A stretch of DNA of 47,664 nt from Parcubacteria group bacterium GW2011_GWA2_36_10. Its GTDB lineage: Bacteria > Patescibacteriota > Patescibacteriia > UBA1558 > GWA2-36-10. Location: assembly GCA_000991205.1 (NCBI GenBank), contig LBRC01000001.1, forward strand, positions 1 to 47,664, given 5' to 3'. Shown here piece by piece: positions 1 to 47,664 of this stretch. The notes beneath the pieces were generated by a model. That model worked only from the letters and a program-made list of their open reading frames with translations, ran no database searches and was not told where the DNA came from. Both the position numbers and the translations under genes were made by a program. Within the stretch, counting starts at the first letter, position 1, and the number at the start of each line of letters is the position of its first letter.

Positions 1-1049
1 AATAAAAATGGCCAAGCTAAAAATAATAAATAAATAATCAAACCAAGCATCCCTGTCTCAACTAAATAATCTAAATACTGATTATGCGCTTTATCAAACC
101 ACATTGGCGTGCCTGGTCCAGTATAAATCTTATTATCTAAATATTTGTTAAAAACAATTTGAAAATTATTTCGTCCCCAGCCAAGCATTGGTTTATCTAA
201 AAATCCCTGATAAGCAGCATCCCAAGCTACCAATCTGGTTTCTACAGTTGCATCGTCTAAAGTAACTCGTCTGTGTCTTTGATCAGAAATAAAATATAGG
301 CTAAGAAAAGAAAAAATTACTAAAATGCTAGCTATTTTTAAAGCACGCCAATTTTTGGTTTTAATAAATTGGCAAATTTGCCAAAGAGCTAAAAATAATA
401 AGCTCACAAATAAGGCTAGCCAAGCACCACGAGATTGTGTCCAGTAAATAATAGGCACACTAAAAACTGCCACCGCTAAATGTAAATATCGATATTTATG
501 TTCAGATACAAATAAAAATAAACTCAAATAAAAAGCTAATAATAAATAATGAGCTAAAAAATTAGCATTACCAATCAAAGCATACACGCGTCCAGCTTGA
601 TCATCAGCCATAAACCAGAAAGAAAATTTTTGTCCCCAAGCCCAAATAATAGTGGCTAAAAAAATCAACTGCTGGGTAAAAAATAATTTTTGCCAAGCTG
701 TCTTATATTTAAAAGCAATAAGTATGGCAATAAAAAATATTAAAAACGGCCAGTAATAAAATAAGCCATCCATCCTTTGCCAGTCACCCCAAAAACTACG
801 ATTATAATCTACACTAAATAAAGCTAAGACAAATTGCAAAATAAACCAGCTAACTAGTACTAGAAAATATTTATTTTGCCATAAATTTTTAGTTTGTGCT
901 AAAAAATAGAAAACTAAGGGCAAAGTCAATAAAATAAAAGTAAAGAAATAAAAATACTGGCTAGTGACATAAGGCTGAAAAAAATGTAAATCTAAAAATA
1001 GTGGCGTAAAGAGAGTTAATATTAATAAATATTGTAAAAGCTTTTTCAT
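1..1049 (-). CDS. O-antigen ligase/polymerase-like (Wzy_C family) polytopic membrane protein, C-terminal part cut off by the window edge
   Basis: Not in the supplied ORF track. My own minus-strand translation from the ATG (complement of 1047-1049) stays open to position 1: MKKLLQYLLILTLFTPLFLDL...WTQSRGAWLALFVSLL...DKPMLGWGRNNFQIVFNKYL...WFDKAHNQYLDYLVETGMLG. The motifs are the same as in the neighbouring 701-aa paralog. Confidence 0.75.
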   Translation of the reverse strand, partial: MKKLLQYLLILTLFTPLFLDLHFFQPYVTSQYFYFFTFILLTLPLVFYFLAQTKNLWQNKYFLVLVSWFILQFVLALFSVDYNRSFWGDWQRMDGLFYYWPFLIFFIAILIAFKYKTAWQKLFFTQQLIFLATIIWAWGQKFSFWFMADDQAGRVYALIGNANFLAHYLLLAFYLSLFLFVSEHKYRYLHLAVAVFSVPIIYWTQSRGAWLALFVSLLFLALWQICQFIKTKNWRALKIASILVIFSFLSLYFISDQRHRRVTLDDATVETRLVAWDAAYQGFLDKPMLGWGRNNFQIVFNKYLDNKIYTGPGTPMWFDKAHNQYLDYLVETGMLGLIIYLLFLAWPFL

Positions 1050-1057
1050 CTGTAGAC

Positions 1058-3163
1058 TTATTTGACCAAATATTTATTGAGAGTTTCTTTTAAAATAGTC
1101 TCTGTAGCTGGCAAAGAGTTAACAAAATTATTAAGCTGCGTTATTTCTGTATCCAAAAAATCAACTTGATTATTTTTTTGATTTAAAACTACAATATTTT
1201 GCAAAGAAAAATCTACACCCACTAAATCTTTAGCAGTCACCGCTACTCTAAAATTATTCCAATAAACTGCTTTGGCCCAAGGTGCTAAATCAACTAATTG
1301 TTGTGCCACAATTATCGCTTTATCTACTTTATTGTTAGCTAAATAAGCACTAGTCAAACGCAATAAAGTGTCTGGTCTTTGCGGTGCTAGCTGATGTAAA
1401 TGCTCTAGTAAAACAATATTTTTTTCCACAAATTCTGGCTGGTAAGTCTGAAAAGTACTATAAAAATCTACCAAAAAGAAAGCCATCCGCACATCATCTG
1501 GATATTTATTTACTATATCTTCTAAAACAAGTGCTGTTTTATTAAAAAATTCTGTCTTAACTTTAGTATCTACACTTTGATTTTGCACTAAAGCTAAAGT
1601 AACTTTTTGCAAATTTTCTGTTTTTTCTTTTATCCCTAAATAAGAGGCATTAAAAGACCTGTCCCAAGAGTCTAGAGCCATGCTTAAATCCGCTGTTGTT
1701 TTAGCATTGTAAGAATAGCTTAAAAATTTTATCAAAGATAAATTACTACTTAAAGAAGAAAAATAAAAAAAATATACACTTAAAATTAAAAAAATCGTAG
1801 ATAAACTAAGACCAATAAAATATTTATACTTAGTAAAAAGATTAAAAAATTTATCCAAAGAAATATTAGCATTTTCTTGCCATAAAAAGGCTAAGATGAG
1901 ATATAAAATAATATTGGTATTGACGCTATCAAAAATAAACAAATCATGCACTAAAAAACTTAATAAAAAAGCTGACCAAAATAAAGAAAAAAACCATTCA
2001 TTTTTATCTTTCAAATATTTTTTATACAATAAATAAATAAGATAAAAAAATACACTTAAATACAAAATAAAACCAACTATACCGCCTTGCACTAAATGCT
2101 GGACTAAAATATTATGTGGCCGATCAAACCAAACTTCAGAACCAGTATCATGAAAAATTTCTATCGGAAAATATTTATTAAACACATAAATAAAATTTTC
2201 TTCCCCCCAGCCAAAAATTGGTTTTTCTTTTACACCTTCCAAGCTATTACGCCAAATCATAAGTCTTGATTGAGCGGTGGTATCACTCAAAGAAATATTA
2301 GAAATTTTACTAAACAAAGAAACATCTTTTACCCAAGTAGCTTGTTTTTGGGTAAATAATAAAGTCACAAAAGTAAAAATAGCTATTAATAAAATTAAAG
2401 CGCCATAATAAAACTTATTTCTATCTTTTCTTTGCACTAACAAATATCCCAAAACAAATAAAACCGCAAAAACTAATAAACCTAAAAACGCTCCTCTAGT
2501 TTGAGTGCTGATTAAAATAAAGATAAACAAAATTAAACTACCAATATAAAAATAACGCCAGATAACTTTACGCCACTCCACTTTTAGTAAATAAATAGCC
2601 AGAAAACTATGCAACATCAAATAAGAAGCCACATAAGCTGCATTACCCATCAAAGCGGTTAATCTGACACCACCAGTAGAAGCCATGACAAAACTCCAGC
2701 CAAGCCTCTGTCCCAAGGCTATCAAAGCAGTGATTATTGCGCTAAATAAAGAAATTTTAAAAAAACCGTACCATTGTTCTTTATTTTTAAAGATGCCTAG
2801 CAAAACAATGACATATAATATAATATGTAACCAATTTACCAGGCCATCCATACGCTCAAAATTGCTCCAAAAACTATAAGCAAAATGCCCACCTAAAATA
2901 CTAGAAATTGTCAAAGAAATAACAAATAAAAAAAATAAAATAAAACCTTTATTAAATCTTGGCCTAAAATTTATATCTACTATAGATAAATAAAGGCACA
3001 AACTGAAAACAATATCTATAATTAAACGAAAAAATAAATTTCTCGGTACAATAAAGGGAAAATAAAAATTTTGTAAGAGAATTAAAGGCGTAAATAAGAT
3101 TAAAGCTAAACCAATTTTGATAGCCGTAACTAAATGGCGATGTGATGATGAGGAATTAAGCAT
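1058..3163 (-). CDS. Wzy_C-family (O-antigen ligase/polymerase/O-oligosaccharyltransferase-like) membrane protein with C-terminal TPR-like extracytoplasmic domain
   Basis: 701-aa ORF with many hydrophobic helices. Motifs: TQTRGAFLGLLVFAVLF, EKPIFGWGEENFIYVFNKYF, WFDRPHNILVQHLVQGG. The C-terminal ~240 aa are soluble and helical-repeat-like (LAPQRPDTLLRLTSAYLANNKVDKAIIVAQQLVDLAP). An 8-nt gap separates it from the next paralog. Confidence 0.8.
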   Translation of the reverse strand: MLNSSSSHRHLVTAIKIGLALILFTPLILLQNFYFPFIVPRNLFFRLIIDIVFSLCLYLSIVDINFRPRFNKGFILFFLFVISLTISSILGGHFAYSFWSNFERMDGLVNWLHIILYVIVLLGIFKNKEQWYGFFKISLFSAIITALIALGQRLGWSFVMASTGGVRLTALMGNAAYVASYLMLHSFLAIYLLKVEWRKVIWRYFYIGSLILFIFILISTQTRGAFLGLLVFAVLFVLGYLLVQRKDRNKFYYGALILLIAIFTFVTLLFTQKQATWVKDVSLFSKISNISLSDTTAQSRLMIWRNSLEGVKEKPIFGWGEENFIYVFNKYFPIEIFHDTGSEVWFDRPHNILVQHLVQGGIVGFILYLSVFFYLIYLLYKKYLKDKNEWFFSLFWSAFLLSFLVHDLFIFDSVNTNIILYLILAFLWQENANISLDKFFNLFTKYKYFIGLSLSTIFLILSVYFFYFSSLSSNLSLIKFLSYSYNAKTTADLSMALDSWDRSFNASYLGIKEKTENLQKVTLALVQNQSVDTKVKTEFFNKTALVLEDIVNKYPDDVRMAFFLVDFYSTFQTYQPEFVEKNIVLLEHLHQLAPQRPDTLLRLTSAYLANNKVDKAIIVAQQLVDLAPWAKAVYWNNFRVAVTAKDLVGVDFSLQNIVVLNQKNNQVDFLDTEITQLNNFVNSLPATETILKETLNKYLVK

Positions 3164-3194
3164 AAAAAAATAAACTAATGATAAAAATTAATAT

Positions 3195-3224
3195 TTGACA
3201 AAATATGGGTATTTTTATTATAAT
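3195..3224 (+). promoter_or_regulatory. sigma70-like promoter for the sugar-phosphate transferase gene (TTGACA-N18-TATAAT)
   Basis: TTGACA at 3195-3200 and TATAAT at 3219-3224, read directly. Lies in the 88-nt divergent intergenic region, 27 nt upstream of the ATG at 3252. Confidence 0.4.
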
Positions 3225-3251
3225 ATAAAAAGTTAAGAAAAACAACTATAT

Positions 3252-4619
3252 ATGAAAAAAGTATTACTTTTATTGGGAGATGTGGCCATATTATTTAGTA
3301 GTTTAGCCATAACTCTACGTATCAGATTTGGCCATCTAAACCAAGAATTATGGCAAAGCCACTTTTGGCCATTTACCATCATCTTCATTTTATGGCTAAT
3401 TGTCTTTTTTATCAATGGTCTATACGAAATACGCAAAGTGCGCAATGACTATAAATTTTACGGCCAATTAGTTAATAATCTACTAGTCAATGTCCTAATC
3501 GCCTTTTCTTTCTTCTACTTTATCTTGGGTCGTTTTAGCGATATCAAACCACAGACTGTTTTAATTATCTTAATTATTATCTTTGCCGTTTTGTGGATCT
3601 TATGGCGTAAAATATTCTTCTCCCTAATATCTAGCGCAAAATTATCTAATAATCTAGTCATTATCGGCATCAGCCCAGAATCTTTACTACTAGCCGAGGA
3701 AATCATCACTAAACCACACTTGGGTTATAGTTTAAAATTATTTTTTAACCCAGATTTCTCTAGTATCCCAGAAAAATTTCAAATTATCCCTAGTAAAAAA
3801 GATTTGCTTGATCTCAAAAACGAATTAATCAAATACAAAATAGACACAATTGTCGTAGTAAATAATCCTAAGTATAGCCCAGAAGTAGCTAGACATTTAT
3901 TTGAAAGTATTGACCTGAATGTAAACTATTTCAATTTAACTGATTTCTACGAAAAAATTACCGGTAAGATTTTAATCAGTTCTTTAGAAAGAAGTTGGTT
4001 TTTTGAAAATCTTAGCCAAAAAAATAATCGTTTATTTTTACTGATTAAACGTTTTTATGACTTATTATTTGCTAGTGTTTTTGGTCTTGTGTCTTTAATT
4101 TTCCTACCAATTCTTGCTTTAGCTATCAAGCTGGAAAGTAAAGGACCATTAATATACAAACAAACCAGAGTTGGTTTAAGAGGGAAAGAATTTTATGCTT
4201 ATAAATTCCGCTCCATGATCATGGATGCTGAAAAAAATACCGGAGCCCAATGGGCTGCAACTAAAGACAAAAGAGTCACTAGAACAGGTAAATTTATCCG
4301 TAAAAGTCGTATTGATGAAATTCCACAATTTTGGAATATTTTAAAAGGAGAAATGAGTTTTGTGGGTCCTCGTCCGGAAAGACCTGAATTTGTCGAGACT
4401 CTAAAAAAAGAAATACCTTTCTTTAATGAAAGGCATTTAGTTAAACCAGGCTTAACTGGTTGGGCACAAATTAATTTTCCTTATGGCGCTAGTGTAGAAG
4501 ATGCTAAAGAAAAATTACAATACGATTTATTTTATATCAAGAATCAAAGTATTGCTCTAGATATTTCTATTATTTTAAAAACTATCAATACTATTTTTAA
4601 TCGTAGTTTAGGGAGATAA
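3252..4619 (+). CDS. polyprenyl-phosphate glycosyl-1-phosphate transferase (bacterial sugar transferase family, WbaP/PglC-type initiating enzyme)
   Basis: 455 aa with N-terminal TM helices. The C-terminal catalytic domain carries family hallmarks: KGPLIYKQTRVGLRGKEFYAYKFRSM, RIDEIPQFWNILKGEMSFVGPRPERPEF, PGLTGWAQIN. Confidence 0.9.
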   Translation: MKKVLLLLGDVAILFSSLAITLRIRFGHLNQELWQSHFWPFTIIFILWLIVFFINGLYEIRKVRNDYKFYGQLVNNLLVNVLIAFSFFYFILGRFSDIKPQTVLIILIIIFAVLWILWRKIFFSLISSAKLSNNLVIIGISPESLLLAEEIITKPHLGYSLKLFFNPDFSSIPEKFQIIPSKKDLLDLKNELIKYKIDTIVVVNNPKYSPEVARHLFESIDLNVNYFNLTDFYEKITGKILISSLERSWFFENLSQKNNRLFLLIKRFYDLLFASVFGLVSLIFLPILALAIKLESKGPLIYKQTRVGLRGKEFYAYKFRSMIMDAEKNTGAQWAATKDKRVTRTGKFIRKSRIDEIPQFWNILKGEMSFVGPRPERPEFVETLKKEIPFFNERHLVKPGLTGWAQINFPYGASVEDAKEKLQYDLFYIKNQSIALDISIILKTINTIFNRSLGR

Positions 4620-4621
4620 AA

Positions 4622-5859
4622 TTAATTATTTATTAATTCACGATAATAATTAATTTGTTTTTCAATCAAAATTTTGGAATTATAATTAGCCAAAACATGC
4701 TGACGACCATTAATAGAAAACTCTTTCCATTGTTTTCTATTTTTTATTGCCAAAAGTATTTTCTCTGCCAAAACATTATAATCATTTTCTGGGGCCAACC
4801 AACCGTTGTATCCTTCTATGACCTGTTCTGGCAATCCACTGTGCTTAGTCGTTATCACTGGCACACCAGACGCTAAAGATTGTGATATAATGAGATTCAT
4901 ATTCTTATAAATTATTCCATATCGCCGTTCTTGGCGGTTTTAGATGGCTGAATAAATAAATCAATATTTTTGAAAAAATTTAAAACTTCTTCAACTTGCA
5001 TATAACCATGATAAGTGACTATATCATTTATATTTAAATCAGTTGTTAGCTTTTTTAAATCTTCCTCTAAAGGTCCACCGCCAATAATATGACATTTTAT
5101 ATTTTTAGCGGTCTTTTTTTTGACAATTTCCAAAGCTCTCAATAAATCATCGAAGCCTTTCTTTTCAACAAATCTACCAACAGAAGCAATATCTATACTA
5201 TCTGAATTATTCACTCTTGATTGAAAATGATACTCTTCTACATCAATGCCGACTGGATGAACTATTACTTTGTCCGCATCGAAACCATACCGCACAACTC
5301 TTTGCTTCATATCTTCTGACATGACAAAAAATAAACTACCTATTTTTTTTAACTTATCATAATAACTTTTACCTTTAGTTTTGAAAAGATGACTTACATC
5401 ATAACCATAAAATGTAGTGATAATCTTTACTTTTATATTTAATATTTCTCTGATTATTAAAAATTTATTGGCAGTAGTGCCAAAATGACAATGCACAATA
5501 TCAAATTTCTTACCCAAAAATGGCTCTATCCAAAATAATAGTTTTAAAGATAAGGCGTTTCGTCCATATTTTTTAGCATTAAAAACATCTTTCAATAATG
5601 CCGGTTGAGAAAATAAAATTCTCAAAAACTTAGGGGCAGCCAAAATTATTCTCTCTATCCAGCTATGAGGCCAAACTAGATAATGCGTTCTTTGTTGCAT
5701 TTTATAATCAAAAAACTTTTGACTAATATTATGGTCAATTTTTACTTTGTCTAAAGCAAATATCTGCACATCTATTCCATGATCTAATAGACCCGCTACT
5801 TGATCAATAATAAATGTGGAAATAGTTGGAAAATCTCCTACAATAAAAGCTACTTTCAT
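4622..5859 (-). pseudogene. GT4 (group 1) glycosyltransferase interrupted by a stop plus frame change inside the conserved C-terminal sugar-nucleotide-binding motif
   Basis: The 315-aa ORF ends ...FIQPSKTAKNGDME*. The 92-aa ORF in another frame resumes MNLIISQSLASGVPVITTKHSGLPEQVIEGYNGWL. In intact GT4 enzymes PS..E.G....EAMA.G.PV is one continuous motif. Start coordinates 5859 and 4900 differ modulo 3. Confidence 0.6.
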
Positions 5860-6959
5860 TTGTAAAATTCCTTAATGGATTTAATAACATAATCAATTTC
5901 TCCGTTGGTCATCTCTGGATAAATAGGCAAAGAAACTATTTCTTGCATAATTTTCACTGTCTCTAGTAAAGCGTAATCTTTAACTTTTAAAAAAGCATAA
6001 GCTGGTTGTTGAAAAATTGGCTTAGGATAATGCACGCCAGTTTGCACACCGTGTGTATTTAAAAAATCACGAAATTTTTCTCTGCTTTGGCATCGAATCA
6101 CAAAAAGATGCCAAACTGCTTGATAAATTTTATCATTTTTCGGTGGCAAAATGATTGGCAAATTTTTTAAACTAGCTAAATACATACTAGCTATTGCCTC
6201 TCTACGTTGATTCCATTTGTCTACCTTTTTTAAATCTGTATTTAAAAAAGAAGCTTGTATTTCGTCTAAACGACTATTACCGCCTTCATAAATATTATTA
6301 AATTTAGCCTCTTCGCCATAATTTCTCAAAGCTTTAATCTTTAAAGCTAAGTCTTTATTTTTAGTCACAATCGCACCCGCGTCACCAAAAGCACCAAGAT
6401 TTTTAGTGGGGTAAAAACTAAAACAAGCAATATCGCCAAAAGTACCAACTTTTTTATGCTTATAGATAGCTCCAAAAGCTTGTGCCACATCTTCTACGAC
6501 GTATAAAGAATGTTTTTTAGCTAATGATAAAATACTTGTCATATCAGCTGGTCGCCCATATAAATGCACTGGTAAAATAGCTTTTGTTTTTTTAGAAATT
6601 TTCTTTTCGATTAAAGCTACGTCTATATTAAAATCATCAGGATTAACATCGACAAAAATTGGTGTAGCACCAGTCATACGGATAGCAGAAATCGTAGGTG
6701 TAGCGGTATTAGCTACTGTAATTACCTCATCACCATTACCGATATTTAAAGCTTTTAAAGCTAAAAATATTGCGTCTGTGCCAGAATTTACACCAATGGC
6801 ATACTTGATATCTAAATAAATTGCTAAATTTTTTTCAAAATTATCTAATTCTGGGCCTAAAATAAACCAACCATTTTTAAAAACTTTTTCTATGGCTAAA
6901 TTAATATCTTTTTTATTGTTCTGATATTTACGAACAAAATTGTTAAATAAAACTTTCAT
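5856..6959 (-). CDS. DegT/DnrJ/EryC1/StrS-family PLP-dependent sugar aminotransferase (FdtB/QdtB/TylB-like by context)
   Basis: 367 aa. Motifs: LDNFEKNLAIYL, AIGVNSGTDAIFLALKAL, FSFYPTKNLGAFGDAGAIVT (Lys-containing PLP motif). ATGA overlap with the downstream gene. Confidence 0.9.
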   Translation of the reverse strand: MKVLFNNFVRKYQNNKKDINLAIEKVFKNGWFILGPELDNFEKNLAIYLDIKYAIGVNSGTDAIFLALKALNIGNGDEVITVANTATPTISAIRMTGATPIFVDVNPDDFNIDVALIEKKISKKTKAILPVHLYGRPADMTSILSLAKKHSLYVVEDVAQAFGAIYKHKKVGTFGDIACFSFYPTKNLGAFGDAGAIVTKNKDLALKIKALRNYGEEAKFNNIYEGGNSRLDEIQASFLNTDLKKVDKWNQRREAIASMYLASLKNLPIILPPKNDKIYQAVWHLFVIRCQSREKFRDFLNTHGVQTGVHYPKPIFQQPAYAFLKVKDYALLETVKIMQEIVSLPIYPEMTNGEIDYVIKSIKEFYK

Positions 6960-6967
6960 AGTTTATT

Positions 6968-8188
6968 TTATATTTTTATATACTTTAAAAATTCATTATA
7001 ATCTCTAATATAATCTGCTTCATCGTAATAATCGGCAGAAAAAACTAAAATTACACAATCATTAGAAAAATTAGACATTTCATGCCATAGTTTAACTCCT
7101 AACCTAATGCCATAATATGGACTATCTAAAATTAATTCTTGCTTATTTGCACCATCATCCAATAATAGTTTAAAACTTCCGTTAACACAAAAAATGTATT
7201 GTTCTAATTTTTTATGAGCATGTTTGCCTCTGATGGCGGTTTGGTTGCCTAAATTCGTTATATAATAAACCCTTTTGATATCAAATGGCACGCTTCTTTG
7301 TGATTCAGCAATCACCAGATTACCATCAGCATGATCATCGAAATACTTAAGTCTCACCACGCCAGAATGTTTGACTTTGATATTATCATCTTGACTATCT
7401 GTAATATTTTCTTTTTTTCTCGCGACAAAAAGAATCTCGAAACCAAAATTTTTAGAAAAAAATCTATTAGTAAATTTATCTAAAAATTTAGTCACGCGAT
7501 TAATTGCTTTACCTAAAAATTTAAAAAATGGGCTAATATACTTTAATCTAAAAACACCGTAAGCTGGATAAAAACCATCTTCAGAAACTAATAAGAGATC
7601 ATTTTTTATTACTAAATCTTTTAAATCACTGTGAGAATATGATCTTTCAAAATGATAAAGATATTTTTTTCTACTTAATTTTATCAATAATTTATAAATA
7701 GAGTGAAAATTATATTTATTCACACCAGATACCATCATCAATCCACCAGGCTTTAAAATTCTCTTCATCTCCCTAATAGCGTCTGAATCCCTCGATAAAT
7801 GTTGAATAACCACATCACAAAATATTAAATCAAAATGATTATCTGGAAATGAAAAATTAAATATATCTTCTTGTTTCACCTTCATGTTACTCAAGCTAGA
7901 CCATTGAACTAAATTTTTCATAAAATCCACCGACGACTGCACTATATCACTTAAGACAACTTCTGCCTGAGGGAAATCACGCGCTATTTGTAAACCATAT
8001 CTACCACTACCAGAGCCAACGTCTAATACCTTAAGATTATCTACTTTTGGTATATATTTTTTAAAAACAGGATAGCCTTCCAAAAATAAACGTTGCGTAA
8101 AAAGTGATGTAAAATCTGACTTGGCTTGTCTTTGCCAAAAAGCACCCCAAACCTGATTTACGTCTTCTTGATTTATAACATTTTTCAT
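6968..8188 (-). CDS. fusion protein: class I SAM methyltransferase (N-terminal) + FdtA/QdtA/Tyl1a-type dTDP-4-keto-6-deoxyhexose 3,4-ketoisomerase cupin domain (C-terminal)
   Basis: N-terminal domain: VLDVGSGSGRYG ... FDLIFCDVVIQHL ... LKPGGLMMVS. C-terminal domain: FDIKRVYYITN...RGKHAHKKLEQYIFCVNGSFKLLLDDG...LDSPYYGIRLGVKLWHEMSNFSNDCVILVFSADYYDEADYIRDY. From memory this closely follows the FdtA sequence pattern, including the HAHKK histidines. Confidence 0.75.
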   Translation of the reverse strand: MKNVINQEDVNQVWGAFWQRQAKSDFTSLFTQRLFLEGYPVFKKYIPKVDNLKVLDVGSGSGRYGLQIARDFPQAEVVLSDIVQSSVDFMKNLVQWSSLSNMKVKQEDIFNFSFPDNHFDLIFCDVVIQHLSRDSDAIREMKRILKPGGLMMVSGVNKYNFHSIYKLLIKLSRKKYLYHFERSYSHSDLKDLVIKNDLLLVSEDGFYPAYGVFRLKYISPFFKFLGKAINRVTKFLDKFTNRFFSKNFGFEILFVARKKENITDSQDDNIKVKHSGVVRLKYFDDHADGNLVIAESQRSVPFDIKRVYYITNLGNQTAIRGKHAHKKLEQYIFCVNGSFKLLLDDGANKQELILDSPYYGIRLGVKLWHEMSNFSNDCVILVFSADYYDEADYIRDYNEFLKYIKI

Positions 8189-9690
8189 AAATTTTTTTTA
8201 ATTAATGACAAAGAAGACCTAAATCTTTTACCAAATAATTTATCTAAAAACAAGAGCGCTATTATATAAGATATGATTCCTATAAAAATATAAAAAAATA
8301 AAGCTAAGAGACTATCATTGTGTGATAAAGATTTAGTCATAAAAATTACGGCTAACATAAAAATACTAGCAGAAACTGGTAAACTGAAAATTTCTAAAAA
8401 ACCTAAAAAACCTAAATTAATTTCTTTACGCAATTTAAATAATAAATATAATTGAGCAATAAAACTACTAAATAACACAGCAATAGCTGTACCAAAAGCA
8501 GAAAATTTCAAAGTCAAAAACCACATCAATGGCAACATGATTAAAGCCTGTAAAATTAAAGAAGTACTAGCTACCTTTGGTTTACCTATACCTAAAAATA
8601 ATGGATTAGCAATCAACTCAAAGGCCTTTACTAGCCCTAGTATCACTATAACATATAAAATCTGAGTCATTGGTAGCCATTTCGCACCATAAAAATTTAA
8701 TATTATTTGATAAGATAAAATACCCAGACCAAGTGAAGCGGGAATAGAAAAAGCAAAGATAATTCTAGCTACTTTGATAAACATTTCTCTTAAAAATAAA
8801 CGGTCGCTACTAATTTTAGCAAAAAAAGGAAATAGTAATGCACCCAAAGAGCGCACTATCTCTGTGGCTGGCAAAATACCCAATCCCATGGCTAATTGAT
8901 AAAAACCTAAATTATCTAAGGGCAGTAAATAACCTATTAAGATAGAATCTGCTTTAGTAACCAAAAAGGTGATAATACCTATTAAACTAATCCATTTACC
9001 GTAAGCAAATAAAATTTTTACCTTTTTCCATTCAAAAAGAAACCTTGGCTTAAATGGACAAAATACATAAGATAAAACAACTGCAATCAATCTACCGGTA
9101 ATTACTCCAATAATTAAAGCCCAAACATTTTTTAATACAAAAGCCGCAATGATAGTCAATAAAACTTCAAATAAAACTACTAAAATATCATAAAAAAATT
9201 TCTTATGAAATTCTAAATTTTTTTGCAATAAAACAATGCCAATATTTTCAAAAGCCATCAAAAATAAAACTATAGATAGAACTTGCGATAAAATCACGAC
9301 TTGCGGATTATGAAAAAAAATACCCGCCAAAGGTGAGGCTACAAAAAATAAAACAAAAGCTAAAAATAAATTTCTAAAAAAATTTATAGTCCAAGCGATT
9401 TGTAAATATCTCTGAATATCCCCTTTTATTTGAATAAGAGCATTATTAAAACCCGTTTGCGAAAAAGTTTCCACTAATGACATGGTCAAAGTGGCTAAAG
9501 CAAATAAACCAAAATCGCCTGGAAATAGCAATCTCGCCAAAATTAAAGTTCTAATAAAATAAATAAATTTAATTAATACTCTAACAAAGATAATTAGAAA
9601 ACCACCCCTAGTTACCTGCTGACTCAAAACACTTGAATCTGTCCAAAGACCAAAAAACTTTTTTATAATTTTTTTAAAACTAAGACTCAT
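8185..9690 (-). CDS. Wzx-like polysaccharide/oligosaccharide flippase (MOP superfamily)
   Basis: 501 aa and hydrophobic throughout, with about 12-14 predicted helices. Located in a glycan cluster, with 4-nt overlap with the downstream gene. Confidence 0.75.
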   Translation of the reverse strand: MSLSFKKIIKKFFGLWTDSSVLSQQVTRGGFLIIFVRVLIKFIYFIRTLILARLLFPGDFGLFALATLTMSLVETFSQTGFNNALIQIKGDIQRYLQIAWTINFFRNLFLAFVLFFVASPLAGIFFHNPQVVILSQVLSIVLFLMAFENIGIVLLQKNLEFHKKFFYDILVVLFEVLLTIIAAFVLKNVWALIIGVITGRLIAVVLSYVFCPFKPRFLFEWKKVKILFAYGKWISLIGIITFLVTKADSILIGYLLPLDNLGFYQLAMGLGILPATEIVRSLGALLFPFFAKISSDRLFLREMFIKVARIIFAFSIPASLGLGILSYQIILNFYGAKWLPMTQILYVIVILGLVKAFELIANPLFLGIGKPKVASTSLILQALIMLPLMWFLTLKFSAFGTAIAVLFSSFIAQLYLLFKLRKEINLGFLGFLEIFSLPVSASIFMLAVIFMTKSLSHNDSLLALFFYIFIGIISYIIALLFLDKLFGKRFRSSLSLIKKNL

Positions 9691-9694
9691 TGCT

Positions 9695-10396
9695 TTATTT
9701 TTTTAATACCAAGGTATATCCATTTTTAATCTGATATCTAAAGCCCAACACCGAAACTACGCGTTTTAATATTTGCATCAAAATGTCTACTAATAAATAC
9801 TTCGATGACCATCCTCCTTTTACAGGTAAACTTCTATATCGATAAACTAAATCTAAAACTTTATATGAATGTGAGATCACCTTCCGACTCCGATCTTCAC
9901 TTTTGGCTACTAGGTAATTAATAAATACTGGGTCATTATAAGGTTTAATGTGACTTAAATCATCATAAAACCCATTCCACATCAACGGTGTACTCACAAC
10001 TAGTACGCCACCGTTCATTAAAACCCTATCAACTTCTTGTAAAAAATCATACAACTCTTGTTGTTCTAAATGTTCAACAATATGACTTAAATGAATAAAT
10101 GCAACTGTATTATTTTCAAATGGTAATTTATCTGGTATTTTATATTCTAATACATTTTTAAATTTATTCTTTAAATAATCTACTGTTACTTTATTTCCTT
10201 CCAACAAAAATAAGTTATCATACATCTTGGCTAGATCAAATTCTTCAGCAAATTCTGCGATACCACAACCAACATCAATAACAATAGATCCTTTGTCATG
10301 AGGCAAATACTTACTAGCTAATTTATAAAATGGTTGACGTCCATTTTTTGAATAAACTCTACGTAAATGATAATCTTTTATATACTTTTGAATCAT
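9695..10396 (-). CDS. class I SAM-dependent methyltransferase
   Basis: 233 aa. Motif I VIDVGCGIAEF; post-I/II elements FIHLSHIVEHL and LMNGGVLVVSTP. Confidence 0.8.
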   Translation of the reverse strand: MIQKYIKDYHLRRVYSKNGRQPFYKLASKYLPHDKGSIVIDVGCGIAEFAEEFDLAKMYDNLFLLEGNKVTVDYLKNKFKNVLEYKIPDKLPFENNTVAFIHLSHIVEHLEQQELYDFLQEVDRVLMNGGVLVVSTPLMWNGFYDDLSHIKPYNDPVFINYLVAKSEDRSRKVISHSYKVLDLVYRYRSLPVKGGWSSKYLLVDILMQILKRVVSVLGFRYQIKNGYTLVLKK

Positions 10397-10550
10397 TGTA
10401 ATATTATATATATTTTTTAATCTTATTTTTTGTTTAAATTACACAACAATATCTAAAATAACCATAAGATCTTTCTTGTTTTGTTCTTTTAAGAATGTTG
10501 AATATTTCATTATTTTATAAATTTAATTGCTACAAGATATTTTCGTATTA

Positions 10551-11396
10551 TTATTTTTTGATAATACCAAATCCCCTATATCTATTGGTATACTTTACAT
10601 TAATTTCTTCTAAAAAATTATCAAAAGCCTTATTCCATTTTATATCATCTGACAATAAAAAACCATTATAAGACAATTTTGGCCAAATTGTCTGATATTC
10701 AAAAAACATATATTCATAGCTGTGATCACTGTCATGATAAAAAATATCAAATTGTTCTAAACCTTCAATTAGTTTGGGTAATTCTATTTTAGAGTCCCCT
10801 AAAATCAATTGCCAACGTGACCGCAAATAATTTGGCACTATCCAACCCGGTGTCTGACCTTCTGGCACAAAAGCATTTAATTCTGTATTCCCCTCACTAG
10901 TGATATAAGAGCCTGGCTTTTCGTTAGCATAAAATTTTGGCAGATCTATTGAGTATAGTTTTCCCTTACCATTTTCGTATAACGCCTGCAAGATAGATGC
11001 TGATGATCTGCCGCTTGCTACCCCTGTCTCTATGACAATGTTTGGCTTTTTCATCTTAGTCATAGTATATAACATCATGATATCAAAATCACCAGAATGA
11101 CCCACTGAAAAATGTTTTTTAAAAATTTGTGATTTTCTAAAATTATTTAATTCATTAATAGCTTCATGCCCAAATAATTTAAATAAAATCTCTTTAGCTT
11201 TTAAATAATCCTTTCTTTTCAGTCTTGGCTCTAAAAATATTTTCCAATTAGCAATATTTCTTAAAAATACAATAACTAATCCCAGCAAAGGAATTGTTTT
11301 TAATTTTCTATAAATCTTTCTGATAATTTCCATCATATATTTAAAACTATCTACAATGAGGGCATCTCTTACAAATCTCAAGATTTCTCTTGCCAT
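10551..11396 (-). CDS. class I SAM-dependent methyltransferase (O-methyltransferase / Methyltransf_24-like)
   Basis: 281 aa. IVIETGVASGRSSASILQAL...GKLYSIDL...HDSDHSYEY...GFLLSDD. The real start is probably the MM at residues 21-22 (about 11336), which removes the 50-nt overlap with the upstream ORF. Confidence 0.65.
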   Translation of the reverse strand: MAREILRFVRDALIVDSFKYMMEIIRKIYRKLKTIPLLGLVIVFLRNIANWKIFLEPRLKRKDYLKAKEILFKLFGHEAINELNNFRKSQIFKKHFSVGHSGDFDIMMLYTMTKMKKPNIVIETGVASGRSSASILQALYENGKGKLYSIDLPKFYANEKPGSYITSEGNTELNAFVPEGQTPGWIVPNYLRSRWQLILGDSKIELPKLIEGLEQFDIFYHDSDHSYEYMFFEYQTIWPKLSYNGFLLSDDIKWNKAFDNFLEEINVKYTNRYRGFGIIKK

Positions 11397-12195
11397 TCGA
11401 CAAACCTTCGTATAAATCCCTTACTTCGTCACTTAATAATATCTCTTCAATGCTCTGCGTATTTAAATCACCGAAAACATTCTGTCTTTTCCAATCCCAG
11501 CAACACAAAGCCAGCTTGCAATCATGGGTAACTAACACCTCATTTAATGGCGCTAGACATGGCCTAGTGGAACCATTTTCTGGTAGTTCATATATTTTCA
11601 TTCTATCATCTAAGATAATAGGGGTAACTTTAAAGGGAATATTAAGTTTAATTTTAGAAAGTCTTTCAAATTCTAACGGATTATAAGAAGATACCCTGAT
11701 GATACCTACGCCATTTTTTTCTAACTCCTCGGCTAATGTTTGGTCAAAATAAAAACCATTTGATTGTATGGCTATTTTAGCTTTTGGCAACATTTCTCTA
11801 GTTTTTTTGATAAACATCATTAATCTTGGGTCTATACATGGCTCATTATAGACATCAAAAGCAATATAGCCTCGATAATCATTTATTTTTAAAGATTCTA
11901 AAACCTTATAAACAATATTTTCTGACAATATCTTTTTTTCACCAGCACAATTTAATGGGCACTTAGCATGAATAGTAGCGTAATTACAAATATTAGATAA
12001 TTCAAAAGCGATTCTTTTGGTCTTATCAAAAGCCCCCTTACTAGCTTCGACGTATCTAAGATCATCTTTGGTGCCATTAAAATTTTGTTTTCTTAAAGAG
12101 TACAATTTAGCTCTTAATAATCTAAATGTTTTACCAATAAAATTGTTTGTATTCTTTTTATAAAAATTGTACAAAAAACGCTTATACTTGTTCAT
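11347..12195 (-). CDS. radical SAM-like protein with C-terminal SPASM/twitch Cys cluster and non-canonical N-terminal Cys spacing
   Basis: 282 aa. FELSNICNYATIHAKCPLNC gives C-x8-C-x3-C instead of CxxxCxxC. YNEPCIDPRL sits where GGEPLL is expected, and QSNG is present. The C-terminal part CLAPLNEVLVTHDCKLALCCWDW...EICKRCPHC is SPASM/twitch-like. Confidence 0.6.
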   Translation of the reverse strand: MNKYKRFLYNFYKKNTNNFIGKTFRLLRAKLYSLRKQNFNGTKDDLRYVEASKGAFDKTKRIAFELSNICNYATIHAKCPLNCAGEKKILSENIVYKVLESLKINDYRGYIAFDVYNEPCIDPRLMMFIKKTREMLPKAKIAIQSNGFYFDQTLAEELEKNGVGIIRVSSYNPLEFERLSKIKLNIPFKVTPIILDDRMKIYELPENGSTRPCLAPLNEVLVTHDCKLALCCWDWKRQNVFGDLNTQSIEEILLSDEVRDLYEGLSNGKRNLEICKRCPHCR

Positions 12196-12245
12196 TCTAT
12201 TTATTTTTAATAATTATTTATATACGATATATTATCAAATAATAC

Positions 12246-13127
12246 TTATTTTACCAACATTTTAAAAGAAAGCTTAATTGCATAATAAAAATAAAATAAA
12301 TTCCATGGCGTTGCGAACCAAGCTTTAAATAAATATTTTCTAGCTTCAGTGAATTGATTATTTTTTTTATACAAATTTGCTAACCGCAAATAACAAAAAG
12401 CTAAAGCTTTTTTATTTTTTTTATAATCAGCATAATGTTTTTTAATAAAAATTTTAAAATAAGAAGTGATAGTATCGATATTTTGCATACCACCCATATG
12501 CTCATCTTCAGCCAAAATATTAAGTTTTACTAGAGATTCTTTGATGGCGTAAAATTTACCTACTTTTAATAAACGTAACTGCAAATCCCATTCTTGATTT
12601 TTTTTCAATGTTTCATCAAACATTATTCCTTGCTCGATGATTTTTTTTCTAAGCATAATAGTGCTGGTCCAAATATAACCACGATACAAAGTTTTTTGAA
12701 AAGGCCATACTACTCCATTTTCATCAGAAATGTTTACTTCTAATAATTCTCCATTTTTATTATATTTACTAAGGCCACAAAAAACTAAGACCACTGAATC
12801 ATCACAACTATCAAAAGCTTTGACTTGTTTAGCTAATTTTTCTGGTAACCATTCGTCGTCGTCGTCTAAAAAAGCAATAAACTCTCCACAAGCCTCTTTT
12901 ATGCCTATATTACGAGAAACAGCGCCGCCTACGCTCTGTTCATTTTGAACATATCTAATCCTTACATCACCAAAACCATCAATGACATTTTTAGCTCTCT
13001 CTTCTATACCATCGTCAACGATAATAATCTCAAAATCACCATAAATCTGTGCTAAAACAGACTTAATCGATCTACCAATTAAATGAGGTCTATTATGTGT
13101 GGGTATAACAACTGAAACTCTAGGCAT
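12246..13127 (-). CDS. GT2 family glycosyltransferase
   Basis: 293 aa. VSVVIPTHNRPHLIGRSIKSVLAQIYGDFEIIIVDDG and FLDDDDEW (DxD). Confidence 0.9.
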   Translation of the reverse strand: MPRVSVVIPTHNRPHLIGRSIKSVLAQIYGDFEIIIVDDGIEERAKNVIDGFGDVRIRYVQNEQSVGGAVSRNIGIKEACGEFIAFLDDDDEWLPEKLAKQVKAFDSCDDSVVLVFCGLSKYNKNGELLEVNISDENGVVWPFQKTLYRGYIWTSTIMLRKKIIEQGIMFDETLKKNQEWDLQLRLLKVGKFYAIKESLVKLNILAEDEHMGGMQNIDTITSYFKIFIKKHYADYKKNKKALAFCYLRLANLYKKNNQFTEARKYLFKAWFATPWNLFYFYYAIKLSFKMLVK

Positions 13128-13134
13128 AATCTAT

Positions 13135-14157
13135 TTATTTATAAACATTTTTTATAATCTTTTCTAATTTCTTCGTTTGATCTAACCAACTTGGCATATT
13201 CTTAATAAAATTCTGGGCGTTATAAATAATGTCCTGCCTTAAATTTTTATCTTTGATGGCTAATTCTAACTTATTTTTTAAATCTTGTACATCTCTTCTC
13301 TTGGCAACTAAGGCAGTAAAGTTATCAAAGGCGTAATCTCTTGAACCACCATTATCATAAGTCACTAAAACACAGCCACAAGCCATAGCTTCTAAAGATG
13401 GTAACCCAAAACCCTCGTCCCAAGAAGGACATAAAAAAATATCACAAGCAGCATGGATCTCAGCTACTGCTTTGCCAATTGGCTGAAAATAATATTCATC
13501 ACATTCTGCATTATCTTGTCTAGCGCCATACATAATTAATTTAATATTTGGATATTTATTTTTTAAATCATTAACAACATCAAGGCCCTCTTTCACGCCT
13601 TTCCATTTATATGTATGCTGAAGCATCAAAATTCTAACACAATCTGGATTTTTTTTAATATTATATAAATGAAAAACCTCTTGATCTAAAACATTTAATA
13701 ATAAATGCGGTTTTTGTCCAAATTCCTCCACCAGCATATCACGCAGCCAAGTCGACACGGTAATAAATACATATGGTAAATTATAAGTTTTAGCAACCAA
13801 CTCTTTTTGTCCGTGATAAAGTCTTTCGTCATGTTGCACTATATAAAATTTTTTGCCAACTTTTTGACTATAATTCTCTATTGCTAAAGCATGTTCCGAA
13901 GAAGAAAAAACTAAAACGTCAGCTTCTGGCAACATTTTTTCTGTTAATTTAGCAATTGCCTTGATTTTAAACTGCTTATTCTTTAACCATTTTGGCTTGT
14001 AATAAAACAAATTGAAACACAAGCGTTGAAATTTTGTAGTATTTACAACCAACACCTTAACATCATGGCCAGATAGTGACAAATGATGAGCGTACTCCAC
14101 TAGAACCATTATGCCGCCAGCAATTTTTAAATGTGGTACCAGAAAATTAATTTTCAT
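13135..14157 (-). CDS. GT4 (group 1) glycosyltransferase
   Basis: 340 aa. CPSWDEGFGLPSLEAMACGCVLVT motif. Confidence 0.85.
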   Translation of the reverse strand: MKINFLVPHLKIAGGIMVLVEYAHHLSLSGHDVKVLVVNTTKFQRLCFNLFYYKPKWLKNKQFKIKAIAKLTEKMLPEADVLVFSSSEHALAIENYSQKVGKKFYIVQHDERLYHGQKELVAKTYNLPYVFITVSTWLRDMLVEEFGQKPHLLLNVLDQEVFHLYNIKKNPDCVRILMLQHTYKWKGVKEGLDVVNDLKNKYPNIKLIMYGARQDNAECDEYYFQPIGKAVAEIHAACDIFLCPSWDEGFGLPSLEAMACGCVLVTYDNGGSRDYAFDNFTALVAKRRDVQDLKNKLELAIKDKNLRQDIIYNAQNFIKNMPSWLDQTKKLEKIIKNVYK

Positions 14158-14167
14158 AACATCATAT

Positions 14168-15244
14168 CTATAAAGAAAATTCTATTTTTATTTGCTTAAC
14201 TAAAGCATGTTTACTAAAATACTGCTCAATTTTTCTTCTACCATTTTCTCCTAAATTATTCAAAGCCTCTAAATTATTGCTGACATATTTTATCTTTTCC
14301 GCCAAATCTTTAGCATCTGCCATCTCACAATAAATCAAATCTTTTTTATCTTCTAAATACAGTTCTATTGCCCTGTTTCTACCGGTGACAACAATTTTTT
14401 TACAAGCCAAACATTCCAAAACTTTATTAGCTATAACTCTTTTAGCTTTATTGGTATTACCAAATATACCTAAACAAAAAGAAGATAATTTAATATAGCT
14501 AATAATCTTACTGTTCTCAATTCTATCGATAAAAATAATATTATCTAAATTTAAATCACGATAAAGTTGATCTATTTTTTTTCTTGTCTGGCCATTACCA
14601 ATTAAAATAAACTGCATATCTTTTTGCTCACGTAATATATCAGCCGCTTTTATAATATATTCCACACCTTGTAATGGTATATATAAGCCAAAAAATAAAA
14701 CATTACATTTCTTGGGATCAAAAATATTTTCCACACTAGGATTAATCTTGTCTACAAAATCTAAATCTATGCTGATTGGTATGACAATTTTTTTAACCCT
14801 TTCTTTAATATGAAATTTTTCAATAAAATAATCACGATGTAAATTAGTGTCAAATATTATTATATCAGAGGATAAGCAAGAAAAATAATCCAATAAATAA
14901 TAATATAAAGCCTTAACGGAAAATCTATTTGCTAAAGCTCTATCAAAAATATACGTATCATAAATAGAAATAAAAGCATCAAATATTAATTTAATTTTTT
15001 TTGGTTTAAAAAATAATCTATAAAAAAATAATAAAAAAGCTAACTTCTGGCTAGTTTGTAAAAATAATATATAATCATATTTATTACCATTAAGTATTAA
15101 ATTCTTTAAAATAAAAATTTTATTAGCAGAAGTAGAAAAATTATTTTCTGTAACTTCAAAAACTTCACCCAGACTTTCTATCAATGCCTTGTTTCTGGGA
15201 TATTCTTGATTATAGGTACCAGTAATTAATAATTTACTTCTCAT
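14168..15244 (-). CDS. GT-B fold glycosyltransferase (group 1-like, divergent)
   Basis: 358 aa. The Rossmann-like C-terminal half is VLFFGLYIPLQGVEYIIKAADIL...FILIGNG...KAKRVIANKVLECLACKKIVVTG. There is no clean EX7E motif, so the assignment is weaker. Confidence 0.55.
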   Translation of the reverse strand: MRSKLLITGTYNQEYPRNKALIESLGEVFEVTENNFSTSANKIFILKNLILNGNKYDYILFLQTSQKLAFLLFFYRLFFKPKKIKLIFDAFISIYDTYIFDRALANRFSVKALYYYLLDYFSCLSSDIIIFDTNLHRDYFIEKFHIKERVKKIVIPISIDLDFVDKINPSVENIFDPKKCNVLFFGLYIPLQGVEYIIKAADILREQKDMQFILIGNGQTRKKIDQLYRDLNLDNIIFIDRIENSKIISYIKLSSFCLGIFGNTNKAKRVIANKVLECLACKKIVVTGRNRAIELYLEDKKDLIYCEMADAKDLAEKIKYVSNNLEALNNLGENGRRKIEQYFSKHALVKQIKIEFSL

Positions 15245-16247
15245 CTTTTATCCTCCAACTAGCTGGTAAGTTTTTTAAAATCTCAATATTAGAGAATACT
15301 TTAGTTTCTCTAGCGCCATGTTTCTTTGCCCAAGTAGCCATTCTTTTGACACCTTCGGCTAATGAATGAGCATCTTCATAAGCTAATAATAATCTAACTT
15401 TACTGTGATCAGAATAAGCGGTATGTACTTCATTTCTAGCTTCTAAATATTTAACCTCTACTTCTTTTTCCATAGCCTCAAAAACATATTTTACTATATC
15501 ATTAACAGAATATGGCTCATCAGCACCAATATTAAAAACATGATTATATGCTTCTTGTTTATTAATTGCTTGTGCCATGGCTTGAGTCACGCCTTTAACA
15601 TAAGTAAAGGCTCTTTTTTGCGTGCCATCACCAAAAATAGTAATTGGTTTATCTTGCATGATTTGGTTCATAAAAATGCCTAAAACATTTCTATACTTAT
15701 CTCCAATATTTTGTCTTTCTCCATAAACATTATGTGGTCTAAAAATAATATAATCTAAACCAAACATTTCTTTACAGGCTTTGAGTTCTAATTCAATGGC
15801 ATATTTAGCGATACCATAAGAGTCTTCTGGTCTTGGAGTAGTGGTTTCTAGCATTGGTAATTGATTAGCGCCATATACAGCGATTGAAGATGTAAAGACA
15901 AAACATTTGACATCATGATTAACCGAAGCATTAATTAAATTAATACTACCTAATAAATTATTATGATAATTAAAGCTTTTGATAAAGTGACTTAGGCCTT
16001 CAGCGGCATAAGCAGCTAGATGATACACATAGTCAAATTTATGTTCAGTAAATAAAGCTTGAACTAATTGAGCATCATTTATACTGCCTTCTATGAATAA
16101 AGCTTTAGAATTAACATTTTCTTTAAAACCACCACTTAAATCATCTAGCACAACTACTTTATGACCTAATTCAATAAGCTCATCTACTAAGTGAGAGCCG
16201 ATAAAGCCTGCCCCACCGGTGACTAAAATTTTGGTTTGTGTGTTCAT
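15234..16247 (-). CDS. NAD-dependent sugar-nucleotide epimerase/dehydratase (extended SDR)
   Basis: 337 aa. ILVTGGAGFIGSHLVDEL (GxxGxxG) and catalytic YGIAKYAIE (YxxxK). The precise reaction cannot be called from sequence alone. Confidence 0.85.
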   Translation of the reverse strand: MNTQTKILVTGGAGFIGSHLVDELIELGHKVVVLDDLSGGFKENVNSKALFIEGSINDAQLVQALFTEHKFDYVYHLAAYAAEGLSHFIKSFNYHNNLLGSINLINASVNHDVKCFVFTSSIAVYGANQLPMLETTTPRPEDSYGIAKYAIELELKACKEMFGLDYIIFRPHNVYGERQNIGDKYRNVLGIFMNQIMQDKPITIFGDGTQKRAFTYVKGVTQAMAQAINKQEAYNHVFNIGADEPYSVNDIVKYVFEAMEKEVEVKYLEARNEVHTAYSDHSKVRLLLAYEDAHSLAEGVKRMATWAKKHGARETKVFSNIEILKNLPASWRIKDEK

Positions 16248-16264
16248 ATATACAAAGAGTTAGT

Positions 16265-16876
16265 TTATTTTTTAGCTACCAAAACCATATTCCAAGGAAC
16301 TGGTTGTTTATAATCAATAATTTTAAAATATTTACTTAATAAATCAAGAAATCTTGCCCTACTCCAATGATTAATATGTCCTGGGGTATTACCAAAATCT
16401 TTTATATACTTGCCCCTCATAAGATTCATGAGCCTCCACAAAGGTTCATTAGGCACACTTAAAAGACAAAAATTATTAGTAACTCTTGCTAATTCTCTTA
16501 AAGCTTCATCTGGATTATCCAAGTGCTCTAAAACCTCTAAGCATACCACCAAATCAAAACTATTATCCGATCTCTGCAAATCATAAATAGATTCTCGTTT
16601 AATATTAATATCAGGATTTTTAATTTTTGCATCATCAACTAAGTTTTGTTCATAATCAGACGCTTCTATTAATTGTGTTGGGAAAAAATTTCTTAAGTAC
16701 TGAGTAGAAAATCCATGTCCGCAACCAACCTCTAAAACTGAATCGATATTTTTATTTTTAACTAAATTAGCTAAGTTTTTATAAAAATTCTTAATTAACC
16801 AATTTGTAATAAAATTAGTTTCGGTATATTTTTTTTCAAAATTTTCTTTACTTGTTATATTCATTTTTTTTCGCAT
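16265..16876 (-). CDS. class I SAM-dependent methyltransferase
   Basis: 203 aa. VLEVGCGHGFST, FDLVVCLEVLEHL. Confidence 0.8.
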   Translation of the reverse strand: MRKKMNITSKENFEKKYTETNFITNWLIKNFYKNLANLVKNKNIDSVLEVGCGHGFSTQYLRNFFPTQLIEASDYEQNLVDDAKIKNPDINIKRESIYDLQRSDNSFDLVVCLEVLEHLDNPDEALRELARVTNNFCLLSVPNEPLWRLMNLMRGKYIKDFGNTPGHINHWSRARFLDLLSKYFKIIDYKQPVPWNMVLVAKK

Positions 16877-17816
16877 AATATAATATTTTTTCTTGATTCC
16901 ATCTAATTCTTGCTAGCATATCTGATAAAAAACCAACAACGACTAATAAAATACCTAATAAATTCAAAAAAGCACCGGAAAATATCACTGACTTATAAGG
17001 AGTAAAAGATGATGTCTGTAAAAAATATAAAAAAACAAAAGCGTCTAATAATAAACCAATGCTAAAAATAAATGTACCTAAAAACCCAAAAAATTTCATT
17101 GGTTTATAATCACGTAAAGTTTTAAAGTTTATTTTTAATATATTCCAAGCATACTTAAATAAATTACTAGCCACTCTTGATTTTCTATTAAAAAAATAAC
17201 GTACATGGATAGGAACTTCTTTAAAACTTAAATTTTTAAAACTCAAATCTATAATTGTTTCTTGGGTATAGGTAAAATCACCAAATAAATTTAAATTGCA
17301 CAGAGCCTCTGCGTTATAAGCCCGAAAACCACAACTCACATCAAAATATCTTATACCAGTAAGCCAAGTAACTAAATTAGCCACTGTTTTATTTCCCCAA
17401 ATTTTAATTTTTGGCATATTTACTGGTATAAAAGATCTATCGACGAAACGAGATCCCAAAACAACATCATGTCCACCCGTAACCATAGCTTCTATTAATA
17501 ATATTATTTCCTGTGGATCAAATTGACCGTCTGCATCAATAGTAACTAAAATATCTGCCTTTCTTTTTATCGCCTCTTCAACGCCAGTTTGAAAAACAAA
17601 ACCAACGCCTTTATTTTTAGGGTGAGAAATCAAGCTGGCTAACTTCGAGTCTTTCACTATTTTAGCTGTCTTGTCTTGGGAACCATCATCAATAACTAGA
17701 ATCTCTACATTTGTCACATCAGCAATTTTGAGTGGCACTGCCTGTAAAACTTTTAAAATGTTTTCTTCTTCATTATAAGCTGGTATCAAAACCAGCACTT
17801 TTTTATCTTTTAACAT
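16848..17816 (-). CDS. GT2 polyprenyl-phosphate glycosyltransferase (GtrB/ArnC/Dpm1-like) with two C-terminal TM helices
   Basis: 322 aa. VLIPAYNEEENI, ILVIDDGSQDKT, TIDADGQFDP. The C-terminal helices are FFGFLGTFIFSIGLLLDAFVFLYFL and SGAFLNLLGILLVVVGFL. Confidence 0.85.
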   Translation of the reverse strand: MLKDKKVLVLIPAYNEEENILKVLQAVPLKIADVTNVEILVIDDGSQDKTAKIVKDSKLASLISHPKNKGVGFVFQTGVEEAIKRKADILVTIDADGQFDPQEIILLIEAMVTGGHDVVLGSRFVDRSFIPVNMPKIKIWGNKTVANLVTWLTGIRYFDVSCGFRAYNAEALCNLNLFGDFTYTQETIIDLSFKNLSFKEVPIHVRYFFNRKSRVASNLFKYAWNILKINFKTLRDYKPMKFFGFLGTFIFSIGLLLDAFVFLYFLQTSSFTPYKSVIFSGAFLNLLGILLVVVGFLSDMLARIRWNQEKILYYAKKNEYNK

Positions 17817-19704
17817 ACTGTTTGAAATATAAAATTATTTTTTCTAAAGCGCTATAAATATATAAAAACATTATTGGTATAATTGGTAAAAAATATCTAG
17901 GATTCAAAAAGGTAGGCGCCAATAAACTAATAAAGCCTAAAATTACCCCAAAATATAACAACAATATCCAGCCTTTTTCCTTATTATTCTTGGTAACTGT
18001 TATTATGCCAGAAGCCAATAAAAAAAGGAATAGCAGCAATGGTATCAATAAAATTGGCCCATAATGTAAAGGATATTCTATAATTTTAAATAAATAGCGC
18101 AAACCAAAGACGGGGCCACCATAATCAACGGTATCATACACAGAGCCTATAGATGAACCATAAGACATAAAATTGATATACGCCTGGAGAACTGCAAATG
18201 GCAAGCCACCCAAAATAAAATAGCTAATATTCTTATATTGTTTAAAGTATGAGAATATGCCGAGATAAACTGGAATGATTATAAAATTTTGTAATCTTGT
18301 TAAAGTGGCTAAACCAACTAAAATACCCAGCATAAAGGCAAAAGATATTTTAGTATTTTTATAAAATTTTAAAAATAGCAAAAGCGCTGATAACATTAAA
18401 ATAGTAGAAAAAGGATCAGAAATTGCATAAAAATACATTAATTGTCCAAAACGACTAATTTTAAAATTATTAATCACCACGCTATCCTGAGCAAAAAAAT
18501 GAAATAAATAATAAAAAAAGTATGGATAAATAACAAACAGAGATGCTATGCCTAAAGCCTTTTTTTTATTGTGCAAAAAATCTTTAGCCAAAATATACAC
18601 TAAACAAACACTGACTACAAAAAATATATTATTTATAATAGCCACTGGTAAAATAATATCCATTATATCTTTTGCGTGCCATAAACAAACCAATGGAGCT
18701 AATAATAAAGAAAAACCTATGGGAAATAAATTTTCCACAAAGTGCCAACTCAATAAAGATTGTGCACCTTTAAAATAATCCAATTCGTCACCAGAAAAAC
18801 CAAAGAATAGAAAGCTATTATTTTCACCTAAATAAGGAAAGTTATTTTTTGCTAAAAATAAAATTAATAACCTCACTAAGATTAAGCTACTTATAGCTAA
18901 TAACCAATTTTTATTAATTTTAAACTTTAACATATTTTTGCTGATTTCTCTTAGCTTATAAAAAAATGGATTTAAATACGTTTTAAACTTCATTAAACTC
19001 AAGTCTCTTAAAATTTCTATCCTGGGTATAGACATTTTATCTTGCGTAGAATACAAAGTTCTTCCTCCGGCAAAAGCTAAAAGTACCCCCTCTTTGCTTA
19101 AAGCTTTCTTAGCTAGGTCATTATACTTATTGTGTGGATAAGCGACTATTTTTAAAGAATCATTAGGCCCAATAATGTTCTGTAAACTAATCAAGGCTTT
19201 TTGATATTCTTCCCTAATTTCTTCAGGACTCAATGTATCTACGTCTTTATGATGAGCTAAATGATTTGCAATACACCACCCTTCTTGTTTTAAGGCTAAA
19301 ATTTCAGTTTCATTCAGCATAGCTAAATTTTTATTGGCTACTTTTTGAGCAAAATTATTATCACGACCAATATAATCAGTGGCAATAAAAACTGTAGCCA
19401 CAAAACCATATTTTTTTAATATCGGCAAAGCATTAGTGTAATTATCTTGATAACCATCATCAAAAGTTAAAATAAAACTTTTTTCTGGCCATTGACCGTT
19501 GATAATATCTAATGACGTGATACTGTGATAGCCATTTAATTTTAGGTATTTAATTTTACTCTCAAAATCTTCCAGGCCAAGGCTAAGAGATGCATCTTTT
19601 TGACTAATTGAATGAAATAAAAAGACCGGCAAAAATTTCTTATTTTTAACTGGAAAAAATAAATTTAAAAGATAACAAATAAAATATATGAAATAGTCTT
19701 TCAT
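17803..19704 (-). CDS. fusion protein: NodB-type polysaccharide deacetylase (CE4) domain + GT-C fold (ArnT/PMT-like, GT39/83-type) membrane glycosyltransferase
   Basis: 633 aa. The N-terminal domain has LTFDDGYQDNYTNALPILKKYGFVATVFI and ANHLAHH. After residue ~260 there are >=10 hydrophobic helices, with a first-loop acidic motif FSGDELDYFKGA typical of GT-C enzymes. 14-nt overlap with the GT2 gene downstream. Confidence 0.7.
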   Translation of the reverse strand: MKDYFIYFICYLLNLFFPVKNKKFLPVFLFHSISQKDASLSLGLEDFESKIKYLKLNGYHSITSLDIINGQWPEKSFILTFDDGYQDNYTNALPILKKYGFVATVFIATDYIGRDNNFAQKVANKNLAMLNETEILALKQEGWCIANHLAHHKDVDTLSPEEIREEYQKALISLQNIIGPNDSLKIVAYPHNKYNDLAKKALSKEGVLLAFAGGRTLYSTQDKMSIPRIEILRDLSLMKFKTYLNPFFYKLREISKNMLKFKINKNWLLAISSLILVRLLILFLAKNNFPYLGENNSFLFFGFSGDELDYFKGAQSLLSWHFVENLFPIGFSLLLAPLVCLWHAKDIMDIILPVAIINNIFFVVSVCLVYILAKDFLHNKKKALGIASLFVIYPYFFYYLFHFFAQDSVVINNFKISRFGQLMYFYAISDPFSTILMLSALLLFLKFYKNTKISFAFMLGILVGLATLTRLQNFIIIPVYLGIFSYFKQYKNISYFILGGLPFAVLQAYINFMSYGSSIGSVYDTVDYGGPVFGLRYLFKIIEYPLHYGPILLIPLLLFLFLLASGIITVTKNNKEKGWILLLYFGVILGFISLLAPTFLNPRYFLPIIPIMFLYIYSALEKIILYFKQYVKR

Positions 19705-20864
19705 TGAATAAAATTTAAAATATTATTTGCTCTTTTTTGCCAATCATATTGCTGAACTTTTAGATGAGCGCTAAAAGAAATTTTTTCTACTAACCCTTCA
19801 TCACTAACAGCTAATATGATTTTATTTTTTAAATCTTCTAAATCACCCACCCGATAAAACAAACAACTCGTATCATCTAAAATTTGCTTTATGCTAGGTA
19901 GATTTGAAGCTACTATTGGTCTTTGACTAGCCATGTATTCAAACATTTTTAAAGGGGTCATAAAAAATTCATAATGCGCAATTTTAGGAAACGGCATTAA
20001 TAAAACATCACTGGCTTTTTGTAGAATTGCTAAAATATTTTGCTTTTGTTTAGGTAAAAAATAAACTTTATCTTCAATTTCCAAATCTATCGCTATTTTT
20101 TGATAATATTGAATATCTATTTGGTTGCCACCAACTGCCAATAAAATAAAATCTTGACTTAATTTAGACAAAACAGTTATCACCTCTTTTAAACCCTTCT
20201 CATTTCCCATGGTTTTAAAACTACCAGAATAAAAAAGAATTTTTTTATCTAAAATATTATTAATATTAAAAATATTATTTACTTTTAATCTGGCTTGTTT
20301 TTTATCAATTGTTAAATCAAAAATACTTAAATCTACTCCATTTGGAGAAACCAATATTTTGCCAGCTACAAAATTATGTTTTATGAATTGTTCTTTAATA
20401 AAATAATTAGTTACGACAATCTTATCTACAAATTTTAATAGACTAAGATGAAAAAATTTTCCTTTAGCAAACCAATCATGACATTCATATACCGTTTTTC
20501 TATGCTTTAAAATAGCTAAAAAACAAAATAAAGAGCTACGACTATACACAATAGCTTGTTTATCAATTTTGATAAAAATTAGTTTTACAAAAAATAGTAA
20601 ATTTTGTAACAAAAATTGCCAGTAGCGCAAAAAATTAGGCAAAAAAGCTAACTCTGGTGTATGAATAATTTTATGTTTAAAGTTATTTTTTAAATTATAA
20701 AAACTAAAAATATCCTCTGTTATATGATTCTTTCTCTTTGGAGACCATAATTCTACTGCCACACCTAAATTAGCAAACTGTTCACACATTTTACTTGATT
20801 GATAACCATAAGCCTTTTCTGTGGGCATACGAGAATCTAAGATATAAATTAGTTTACTAATCAT
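19701..20864 (-). CDS. GT4-like (group 1) glycosyltransferase
   Basis: 387 aa. LLAVGGNQ..., LLMPFPKIAHYEFFMTPLKMFEYMASQRPIVASNLPSIKQIL (degenerate EX7E region). Confidence 0.7.
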   Translation of the reverse strand: MISKLIYILDSRMPTEKAYGYQSSKMCEQFANLGVAVELWSPKRKNHITEDIFSFYNLKNNFKHKIIHTPELAFLPNFLRYWQFLLQNLLFFVKLIFIKIDKQAIVYSRSSLFCFLAILKHRKTVYECHDWFAKGKFFHLSLLKFVDKIVVTNYFIKEQFIKHNFVAGKILVSPNGVDLSIFDLTIDKKQARLKVNNIFNINNILDKKILFYSGSFKTMGNEKGLKEVITVLSKLSQDFILLAVGGNQIDIQYYQKIAIDLEIEDKVYFLPKQKQNILAILQKASDVLLMPFPKIAHYEFFMTPLKMFEYMASQRPIVASNLPSIKQILDDTSCLFYRVGDLEDLKNKIILAVSDEGLVEKISFSAHLKVQQYDWQKRANNILNFIQ

Positions 20865-20866
20865 AA

Positions 20867-21484
20867 TTAATGAAACAAAAAATTAATTTCATTCAAAACT
20901 TGTTCTACACTTTTATCATTTGTAATGATAAAAAATTGCACTTTAGTATTAGCTAAATTTTCTAAAAAAACTAAATTATTTGCTTGACTAGCTTTTAACC
21001 AAATGTCTTTTATCTTTTCATCTTGAAATTGACGAAGACCATGTCCCCTATTTAATAATCTTTTTTGCCTTTCTTGATCATCTACTTGAAAAATAAATAA
21101 TTTGTCAGGTAAAACAATATTTGCTAAATATTTTTGAATAATTTCCCAATCTACTTGCTGTTCAAACAAAGAAATAATATTCTGAAAATAACCCTGATCT
21201 ATTAAGGCGTATTGATATTTCAAAACTTTTTGATATTTTGCATTGCAATGCAAAAATAAATTCATTAATTTATAATAAAATATCTGCCAATTATTTGAAT
21301 TACGAAAAATATAAAATAATAATTTAAAAAATTTAAAAGGACTTTTTAAAAAAAATAAAAAATTATACCACAAAAGTTCTATTTTGCTATTAATTTTTAT
21401 TCTCTTAAATTTTCCCTGACTTTCTATGGCTCTAGCTATAGTACTTTTGCCAGTACCTGGTAAGCCGTACAATTCTACAATCAT
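20867..21484 (-). CDS. P-loop NTPase, small kinase-like protein of unknown substrate
   Basis: 205 aa. Walker A at the extreme N-terminus (LYGLPGTGKSTIARAI), similar in size and layout to nucleoside/sugar kinases. No further motif recognised. Confidence 0.5.
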   Translation of the reverse strand: MIVELYGLPGTGKSTIARAIESQGKFKRIKINSKIELLWYNFLFFLKSPFKFFKLLFYIFRNSNNWQIFYYKLMNLFLHCNAKYQKVLKYQYALIDQGYFQNIISLFEQQVDWEIIQKYLANIVLPDKLFIFQVDDQERQKRLLNRGHGLRQFQDEKIKDIWLKASQANNLVFLENLANTKVQFFIITNDKSVEQVLNEINFLFH

Positions 21485-22212
21485 TGTTTTTTAAATTTTA
21501 CTATATATGCTTCTGTGAATAATTGACTGATAATATTTAATTGAAAATTACTAAATAAATTAAAAATTAAATTGTTTATAAACACCGATTTAAAAATAGG
21601 GAAAGTCATCACAGCTGGATAAAACTCAATATTCACAAAACCAATTTTGACTAAAAGTTTTCTTAAATCTTTTGGCCTAATTTGCTGACGATGCATGATG
21701 GGAATTTTTTTACCTAAAATATGATAACGCCAATATTGAGGATTTTTAGTTATAATAAAACCATATTTATCGTGATTTAATAAACTAAAAATTTTAGTAA
21801 GCACTGGAGTTTTTTTAGGAAAATACTCTAAGACTCTAGAAGAAAAAAATAAATCATATGTTTTATCAGTTTGCCAAGCTAAAAAATCACTTTCAAAATA
21901 AGAAAATTTTTCTTCACCAAAAACTTTTTTAGACAAATCTAACATTTCTTTAGAAATATCAACTAAATCAAAATTTGCCCCACAAAACTTAGCTTGCAAC
22001 ATCTTGGTCCAAGTGCCCGCACCAGGACCAAGTTCTAAAATATTATTAATTGCTGGCTCAATTTGTAAAACATGTTTTTTGATAATTAACAACATCATTT
22101 GAAAACCAGCTTGCAATAAAGGTGTGGCAAACCAACGATTATACTCATAATCATTTTTATATTTATCAATTACAATTTTATTATAAATTTTTTTAATACC
22201 TTGTTGATCCAT
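21481..22212 (-). CDS. class I SAM-dependent methyltransferase
   Basis: 243 aa. ILELGPGAGTWT motif I, YDLFFSSRVLEYF. Confidence 0.75.
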   Translation of the reverse strand: MDQQGIKKIYNKIVIDKYKNDYEYNRWFATPLLQAGFQMMLLIIKKHVLQIEPAINNILELGPGAGTWTKMLQAKFCGANFDLVDISKEMLDLSKKVFGEEKFSYFESDFLAWQTDKTYDLFFSSRVLEYFPKKTPVLTKIFSLLNHDKYGFIITKNPQYWRYHILGKKIPIMHRQQIRPKDLRKLLVKIGFVNIEFYPAVMTFPIFKSVFINNLIFNLFSNFQLNIISQLFTEAYIVKFKKQ

Positions 22213-22217
22213 AAATA

Positions 22218-23315
22218 TTAATTAAATAATCCGATAAAAATTTCTTTGACTTTCAAAATATCAAATTTTTTCACATGCTGATAATTCAATTCTGCTAAAT
22301 TAGCTCTTAAGCTCTCTTGTTCTAATAAAACTCTAAGTTTTTCAATCATCATTGGTGCATTCTTTAAGGGGACAATATATTTCTGCTGCGCTAAAGAGCT
22401 AATTTCTTTAACTCCTCCAATATCAAAAGCAACGTAAGGCAAACAGGAAGCCATTGCTTCTAATAAAACCCGCGGGGATCCCTCTTCCTCTGAGGGCATA
22501 AAAAATAATTTGGCTATTTTCATAATGGCCGGAACATCTTTATTTGGCACCTTACCTAATAATATTACGTTACTCAAATTTTGAATTTCTTTTACCAGAG
22601 TATCTTTATATGGCCCATCACCAACTATTAAAAATTTAACGTTTTTTCTATCCACAAAAGCACTGGCTATTTTTGCTATATAATGCGCCCCTTTTCGCTC
22701 CGCTAAACGGTGAACAAATAAAACATACTCTTTGTCTATCTCTAAATTATATTTTTGATAAATATTATCTAAATTAAAATTACCAAATCTTTGTAAGTCG
22801 ACCCAATTTGGCATAATTTTTATTTTACTGGTTGCTAAATTATATTGTGTGCTATACCCATCTGCCACAGATTTGGCACCAGTAACTAAATAAGAAACAA
22901 TATGCAAAATCAATTTTAACGATCTTTTTTTTCCAAATAGCCACATCATACCACAACTCCAATAAAATGCTCTAGCTAGACTAATTTTGGCTACCAAGCC
23001 AGCATTAAAAGCAGAAATATAAGAATAATGCACATAAAAATTTTTATAGCCTCTTAATCTAATTTTTAAAATTAAATAAAAATTTTCCAACCATCTTAAA
23101 AAACCATAATGAAATTTTTGTACATACACATTTGAGACTTCTTTAAAAAAATCAACATTAGACCTTTTATCTTCAATTAACAATACTAAATCTGCATCTT
23201 TTGCTACTTGATTAATAAAATCATACAAATAAAAATAATGAGTATCCGTTTCAAGGTCAAACTTGGGCAAAACATAACAAATTTTTGGTTTAATTATTTG
23301 CATAATAATTTCCAA
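22218..23315 (-). CDS. GT4 (group 1) glycosyltransferase
   Basis: 365 aa. FLIVGDGP..., FFMPSEEEGSPRVLLEAMASCLPYVAFDIGG. The start is probably the Met at residue 5. Confidence 0.8.
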   Translation of the reverse strand: MEIIMQIIKPKICYVLPKFDLETDTHYFYLYDFINQVAKDADLVLLIEDKRSNVDFFKEVSNVYVQKFHYGFLRWLENFYLILKIRLRGYKNFYVHYSYISAFNAGLVAKISLARAFYWSCGMMWLFGKKRSLKLILHIVSYLVTGAKSVADGYSTQYNLATSKIKIMPNWVDLQRFGNFNLDNIYQKYNLEIDKEYVLFVHRLAERKGAHYIAKIASAFVDRKNVKFLIVGDGPYKDTLVKEIQNLSNVILLGKVPNKDVPAIMKIAKLFFMPSEEEGSPRVLLEAMASCLPYVAFDIGGVKEISSLAQQKYIVPLKNAPMMIEKLRVLLEQESLRANLAELNYQHVKKFDILKVKEIFIGLFN

Positions 23316-24358
23316 TTATCTATTACTTTATTTATTAACTCTTCTTTAGCCAAAATCTTATCCTTAAATTTATTAGCATTATTTCTAAATTTAGCTACCA
23401 AATCATCATCACTAATCACTGTTGACATTTTTTCTGTTAAAAGCTCTAAATTATTTACCGGGATAACAAAACCGTTAATATTATCCTCTACTAAGTCACC
23501 AGCTACGCCCACGTCGGTCATAATAACTGGTAAATCCGCCAAAATAGCTTCCGCTATCACCATAGCATAACCCTCGCTATTAGAAGTAAGCAAGAAACAA
23601 TCTGCTTGCTGATAAAATTCTAAAAGCTTATCCGACCAGTCAATAAAACTCACTCTTTTTTCTAAATTTAATTTTTTAACTAAACTCTTTAAATTGTCTA
23701 ACTCCACGCCTGAACCAACAATTATTAATCTGCAGTCTTCTTTTATAGCTGCTAAAGCTTTTATCTGTAAAGCAATATTTTTTACTGCCACTAGACGACC
23801 AGCTGTCAAAAAAGTAAATATTTCCGATTTATTATTTGCTAAATTTAAATTTTGAAATTTATTTTTATCTACAGCCACTGGAGCAATATATATTGTATTT
23901 TCTGCAACCTTAAAATTATTTACTAATTCTTTTTTGAGTCTAAGGCTGACCACTCTGACTAAATCCGCTTTTTTGATATTATATTTAAATAAGCTTTTTC
24001 TTAAAAAATTAAACTTTTCAAAACCATGAACTTGAATTTCTACTTTAAAGTTATCTTTTTTTTGCAAAAACCAAGTTATAAGTGGCAAAAAATAAATATC
24101 TTGAATTGTTATTAAATCAAATTGCTCTGCTTTTAAAGTTTGTTTTAAAAAAAAATATAATTTAAAAAAAGATAAGATTTTATTGCCAGCATTTGGTGTC
24201 AAAACTAAATATTTATCTAATTTTTGTTCATACAAAAAAGCACGCTGTGCTACAGCAGAATTTTTATCTAAAATATTTTTATCTAGACTTAAATTAATGA
24301 CTTTCATTTTGTAAAATTTGCAAAGTATCTTGCGTGGCCTGACTATAATCATAGTCAT
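23294..24358 (-). CDS. GT4 (group 1) glycosyltransferase
   Basis: 354 aa. LIIVGSG..., FLLTSNSEGYAMVIAEAILADLPVIMTDVG. The likely true start is MKVINLSL (about 24307). Confidence 0.8.
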   Translation of the reverse strand: MTMIIVRPRKILCKFYKMKVINLSLDKNILDKNSAVAQRAFLYEQKLDKYLVLTPNAGNKILSFFKLYFFLKQTLKAEQFDLITIQDIYFLPLITWFLQKKDNFKVEIQVHGFEKFNFLRKSLFKYNIKKADLVRVVSLRLKKELVNNFKVAENTIYIAPVAVDKNKFQNLNLANNKSEIFTFLTAGRLVAVKNIALQIKALAAIKEDCRLIIVGSGVELDNLKSLVKKLNLEKRVSFIDWSDKLLEFYQQADCFLLTSNSEGYAMVIAEAILADLPVIMTDVGVAGDLVEDNINGFVIPVNNLELLTEKMSTVISDDDLVAKFRNNANKFKDKILAKEELINKVIDNWKLLCK

Positions 24359-25322
24359 AACTAATCTTGGCTAGCTTTTGTTTATACTCATAATAAAAAT
24401 CTTGTTTGCTTAAATTATTTAAAATATTTACTAACTCGCCAATATTTTTAGGATCAAACATTAAGGCTTTATTTTTGAGCCAATCAAAACCAATTTCTTT
24501 AGTGCAAATAAACGGCAAGCCTAAACGTAGACTTTCTAAAACACCGTTTGGGCTGATATCAGTCAAGCTGGGATAAACAGCGAGATAAGCAGCACTTAAT
24601 TTTTGGTAAAGTGCATTTCGAGACATCAGATCAGAAAAAATAACATTTTTTAGTTTTAATTTATTTGCTTCAGCTTGAAGTTTTGATTTTTCTGGACCAT
24701 CACCAATGATGTGTAAAGTAAAAGAATTATCTTGCATTTTAGCAAAAGCCTGTACTAAAAATATTAAATTATTTTTTTTATTTATTCGGCCATGAAAAAT
24801 AATTTCTTTGTTAGTGTTTTTATGGATGCTAGCTGAAATATCTTTATTTACAGGATTATTAATAATTTTTAACTTGTCTTGAGGCAAATCATAATACTTA
24901 GCAAAAATATCTTGCTGAAATAACAGAGTAACTAATTTATTAGTTCTTTCTAAATATCTTTCCCAAATAAAATCTCCGCCCACTCTGATAAAAAATGGTA
25001 TTTTGTTATTTTTGATAGCCAAAAATACTGGATAACCAGCACTAAAATGATCAAAAGCATAAATACAATCAAAATTTTCAGTATTTAACAGTTGTTTTGT
25101 TTTTTGATAATAATGATAATAATTTAATATTTTATTACTTCTTACTACACGCACAACGGGAAAACCTAAGGTTTTATCTAAATCATAAACAGCTTGGTCA
25201 GAATAAGTCAGAACCGTCACTTGATGCTGAAGTTTTAATAAAGCTTGAGCAAAATTTAAAATATAGGTAGGTGGACCACCTGCTTCTGGCAAAAATATTC
25301 CTGTTGTAATTAATATTTTCAC
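24294..25322 (-). CDS. GT4-like (group 1) glycosyltransferase
   Basis: 342 aa. MKILITTGIFLPEAGGPPTY, LHIIGDGPEK, YPSLTDISPNGVLESLRLGLPFICT. Confidence 0.7.
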   Translation of the reverse strand: MKILITTGIFLPEAGGPPTYILNFAQALLKLQHQVTVLTYSDQAVYDLDKTLGFPVVRVVRSNKILNYYHYYQKTKQLLNTENFDCIYAFDHFSAGYPVFLAIKNNKIPFFIRVGGDFIWERYLERTNKLVTLLFQQDIFAKYYDLPQDKLKIINNPVNKDISASIHKNTNKEIIFHGRINKKNNLIFLVQAFAKMQDNSFTLHIIGDGPEKSKLQAEANKLKLKNVIFSDLMSRNALYQKLSAAYLAVYPSLTDISPNGVLESLRLGLPFICTKEIGFDWLKNKALMFDPKNIGELVNILNNLSKQDFYYEYKQKLAKISYDYDYSQATQDTLQILQNESH

Positions 25323-25328
25323 TTTAAA

Positions 25329-26474
25329 TTAATTTAACATCTTATTAAAGATTACCCGCATCTGCGTAGCGATTTTATCCCAGCTATATTTTTCTTGCAC
25401 CAGATTTTTTCCGTTAATTTTTATTTTCTGGAAAAGCTCATGATCTTGGCTGTATCTTTCTACAGCTTTGGCGATAGAGCTGGGATTCTTGACTTCACAA
25501 AATAAACCAGTTTCATTATTTACTAAAAAATCTGGAATACCACCGACTTCTGTGCCAATCACCGGTACGCCGACAGCCATACTTTCTAAAAAAGCATTGC
25601 CTAAACCCTCTGACAAAGATGGTCGGATAAAAACATCAGCTATTTGCAAATACCTTGGTAATTCTGTGTAATCTTTATGTCCTAAAAAAATAACATTATC
25701 TGCCACTCCTTGATTTAAGCTCAAATTTTTTAAAGCCTGCTCGTCTGGTCCGGAGCCTATCAATATCAATTTTACTTTGAGCCCAGATTTATATAGCAAA
25801 AAATTCAGAGCTTTAATCACATCATCAATCGCATTTTTCAAGACTAAACGTGAGACAGAAATCAAAACAAAATCATCATCAGCAATGTTGAATGATTTTT
25901 TTAAAGCTAATTTTTCTTTAGCGCTTACATTAGCTTGAAATAAGCTTAAATCTACTCCATTTGGTACTAAAATAATTTCACCGCGATTACCGGCCTTACG
26001 TGATCTTTTGGCTAAATATTGGCTAATAGCTTGGGTAATTTTAGCATTACGATAAACTCTTTGGTAATAAAATTTCCACCACCAGGTTCTTTTTTGGATA
26101 AATTCATCGCTATCTCCGGATTGTAAAGTCAATAAATAAGGAATTTTACTAAAATATTTAAAAAATAAGGCCGTCACTCCAGCATAAAAAGCCATGATAC
26201 TCCAAACAAAATCAAAATGCACTACTTTATGTAAACGCCACGCATAACGAAAAGCACGAAAAGGATATAAATATTTATCCCATTTTTTGCCTGCTCCCAC
26301 TCGCCTGACATTAATATGCCCTATTTTTTCTTCGTCTGGCCAAGCTGAATCAAATTTATTAGTAATCAAATAATACTCAAAATCAAGATTACGATCAGTA
26401 ATCTCTTTGACTGCTATCTCCGCACCACCGACAAAGGGGTGGTAAGCAATGGAAAAAATAAGAATTTTTGGCAT
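25329..26474 (-). CDS. GT4 (group 1) glycosyltransferase
   Basis: 381 aa. PFVGGAEIAVKEI, LILIGSGPDE, FIRPSLSEGLGNAFLESMAVGVPVIGTEVGGIPDF. Confidence 0.9.
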   Translation of the reverse strand: MPKILIFSIAYHPFVGGAEIAVKEITDRNLDFEYYLITNKFDSAWPDEEKIGHINVRRVGAGKKWDKYLYPFRAFRYAWRLHKVVHFDFVWSIMAFYAGVTALFFKYFSKIPYLLTLQSGDSDEFIQKRTWWWKFYYQRVYRNAKITQAISQYLAKRSRKAGNRGEIILVPNGVDLSLFQANVSAKEKLALKKSFNIADDDFVLISVSRLVLKNAIDDVIKALNFLLYKSGLKVKLILIGSGPDEQALKNLSLNQGVADNVIFLGHKDYTELPRYLQIADVFIRPSLSEGLGNAFLESMAVGVPVIGTEVGGIPDFLVNNETGLFCEVKNPSSIAKAVERYSQDHELFQKIKINGKNLVQEKYSWDKIATQMRVIFNKMLN

Positions 26475-26485
26475 GAAAAATAAAA

Positions 26486-26776
26486 CTATAAATTTTTATA
26501 CATATCGTGTTTACCAATGGATACAAAAAAAATATCGCCGTTCTCTTGTCGTTCAAAAACTACTCTATAATTTTCTGTAATAGTTATGGACCAGAGCTCT
26601 TTTAAATGACCGTGCAATTCATGTAATCTTAAAGAAGGGTGTAGTGGATTAGCTTTAAATAATTCAATCTTTTTATTAGCTAATTGAATAATCTCTGTTG
26701 GCAATTTTTGTGATCTTTTTAAAAAATTTTTAGAAAACAAAACTCTATTTATCACCATACTTTTGCAATAAATCAA
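26486..26776 (-). CDS. type II toxin, RelE/ParE superfamily (YoeB/YafQ-like mRNA interferase)
   Basis: 96 aa (probably ~90 from an internal Met). HPSLRLHELHGHLKELWSITITENYRVVFERQENGDIFFVSIGKHDMY fits the RelE-fold pattern. Overlaps a small upstream antitoxin-like ORF. Confidence 0.7.
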   Translation of the reverse strand: MIYCKSMVINRVLFSKNFLKRSQKLPTEIIQLANKKIELFKANPLHPSLRLHELHGHLKELWSITITENYRVVFERQENGDIFFVSIGKHDMYKNL

Positions 26777-26990
26777 TCAGAGAATCTGCCTCAAAATACT
26801 CACCTCTCTTATATTCTTCTTGTGCCTGTTTAACATCGGCTAATAATTCTTCAACAGAAATCAAATCATCATCAAGCTCTGTCAAATATTGCACATAACC
26901 ACTAACACTAGCAAAACCTTTTAATTTTGCTTTGTTTTTAATAGTTTGCACTATTTCTGGTTGTAAAGATAAGCTTAAAACTTCACGCAT
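26745..26990 (-). CDS. type II antitoxin (probable ribbon-helix-helix N-terminus, acidic C-terminal tail)
   Basis: 81 aa. The N-terminal strand-helix-helix pattern is VLSLSLQPEIVQTIKNKAKLKGFASVSGYVQYL, followed by an acidic C-terminal half. Sits directly upstream of and overlapping the toxin ORF, with a palindromic operator just upstream. Confidence 0.55.
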   Translation of the reverse strand: MREVLSLSLQPEIVQTIKNKAKLKGFASVSGYVQYLTELDDDLISVEELLADVKQAQEEYKRGEYFEADSLIDLLQKYGDK

Positions 26991-27021
26991 AATATTTACT
27001 TAATTATTATATATAGTTTCA

Positions 27022-27043
27022 GTGTAATACAAATGTATTACAC
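27022..27043. promoter_or_regulatory. perfect 10-bp inverted repeat (GTGTAATACA aa TGTATTACAC), candidate antitoxin operator in a divergent promoter region
   Basis: Read directly at 27022-27031 and 27034-27043. It abuts CTTGTCAAG, which reads TTGTCA on + and TTGACA on -. The region lies between the antitoxin start (26990) and the plus-strand GT4 start (27108). Confidence 0.5.
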
Positions 27044-27107
27044 TTGTCAAGCACCTCTAAATACTATAAAATTATAATGAAATTAGTGCAAAATAGCAAC
27101 AAAATAT

Positions 27108-28280
27108 ATGAAAAAACTAGAAAATAAGAAAATATTATACTTAGTCACTCAAACTAAGTGGGGTGGAGCACAAAAATATGTGCTAGAATTAGCTGAATAT
27201 TTTAGCCAAAATAACGAGGTTCACATTGCTTTTGGTGAAATTAATGAGCAAAATCAAGAGTTTTTGGCTCAATGCCAAAAAATAGGTGTCAAAACTATCC
27301 CGATCAAAAACTTAGTCCGCAATATCCAGCCCAGCAAAGAAATAAACGCCTTTCTAGAGCTCAAAAAGCTACTAGATAGTGGCAAATACCATTTAGCTCA
27401 TCTAAACAGCTCTAAGGCTGGTTTAATAGGCTCTATTGCTGCTAGTATACACAATCTGAACCCACTAAATACGCGCTTGAGGCTGATTTATACCGCTCAC
27501 GGTTTTGTCTTTAATGAGCCATTAAATAAAATAGAAAAAACCATCTATAAGATGTCCGAGAAATTTTCTACCGCTGTGGAAAATGCAATCATCACTGTCT
27601 CTGACTATGATAAACAAAGTGCTATAGAACACAAGATCTGTCCTGCTCACAAAATGTTTACTATTCATAATGGCTTAGATTTTAATAAATATAATTTTTT
27701 ATCAGCCGAAGACGCTAAAAAAGAATTAAATTTAGACGAAAATAAAACTTACTTCGGCACAATCGCTAGTTTTTACAAAACTAAAGGCCATACTTATTTG
27801 CTAGAAGCGATAAAAATATTTCTAGAAACTCAAAACAGAGAGGCTTATCACTGGATTTTAATCGGTGATGGTCCAGAACAAAAAAACATTGAAGAGTTAA
27901 TCAAGAAATATAATTTAGAAAAATATATTACAATTATTTCTCCTAAAAATAACGACTGGAAATATTTAAAAGCTTTTGATTATTTTATCCTGCCCTCGGT
28001 CAAAGAAGGCTTGCCATATACTCTCTTAGAAGCAGGCCTTGCCAAAATACCAGTGATTGCGACTCAAGTTGGCGGTGTGCCAGAAATTATCACCGATCAT
28101 CAAACCGGCCTCTTAGTGACACCGGCTAATCCTCTATCTTTAGCAAATGCTATGAAAGAAATAACTGAAACAGAGCTAGTAAATAATTTTATCGAAAATA
28201 ATTATCAAAATATTATAGACAATTTTGATCTAAATCAAACTATCCAAAAAACTGAAGAGTTATATTTAAAATTATTCTAA
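27108..28280 (+). CDS. GT4 (group 1) glycosyltransferase
   Basis: 390 aa. KWGGAQKYVLELA, ILIGDGPEQ, FILPSVKEGLPYTLLEAGLAKIPVIATQVGGVPEII. It is one of only three plus-strand genes in the window. Its 3' end overlaps the convergent ORF by 9 nt. Confidence 0.9.
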   Translation: MKKLENKKILYLVTQTKWGGAQKYVLELAEYFSQNNEVHIAFGEINEQNQEFLAQCQKIGVKTIPIKNLVRNIQPSKEINAFLELKKLLDSGKYHLAHLNSSKAGLIGSIAASIHNLNPLNTRLRLIYTAHGFVFNEPLNKIEKTIYKMSEKFSTAVENAIITVSDYDKQSAIEHKICPAHKMFTIHNGLDFNKYNFLSAEDAKKELNLDENKTYFGTIASFYKTKGHTYLLEAIKIFLETQNREAYHWILIGDGPEQKNIEELIKKYNLEKYITIISPKNNDWKYLKAFDYFILPSVKEGLPYTLLEAGLAKIPVIATQVGGVPEIITDHQTGLLVTPANPLSLANAMKEITETELVNNFIENNYQNIIDNFDLNQTIQKTEELYLKLF

Positions 28281-30272
28281 ATTAAGCACCTTACTATTAT
28301 AAGACTCTAATATAAAATCGATTATTTTAGTATCACCTTCACTAGGCACAAAACCCCTGTCTATGGCCTGTTGATAATAATCACGTGCTGTGTTTATATC
28401 TCCTAAAAATAAGTGAATGCGAGCTAAGTACCAATAACCATAGTAAAGTTGGGTGTCATCTTTAACGATTTTTTCCATCAACACTCTTGCCTCGTCAATC
28501 TTTTCTGATTGTACTAGATAATTAAAATACAAAAAATTAAGTTCTTGTTTTTCATCACTAATATTACTAGCTCTTGCAAAAATATTCTCTATCTCTGCAC
28601 CCTTATCTTCTCCTAAGGTATTTAAGATAATGTTCACTCTCATTAAAAAAAGATAATCAAACATATTACTTTGATTATATTTTTCTAAATTTTTTAAAAT
28701 CTCTGTGTTCAGACTAAATAACAACTCTACATATCTCTCTTTTTGTTCCGTGGTTATGCTAGCTGCTACCAAATATTCAGCATAGTCTCTAACGATCTCT
28801 CGATGCATTGGGCCTAAAGAGCCTAAGCTATTCTCAATTAATAACAAAGCCTCTGTGATATGTTTTTCATGAATCAGAAATCTCACATTCTCATCTAAAC
28901 GATTGGCAGTATAAACTTTGATATTGCCATAAAATAATGCCCAAGAAAAGAAGATAGCGAATAACAAAATAAAAACATTCACAACCAAAAATTTTTTAGA
29001 CGAAATCACACCATCCTCTTCTGTATCTTTAGTCATGTAAGCTATAAAAGCTAGGGATAAAAATAGCCAAAGATAAAAAGTTGGATGTAAAAAAGAAAAA
29101 AGTAATTGAGTCATTATAGAAAAAAGTAAAGATAAAAACAAGGAAAAAAATATTTTTCTTCTTGATTTCTTAATTTTTTTAATGACCTTATAAATAGCTG
29201 AAGCAAAAATTGCTAAAAAAGACCCAAAACCCAAGACACCTAGGCCAACTAAAATATCTAAATAATAATTGTGTGCGTAATCAAAAAAGGTATCACCCCA
29301 TCCACGGCGCAAAAATTCAGCTTTATAGTTACTATTAAAAGCTGTGCTAAAATTATTAAACCCCCAACCCAAAGGTTTTTCCTTAAAAGCCCCTATTGCC
29401 ACTTGGGATACTAACACACGATTACTAACACTGCCTCCTAGATTTTTTATATCCGATAAATTATTTACTATGGGGATATTTTTTATTATCTTATTATTAG
29501 GAAAAAATATACCGGCAAAAATAAAAGCTAGGCTTATAACCATTAGTGCTACTAAAGACAATTTTATTTGCTTATTTTTAGCTACAAAAATATACACAAG
29601 AACAAAAATATACACACCAACCAAAAAAGAGAGAAAAGGTCCCCTGCTACCAGAAGCGAATATACCTAAAAGTGCTAAAAGTGCTAAAAAGTAAGCACCA
29701 TAACGCTCCCACTTTACATTCGTCAAAAAACTAAATAAAAAACAAAACCAAAATAAAAATAAAGAATACTCACCAAAATATATAGAATTACCCAATGTAC
29801 TTGGCACCCTAGAAATGTCTAAAATTTTCCACTCATAAAAACCCTTACAAAGAATAAAAAAAGAAACAACGAAAAGAAAGCGTAAAAAAATACGCCAATC
29901 TTTTTCCTCAAAGATAGTCATCAGTAAAACAGCGAAAATAAAGTAGTGGATTAAACTAAAAATTCCATCCATCCTCTCGTGCCCATTAAAAAAACTAAAA
30001 TTCCAATCTACTCCAAAATAAGAAATAATAATAGTTAAAAATAAAAATAAAAAACCACTCATAACTAGAAAATTATTTCGTGGTAAATATTCTCTATGTT
30101 TATAAACCAAAATCAAATACAAAATGACTGCCAAATCAATTAAAGATCTAAAATAAATAACTTTTGTGAAAACAAATGGAAAAATTACCCCCACATCCAC
30201 GATTAAGGGGCTAAGTAATGTAGCTAATAATAAAAATTTAATTGAATAAAGAATTTTATTTTTGCTAAACAT
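28272..30272 (-). CDS. Wzy_C-family membrane protein with C-terminal TPR domain
   Basis: 666 aa. SGSRGPFLSFLVGVYIFVL, EKPLGWGFNNFSTAFNSNY, FFDYAHNYYLDILVGLGVLG. C-terminal TPR-like segment: YGYWYLARIHLFLGDINTARDYYQQAIDRG. Confidence 0.8.
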   Translation of the reverse strand: MFSKNKILYSIKFLLLATLLSPLIVDVGVIFPFVFTKVIYFRSLIDLAVILYLILVYKHREYLPRNNFLVMSGFLFLFLTIIISYFGVDWNFSFFNGHERMDGIFSLIHYFIFAVLLMTIFEEKDWRIFLRFLFVVSFFILCKGFYEWKILDISRVPSTLGNSIYFGEYSLFLFWFCFLFSFLTNVKWERYGAYFLALLALLGIFASGSRGPFLSFLVGVYIFVLVYIFVAKNKQIKLSLVALMVISLAFIFAGIFFPNNKIIKNIPIVNNLSDIKNLGGSVSNRVLVSQVAIGAFKEKPLGWGFNNFSTAFNSNYKAEFLRRGWGDTFFDYAHNYYLDILVGLGVLGFGSFLAIFASAIYKVIKKIKKSRRKIFFSLFLSLLFSIMTQLLFSFLHPTFYLWLFLSLAFIAYMTKDTEEDGVISSKKFLVVNVFILLFAIFFSWALFYGNIKVYTANRLDENVRFLIHEKHITEALLLIENSLGSLGPMHREIVRDYAEYLVAASITTEQKERYVELLFSLNTEILKNLEKYNQSNMFDYLFLMRVNIILNTLGEDKGAEIENIFARASNISDEKQELNFLYFNYLVQSEKIDEARVLMEKIVKDDTQLYYGYWYLARIHLFLGDINTARDYYQQAIDRGFVPSEGDTKIIDFILESYNSKVLNLE

Positions 30273-30281
30273 TGTCTATGG

Positions 30282-30950
30282 TTATTTAATTTCTGTTTTT
30301 AATTCGTCAATGACCGCTTGAAATTGTGGGTGATCTTTGACTAAAAGTAAATAAACCTCTAGCGCCTCATTTTTAAAGCCCATATTACGCAAATACCAAC
30401 CCTTCAACTGTAATAAAGGCGCTTTGTCAACTGCATAAGTTATGGCTTTATCTAATAAATCAATAACTTCTTTTTTATCTTTTTTTAATTTGTAAAAATA
30501 CAAATCTACTAACTGTTTATGTGTAATATATTCGACCGGACTAATCTTTAAAGCTGATAAATATTGCTCTTCTGCTAAATTATAATCCCCCAAAAGCTCA
30601 TAAATGTTACCGAGATTATTCAAAGGCACAATGTTTGTATTATTAGCATATTTAATCGCTTCTTTATAAGCACTAATTGCTAGATTATAATCACGATTAT
30701 CTATGGTGATATCACCAATTGACTTCCAAAAAAACCCAGAAGTCAAATAATACTCTATTGCGGTATTTTTGTCATAACCCTTATCAGTCAATGATTTTAT
30801 TTCACCCAATAAAGATGTGACTCTAGCATCACTTTCAAGCTCACGAATACGTTTTTTAGCCAGATCAACATTATTTATTGAATAAAAAATATAAAATAAC
30901 ACTGCTAATAAAATAACACTGCTAATAAAAAATATTTTTTTCATTTTCAT
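30282..30950 (-). CDS. membrane-anchored TPR repeat protein
   Basis: 222 aa with an N-terminal hydrophobic anchor (IFFISSVILLAVLFYIFYSI). Repeated TPR-like units follow (WKSIGDITIDNRDYNLAISAYKEAIKY, LGNIYELLGDYNLAEEQYLSALKISP). Confidence 0.75.
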   Translation of the reverse strand: MKMKKIFFISSVILLAVLFYIFYSINNVDLAKKRIRELESDARVTSLLGEIKSLTDKGYDKNTAIEYYLTSGFFWKSIGDITIDNRDYNLAISAYKEAIKYANNTNIVPLNNLGNIYELLGDYNLAEEQYLSALKISPVEYITHKQLVDLYFYKLKKDKKEVIDLLDKAITYAVDKAPLLQLKGWYLRNMGFKNEALEVYLLLVKDHPQFQAVIDELKTEIK

Positions 30951-30954
30951 ATAT

Positions 30955-33189
30955 TTATAAAGAAATATTATATTTTTTTAAAAATTCTTTTGCCTCCGGT
31001 ATCATACCAGGATCAATTTCTATGGCTTTTGACATATATTCTATGACCTTATCATCATCTTCTAATATCGCATAAACCGAGGCCAGCCTCGCGTACCAAT
31101 TGGCGTTATTAGGATTTTCTTGTATTAATAATTCATATAAGGGTATAATTTTTTTGTAATCCCCCAGACTAGCATAGATATCTATTAAATACAAAATCTT
31201 ATTTCCTTTACCTAGCGCAAAACCTAAATCCATAGCTTTTTCAAATTCTGTCACAGCTCCTTCAAAATTATCTCCGGCTGACAACACAACACCAAGAAAC
31301 CAATGCGGCTCCGAAAAATTATCATTTTTTTCTATCAAAACTCGTAATGTATTTTCAGCTTCAGATAAATTACCAGAGGCTAACAAATACCTAGCTCGCA
31401 GAAAACCGATATACTGCCGATCCTGATTGACTAGCTCTGCTCGATCTAAATAGGCTAGAGCCGGTTCATAATATTTAATGTCAACATATTCAGCTCTATT
31501 ACCATAGAGCTGAGCTAACCAAAAATTTAACAAATAATTATCCTCTAAACTTTTACTTTTTTTCTCTAAAATATTGCCTAAATTTTGATAAATATTATCT
31601 AAGTTATCGCCTTGTTTCAAAGTGTCACCAAAATTGATTAAATCCGAACTTAATTCAATCGCCTGTTCCCATGCATAAACGTCTTTATAATTTAAGGATT
31701 TTTGTGCCTTAGCTTGCCACAAAACCAAGTCATTAGACATCCTAGCATTCCTAGCATCTACTAAATATTTAGACATTATCAAAATCCGAGTTGACCATAT
31801 GATACTCACAATAGAAAAAAATAAAATAAACACTAAGAATATGTTATAATAATTTTTAATCAATACTATCTTTTTGACATCTAAAGATTTGGCTTGCAAA
31901 AAGGCTAAAATTACAAAAAGATAAATAAGGGTATTAGTGGATTCTGCGGCAAACATACTCTGCACGATATAAGTTATCAAAGTGCTAAAAAATAAAATTA
32001 AATGCAATTTATTAGACCGAAATAACTGATAACTTTTTTTAATAACTAAATAAATAATGGCAATAAAAAATAAAAAACCAAGGCCACCAAAAGAAACTAA
32101 TATCTCTAAAAATTCATTGTGTGGAATATCCCAAACAGTTTCGCCTAAACCATAGCTTAAAAAATTTGGATTATAAAACTTATCAAAAGCAAATTGAAAA
32201 TTACTTGCCCCCCAGCCAATAATTGGTCTATCTAAAAACCCCTTAAAAGCTACACCCCATGCCATTAATCTAGTCTCTGCACCTAGGCTACTCGTAGATA
32301 AATTAAAAACTTGGGCTATATTAGCCGGCAACAAAGAACGAGCTTGCAAGCCCATAGGTAAATAGAGATACAAAATAAAAGATAAGGCCAAGGCTAAAAT
32401 AAGAGCACTAAACAGCTTAACTTTTTTATTTTGTTGAAGAAAAAAAATAAAACCACCTAATAAAAAAAATAAACCAACAAAAAAAGCTAGAACTGCACCT
32501 CTGGTACCAGAAGCAAAAATAGTAATAATACTCAAAATAAAAGTAATATAATAGAAAATTTGCCATTTTTTATTTTTATCCTCAAAAATAGCTAATGACA
32601 AAATAATAATCAAAACACAAAGATAAGAGGCTAATACAATTGGGTTGCCCATCAAACCACTCAAGCGAGTGTAAGAGCTTGGGACAATGCTATAAAAAAA
32701 AGTAAGCTTTGGTCCTAACCAAGCTATTAAAATACTCAAAAAACCTACAGAAGCTGTAATACGAAAAACTTTTTGCCAAGCATTTGACTGAAACAAATTT
32801 CTTAACAATACATAATAAAGATAAAAATGGAATACAATCAAAATACCATTCGCTCTAGTAATAGTGCCGAAAAAAGCTCTAGTGACATCAAAAGCGAAAA
32901 AGCTAAGACCAATGCAGAGTGCAAAAAATACAGCTAACCATTTATCCAAATTATTAAATTTTATCTCAATTTGTTTCTGATGAAAACAATCAAAAACAGT
33001 CAATATTAATAAAACATCTATCAGAATTACCAATAAAATTGTCTTACCAAAATGCCAAGGCTGAAAACTAAATTCGGTAAAAATCAAGGGTATAAATAAT
33101 GGCCACAAAAGTAAATTGTCTCTTATTTTAGCTAAATTCATATTTATATAATAACTGAAAATAAAACAAAAAGAAAGGCCTAGCCTCAA
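30955..33189 (-). CDS. Wzy_C-family membrane protein with C-terminal TPR domain (real start probably 33141)
   Basis: 744-aa ORF. SGTRGAVLAFFVGLFFLL, DRPIIGWGASNFQFAFDKFY, WDIPHNEFLEILVSFGGLG. C-terminal TPRs: AEYVDIKYYEPALAYLDRA, YASLGDYKKIIPLYELLIQENPNNANWYARLASVY. The first 16 codons overlap the terminator hairpin of the upstream gene, so MNLAKIRDN at 33141 is the more likely start. Confidence 0.8.
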   Translation of the reverse strand: MRLGLSFCFIFSYYINMNLAKIRDNLLLWPLFIPLIFTEFSFQPWHFGKTILLVILIDVLLILTVFDCFHQKQIEIKFNNLDKWLAVFFALCIGLSFFAFDVTRAFFGTITRANGILIVFHFYLYYVLLRNLFQSNAWQKVFRITASVGFLSILIAWLGPKLTFFYSIVPSSYTRLSGLMGNPIVLASYLCVLIIILSLAIFEDKNKKWQIFYYITFILSIITIFASGTRGAVLAFFVGLFFLLGGFIFFLQQNKKVKLFSALILALALSFILYLYLPMGLQARSLLPANIAQVFNLSTSSLGAETRLMAWGVAFKGFLDRPIIGWGASNFQFAFDKFYNPNFLSYGLGETVWDIPHNEFLEILVSFGGLGFLFFIAIIYLVIKKSYQLFRSNKLHLILFFSTLITYIVQSMFAAESTNTLIYLFVILAFLQAKSLDVKKIVLIKNYYNIFLVFILFFSIVSIIWSTRILIMSKYLVDARNARMSNDLVLWQAKAQKSLNYKDVYAWEQAIELSSDLINFGDTLKQGDNLDNIYQNLGNILEKKSKSLEDNYLLNFWLAQLYGNRAEYVDIKYYEPALAYLDRAELVNQDRQYIGFLRARYLLASGNLSEAENTLRVLIEKNDNFSEPHWFLGVVLSAGDNFEGAVTEFEKAMDLGFALGKGNKILYLIDIYASLGDYKKIIPLYELLIQENPNNANWYARLASVYAILEDDDKVIEYMSKAIEIDPGMIPEAKEFLKKYNISL

Positions 33190-33201
33190 ATGAGGCTAGG
33201 C
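33178..33201 (-). terminator. rho-independent terminator of the S-layer-like gene
   Basis: GCCTAGCCTCA aa TGAGGCTAGGC forms a 10-11 bp GC-rich stem. On the minus strand it is followed by CTTTCTTTTTGTTTTATTTT. It lies 38 nt after the stop of 33239..36865. Confidence 0.7.
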
Positions 33202-33238
33202 TGTTTCTTATTAACAATTCGTACTAAAACTTGCTAAA

Positions 33239-36200
33239 TTAGTAAGTTAAAGTCTTAGGTGTTAATGGCAAGGAGTTGACGGTAGTGATCGAAGAGGTCA
33301 CATCATCAGTCCAAGTAATGTCGCTAGCTTCTAAATTGATAGATAAACTATCAGTCGTGCCAGCATCATTGGTATCCAAAGTTACAAAGAAAGTTTTGGA
33401 GGTACCAGGAGTAATCTCAACGTCAGTAAAGCCAGCGTCGGTAAAAGCTGAATCGGTAAAGTTACCGTTATTCGCTGTGCCGTAGTTAGTTGTGGCTAAA
33501 GCTGAGGTTGCTAGACTATCTTTATAGATAGTCAAAGCTCTGTTAGTAGCAGCTGGAATTGAAATACCGGTTTGATCCATACCAATATTCATAACCTTGA
33601 TAGTAGCTGAATAGTTACCCACGTTAGCGGAGTTGGTAACAACAAATTTAGCTACAGTAGCGCCAGTACCACCGGTTGTTGCTCCTGATGGAGAATCTGA
33701 AGCAAAAGCGGCAGTTAACTTGGTTCTGTAAACTGTCATTTGGTTCACTGTGACGTCAGCATCTGGAGAAGCAGAGAAATCAAGCGTTGCGCCTGTTAAT
33801 TCTGTGCCAGAGCTGACACCAAAAGCAGTTACACCTTCGTTTCCACCATTATAATTAGCTAAAATAGCTAAAGTATGAGTAGATCCAGAAACGGCACCGC
33901 TGCTATAAGGTGTTGCGTCAACTTTGACGGTGACCATAACAGTACTATCAACTGGAATGGTTAAATCTAAATTAGTAAATTTAGCGTGTGCATAAGTTGA
34001 GGTAGCGCTAGTAGTATCAAATTGAACAGTTTGGCCAATTTGAACACCTTCTACAAACAATTTTGCATTCTTCAAAGTACCAGTAGCAGCACTAGAAGTA
34101 TTATCACTAATCACTAACTCTGAAACTCTGACCGCTTCTGAAGCATCAGACGTTAATCTAAAGGTAGCTAATTCATAATCAGTAGCACCCATGACTAATT
34201 GTTGAGCAACAGTTGAATCAGGGTCAGAAGTGATAGTCAAATTACCAGCAGCAGAAAGATAGCCATTCTGCAATGATACATCAGTTGTGTAACTAGCGTC
34301 AGCTGAAGTACTGACACCGGTAGCAGTCACTGAATCAGCTTTAATCACCGGAGTCAAAACAGTAGCAGAGTCTTGGACTGAAGATTTGACATCAGCATAG
34401 ACATCAACTACATATTGTTCACCAGAAGCAATTCTAATCGCTGTGCTTGGTGAGAATGTGTAAGAAGTAGCTGTACCACTAGTATTTAAATTACCGATAG
34501 TTGAACCGATTTGTGTGCCAGATGAGTTCTTTAATTTCAAATTTTGAAAATTATCACCCATTTGACTAACGGTGCTAGCATCTAACATGGCAATTTGTGT
34601 CACATCCACTGCTTCACCAGAACCAGCAGTGACGATAAAGGAAGCAATTTTAGCTTCAGTAGCACCAGCTACACCAGTTGGGCTAGTGGCGCTCTTATCA
34701 CCAAAAGCAGTATTTTCAGATACAACCACTGTACCTGATTGGACGGTCAACGTTCTGCCCTGTTGAGCAGTTGAGCTCAAAGAAGTCAAGGTTGATTGAC
34801 CAACAGCATTAGTAGATCCAGCTGATAAATCAATTCTCAAAGTAGAACCCGCAGCTGTAGAAGAAGCTGTGGTATCCGCTACTGCAGTAACATACTTATA
34901 AGTACCATTTGGAACAATAAAGGTATTACCAAAAGTATAATTAGTACTATCACCAGATGAACCGTTACACTGTAAGGTAGTGTCAGTAGTGCCAATTTGC
35001 GAGCCATCTAACAACAATTTTACATTACTAATATAGTCTGTTGTATCACTACCAGTACAAGTAATAGTCAAATTTTCAACCTTGACTGCTTCACCAGCTG
35101 CATAGAAACTATATTTGGCCAAGGTCAAACCAGTAGCACCATCAGCAATATTGCCTGATGGAGAATCAGTCGCAATACCAACTGTTAAAGTACCACTATC
35201 AATACTAGTACCATTGCCAGTTGTTGGCTGCACAACACCGAAAGCAGTAGTTGTGCCAGTGATGGTGAAAGTGTTATAAACACCATATTCAGTATCATAA
35301 ACCTTTACATCAGCTGATTTTTGAATGGTAAATTTAAATACTCTACCTGAACCACCCATCATATCACCTTTCAAAACTACGATTTTTGATTGGCCAGCTG
35401 TAATAGCAATTGGGCTTGAGCTTAAATCAAAAATAACTGAATTGTCATTAGCGATTTGAGCAGTGGCACCAACTTTGACACCGGCTACTTCTAGTTCTAA
35501 ATTTTGAACATCAGTAGCACTAATGGTACCGACCATGGTGTATTTCATATAGCGAACTTCCATATCTTGTGAGTCAGCGGTCAAAGTCATTCTCCATAAT
35601 TCTTTGTCGGCTTCATCTGCTCTCACTGAAGCTGGGTAACTTCCTGTTTCATATGCATGAGCATATAAATGACCCATGTCAGAAACAGCGGCTGTTTCCA
35701 TCAAATTACCAGTAGCTGGGAAAGTGCCAGAAACTGATCCGGATGATAGAGTGACATCACTAGTTGTGTCTAATTTAAAACCAATAGTTTTACCAGAGGT
35801 GACAGATGTACTACCACGAGCTAAGTCGCCTCTCAAAGTGACGGCTTTAGTTGTTCCAGCTGGCACAGTGAATAGGCCGCTTGTATTTGAGAAGGTGACA
35901 ACCTTATCACTGAATGAAGTATATTCAGCTAATCTAGTCTCACCATCATACAAATATAAATTACCCAAATCAGCATCAGAGGAGATGCCAAAACGAGTAA
36001 ATTTCACAGTGTTTACTTGAACACTACCACTAGCTGAAGCAGTGAAGTTCACAGTTGTAAATGGAATTAAGGCTTGTGGATATTCATTAGCCGTACTATC
36101 AGCTAAAATACTAGCCACAACTGGGGTGGCAGCTGATAAGCTGACGGTCACATTACCACTAGTTTGATTACCACCTTCAACGGCCATAAAGCCTTTCAAA

Positions 36201-36865
36201 GCGGTTTCAGCACCAGTGATAGTAGTACCAGCTGTATAAGAAGCTAGTGACATATTCAAAACATTGGTCAAATTGAAGTTATTAGCTTCAAAAGCATCCA
36301 TTGAGCTAAAAGCTCTCTTGGTGCCATTGTCAATGTAATAATATGTAGTACCATCTTTCACTAAACTACCAGTTGGTAAGGTTGTTGATAAAGCAGTACC
36401 TTCTGGATAAGTAGTGAAAAAGCCTGGGATTAAGTCAACGACTCTTGATGCCCAATTAGCACCAAATAAAGAGCTAGCAATAGCGGCAGTAGGAATATGA
36501 CGAGCAATTCCACCTGGCTCAATAGCAAACACTTTAGCAGTGTCTGAAGTCTTAACTAATTTTGTACCTGGACGAACTGTGACAGCTCCTCCGTTGGTAT
36601 ATAGATCTAATTCTGTTACGGAAACTTTGACAACTGCGTCAAAATTTTCATACCAGGTAAAATATGTCTTCATATCTGGAAAGACATACTTCTTGCCATC
36701 GTTACCAATGTAATATACAGCAGCGCCGGCAGTGTTAGCTTTAGCTAACAAAGAGCCTGCTCCATAATTACCAGCAGCCTTTGCACTTGGCAAAAGACTA
36801 CCAGACATTGTGAATACAGTAGCAAGAGTTAAAGCAAAGATTGAAATTTTCTTTACTAAATTCAT
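33239..36865 (-). CDS. large secreted Thr/Ser/Ala/Gly/Val-rich repeat protein, S-layer-like / major cell-surface protein candidate
   Basis: 1208 aa with signal peptide MNLVKKISIFALTLATVFTMSGSLLPSAKA and only two Cys. At least six divergent beta-rich repeats share the pattern ...(A/L)x(F/Y)xxT(A/S)...V.V....F...G......N..L...G..(I/V)G. Much higher GC than its neighbours (27/60 in line 34561-34620). It has its own terminator and a long leader. Confidence 0.7.
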   Translation of the reverse strand: MNLVKKISIFALTLATVFTMSGSLLPSAKAAGNYGAGSLLAKANTAGAAVYYIGNDGKKYVFPDMKTYFTWYENFDAVVKVSVTELDLYTNGGAVTVRPGTKLVKTSDTAKVFAIEPGGIARHIPTAAIASSLFGANWASRVVDLIPGFFTTYPEGTALSTTLPTGSLVKDGTTYYYIDNGTKRAFSSMDAFEANNFNLTNVLNMSLASYTAGTTITGAETALKGFMAVEGGNQTSGNVTVSLSAATPVVASILADSTANEYPQALIPFTTVNFTASASGSVQVNTVKFTRFGISSDADLGNLYLYDGETRLAEYTSFSDKVVTFSNTSGLFTVPAGTTKAVTLRGDLARGSTSVTSGKTIGFKLDTTSDVTLSSGSVSGTFPATGNLMETAAVSDMGHLYAHAYETGSYPASVRADEADKELWRMTLTADSQDMEVRYMKYTMVGTISATDVQNLELEVAGVKVGATAQIANDNSVIFDLSSSPIAITAGQSKIVVLKGDMMGGSGRVFKFTIQKSADVKVYDTEYGVYNTFTITGTTTAFGVVQPTTGNGTSIDSGTLTVGIATDSPSGNIADGATGLTLAKYSFYAAGEAVKVENLTITCTGSDTTDYISNVKLLLDGSQIGTTDTTLQCNGSSGDSTNYTFGNTFIVPNGTYKYVTAVADTTASSTAAGSTLRIDLSAGSTNAVGQSTLTSLSSTAQQGRTLTVQSGTVVVSENTAFGDKSATSPTGVAGATEAKIASFIVTAGSGEAVDVTQIAMLDASTVSQMGDNFQNLKLKNSSGTQIGSTIGNLNTSGTATSYTFSPSTAIRIASGEQYVVDVYADVKSSVQDSATVLTPVIKADSVTATGVSTSADASYTTDVSLQNGYLSAAGNLTITSDPDSTVAQQLVMGATDYELATFRLTSDASEAVRVSELVISDNTSSAATGTLKNAKLFVEGVQIGQTVQFDTTSATSTYAHAKFTNLDLTIPVDSTVMVTVKVDATPYSSGAVSGSTHTLAILANYNGGNEGVTAFGVSSGTELTGATLDFSASPDADVTVNQMTVYRTKLTAAFASDSPSGATTGGTGATVAKFVVTNSANVGNYSATIKVMNIGMDQTGISIPAATNRALTIYKDSLATSALATTNYGTANNGNFTDSAFTDAGFTDVEITPGTSKTFFVTLDTNDAGTTDSLSINLEASDITWTDDVTSSITTVNSLPLTPKTLTY

Positions 36866-37236
36866 GAATTCTTTTGTTTAATTAATAAAATGTTCTTTAA
36901 GCAAATAAATTTACCTTGACTAAATTATCAGCATCCAAATGCATTTGGACTGGATCCGCCTTTGGCGGAAAACCACAATGCCTAGTTCCTCCCAAATAAA
37001 TGAGATCGACCTTGCTGATCACTAAGCTTGTAGGCAATAAAATAGCTCGAGTACGAAACTCGAAAGTAAATATTATTTAAAGTCTTAAGAACAAACAATA
37101 ACCCCTAATCGCGCGCGATATAGCGATAAGTTAGGGATTATAGTCTTTCTTCCGTGCATGGGAACAAAAACTATGTATCCACAACCTATCTCAAAATCCT
37201 GTTTAGGATTCACGCGCTAATTAGATATATTTTCAA
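36866..37236 (-). other. long, comparatively GC-rich, hairpin-dense leader / possible small RNA upstream of the S-layer-like gene
   Basis: No ORF is present. Palindromes/hairpins read directly at 36934-36949 (TCCAAATGCATTTGGA), 36955-36969, 37047-37063, 37103-37136 and 37195-37210. A TATAAT (minus, 37137-37142) has TTGTTC 19 nt upstream. Confidence 0.4.
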
Positions 37237-37256
37237 CCTGCCTGCCGGCAGGCAGG
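37237..37256 (-). terminator. GC-rich hairpin right after the anti-sigma-like gene (terminator-like, weak U tract)
   Basis: CCTGCCTGCC GGCAGGCAGG is a perfect 20-nt palindrome starting 5 nt after the stop at 37261. The downstream minus-strand sequence TTGAAAATATAT has only a short T run. Confidence 0.5.
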
Positions 37257-37260
37257 AAAA

Positions 37261-38574
37261 TTATTGTAAAAATTCGCTTTCTGGTTTAGCCTGAATATCC
37301 AGACCATTCATCGCTCTATTTATCTCTGTAGTAGTGCTAGCAGTATTAATAGTATTTAGAGTAGTTGGTTTAGAGATTGGTTTCACTTGCTCGATAGTAG
37401 AAGTGCTGTTCACGCTGTCTTTGACAGTTTTTTCAATAGTTCTCAAAGCGCTGCCAATATTTTCTTGCATTACTTTACTTTCTAAGAGTTTGTCGGCTGC
37501 GTCTTTGAAAGAACCAGCGTCCAATAAAAGCTTAGCCTCACCCAACTTGCCTTCGGCTGCTTTTGGTTTTTCACTGATTTCTTTGAGACTAATCACATCA
37601 CCATTGATATTGATAGCCGGCGTCACTTGTACTATATCTTTATTGACTTGGGAGTTCACAGCTTCGGCTTGTTTTTTAGAGTCTTGGATATCAGTAGTTA
37701 ATTGGCTAATTTCTGACTTAATGATTTCAGCGACCGCTGTTTGTACCGCTTTCACTTCGGCTTGATCAGCTACAGCTTGTTTTTGGTCAGCTTGACTATT
37801 GGTGCTCTTTTCAACGTTTTGCGCAGCGGAAGCCACTACTTCTTGATGAACTTCAACGGCTACTTTGACAGCAGTTTTGTCAGCATCAGCGCTAGCAGTT
37901 TTTACTTCAGCTAAAGCCTGCTCTAAAACTGGATTATTATTAGTTAAGGCTTGCGCTTCCAAAACTATTACCTTATCTTTGGTTTGATTAGCCACTTCTT
38001 TGACTTTTTGAGCTAATAGGACAGTTTCTAGTGGGGCTTCTTTTTCTTCTTTGACGATCTGCAAAGTCTTATCTACCGCGGCTGTATCTTTACCTAAATA
38101 GCTAATAACTTGTTTTAAAACTTTGTCATTAGCGATTTGCTTATCTGGATCACTTTTGGTACTAGCGACGATTTTATCTAATTCTTGTAAACGTTTAGTG
38201 ATATGTTTGATATAAACTTCAGCTTCTTTGGTTGAGCTGACGGCCAAGGTCAATTCGGCTTTTTCAAAGCCACGCTTGATTGGCCACAAAGCTTCACCTG
38301 GCACAGAGGCTTGAGCGGCAAAAGTCATGCCAGAGCCTAAGAAAATTACCAGCAAAAAAGCCACTGTTTTAGCCAATGAAGGCATTAAACGACGGGTAAT
38401 TTTCATGCTGAATAAACGAAAACGTTCTTCAGCAGTCAAGCTATGGGCTTTCATCAAACGATGTTGAGAATAAATCTCTGATAAAAGCTGATGTTTGGTT
38501 GTTCTTTCCCAATCATTATCCACTTGGCAAAGTGGTAAGTGTTTGATTTGGGAAATTTTTTTAGCTAAATTCAT
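37261..38574 (-). CDS. single-pass membrane protein with DUF5667-like extracytoplasmic coiled-coil domain, putative anti-sigma factor
   Basis: 437 aa. Cytoplasmic N-terminus, TM helix AKTVAFLLVIFLGSGMTFAAQA, then PGEALWPIKRGFEKAEL and a long Ala/Lys/Glu/Gln-rich helical region. Lies 18 nt downstream of an ECF sigma gene. Confidence 0.55.
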   Translation of the reverse strand: MNLAKKISQIKHLPLCQVDNDWERTTKHQLLSEIYSQHRLMKAHSLTAEERFRLFSMKITRRLMPSLAKTVAFLLVIFLGSGMTFAAQASVPGEALWPIKRGFEKAELTLAVSSTKEAEVYIKHITKRLQELDKIVASTKSDPDKQIANDKVLKQVISYLGKDTAAVDKTLQIVKEEKEAPLETVLLAQKVKEVANQTKDKVIVLEAQALTNNNPVLEQALAEVKTASADADKTAVKVAVEVHQEVVASAAQNVEKSTNSQADQKQAVADQAEVKAVQTAVAEIIKSEISQLTTDIQDSKKQAEAVNSQVNKDIVQVTPAININGDVISLKEISEKPKAAEGKLGEAKLLLDAGSFKDAADKLLESKVMQENIGSALRTIEKTVKDSVNSTSTIEQVKPISKPTTLNTINTASTTTEINRAMNGLDIQAKPESEFLQ

Positions 38575-38592
38575 CTCGATTTATCTTATTAT

Positions 38593-39147
38593 TTATGATT
38601 CTTTAATTATTTCTTTAAGCTTGGTCATTGCTCGATGAAGTAAAACTCGGATATTAGCTTTGTCTTTTTGACAGATCTCACTGATTTCCTCAAAAGACAA
38701 GTCTTCGACATAGCGTAAGAGTAAAACTTCTTGATACTCTGGTTTTAACTTTTGTAAATAATGTAGTAATTTTTCTGTATCGATATCAAAGTCGATTTTG
38801 TCAGTCATAGTCTCATCTGAAAGCTCTTCTTTTTCCGCAAAGTCTTCTAAAGGTAAGTCTTGAGCTTTGTGCTGACGATAATAATCAACGACGACATTTC
38901 TCGCTATCCGATAGATAAAAGCTTGAAAATTCTTAATCTGCTTTTGATCTACTAGATATTGCCAAGCTTTTAAAAATACGTCTTGGGTCAAATCTTCAGC
39001 AATTTGTCGATTTGCTACCTTTAAACTAATAAAACGGTAGATTTGCTTGACATAATGGTCATAAAAAAAAGCAAAAGCCTCGCTATCGCCGCCTTTGAGC
39101 CTTAAAAAAGCTATTTTCTCTTTTAAATTACTACTTATACTTTTCAT
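38593..39147 (-). CDS. ECF-type RNA polymerase sigma factor (sigma-70 family, group 4)
   Basis: 184 aa. Region 2: AFAFFYDHYVKQIYRFISLKV...AEDLTQDVFLKAWQYL. Region 4: EYQEVLLLRYVEDLSFEEISEICQKDKANIRVLLHRAMTKLK. Confidence 0.9.
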   Translation of the reverse strand: MKSISSNLKEKIAFLRLKGGDSEAFAFFYDHYVKQIYRFISLKVANRQIAEDLTQDVFLKAWQYLVDQKQIKNFQAFIYRIARNVVVDYYRQHKAQDLPLEDFAEKEELSDETMTDKIDFDIDTEKLLHYLQKLKPEYQEVLLLRYVEDLSFEEISEICQKDKANIRVLLHRAMTKLKEIIKES

Positions 39148-39154
39148 ATATTAA

Positions 39155-39179
39155 GACGCTGTAGCTCTTAAAATGTTAC
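39155..39179 (-). promoter_or_regulatory. ECF-like promoter motif GTAAC-N16-CGTC ending 7 nt before the sigma-factor ATG
   Basis: Minus strand reads ccaagtGTAACattttaagagctacagCGTCttaatatATG, derived base by base. The AAC-N16-CGT spacing is typical of ECF promoters. Confidence 0.35.
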
Positions 39180-39199
39180 ACTTGGCTTTTTTAATAAAA

Positions 39200-39217
39200 T
39201 TGGCTAATATTAGCCAA
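39200..39217. promoter_or_regulatory. perfect 18-nt palindrome TTGGCTAATATTAGCCAA between a sigma70-like promoter and the ECF-like promoter
   Basis: Read directly. A TTTACA-N17-TATTAT promoter-like pair lies on the minus strand at 39268-39296, upstream of it. Confidence 0.35.
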
Positions 39218-39323
39218 AATAATAAATACATCGACTTTTTGCTTGCTTAAAAATTTAAGTATTTAATATAATACCATTTTTAAGGGGTTTTGTAAAGATT
39301 TTTAGAGAGAATTAATGTCTATT

Positions 39324-40415
39324 TTATAGCTGAACTTCTATCTCCTGCTCTAGCTCATTTCTGGAGATTTTTAAAAGTATTTTATCGCCTGGACGATAAC
39401 TTTGAATAATAGAAGTCAAACTACGCTCGGCTGTAATCACTTCATTATTTACCGCTACTACTTGATCACCTACTTTTAAGCCCGCTTTAGCAGCCACGCT
39501 ATTAGCTGTCACCGCTGATAACTGCGCGTGATACAACAAATGTCCTTTTTGGTTAAAGCCGGCTTGATTTTCAAAATCAAAGTAATACAAACCTAAACTT
39601 GGTCGTTGAGTTTGAGATAACAATGATTTGACAGCTTGTTTCAAATATTCGGCTGGAATTAACAACTTATCTTGTTTTACTTGATAAAAAACTCCCAGCA
39701 CATCACCTTTGACATTAAAAAATGGCGTGCCAGCTAAATTAGTACTTTCTGCTTGATCACCTAGACGTAAATAATAGTCTACTTTATCAGTCGATAAAAA
39801 CTGTTCTATTTGATAATGCTCATGAGCCAAATAATCTCGATAAAAAACATGCTCCATGCTTTCGGCTAAATCAAAATTAGTAAAAACTGTTTCACCAACG
39901 GCTAGTTTACTAGTTAATTGAAAATCAATCGGCTGTAAAAAGTCAGCTTCAATCTTTACAAAAACTAAATTAGTAAAATCATCAGACTTTGTTTCTTTGA
40001 TCGGATAAATTTGATCACCCAAGACAATCATTTCTTTGCCTGTCTTTACTACTTGGTCAGTGGACATCAGCCAACCATCAGAAGTCACCACGGTCGCTGC
40101 GCCTAAATAATCTTCAGGCAAAAAAGTCATTTGCTTTATTTTTGGTAAAATAGCTTTAGCAGTATAGACGCCAGCTACACTTTGCTCATATTTTCTAGCT
40201 AAATCAGTCAATGGCTGTTCTAAATTCACCGTAATATTACGGTTAAAATCACCTAAAGGATTTAAGCCTGCCTTATCCCAAGACAAAGCCTGCATCGCCC
40301 AAAAACCTAAAGCTCCACCAATGACGGCAATTGTGACGGTCAATAAACCCAAATTCACCAAAGATGGCGGACGATTAGTAGTTGGTCTTTCAAAATGTGG
40401 TTGTCTTTCTTCCAT
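39324..40415 (-). CDS. membrane-anchored HtrA/DegP-like trypsin-fold + PDZ protein, catalytic triad apparently not conserved
   Basis: 363 aa. TM helix LGLLTVTIAVIGGALGFWAM. By-eye alignment to the HtrA pattern gives TSDGWLMSTDQVV (His position is Q), FTNLVFVKIE (Asp position is N) and NLAGTPFFN (no GNSGG Ser). C-terminal PDZ: AAKAGLKVGDQVVAVNNEVI. Confidence 0.6.
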   Translation of the reverse strand: MEERQPHFERPTTNRPPSLVNLGLLTVTIAVIGGALGFWAMQALSWDKAGLNPLGDFNRNITVNLEQPLTDLARKYEQSVAGVYTAKAILPKIKQMTFLPEDYLGAATVVTSDGWLMSTDQVVKTGKEMIVLGDQIYPIKETKSDDFTNLVFVKIEADFLQPIDFQLTSKLAVGETVFTNFDLAESMEHVFYRDYLAHEHYQIEQFLSTDKVDYYLRLGDQAESTNLAGTPFFNVKGDVLGVFYQVKQDKLLIPAEYLKQAVKSLLSQTQRPSLGLYYFDFENQAGFNQKGHLLYHAQLSAVTANSVAAKAGLKVGDQVVAVNNEVITAERSLTSIIQSYRPGDKILLKISRNELEQEIEVQL

Positions 40416-40432
40416 AAAATTTATTTAGCTTA

Positions 40433-40560
40433 TTTTTCCCGCGATGCGGGAAAAATATAGCAGTTTTACATATTAATCGCTACTTATCCCATCGCGAAGC
40501 GGGACAAAAAGCAAAACTATATTAATATTATCTCTTATTCTCCCACCGAAGGCGGGAGAA
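40433..40560 (-). repeat. three tandem GC-rich hairpins of one repeat family (copies A, B, C), spaced about 53 nt apart
   Basis: A: 40433-40455 TTTTTCCCGCGATGCGGGAAAAA. B: 40487-40504 TCCCATCGCGAAGCGGGA. C: 40538-60 TTCTCCCACCGAAGGCGGGAGAA. Plus-strand flanks are shared: CT(A/C)(C/T)TTA before and (T/C)ATAG after. Confidence 0.6.
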
Positions 40561-40578
40561 TATATAGATTTTTATTTT

Positions 40579-41037
40579 TTAATGCGCTAAAACAATTTGT
40601 GTTTCAGCGACATTAAGTATTTTCTTTTTATGTAAAATATTAGTTAATTTATCTACTCTTTTGTGTTTATAATTATGCTCCACTCCAAACTCAGCAAATT
40701 TATCATCCAAGTCTGTCTTTCTTACTAATCGTGTATTTATAGTAACCTTTATATCTTTTAGATCTCCTTCTACATTACTTAAAGAGTTTTCGATTTTTTG
40801 AAAACGTTGTTCGTCAAGTTCGGCGGTTTTCAATATAACATCTAAAATCTCATTCTTTTGATCTTCTAACTTTTGATCCATAGCCACCAAAATCTCATCT
40901 TTTTGGATCGATAATTTTTGATCAATGTTTTGATTAACAGCTGTTAAAATATCGTCTTTTTGGATCGATAATTTTTGATCAATGTTTTGATTGATGGCCT
41001 GTAATAACTCTTGATTTGTGATTTCACTTTTCTTCAT
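40579..41037 (-). CDS. small coiled-coil protein with internal 19-aa tandem repeat, function unknown
   Basis: 152 aa. NQNIDQKLSIQKD(D/E)IL occurs twice, 19 aa apart, in a heptad-like Gln/Lys/Asp/Ile-rich sequence. Confidence 0.5.
   Translation of the reverse strand: MKKSEITNQELLQAINQNIDQKLSIQKDDILTAVNQNIDQKLSIQKDEILVAMDQKLEDQKNEILDVILKTAELDEQRFQKIENSLSNVEGDLKDIKVTINTRLVRKTDLDDKFAEFGVEHNYKHKRVDKLTNILHKKKILNVAETQIVLAH
40898..40992 (-). repeat. 57-nt period direct tandem repeat inside the coiled-coil gene
   Basis: The 38-nt core TCTTTTTGGATCGATAATTTTTGATCAATGTTTTGATT is found identically at 40898-40935 and 40955-40992. Confidence 0.85.
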
Positions 41038-41068
41038 AAAGTTTTTCTTTAATTATTATATCTACTTA

Positions 41069-41091
41069 TTTTTCCCGCGACGCGGGAAAAA
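41069..41091 (-). repeat. GC-rich intercistronic hairpin, copy D of the repeat family
   Basis: CTACTTA TTTTTCCCGCGACGCGGGAAAAA CATAGC. It lies 17 nt after the stop of 41109..41834 and 31 nt before the start at 41037. Confidence 0.6.
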
Positions 41092-41108
41092 CATAGCCTT
41101 TTATAATT

Positions 41109-41834
41109 TTAAAAAATAGCACTAATAAATAATAAAATAATTACTCCCAAAAAGCCCAAGAAATAACGAATATAGTGTCTTAGATGGCTTAAGTACCATT
41201 CTAGCACAAAAAACCACCAAAGTGTAGCCACAGTACCAGCTACATAGAAGCTAATTGGCAACAAATATAGGGCCACTAATATCTCACCTAAAGTCAATAA
41301 AACCAGCCAAATTAAACCTTTATTTTCTATTTCTGGCACTAAAGCTAAAATATCTTTGGTCCAAAAATAAGCAGCTAATAATAAAAATATTAAACTATAA
41401 AATAAAGAAAAAGAAATAAAGATAATCAAGTAATAAAAACTACAGGCCAGTAACCAAAAAGAAAAATAATATAAAAAACGATTAAAGGCTAAATAGTCTG
41501 GGTCATTAATATTTTTCAATTTCTTAAAATAAGTAGCCAACAACCAAAAAATAACTCCCCACAATACCACCACGCCAATCATGAGCCAATAACGCAAAAT
41601 ATCGTTAGTTAATAAAATCATAAACAAAATTTGTGAGATAAAAACTAAGCTCAGATTAAACCACAGCTGTAAAAAATTCCAAAAATATTTACCAGCTACC
41701 CAGTACTCCATTATCACTAAAATTAACAGTGAGATAACTACCACCCACCAAATAGAGCCTGGCTTGGTAAAAAATCGCCAGAAATTTAAGGCTAATAGCA
41801 AGGGTGTTAAAAAAATTGGTAAAATTTTATTCAT
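41109..41834 (-). CDS. Trp-rich polytopic membrane protein, unknown function
   Basis: 241 aa and hydrophobic throughout, with about 7 helices. No recognisable motif. Confidence 0.45.
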   Translation of the reverse strand: MNKILPIFLTPLLLALNFWRFFTKPGSIWWVVVISLLILVIMEYWVAGKYFWNFLQLWFNLSLVFISQILFMILLTNDILRYWLMIGVVVLWGVIFWLLATYFKKLKNINDPDYLAFNRFLYYFSFWLLACSFYYLIIFISFSLFYSLIFLLLAAYFWTKDILALVPEIENKGLIWLVLLTLGEILVALYLLPISFYVAGTVATLWWFFVLEWYLSHLRHYIRYFLGFLGVIILLFISAIF

Positions 41835-41839
41835 AAAAT

Positions 41840-42355
41840 TTATCTTTTATCTAATGCTTTAATATATTTGTTTAAAAGAGGTGAAAAATGATTTTTATAT
41901 CTTCTTTGCAACTCTTTATTTTGCCAATCTTTTCCTGTGACACGTCCACGACACAAAGATGAACCGCATTTACATTTCCACTTTGAAACATATTTTTCAT
42001 TTGCTTCCCAAATTGCATAATCAACGGTAATTTCCTCACCTTTTTTAATTTTCTGTTTGGCAATCAAAGTATAAGCATCTGCCATCCAAACATTGGGCTC
42101 ACAAGAATGATTAATAAAATAACCATCATCATTACCTCTTACCTCAAAACTATAAAGATCATCATCCCATTGCATAACTAACATTTTCTTTTCCCGTGCC
42201 TTATCTGCTCCGACTTTATCTGTATAACCACAAGTACCAAAAATTATAAGTTTTTCACCTTTTTTGATAAAAGAATTAGCAAACATACCACTTCCCTCAA
42301 TAAAACTGTTATACACATCAACTTTTGGACTTCTCCAATCTTTTTTCAAATTCAT
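41840..42355 (-). CDS. SET-domain protein (putative protein lysine methyltransferase) with post-SET Cys cluster
   Basis: 171 aa. FINHSCEPNV, EEITVDYA, CKCGSSLCRG. Confidence 0.85.
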   Translation of the reverse strand: MNLKKDWRSPKVDVYNSFIEGSGMFANSFIKKGEKLIIFGTCGYTDKVGADKAREKKMLVMQWDDDLYSFEVRGNDDGYFINHSCEPNVWMADAYTLIAKQKIKKGEEITVDYAIWEANEKYVSKWKCKCGSSLCRGRVTGKDWQNKELQRRYKNHFSPLLNKYIKALDKR

Positions 42356-42370
42356 AAAAAATTTCTCTAC

Positions 42371-42395
42371 TTTCCTCCGCCGAAGGCGGAGGAAA
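42371..42395 (-). repeat. GC-rich intercistronic hairpin, copy E of the repeat family (UUCG loop on the transcribed strand)
   Basis: CTCTAC TTTCCTCCGCCGAAGGCGGAGGAAA TAAAC with a 9-bp perfect GC-rich core stem. It lies 8 nt after the stop at 42404 and 15 nt before the start at 42355. Confidence 0.6.
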
Positions 42396-42403
42396 TAAAC
42401 TAT

Positions 42404-43015
42404 TTATAATATTGTTTTAATTTTAATAATATCATTTATCAAAAAATCTGGTTTTGCTGCAGCTAAAATCTTTTCGTGCTGAAAACCCCATGTAATACCA
42501 ATCGTTTTAATACCCGCTTTTCTCCCAGCCTCCACATCACCGGAAGTATCCCCCATATAAAAACTTTGTTTTTTATCTAAATTAAATTCTTTAACTAGAG
42601 AACTAATGGCTATTTTTTTATCATGAACTTCACAAATTGTTTTTTTTATCAAATTTTCAAGGCCAGATTTTTTAATTTCTGGTATTAATTTTGACTGCCA
42701 ATCTGAACTTACAATAAATAATTTAAATCCTTTTTTATCTAAATAGTTAAATATTATTTTAACATGTTTATAAATTTTTGGATCGCCCGCCAAATGGATA
42801 TATTTTTCATATAACTTATCTTGTTTGTCTTTATCTAAATTAGGAAAATACTTATGCCAAAACTGCATATATGGCTGAGTAAAATTTAATCTAATTTCAT
42901 TTTTATTAATTGGTTTTTTATCCAGCTCAATAAACATGTTTTTGCAAACATAATAAAAACAATAAAAATTGTCACTTAAAGTTCCCGACCAGTCAAAAAT
43001 AACTGCTTTATTCAT
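42404..43015 (-). CDS. HAD-superfamily hydrolase (phosphatase-like)
   Basis: 203 aa. Motif I is VIFDWSGTL (D-x-S rather than D-x-D). Also present: VSSD, K...GDTSGDVEAG. Confidence 0.8.
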   Translation of the reverse strand: MNKAVIFDWSGTLSDNFYCFYYVCKNMFIELDKKPINKNEIRLNFTQPYMQFWHKYFPNLDKDKQDKLYEKYIHLAGDPKIYKHVKIIFNYLDKKGFKLFIVSSDWQSKLIPEIKKSGLENLIKKTICEVHDKKIAISSLVKEFNLDKKQSFYMGDTSGDVEAGRKAGIKTIGITWGFQHEKILAAAKPDFLINDIIKIKTIL

Positions 43016-43021
43016 AATAAT

Positions 43022-43474
43022 TTATTTACTAAATAATTCTTGCCCGACTTGTAATTTTAAACGTTGAATGGTGCCTGAAGGCAATTCTAGCACTTGATTG
43101 ACTGGCATCGGTGAAGTGTATAGAGGTAAGTCTTTCAAAGCTGTATTTTTAGCTAGCTTGGGCATGTTTTCAATATAAGCCATAATTTTACCGTCAAGTA
43201 GCCAAACTAAGTCAATGGCAAAATTCATTTCTTTCATCCAAAAAGATAGATTTTGTTTTTCTGGATAAATAAATAGCATGCCTTGATTTTGCTCTAAACC
43301 CTCTCTATTAGATAGTCCTTGGCGATATTGCTCGGGCGTTTTGGCTAAATCTAAGACAAAATCAACTCCTACTAAATTATAAGTTTGCTTTTCAAAAATC
43401 AAACTTTTTTGTCCACAAGCAGATAAAAATAAAATAAACGCTAATAAACAAAAAGATTTAATTTTGTTGGGCAT
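43022..43474 (-). CDS. DUF192-family lipoprotein
   Basis: 150 aa with a lipobox (LFLSAC/GQ). DUF192-like core: GLSNREGLEQNQGMLFIYPEKQNLSFWMKEMNFAIDLVWL. Confidence 0.7.
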   Translation of the reverse strand: MPNKIKSFCLLAFILFLSACGQKSLIFEKQTYNLVGVDFVLDLAKTPEQYRQGLSNREGLEQNQGMLFIYPEKQNLSFWMKEMNFAIDLVWLLDGKIMAYIENMPKLAKNTALKDLPLYTSPMPVNQVLELPSGTIQRLKLQVGQELFSK

Positions 43475-44885
43475 TAGTTTTGTAGTTAAGCCAATAACTC
43501 AAAATAAACATCAGGCATAATAAAATAAGTAAAGCACTTAGTTTGGCTTTGGTAGTAAAGAATATAGAGACTGCCCCAAATAATAAAGCTAAAAAAGAAT
43601 ACAATAAAACTACTTGTCTTTGGGATAAACCTAGTTTTAATAAACGGAAATGCAAATGATGCTGATTATCGCCTTGCCAAAAAGCTTGTTTATTTTTTAG
43701 ACGTCGGATAATCACCCATAAGACATCTAAAGCTGGCAAACCCATCACTAATAAAGCCGTAGCTATTTTAGCTCCAGAAAGAATCGCTAAAACGCCTAAA
43801 CTAAAACCAATAAAAGTACTGCCTGACTCACCTAAAAAAATCTTAGCCGGATAAAAATTCCACACCAAAAAGCCTAAAATAGCACCAGCTAAACCAAGAC
43901 TTAATAGAGAAGTAGTAGAGCCAGACACATCCCAGCTCAAACTCACCAAAAAAATAATAAAACTAGCTACTAAACCCAAAGACCCAACTAAACCATCAAG
44001 ACCATCTAAGACTTTCGTGGTATAAGTCATGCCCAAGAGCCATAAAAAAGTAATGGCTAGCATCACTAAAATGCTCAAGTCACCAAAAAAATTTTCAAAG
44101 TACCAGACACCACCTTGCCAGCTAGTCAAGTATGAAACTTTGACACCACCTATCAGCATCACTACAGAGGCCAAAATTGGGCCCATGATGCTTATTTTAG
44201 CCTTTAAGGCATATTTATCGTCTAAAAATCCGCCAATTGCGCGGGCAGCTAGTATTACTCTCAGCTTTTCGACGCTATATTGCCGTTTAATAAGTTTTTG
44301 AAATATCTGCTCAGCCAGTTTGGTACTCTTCAAAACACTGAAAACTCTTTGAATTAAATAGCCAATATCATAACCTTCAACGCTGTCTGCCTTTGCATGC
44401 TCACCATCAATCAGCCCAAGTTTGCCAGAACCTGTCACTTCAAGTATCTTAAACGTTACGCCCGGCCCATTAGTTATATCACCTAGCGTAATACTGTCGC
44501 CCGTATAAACAGGCTGGTTTGCACTTGTCGTTGAACCAACCAGAATGTTTCCTACAACACTGGTTGATGCAACGGTAGTTGAACCAAACACCTTGCCATT
44601 CGCAGTAAATACACCGGTATCATTACCCGATTCAACCAGCATAATGTTCCGTGCCACAATATCCTGGGGACCGACCGACAATATTGATCCTGTGGTCTGA
44701 TCAATAGCCTCAATCTGCACCCTGGATGTGCCTGTGCCTGGATTACCGGACAGCAAAACGCTCCGGTTTGAAAACCCAATTACATCTTTCCCAACGGGAT
44801 TTAAGTTCTCGTCAGGGTCGGTAATGCTCAAGCGTGTTTCCTGATGAGACGGTAAGGTATGCGTCTGACCCTGTTGATGTATCAC
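43458..44885 (-). CDS. composite ORF. The C-terminal ~310 aa (about 43458-44380) are a MraY/WecA-family polyprenyl-phosphate HexNAc-1-phosphate transferase; the N-terminal ~165 aa belong to an unrelated higher-GC surface-protein gene.
   Basis: MraY/WecA hallmarks: GGFLDDKYAL, VLDGLDGLVGSLG, FLGESGSTFIGF, DVLWVIIRRL...GDNQHHLHFRLL. The expected first TM helix and RK.H loop are missing. The N-terminal part (LSITDPDENLNPVGKD...TGSILSVGPQDIV) is Thr/Gly/Ser-rich and has different base composition. Confidence 0.7.
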   Translation of the reverse strand: MIHQQGQTHTLPSHQETRLSITDPDENLNPVGKDVIGFSNRSVLLSGNPGTGTSRVQIEAIDQTTGSILSVGPQDIVARNIMLVESGNDTGVFTANGKVFGSTTVASTSVVGNILVGSTTSANQPVYTGDSITLGDITNGPGVTFKILEVTGSGKLGLIDGEHAKADSVEGYDIGYLIQRVFSVLKSTKLAEQIFQKLIKRQYSVEKLRVILAARAIGGFLDDKYALKAKISIMGPILASVVMLIGGVKVSYLTSWQGGVWYFENFFGDLSILVMLAITFLWLLGMTYTTKVLDGLDGLVGSLGLVASFIIFLVSLSWDVSGSTTSLLSLGLAGAILGFLVWNFYPAKIFLGESGSTFIGFSLGVLAILSGAKIATALLVMGLPALDVLWVIIRRLKNKQAFWQGDNQHHLHFRLLKLGLSQRQVVLLYSFLALLFGAVSIFFTTKAKLSALLILLCLMFILSYWLNYKTNAQQN

Positions 44886-45351
44886 CGCCCGTATTTGCTA
44901 CTAATTCTTTCAGGTTTAAACCTACCACAGATGTTCCTAAGCCAGGGAAGTTATGACTACCTGCACCAAAATCTTCGACATAACCAGAAATCGTGCCTAC
45001 AGGATACGTTGTTGATTGTGTCGATGCCGATGTAGTAAATATGGCACTGGCAGTACCTGTCTCTTGTAAGACAAAAGACGCTGAATTTGAACCTGCTTTT
45101 ACAGTCACGGTGATTGTATCCCGAGCACTGGTCGTATTTCCTGATGAATCAGTTACCGATAGCCAGGCGCGGTCAAAATCATTCGTACTGTCGCCATAGG
45201 ATGGAAAATAATTATCCCTGTCAAAACTACCCGTTGCGGCCTGTGCATTTGTAGACACACCCACCGCAAGGGCTACTGCCAGCATAAACACACTGACAAT
45301 GCTAAACCAACTTATTTTTTTACTTGTTTTCGGTCTTTCCATATCCGTCAA
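44812..45351 (-). pseudogene. 5' part of a secreted Thr/Ser/Gly-rich surface protein gene, frameshifted near 44829 and continuing in the frame of ORF 43458..44885
   Basis: 179-aa ORF with a signal peptide (WFSIVSVFMLAVALAVGVSTNAQA). Removing one G at 44829 (minus strand) joins ...LTVSSGNTL to SITDPDENLNPVGKD... of the overlapping ORF. Confidence 0.55.
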
Positions 45352-46252
45352 TTCTCCTTTTTTATTGAAACTAACAAGACCAGAATTAAAGATAAATTCA
45401 CTGTTCTCTATTCTTTAATTGCAGAGGCAGATTTAAAACCTGTCTCTACTTTAGACGCACTGCAGTGCGTCCCTACAACTAAAAATACCTTTGATCTCCC
45501 AATCAACTTCAACCCCTTTTCACCTCTCCACCACCTCCTTCTTTGAGAAAATGGCCAGGCAAGAGATGGGAAAAAACTAAGTGTTGATTTACTGCAACGA
45601 TTGCTGTTTTGCCGCACTGCCAGCCACACTCCTTCGTTCGCACAGCACAATACACCGGGGGCCACCGATGTACCTGTATTGCAGGAGAATCAAGTGTTGT
45701 TTTTCCCGATATCTTCCTCCTTTCTTCTAATAAATGCAAGATGATTTAATCTAAAATGTTTACTGATATGCCGTAACTGCTATTTTCAGACTGTGGGAAT
45801 ATAACATGCAAATATTTTCACGTCAACAAAAAAATTAAAAAATTTATGCTTTTTTACAATTATCTGCAGGGGTTAAAACTCTGAAATTTTTTCTATTTTG
45901 TGTAATATTTCAGAAAGCCTTCATTAAAATGGGTGTTTATTGCAAAAATTTACCGGGTCTTTCTGCAAAGGTGTTTTTGTTTGACTTCTCATCACCGCCT
46001 TGTTATTATTTCGACTCATTATTGTTAGTCTATCATTGGATTATGCCTTCGGCAACTTTAAAATACACATTTTCACGACAGCGCGCCACCCACTTCTCCC
46101 CAGCCAGCTGGGGACAGATGGTTGTCCGCCTCAGCATTGGGGATTAAGGGTGAGGCGCATTTGTTTGAATTTCCTCTGTGCTGGTTCAGGGCTTGAGGCC
46201 TGAACCGAAACATTTAGGTTCAATCGGGGACGATTGAACCAGCAAAAGAAAC

Positions 46253-46299
46253 GTAGCGCGAACTTTAGTTCGCTTATAATGAACTAAAGTTCGTGCTAC
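46253..46299. other. 19-bp-stem hairpin about 37 nt upstream of dnaA
   Basis: GTAGCGCGAACTTTAGTTC gcttataat GAACTAAAGTTCGTGCTAC, with one G-T wobble and otherwise perfect pairing. It is preceded by hairpins at 46098-46113, 46127-46157, 46183-46206 and 46217-46240. Confidence 0.6.
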
Positions 46300-46335
46300 T
46301 ATGGTAATTTTGAAATTCCTTTAATTATTTCACTC

Positions 46336-47664
46336 ATGCCTATAGGTTTAGAACAATCCAGTACAATAATAAAGGTTTTCCCGCGCAAGGGTGTCTCTTC
46401 AGACACCGACGCCAACTCCATACTTTTGGAAATATTAGCTGAATTAAAGATGTCCGTTCCTGCTCAGCAGTTCGATATATGGTTCTCTTGTCTGAGAATT
46501 TTCTCTATTGATGAAAGCAGTATTACATTTATAACGCCAAATAATTTCATAAAGGATTGGTTCTCCAGTAATTATAAGGACCTTTTCTCTGGCGCAGCTT
46601 ACCGGGTGTTAAATTCATCGCGGGAGATAGTATTCCTTGCTGAAGACGAAGCGCTCAGACAGTCGCAGGCTTCATCCGCCTCCTCCTGCGATACCCCTAA
46701 GTCTATTCGTGAATTACCCGCAAACAACGGGCAGGCGAATTCCCTGAACGGATACTACCGCTTTGAAAATTTCATCGTAGGGCCGTGCAACAGATTAGCT
46801 CATGCTGCTGCCGTTGCCGTTTCTGAGTCTCCGGGTATTGCGTATAATCCTCTTTTTATACATGGCGCGTCCGGGCTCGGGAAGACACATCTCCTGCATG
46901 CGATAAATAATGTGCTTCTCCCGAAACGCACAATAAGGACGCTTTACCTGTCCTGTGAACAATTCGTGAATCATTTTATTTCTACCATGCGGTCAAATAA
47001 CTGGGACGAATTCAGAAATCTTTACAGGAACCTGGATGTGCTCCTGCTCGATGATATACAATTCTTTGAAAACTTACAAGGCTGCAGAGAGGAGTTTTTC
47101 CACACCTTTAATGCACTTTATAATGCCAAGAAACAGATTGTTATCACGAGCGACTGTCCTCCCGAATCTTTAAATTCCCTTGAGGACAGACTCGTCTCCC
47201 GTTTTAAATGGGGATTGTTGTGCAGTGTTGATAGTCCCACAATAGAAACGCGCGTCGCGATTATCGAGAAAAACGCATCGCTCATGAACATAAACCTGAC
47301 GCACGACTTCGCTTCTTATCTTGCAGAACACCTCCCGGGCAACATCCGCGAGCTCGAAGGCGCAATTGTAAGATTGGGCAAGGAACTCAAGGTTACGAGA
47401 AATACTATGACATTGGATTTTATAAAAAAAGTCCTTCACGAAATAACGGGAAACAAACAATCGGTAGCTATTGAAGCCATTCTTCGTGCTGTTTCTGACA
47501 GATTTAATGTGAGTATATCTCAACTCCAGTCAAAGAGCAGGTCGAGAAGCCTCACATTACCAAGGCAAATAGCAATGTACCTTTCCCGAAAACTGACAAA
47601 TATGTCACTTACAGAGGTGGGGGGTTTTCTGGGGGGACGAGACCACTCCACAGTAATCCATGCA
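46336..47664 (+). CDS. dnaA: chromosomal replication initiator protein DnaA, 3' end cut off by the window edge
   Basis: Not in the ORF track (open-ended). My translation reads MPIGLEQ...ILLEILAELKMSVPAQQFDIWFSCL...YRFENFIVGPCNRLAHAAAVAVSE...NPLFIHGASGLGKTHLLHAI...LDVLLLDDIQFF...FHTFNALY...KQIVITSD...LEDRLVSRFKWGL...NIRELEGA...RSRSLTLPRQIAMYLSRKLTNMSLTEVGGFLGGRDHSTVIHA. An in-frame stop at 46285-46287 bounds the 5' end. Confidence 0.95.
   Translation, partial: MPIGLEQSSTIIKVFPRKGVSSDTDANSILLEILAELKMSVPAQQFDIWFSCLRIFSIDESSITFITPNNFIKDWFSSNYKDLFSGAAYRVLNSSREIVFLAEDEALRQSQASSASSCDTPKSIRELPANNGQANSLNGYYRFENFIVGPCNRLAHAAAVAVSESPGIAYNPLFIHGASGLGKTHLLHAINNVLLPKRTIRTLYLSCEQFVNHFISTMRSNNWDEFRNLYRNLDVLLLDDIQFFENLQGCREEFFHTFNALYNAKKQIVITSDCPPESLNSLEDRLVSRFKWGLLCSVDSPTIETRVAIIEKNASLMNINLTHDFASYLAEHLPGNIRELEGAIVRLGKELKVTRNTMTLDFIKKVLHEITGNKQSVAIEAILRAVSDRFNVSISQLQSKSRSRSLTLPRQIAMYLSRKLTNMSLTEVGGFLGGRDHSTVIHA

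Follow-up and report, generated by a model that had tools for sequence, protein, structure and literature searches.

The window analysed here, a stretch of DNA of 47,664 nucleotides probably from a Patescibacteria (CPR) genome, carries a gene for one protein in which a CE4 de-N-acetylase is joined to a GT-C glycosyltransferase, beside a gene whose product loads sugar onto a lipid carrier, and in this arrangement a known route of amino-sugar surface decoration takes a rare, fused form. The fusion itself is genuine and conserved. The window encodes all three enzyme classes, and each of them looks catalytically intact. Our leading interpretation, at a probability of roughly 0.48, is a multi-component transmembrane glycosylation module of a GT2 and a GT-C enzyme with a built-in de-N-acetylase that works at the cytoplasmic side, in which the sugar donor would be deacetylated.

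The fusion gene and its partner GT2

The features to which the text refers are as follows; residue numbers below the fusion gene are those of the fusion protein.

15234..16247, minus strand: GalE-like SDR epimerase, 337 aa (PF01370; GalE is the best NCBIfam match, below cut-off)
16265..16876, minus strand: class I SAM methyltransferase MT1, 203 aa (Pfam), overlapping the GT2 stop by 29 nt
16848..17816, minus strand: GT2, 322 aa, assigned as a polyprenyl-phosphate glycosyltransferase, with PF00535, DAD at its residues 94-96 and two C-terminal transmembrane (TM) helices
17803..19704, minus strand: fusion gene, 633 aa, a single open reading frame (ORF) for an N-terminal hydrophobic helix, a CE4 de-N-acetylase, a basic linker and a 10-TM GT-C module
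19645..19704, minus strand: N-terminal hydrophobic/amphipathic helix, residues 1-20, MKDYFIYFICYLLNLFFPVK; helix 2-16 in the AF2 model
18970..19635, minus strand: CE4/NodB de-N-acetylase domain, residues 24-245, of permuted PplD/PgaB/IcaB-type motif order, predicted cytoplasmic
19450..19467, minus strand: TFDDGY motif, residues 80-85; Asp82 is predicted to position the catalytic water and Asp83 to be a metal ligand
19249..19266, minus strand: NHLAHH motif, residues 147-152, with His148 and His152 as predicted metal ligands
18907..18969, minus strand: Lys/Arg-rich linker, residues 246-266, with 6 K/R before TM1, a cytoplasmic marker
17806..18906, minus strand: GT-C glycosyltransferase module, residues 267-633, 10 TM, without a Pfam model, distant kin of PMT_2/GT39/ArnT
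18775..18792, minus strand: GDELDY motif, residues 305-310, first external loop; at least 90% of 102 family sequences have Asp306
18295..18297, minus strand: codon of Arg470, at the outer membrane boundary, as is Arg603
17884..17904, minus strand: NPRYFLP motif, last external loop, with near-invariant Arg603
19701..20864, minus strand: GT4 glycosyltransferase GT4c, 387 aa (Pfam), whose stop overlaps the start of the fusion gene

Both the fusion and the GT2 ORFs were found exactly where the first-pass annotation had placed them. As both lie on the minus strand, transcription reaches the fusion gene first, and the GT2 begins within the 3' end of that gene. The 14-nt overlap that had been described was recovered as well: from the GT2 ATG at 17816 it is 14 nt to the end of the TAA that stops the fusion at 17803. 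The GT2 is judged to be translationally coupled to the fusion gene. At the other end, the start codon of the fusion at 19704 and the stop codon of the upstream GT4 gene share the sequence ATGA. Both junctions were read directly.

A missed stop or a frameshift, either of which could have made the fusion spurious, is not its origin, since the same fused architecture recurs in independent assemblies. Its fused orthologues fall into 11 clusters at 50% identity (P0002, P0003, P0004, P0077, P0083, P0086, P0090, P0093, P0095, P0100 and P0111). The 633-aa reading frame is uninterrupted, and an ORF of 633 codons in DNA of 29% GC is far beyond chance. The nearest relatives are Saccharibacteria/Patescibacteria MAGs. 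An AlphaFold (AF2) model of the protein, built with 102 sequences, has a pLDDT of 94.3 and a pTM of 0.82.

The assignment of the GT2 to the GtrB/ArnC/Dpm1 type likewise held, and by its sequence the protein is an ArnC/GtrB/DPMS-type polyprenyl-phosphate glycosyltransferase. It matches PF00535 (Pfam, E 2e-23), has hydrophobic C-terminal TM helices at about residues 239-268 and 274-305, shows 27% identity with E. coli ArnC along its entire length, and finds DPMS, ArnC and GtrB as the closest solved structures among PDB sequence matches. Orthology with AglJ, PpgS or ArnC was rejected, because every NCBIfam equivalog score was far below its cut-off: AglJ at E 6e-35 (121 against 325), PpgS, the second-best match, at 5.9e-27 (94.6 against 370 bits) and ArnC at 4e-15 (55.7 against 529). 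All 12 informative loci have a GT2 no more than four genes away from the GT-C gene, and the two usually overlap stop to start. These GT2 proteins carry the two C-terminal TM helices; the exception is L013, where a GT2-MT fusion is without them.

Catalytic domains and membrane topology

The NodB/CE4 domain, first recognised by its TFDDG and H..HH motifs, is matched by PF01522 over residues 73-207 (E 1.7e-22; 80.1 bits against a gathering cut-off of 23.1 bits). Its best PDB match is PplD (6dq3), both in sequence (E 6e-12) and in fold (Foldseek E 1e-11, TM 0.86). Alignment of the fused proteins showed six invariant residues, H31, D82, D83, H148, H152 and R228, which correspond to the proven residues H105, D167, D168, H223, H227 and R302 of PplD. 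The domain carries the Asp-His-His metal triad, a catalytic His, a catalytic Asp and the Arg in its relocated position, and the predicted active site appears catalytically intact, as the alignment supports. An ArnD-type assignment was rejected on sequence (BLASTP against E. coli ArnD, E 0.52), and no ArnD-named entry appeared among the CE4 sequence matches or the 50 fold matches listed, in a library that may hold none. The motif order places the domain in the permuted PplD/PgaB/IcaB subgroup, which it also matches best in sequence and in fold, with the catalytic His in an N-terminal YH strand and the Arg supplied from a C-terminal strand.

PplD, PgaB and IcaB, the nearest characterised relatives of the domain, work on extracellular glycans, either polymers or units linked to the wall, whereas the CE4 of the window is fused to a GT-C and is predicted to be cytoplasmic. 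That these closest relatives in sequence and structure are extracellular enzymes, together with the very hydrophobic N-terminal helix of the window protein (followed by KNKK), could suggest a CE4 outside the membrane that deacetylates a finished polymer or linkage unit after transfer, with the helix as a signal anchor. We consider this very improbable. Only one TM separates the CE4 from the Asp306 loop, so that a CE4 on the outside would put the active-site loop of the GT-C in the cytoplasm. The distribution of charge contradicts it as well, with 20 K/R in 59 residues of inside loops against 9 in 142 residues outside; by this count the module is N-in, its first external loop having 66 residues, and WLRKNK or WLRRNK sits at the linker position in homologues. 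In the fused homologues P0083 and P0086 the N-terminal helix is amphipathic and interrupted by Arg and Lys, which argues against a signal anchor. The helix is absent from P0090, P0093, P0095 and P0100, fused proteins that start directly at the first CE4 strand with neither a signal peptide nor a TM helix. The loop charges and these four leaderless homologues support a predicted cytoplasmic CE4 and an external Asp306 loop, which is the topology that an analogy to the Arn pathway requires. The N-terminal helix of the window protein is probably a membrane-surface anchor.

About 10 transmembrane helices make up the C-terminal part of 367 residues. The identity of this part as a GT-C, first proposed with a GDELDY motif in its first loop, is supported by fold and profile homology. 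The AF2 model has the GT-C fold, and all membrane-protein matches among the 50 Foldseek matches listed are GT-C enzymes, including STT3 (8age_A, E 2.5e-4), PglB (6gxc), ALG3 (9s6r, TM 0.48 per target) and PimE (9dm5). In hhalign comparisons the family profile aligned to PMT/PMT_2-annotated proteins (PF13231/PF02366) with 99.7% probability (E 1e-25) over 320 columns that cover the Asp, TR and RY..P motifs. The direct Pfam match to PMT_2 is below cut-off (E 0.026; 15 bits against 26.1), and, taken with the profile-profile result, this indicates a distant member of the PMT_2/GT39/GT83-like clan that belongs to no curated family; Pfam and NCBIfam searches found no model that covers it. The comparison with ArnT that had been suggested gave a different result, only 41% over 167 columns of the E. 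coli protein, and with no NCBIfam ArnT match for the fusion, membership of the ArnT (GT83) family was rejected. GDELDY nevertheless aligns with the PDETRY motif of E. coli ArnT, and Asp306 also with the conserved D of PMT_2-annotated proteins; it is presumed to be a catalytic or donor-binding acid. Arg603 and Arg470 are candidate ligands for the polyprenyl phosphate.

The least probable of the explanations considered, to which we give hardly any credence, is that the membrane module has another function, as a Wzy-like polymerase, ligase or transporter, and that the CE4 is joined to it for localisation only. No Pfam family exceeds threshold, a marginal match to Wzy_C_2 exists (E 0.038), the profile found no match in a search of PDB sequences, and Foldseek gives the membrane part modest E-values, 2.5e-4 and weaker. 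Against these stand the uniform GT-C identity of the membrane matches listed, the profile-profile alignment, the constant pairing of the module with a polyprenyl-P-sugar synthase and the presence of separate Wzy_C proteins in the same clusters.

Donor or acceptor as the deacetylated substrate

In the donor-side pathway that we prefer, the GT2, of established enzyme class, would take what is presumably an N-acetyl-hexosamine from its nucleotide sugar and load it onto polyprenyl phosphate in the inner leaflet. The CE4, held at the inner membrane surface by the N-terminal helix and TM1, would strip the N-acetyl group from this presumed substrate to leave polyprenyl-P-HexN. A flippase would then bring the lipid to the outer leaflet, where the GT-C, supported in fold and topology, would use Asp306 and, at the outer boundary of the membrane, Arg470 and Arg603 to transfer the free-amine sugar. 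The target would be a surface glycan, probably a Wzx/Wzy-type polysaccharide from the same 33-kb cluster. This order of events would be that of ArnC, ArnD, ArnE/F and ArnT, with deacetylation and outer transfer on one protein. Donor deacylation prior to flipping has precedents in Arn and LgmABC.

The flippase would be of the GtrA or Wzx type, as in related loci. L001, L007, L008, L013 and L014 have an adjacent GtrA gene (PF04138), and in L016-L018, where the genes run GT4, Wzx, fusion, GT2, a Wzx gene lies directly upstream of the fusion. In the window itself no recognisable GtrA/ArnEF-type flippase was found, and three GtrA-like proteins of related loci, used as tblastn queries, gave no match there. 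MT1 has clear orthologues after the GT2 in L001 and L015, GtrA-MT and GT2-MT fusions occur in relatives, and it is a possible accessory of the module. The epimerase, with homologues near the module in L004, L009, L013 and L016, might conceivably supply the nucleotide sugar.

Orthologues of the GT4 adjoin or lie near the GT-C gene in 11 related loci fetched, two of which (L007 and L012) are near-duplicates, and their identity, 31-45% across loci, tracks that of the GT-C and the CE4. In loci whose GT-C is 36-44% identical to that of the window, the linked GT2 is 24-28% identical and the upstream GT4 40-45%. Because GT2 identity drops while GT4 identity holds, the GT2 is exchangeable and the GT4 the tighter evolutionary partner of the CE4-GT-C. 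The GT4 may build the acceptor, or else the substrate of the CE4.

From a co-diverging GT4 and a GT2 that is swapped between loci, it follows that deacetylation may take place on the acceptor and not on the donor. The acceptor, lipid-linked as an Und-PP-linked repeat unit or else a membrane glycolipid, would receive a HexNAc from the GT4. The CE4 would deacetylate this residue inside, and after flipping the GT-C would glycosylate the product outside, with the GT2 supplying whatever polyprenyl-P-sugar is used. This is a serious alternative, if on balance an unlikely one. The ATGA overlap that couples the GT4 to the fusion and the gene order of L016-L018 are in its favour, as are an MprF-like flippase-domain gene that overlaps the end of the GT-C gene in L010 and the documented deacetylation of glycolipids by polysaccharide-deacetylase-type enzymes. 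L010, however, retains the GT4 and shows no CE4 within 10 kb. The GT4 falls into no informative family, is without a relative among PDB sequences, and could simply build an acceptor in which the CE4 has no part. Among bacteria, moreover, every precedent in which a deacylase accompanies a GT2 and GT-C pair acts on the donor.

Deacetylation of the donor carries its own difficulties. The co-divergence pattern is unlike what strict donor-side coupling predicts, the CE4 is no ArnD homologue, about 90% of the best 150 members of the GT-C family (442 representatives) are without a CE4, and the window has no GtrA-like gene.

Relation to known systems

In enzyme order the module resembles the Arn pathway of Gram-negative bacteria, in which a GT2 loads an N-acylated amino sugar onto undecaprenyl phosphate, a deacylase acts before the flip, and a GT-C transfers the sugar outside. 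FlmF2/NaxD/FlmK of Francisella and LgmABC of Bordetella are relatives of this pathway. An Arn-like module of three activities, as first proposed, stands with respect to the enzyme classes, the aligned first-loop motif and the predicted topology, but not with respect to the CE4, which belongs to another subgroup and is fused to the GT-C. The window module also differs in having no adjacent ArnA/ArnB-like formylation route and no ArnE/F, and its GT-C, of only 367 aa, lacks a large external domain. Its host is probably of a lineage without lipid A, unlike that of the Arn pathway. Patescibacteria and Saccharibacteria are not known to carry LPS; since the closest relatives are from these groups, the acceptor other than lipid A that had been suggested is reasonable.

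Deacetylation of glycolipids has counterparts in the synthase-deacetylase-flippase operons HexSDF of C. difficile and GpgSDF of P. aeruginosa, in which a HexNAc-lipid is made by a glycosyltransferase, deacetylated to a cationic HexN-lipid and flipped. The likeness drawn here is one of enzyme order, and a glycerolipid substrate for the GT4 is hypothetical. Eukaryotic GPI core synthesis employs a GT4 (PIG-A), a deacetylase (PIG-L), a GT-C (PIG-M) and a GT2 (DPM1), classes that the GT4, CE4-GT-C and GT2 of the window match one for one, although PIG-L has a different, LmbE-like fold.

In the multi-component systems GtrA/GtrB/GtrC, CsbB/GtcA/YfhO and GacI/J/K/L, a GT2 that makes a polyprenyl-P-sugar works with a flippase of the GtrA or Wzx type and a GT-C that decorates a surface polymer. 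Stand-alone members of the window's GT-C family occur in such trios, as in L014 with a GT2 and GtrA. The known systems, by contrast, have no deacetylase, whereas the window has no GtrA gene and its GT-C family no Pfam or NCBIfam model. In mycobacteria, the polyprenyl-P-GalNAc donor made by the GT2 PpgS (Rv3631) ends as GalN on arabinogalactan, the GT-C Rv3779 transferring GalN or GalNAc to a cell-wall polysaccharide and not to lipid A. The window's GT2 scores far below the PpgS cut-off, and we know of no deacetylase assigned to the mycobacterial system, whereas in the window it is covalently attached. Decoration of acceptors other than lipid A thus already has precedents, in PpgS/Rv3779 and in the Gram-positive GT2/GtrA/GT-C systems.

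Gene layout, surrounding cluster and recurrence of the fusion

Both genes at issue are encoded on the minus strand of the window:

17803..19704, minus strand: open reading frame for the fusion of an N-terminal CE4 de-N-acetylase with a C-terminal GT-C glycosyltransferase module, 633 aa
16848..17816, minus strand: open reading frame for the GT2 glycosyltransferase, 322 aa

The fusion ATG (19704) shares bases with the TGA that ends the upstream GT4 gene in an ATGA junction. The fusion and GT2 genes overlap by 14 nt, from the GT2 ATG (17816) to the last base of the fusion's TAA, and GT2 overlaps the next methyltransferase gene by 29 nt. These overlapping junctions indicate that GT4, fusion, GT2 and methyltransferase are translationally coupled as one run. 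The motifs quoted in the first-pass annotation lie where it placed them (TFDDGY at residues 80-85, NHLAHH at 147-152 and GDELDY at 305-310 of the fusion), and GT2 ends in the two hydrophobic helices first claimed for it. Pfam matches PF01522 across fusion residues 73-207 (E 1.7e-22) and PF00535 in GT2 (E 2e-23).

The window has a GC content of 29%, and about 33 kb of it is filled by one glycan gene cluster with a Bac_transf priming enzyme, Wzx, three Wzy_C proteins, DegT, FdtA, many GT4 enzymes and several methyltransferases. It contains no RNA detected by Rfam and no ribosomal or other taxonomic marker. An FdtA-type 3,4-ketoisomerase domain is joined to a class I methyltransferase in one gene, adjoining the DegT aminotransferase gene (6968..8188 and 5856..6959, both minus strand), which suggests that the same glycan carries a methylated 3-amino-3,6-dideoxyhexose. 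The large, O-antigen-ligase-like Wzy_C membrane proteins are encoded at 1058..3163, 28272..30272 and 30955..33189, all on the minus strand; the last has a C-terminal TPR region and is followed by a separate TPR gene (30282..30950), and the related loci L016 and L017 have similar Wzy_C-TPR genes close to the module. A SPASM-domain ORF overlaps a Methyltransf_24 ORF at 10551..12195 (minus strand), and radical-SAM and SPASM genes stand beside the GT-C/GT2/GtrA trio of L014. On the 5' side of GT4, a P-loop kinase-like gene and a second methyltransferase gene (20867..22212, minus strand) keep their order in the Saccharibacteria locus L001. Two ORFs of 1208 and 437 aa lacking a Pfam match (33239..38574, minus strand) have a GC content of 39-40%, against 29% elsewhere, and could represent surface proteins or foreign DNA.

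The covalent CE4-GT-C architecture proposed at first reading proved genuine. Full-length fused homologues share 84% (P0002), 42% (P0003) and 29% (P0004) identity with the window protein. P0003 comes from three independent contigs, including a Saccharibacteria chromosome of 742 kb, and is flanked in the window's order by methyltransferase, P-loop protein, GT4, fusion, GT2, methyltransferase and two GT4 genes, with a small GtrA-like gene between the latter methyltransferase and the GT4 pair. Word-indexed searches returned almost no relatives of the membrane module, and exhaustive HMMER searching was needed; with a profile of the C-terminal module, it matched 442 representative proteins at E < 1e-3. 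Among the best 150 of these, a CE4 domain precedes GT-C in eleven 50%-identity clusters, and the remaining members are mostly stand-alone proteins of about 380 aa. The fused architecture is thus rare but recurrent, and its recurrence rules out an assembly or frameshift artefact. The relatives come from metagenome-assembled genomes of Saccharibacteria, Buchananbacteria and other Patescibacteria, and the window, having no marker, is placed in that group on their account; a metagenome scan yielded a single locus, a duplicate of L007.

Sixteen related loci around GT-C-family genes were inspected, of which three were duplicates, leaving 13 distinct. At L014:3830-4216, what is left of CE4, its last ~95 residues (39% identity), lies in another frame 5' of the stand-alone GT-C homologue P0075 (4200-5363), and the catalytic N-terminal half of CE4 and the upstream GT4 are gone. 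This arrangement resembles the decay of a once-fused gene, and CE4 loss from a fused ancestor is evidently possible. L006, a Saccharibacteria locus, has CE4 as a gene of its own (263 aa), located 4.5 kb downstream of the GT-C/GT2 pair.

Domain identity and membrane topology of the fusion protein

The best solved relative of the CE4 domain is PplD (6dq3), the linkage-unit de-N-acetylase of Streptococcus pyogenes, which is the top match both by sequence (E 6e-12) and by fold (E 1e-11, TM 0.86 per target); PgaB, IcaB and the Bacillus proteins BC0361 and BA0330 follow. PplD has been described as belonging to a permuted CE4 subgroup that lacks MT4 and in which the Arg holding the catalytic Asp is supplied by another strand, and by its sequence features the fused domain is a member of this subgroup. 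Alignment equates H31, D82, D83, H148, H152 and R228 with PplD H105, D167, D168, H223, H227 and R302. The metal and catalytic residues on which the first-pass assignment depended are therefore present, and are kept in all fused homologues, so the domain should be catalytically active. An ArnD homologue was considered as the identity of the domain and rejected (BLASTP against E. coli ArnD, E 0.52). A second CE4 in L013, adjoining a GT4, belongs to a different, canonical subgroup and is uninformative on the fused domain.

No Pfam or NCBIfam model matched the membrane module above threshold (PMT_2 reached only E 0.026), and its profile matched no PDB sequence. An AlphaFold model built from 4 sequences gave a membrane domain with pLDDT below 50 and was replaced by one from a 102-sequence alignment, with a mean pLDDT of 94.3 and pTM of 0.82. 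Among the Foldseek matches listed for this model, the membrane proteins were all GT-C enzymes (STT3, PglB, ALG3, PimE), at modest E-values of 2.5e-4 to about 1e-2. The family profile also reached proteins annotated GT39/PMT/PMT_2, and profile-profile comparison with 15 of these gave 99.7% probability (E 1e-25, 320 columns). Against E. coli ArnT alone the probability was 41%; GDELDY nevertheless aligned with the ArnT PDETRY signature. D306, R470, Q507, N511 and R603 are near-invariant across the family. From the fold matches and profile homology we conclude that the module, first annotated as GT-C, is a compact member of that clan without a prior model; in the face of the same evidence, a module with a function other than glycosyl transfer is very unlikely.

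Ten hydrophobic cores divide the membrane module into inside loops with 20 K/R among 59 residues in all and outside loops with 9 among 142. The linker preceding TM1 has 6 K/R, and the next loop, a net acidic stretch of 66 residues, contains D306. Four fused homologues (P0090, P0093, P0095, P0100) begin at the first CE4 β-strand with neither signal peptide nor TM helix; others have an amphipathic N-terminal helix. On the side faced by the CE4 domain, a point raised at first reading, the loop charges and leaderless homologues predict a cytoplasmic location, with D306, R470 and R603 at the outer face. Every characterised close relative of the domain differs in location, and an extracytoplasmic CE4 would bring the fusion into line with them; given the charge distribution and the leaderless proteins, we regard this as very unlikely.

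Partner genes and the proposed order of reactions

Along its full length GT2 shares 27% identity with E. coli ArnC (E 3e-17), and the solved structures closest to it are Pyrococcus DPMS, ArnC and GtrB. Its best NCBIfam models (AglJ, PpgS, haloarchaeal dolichyl-P-hexose transferase and ArnC) all score far below their cut-offs. Judged by sequence, GT2 is a polyprenyl-phosphate glycosyltransferase by class. Twelve loci are informative for linkage, namely the window and the 11 of 13 distinct related loci that extend past the GT-C gene. GT2 lies within four genes of GT-C in all 12, usually overlapping the GT-C stop, and every linked GT2 has two C-terminal TM helices except the GT2-methyltransferase fusion of L013. 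In L001, L007, L008, L013 and L014 the pair comes with a GtrA-family gene (PF04138), and Wzx is encoded directly upstream of the fusion in L016-L018; a GtrA-like gene was sought in the window, and none was found. The GT-C family appears to be a GtrC-like partner of GT2/GtrA systems in Patescibacteria.

The best-supported reading is transmembrane glycosylation by GT2 and GT-C with an added cytoplasmic de-N-acetylation of lipid-linked N-acetylhexosamine (HexNAc). In the version proposed at first reading, in which CE4 acts on the GT2 product and to which we give a probability of about 0.48, GT2 would make polyprenyl-P-HexNAc, CE4 would convert it to the free-amine polyprenyl-P-HexN, a flippase would translocate this donor, and GT-C would pass HexN to a surface glycan. 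This order of steps matches that of Arn and LgmABC, and in PpgS/Rv3779 a polyprenyl-P-GalNAc donor leads to GalN on a wall polysaccharide. The version is weakened by sequence divergence: at loci whose GT-C is 36-44% identical to that of the window, GT2 is only 24-28% identical while the upstream GT4 holds at 40-45%, so that GT2 looks exchangeable and GT4 the closer partner of the fusion.

GT4 also accompanies the fusion in 11 of the related loci fetched, two of which, L007 and L012, are near-duplicates. This co-divergence favours a possible, less probable version in which CE4 deacetylates the GT4 product, an Und-PP-linked unit or glycolipid, before flipping, and GT-C then decorates it. HexSDF and GpgSDF offer precedents in HexNAc-lipids deacetylated by polysaccharide-deacetylase-type enzymes. 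In L007:3755-5198, and likewise in L008, VTC-domain and DUF4956 genes lie between the conserved GT4 and the fusion. At L010:7185-8162, a gene encoding an MprF-like flippase domain (PF03706) shares bases with the end of a stand-alone GT-C gene. Flippases of this kind, HexF and GpgF, are used for amino-glycolipids.

More speculatively, and in our view unlikely, the core of GT4, CE4-GT-C, DPM1-like GT2 and flippase could correspond, in bacteria, to the synthesis of GPI cores or lipoglycan anchors. GT4 would make a HexNAc-lipid, cytoplasmic CE4 would convert it to a cationic HexN-lipid, and after flipping the fused GT-C would extend it with sugar from polyprenyl phosphate. If true, Patescibacteria would possess an amino-glycolipid or lipoglycan anchor of a new class.

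Accessory genes offer leads rather than firm conclusions. One gene joins a GtrA flippase domain to a class I methyltransferase at L008:7997-9088, and another joins GT2 to a methyltransferase at L013:9512-11026, which hints at methyltransferase action on the lipid-linked sugar. In L006, two sulfotransferase genes (3903-4769 and 7988-8932) flank the GT4/GT-C/GT2 trio, and deacetylation followed by N-sulfation is conceivable there. The fusions in L008 and L013, the GT2-adjacent methyltransferase and the L006 sulfotransferases in the same position weakly suggest that the unmasked amine may be re-derivatised on the lipid. The class I methyltransferases 3' of GT2 in the window, L001 and L015 are orthologous; a single orthologous family following GT2 across loci was rejected, since clear orthologues are confined to L001 and L015, and the methylation idea thus stays speculative. 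A GalE-like SDR is encoded at 15234..16247, relatives of which recur near the module, and it might supply 4-epimerised HexNAc.

Comparison with known systems

A full-text literature search found no description of a CE4/GT-C fusion. In the Rosetta-stone sense, the fusion ties a PplD/PgaB-type deacetylase, of a group known only extracellularly, to a lipid-linked step at the inner face. Free-amine sugars alter surface charge, which is relevant to CPR bacteria living as episymbionts, about whose envelope chemistry hardly anything is known. The architecture also suggests the kind of enzyme to seek for the deacetylase still missing from the mycobacterial GalN pathway. The module is not a member of any named family: no equivalog score passes, similarity to ArnD fails, and similarity to ArnT is marginal. 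What is new is the covalent CE4-GT-C architecture, the predicted cytoplasmic placement of a PplD/PgaB-type CE4, and the unannotated GT-C family itself, defined here by 442 representative clusters and without a Pfam model. The logic of GT2, deacylase, flippase and GT-C is well established, so the finding adds to an existing theme and does not open a new one. On the best-supported reading the module would work like the Arn, Lgm, PpgS-Rv3779 and Gram-positive multi-component systems, and the predicted cytoplasmic CE4 is placed as an ArnD-like role requires.

Follow-up and report, generated by a model that had tools for sequence, protein, structure and literature searches.

The right end of the contig studied here raises the question of how a single continuous open reading frame (ORF) comes to run through an abrupt change in base composition. 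The window, by which we mean the whole stretch of DNA analyzed (47,664 nt), is the entire contig C1, one of 48 contigs in a 798,870-nt metagenome-assembled genome (MAG) of Parcubacteria group bacterium GW2011_GWA2_36_10. This MAG is 88% complete and 2.3% contaminated by its quality scores, and the genomes of its relatives range from 0.5 to 1.2 Mb. An initial annotation of the DNA had reported G+C counts of 17/60 in positions 43501-43560 and 29/60 in 44641-44700, both of which are exact, and had placed the change within one continuous ORF, which we recovered at 43458..44885 on the minus strand (475 aa). It offered a misassembly as the leading explanation and a genuine recombination or integration event as the alternative. 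Judged from comparisons of sequence, the last 3.4 kb of the window (44232-47664) are almost certainly an artefactual tail on a Patescibacteria-type contig and not a biological feature.

Along C1, GC content is ~29% in the first 33 kb, 39% between 33 and 39 kb, ~31% between 39 and 44 kb, and 43% from 44416 to 47664. The first 33 kb (O-antigen-ligase/TPR genes and others) lie in the low tail of the MAG, whose mean is 36.5%, and make C1 its lowest-GC contig. The whole contig could in principle be native, the rise in GC being ordinary heterogeneity and the dnaA gene at the right end a native paralogue. Consistent with this idea, 3-kb chunks of the MAG span 26.6 to 50.5% GC (95th percentile, 42%), values of 43 to 47% are frequent among native contig ends in a GC scan of the MAG, and the 33-39-kb stretch of C1, at 39% GC, is nevertheless native and syntenic with a same-family genome. 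The last native gene part of the contig has 35.9% GC, which leaves a modest step in GC where the true joint lies. Comparison of the tetranucleotide profiles of the two halves, which the initial annotation had suggested, was carried out as a principal-component analysis of GC and tetranucleotides in 3-kb MAG chunks and did not discriminate. Because the MAG is compositionally heterogeneous, composition alone cannot decide between a foreign and a native origin; the GC change read as a sign of chimerism is real, but GC by itself is not diagnostic.

Homology gave a sharper boundary. Residues 213-370 of the 475-aa ORF match Glycos_transf_4 (PF00953, E = 3.9e-27), the family of MraY/WecA-type glycosyl-phosphate transferases (GT4). 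GT4 orthologues from 12 relatives, with native open frames of 350 to 390 aa, align to ORF residues 215-472 only. DNA identity to the same-genus genome G001 is 84 to 88% (87.8% in GT4) and stops exactly at 44231. The native 3′ part of the gene therefore occupies 43458..44231 on the minus strand (257 codons plus stop), as delimited by PF00953, by DNA homology to G001, and by eight independent contigs from the European Nucleotide Archive (ENA) described below. By these alignments, the true end of the native sequence of C1 is 44231, inside the GT4 gene. Compared with full WecA/MraY-family (PF00953) polyprenyl-phosphate N-acetylhexosamine-1-phosphate transferases, the window copy retains only GFLDD and onward and lacks the full multi-pass PF00953 architecture, having no N-terminal transmembrane (TM) helix or cytoplasmic loop before the DD motif. 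The GT4 gene of G001 is complete, with TM1, the RKIHKKPIPLLGG (RKIH) loop, and later helices ahead of GLLDD. The intact native gene in the ENA contigs (L048-L055) encodes a 355-aa PF00953 protein with the N-terminal TM helix, the RKIHKKPIPLLGG loop, and the GFLDD motif, which bears out the earlier remark that the window copy lacks TM1 and this loop. The missing 5′ end of GT4 found no match anywhere in the MAG.

Mis-binning of the contig as a whole was considered and rejected: in a synteny comparison that covered C1 from 33 kb rightwards, 36118-44231 is syntenic with same-genus or same-family genomes, among them the same-family genome G014, and C1 links to contig C16 of the same MAG.

The independent contigs were retrieved from ENA by the exact product of the neighboring DUF192 gene, and the eight shown come from metaSPAdes, MEGAHIT, and "ANAN16" scaffold assemblies of several samples. 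All eight follow the window at 98.8 to 100% identity as far as 44231 exactly and are unlike it beyond. There they carry the intact 355-aa GT4, followed by ruvX, map, adk, secY, and ribosomal-protein genes. One of these contigs, L051, corresponds over its positions 1-3012 to MAG contig C16 at 99.9% identity, and C16 ends three codons before the end of secY. L051 thus bridges C1 (at 44231) and C16 (at position 1), which makes C16 the true neighbor of C1 across an assembly gap of 2,231 nt. In L051 this gap contains adk, map, ruvX, and the 5′ third of GT4; adk, map, and ruvX were not found in the MAG and all lie in the gap.

The same continuation was seen in Logan contigs, which derive from related public groundwater and soil runs and show presence, not absence. 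The left piece is present at a depth of 15 to 37 in run X2, and a 636-nt Logan contig of this run crosses 44231 into AAAGATCATGAGGATCAAGCCAGCGACAAA, whose reverse complement encodes FVAGLILMIF and then GFLDD, that is, the native TM helix just before GFLDD. No part of the tail was present among the Logan contigs of run X2.

Two further features of the native side vary among these near-identical contigs. The window and L050 share a 158-nt intergenic segment at 40417-40574, where L048 and L049 have a single base; its presence or absence among near-identical contigs indicates a strain-variable insertion or deletion. The adjacent minus-strand ORF at 40579..41037 (152 aa) contains direct repeats at 40889-40992 with a 57-nt period and a matching 47-nt core. 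The copy number of this repeat is also strain variable: the ORF has 171 aa in L048 (19 aa more, or 57 nt) and 152 aa in L049, L050, and the window.

Beyond 44231 the window continues in pieces of two further genomes. The first is an internal fragment of an APH-like (phosphotransferase-like) gene, 213 nt long, at 44218..44430 on the minus strand. When JGI metagenome contigs were scanned for its exact pattern, this middle piece appeared at 100% identity over exactly 213 nt in Ga0209542_10216536 and in Ga0075635_108, a 59-kb contig (L046 and L047), and in both the flanks differ from the window on both sides. Separate Logan contigs of runs X6, X9, and X13 also contain the middle piece, again with unlike letters on both sides. 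Searches of four Planctomycete genomes and of same-genus G001 did not find it. Its parent gene encodes a protein of 317 aa (…RHGDFTPWHLFVLDSGKLGLIDGEHA…GGFLDEFLVENPDYL) whose match to PF01636 (APH) is weak (E = 0.0036) and below the cut-off; a Pfam search of the 213-nt fragment itself returned no match. On L047, a contig of 39% GC, the parent gene lies at 5388-6341, carries HGD...N-like and IDGEH motifs, and is adjoined by yebC-like and LytR-like genes.

The two joints that enclose this piece can be placed exactly. The first, J1 (44218..44231), is a 14-nt stretch, TCGTCTAAAAATCC, common to native GT4 and the third-genome fragment; in a three-way alignment of the window, L051, and L047, its minus strand encodes G-F-L-D-(D/E) in the same frame in both parents, and Logan contigs stop or diverge at 44231 and at 44218. 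The second, J2 (44416..44430), is an identity of ~15 nt common to the third-genome and Planctomycete fragments, with a minus strand encoding S-G-K-L-G, likewise in the same frame in both parents. The identity to L047 stops at 44430, and the Logan contigs of the right piece begin matching at 44416 in runs X8 and X21. J1 and J2 are plain identities within coding sequence. Because the two parents of each joint share both residues and frame there, one open frame crosses both joints. This conservation of frame is a modest coincidence and is no evidence of selection.

These positions revise the picture of a single break at about 44,380 between two genes. The junction interval proposed in the initial annotation (44300-44460) leaves J1 outside; the splice is in frame, as stated there, but it unites three genes from three source genomes and not two. 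The chimeric 475-aa ORF in the ORF list (43458..44885, minus strand) crosses J1 and J2, and its upstream end lies at a third joint, J3. The "fusion protein" that it encodes is an artefact and no real protein. An exact look-up of its product found no identical product in other assemblies, which is weak evidence because the start chosen by a gene caller may differ.

To the right of J2, the window is of Planctomycete origin. Positions 44407/44437 to 47664 align by blastn to three contigs (L017, L019, and L020), and the layout of L017 is like that of the window, with an opposite-strand surface-protein gene, a spacer of ~0.9 kb, dnaA, and dnaN. The surface-protein gene is represented by an internal, Thr/Gly/Ser-rich fragment at 44416..44826 (minus strand; blastn identity, 67 to 72% to L017, L019, and L020) and by its 5′ part with the signal peptide at 44827..45351 (minus strand; blastn identity, 76%). 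The N-terminus encoded in the window (MTDMERPKTSKKISWF...) matches that of L017 (MTDMKRPKTSNKKISWF...). Both the N-terminal part of the 475-aa ORF, the first ~160 residues of which are Thr/Gly/Ser-rich, and the ORF at 44812..45351 align to one surface protein of L017, which is at least 1091 aa long, its frame being open at the contig end. Thus, the proposal that the Thr/Gly/Ser-rich part continues the gene of 44812..45351 was correct, but the continuation is not a frameshifted one. Relative to L017, L019, and L020, there is a clean gap: the window lacks exactly 128 nt of the gene at 44826/44827 (J3, 44826..44829), and this omission makes ORFs 44812..45351 and 43458..44885 look frameshifted relative to each other.

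Same-strain sequence in public runs is also at odds with J3. On each side of 44828, Logan contigs of X8, X12, X21, and X22 match the window at 100% identity, but at that point they run into different letters. The continuation in X22, AATAATCAGATTAATGTTGCTAAGAGAATC, is orthologous to the 128-nt stretch present in L017, so the 128 nt exist in the same strain elsewhere. A single-base frameshift at ~44827 was rejected on two counts, namely, the 128-nt gap relative to three relatives and the disagreement of same-strain contigs in four runs. The two overlapping surface-protein ORFs of the window stem from a local error in the assembly or, at most, from a rare deletion. Exact look-ups of the truncated surface-protein product (179 or 176 aa, from two starts) found none in other assemblies, which is weak evidence.

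Between the surface-protein gene and dnaA lies a Planctomycete spacer (45352..46335) that is partly conserved in L017-L021 and holds hairpin repeats at 46175-46321. The repeats form two adjoining units, at ~46175-46249 (with GGTTCA...TGAACC stems) and ~46250-46321. Dozens of copies are present in the Planctomycete genomes G031 and G032 at 75 to 97% identity, and no further copy was found in the MAG. Their summed Logan depth reaches 7453 in X21, with many different flanks. The repeats resemble an interspersed, REP/MITE-like family belonging to Brocadiia-related Planctomycetes of groundwater, and the hairpin-packed spacer before dnaA belongs to the Planctomycete, not to the genome of the MAG.

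The window ends in a plus-strand dnaA gene (46336..47664; 443 codons, cut by the contig end; Pfam Bac_DnaA, DnaA_N, and Bac_DnaA_C). A scan of 185,579 species genomes placed its product with Planctomycetes: amino acid identity is 89% with L017 ("Planctomycetes bacterium GWA2_39_15"), 84% with both "Candidatus Wunengus sp." and a Planctomycetota MAG from groundwater, and 66 to 68% with Brocadia, Jettenia, and Loosdrechtia. Identity to the DnaA of all 29 MAG relatives having one is only 35 to 45%, and each of these 29 has a single dnaA. The MAG carries a second dnaA on contig C11, whose product is 92% identical to that of G001, 67 to 80% identical to those within the family, and 53 to 65% identical to those within the order. 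As had been noted earlier, the window dnaA is foreign in composition (44.4% GC and GC3 of 0.47, versus 38.6% and 0.35 for the C11 gene). The C11 copy is evidently the native dnaA of the MAG, and the window copy is foreign; a native paralogue was therefore rejected, the window DnaA being closest to Planctomycetes, the relatives having single dnaA genes, and the C11 copy being native.

An entirely native contig, which the range of GC values had allowed, is barely conceivable in light of these comparisons: the window DnaA is 35 to 45% identical to relatives versus 80 to 89% to Planctomycete MAGs, dnaA-bearing relatives have one dnaA each, their homology to the window stops at 44231, and the tail contains Planctomycete-specific repeats. 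When the halves were assigned separately, as the initial annotation had advised, the left one had its affiliation with same-genus G001 (84 to 88%) and the right one with Planctomycetes.

None of the junctions was reproduced in independent contigs or runs. No Logan contig among twelve runs crosses any of the joints, and the Logan contigs break where the independent assemblies do. The best sampled 31-mer share was 0.32 for 43900-44900, equal to that of the left piece alone, and 0.67 for 44232-44500, equal to that of the middle piece alone; no indexed run had a word share reaching across a joint, and no indexed run contained the left piece and the tail together. Wherever the tail pieces were found at 100% identity, their depth was 2 to 5.

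Genuine recent recombination or integration, placing a Planctomycete surface-protein/dnaA fragment and a third-genome scrap within the GT4 gene of a real strain, has in its favor that the sequence occurs in a deposited assembly and that both joints are crossed by one open frame. Microhomology-mediated illegitimate recombination can use identities of ~14 nt. The native continuation, however, is present in 8 of 8 same-strain contigs and in the deep run X2. An insert would imply the loss of adk, map, ruvX, and the 5′ end of GT4, but the gap is followed directly by C16, which ends in secY; adk and map are generally expected in every bacterium. No recombinase ORF was found in 44232-47664, the joints have no integrase, att site, or mobile-element feature, and tRNA and Rfam scans of the window found neither an RNA gene nor, at the joints, a tRNA that could serve as an integration target. 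Free-living versions elsewhere match the inserted pieces at 100% identity, the surface-protein gene of the tail misses an internal 128 nt, and the contig simply stops within dnaA. Given the native continuation in eight assemblies and the lack of integration features, this alternative is highly improbable and effectively excluded. It is just as improbable that a rare strain in the source sample carried a microhomology-mediated inter-phylum insertion replacing adk-map-ruvX and the 5′ end of GT4. Such an insert, if true, would consist of a Planctomycete surface-protein/oriC-side/dnaA fragment and a third-genome scrap, and would be a snapshot of illegitimate recombination with environmental DNA in an ultra-small bacterium.

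Misassembly, already favored in the initial annotation, is accordingly the reading that the different taxa, the eight diverging assemblies, the native dnaA on C11, and the lack of a spanning Logan contig among the runs support. The native genome runs from 44231 through the 5′ third of GT4 to ruvX, map, adk, and secY and on into C16. This 2.2-kb native stretch failed to assemble, and two foreign pieces take its place. The first, the 213-nt APH-like fragment of a third organism and about the size of a read pair, is attached by the 14-nt identity. The second, a low-coverage Planctomycete fragment that itself lacks 128 nt, is attached by the 15-nt identity. We infer that the tail was added during metagenome assembly (or scaffolding, gap closing, or curation), possibly earlier through chimeric library fragments. 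The smallest k commonly used by de Bruijn assemblers exceeds the overlaps of 14 to 15 nt, and J3 overlaps by only ~2 nt; the assembler, a gap-closing or curation script, or in vitro chimeric fragments may each have been responsible.

Among the routes to such a tail, the joins could have arisen in vitro, by template switching at short identities during library amplification, with the assembler then following single chimeric fragments where coverage was low at the end of the contig. Joints on exact identities of 14 and 15 nt, below typical assembler k-mers, fit this route, as do a middle piece (213 nt) of about the size of one insert and a tail depth of only 2 to 5 in all runs with tail pieces. 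The ~2-nt overlap of J3, by contrast, fits poorly with both template switching and a k-mer graph. We regard an in vitro origin as unlikely, and its outcome would be the same as that of a join made in assembly, namely, an artefact.

Scaffold ends with local errors or non-unique sequence, as well as chimeric ORFs, are recognized problems of metagenome assembly (Chen et al. 2020, Genome Res 30:315, PMC7111523), and a recent preprint describes interspecies chimeric contigs in most near-complete benchmark MAGs (bioRxiv 10.64898/2026.10.15.759294). Like known chimeric contigs, C1 contains foreign sequence within a MAG accepted by marker-based quality checks, has its join at one end, shows truncated genes where the pieces meet, and adds a duplicate of a single-copy marker, dnaA. 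It differs from them in having three source genomes within 3.4 kb, joints on identities of 14 to 15 nt in place of long conserved repeats (rRNA or IS elements), and an additional internal omission of 128 nt. As in horizontal gene transfer or a genomic island, GC and codon usage shift abruptly in C1 and the genes beyond are of other taxonomic affinity. Unlike in such cases, the junction is not reproduced in independent samples, the joints consist of gene fragments with no integration features, and the tail holds the replication initiator of another phylum, cut by the contig end.

The MAG is a species representative, and through C1 it carries 3.4 kb of foreign DNA into the record, with an extra dnaA, a spurious glycosyltransferase "fusion" of 475 aa, and a surface protein that is falsely frameshifted. 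If not trimmed, the tail would mislead the prediction of replication origins, the inference of horizontal transfer, estimates of contamination, and pangenome and protein-family databases. There is no new biology in the tail of C1, but its recognition is of practical use: the record of this genome is corrected by trimming C1 at 44231 and placing it beside C16, with the sequence of the 2,231-nt gap between them known from other assemblies.
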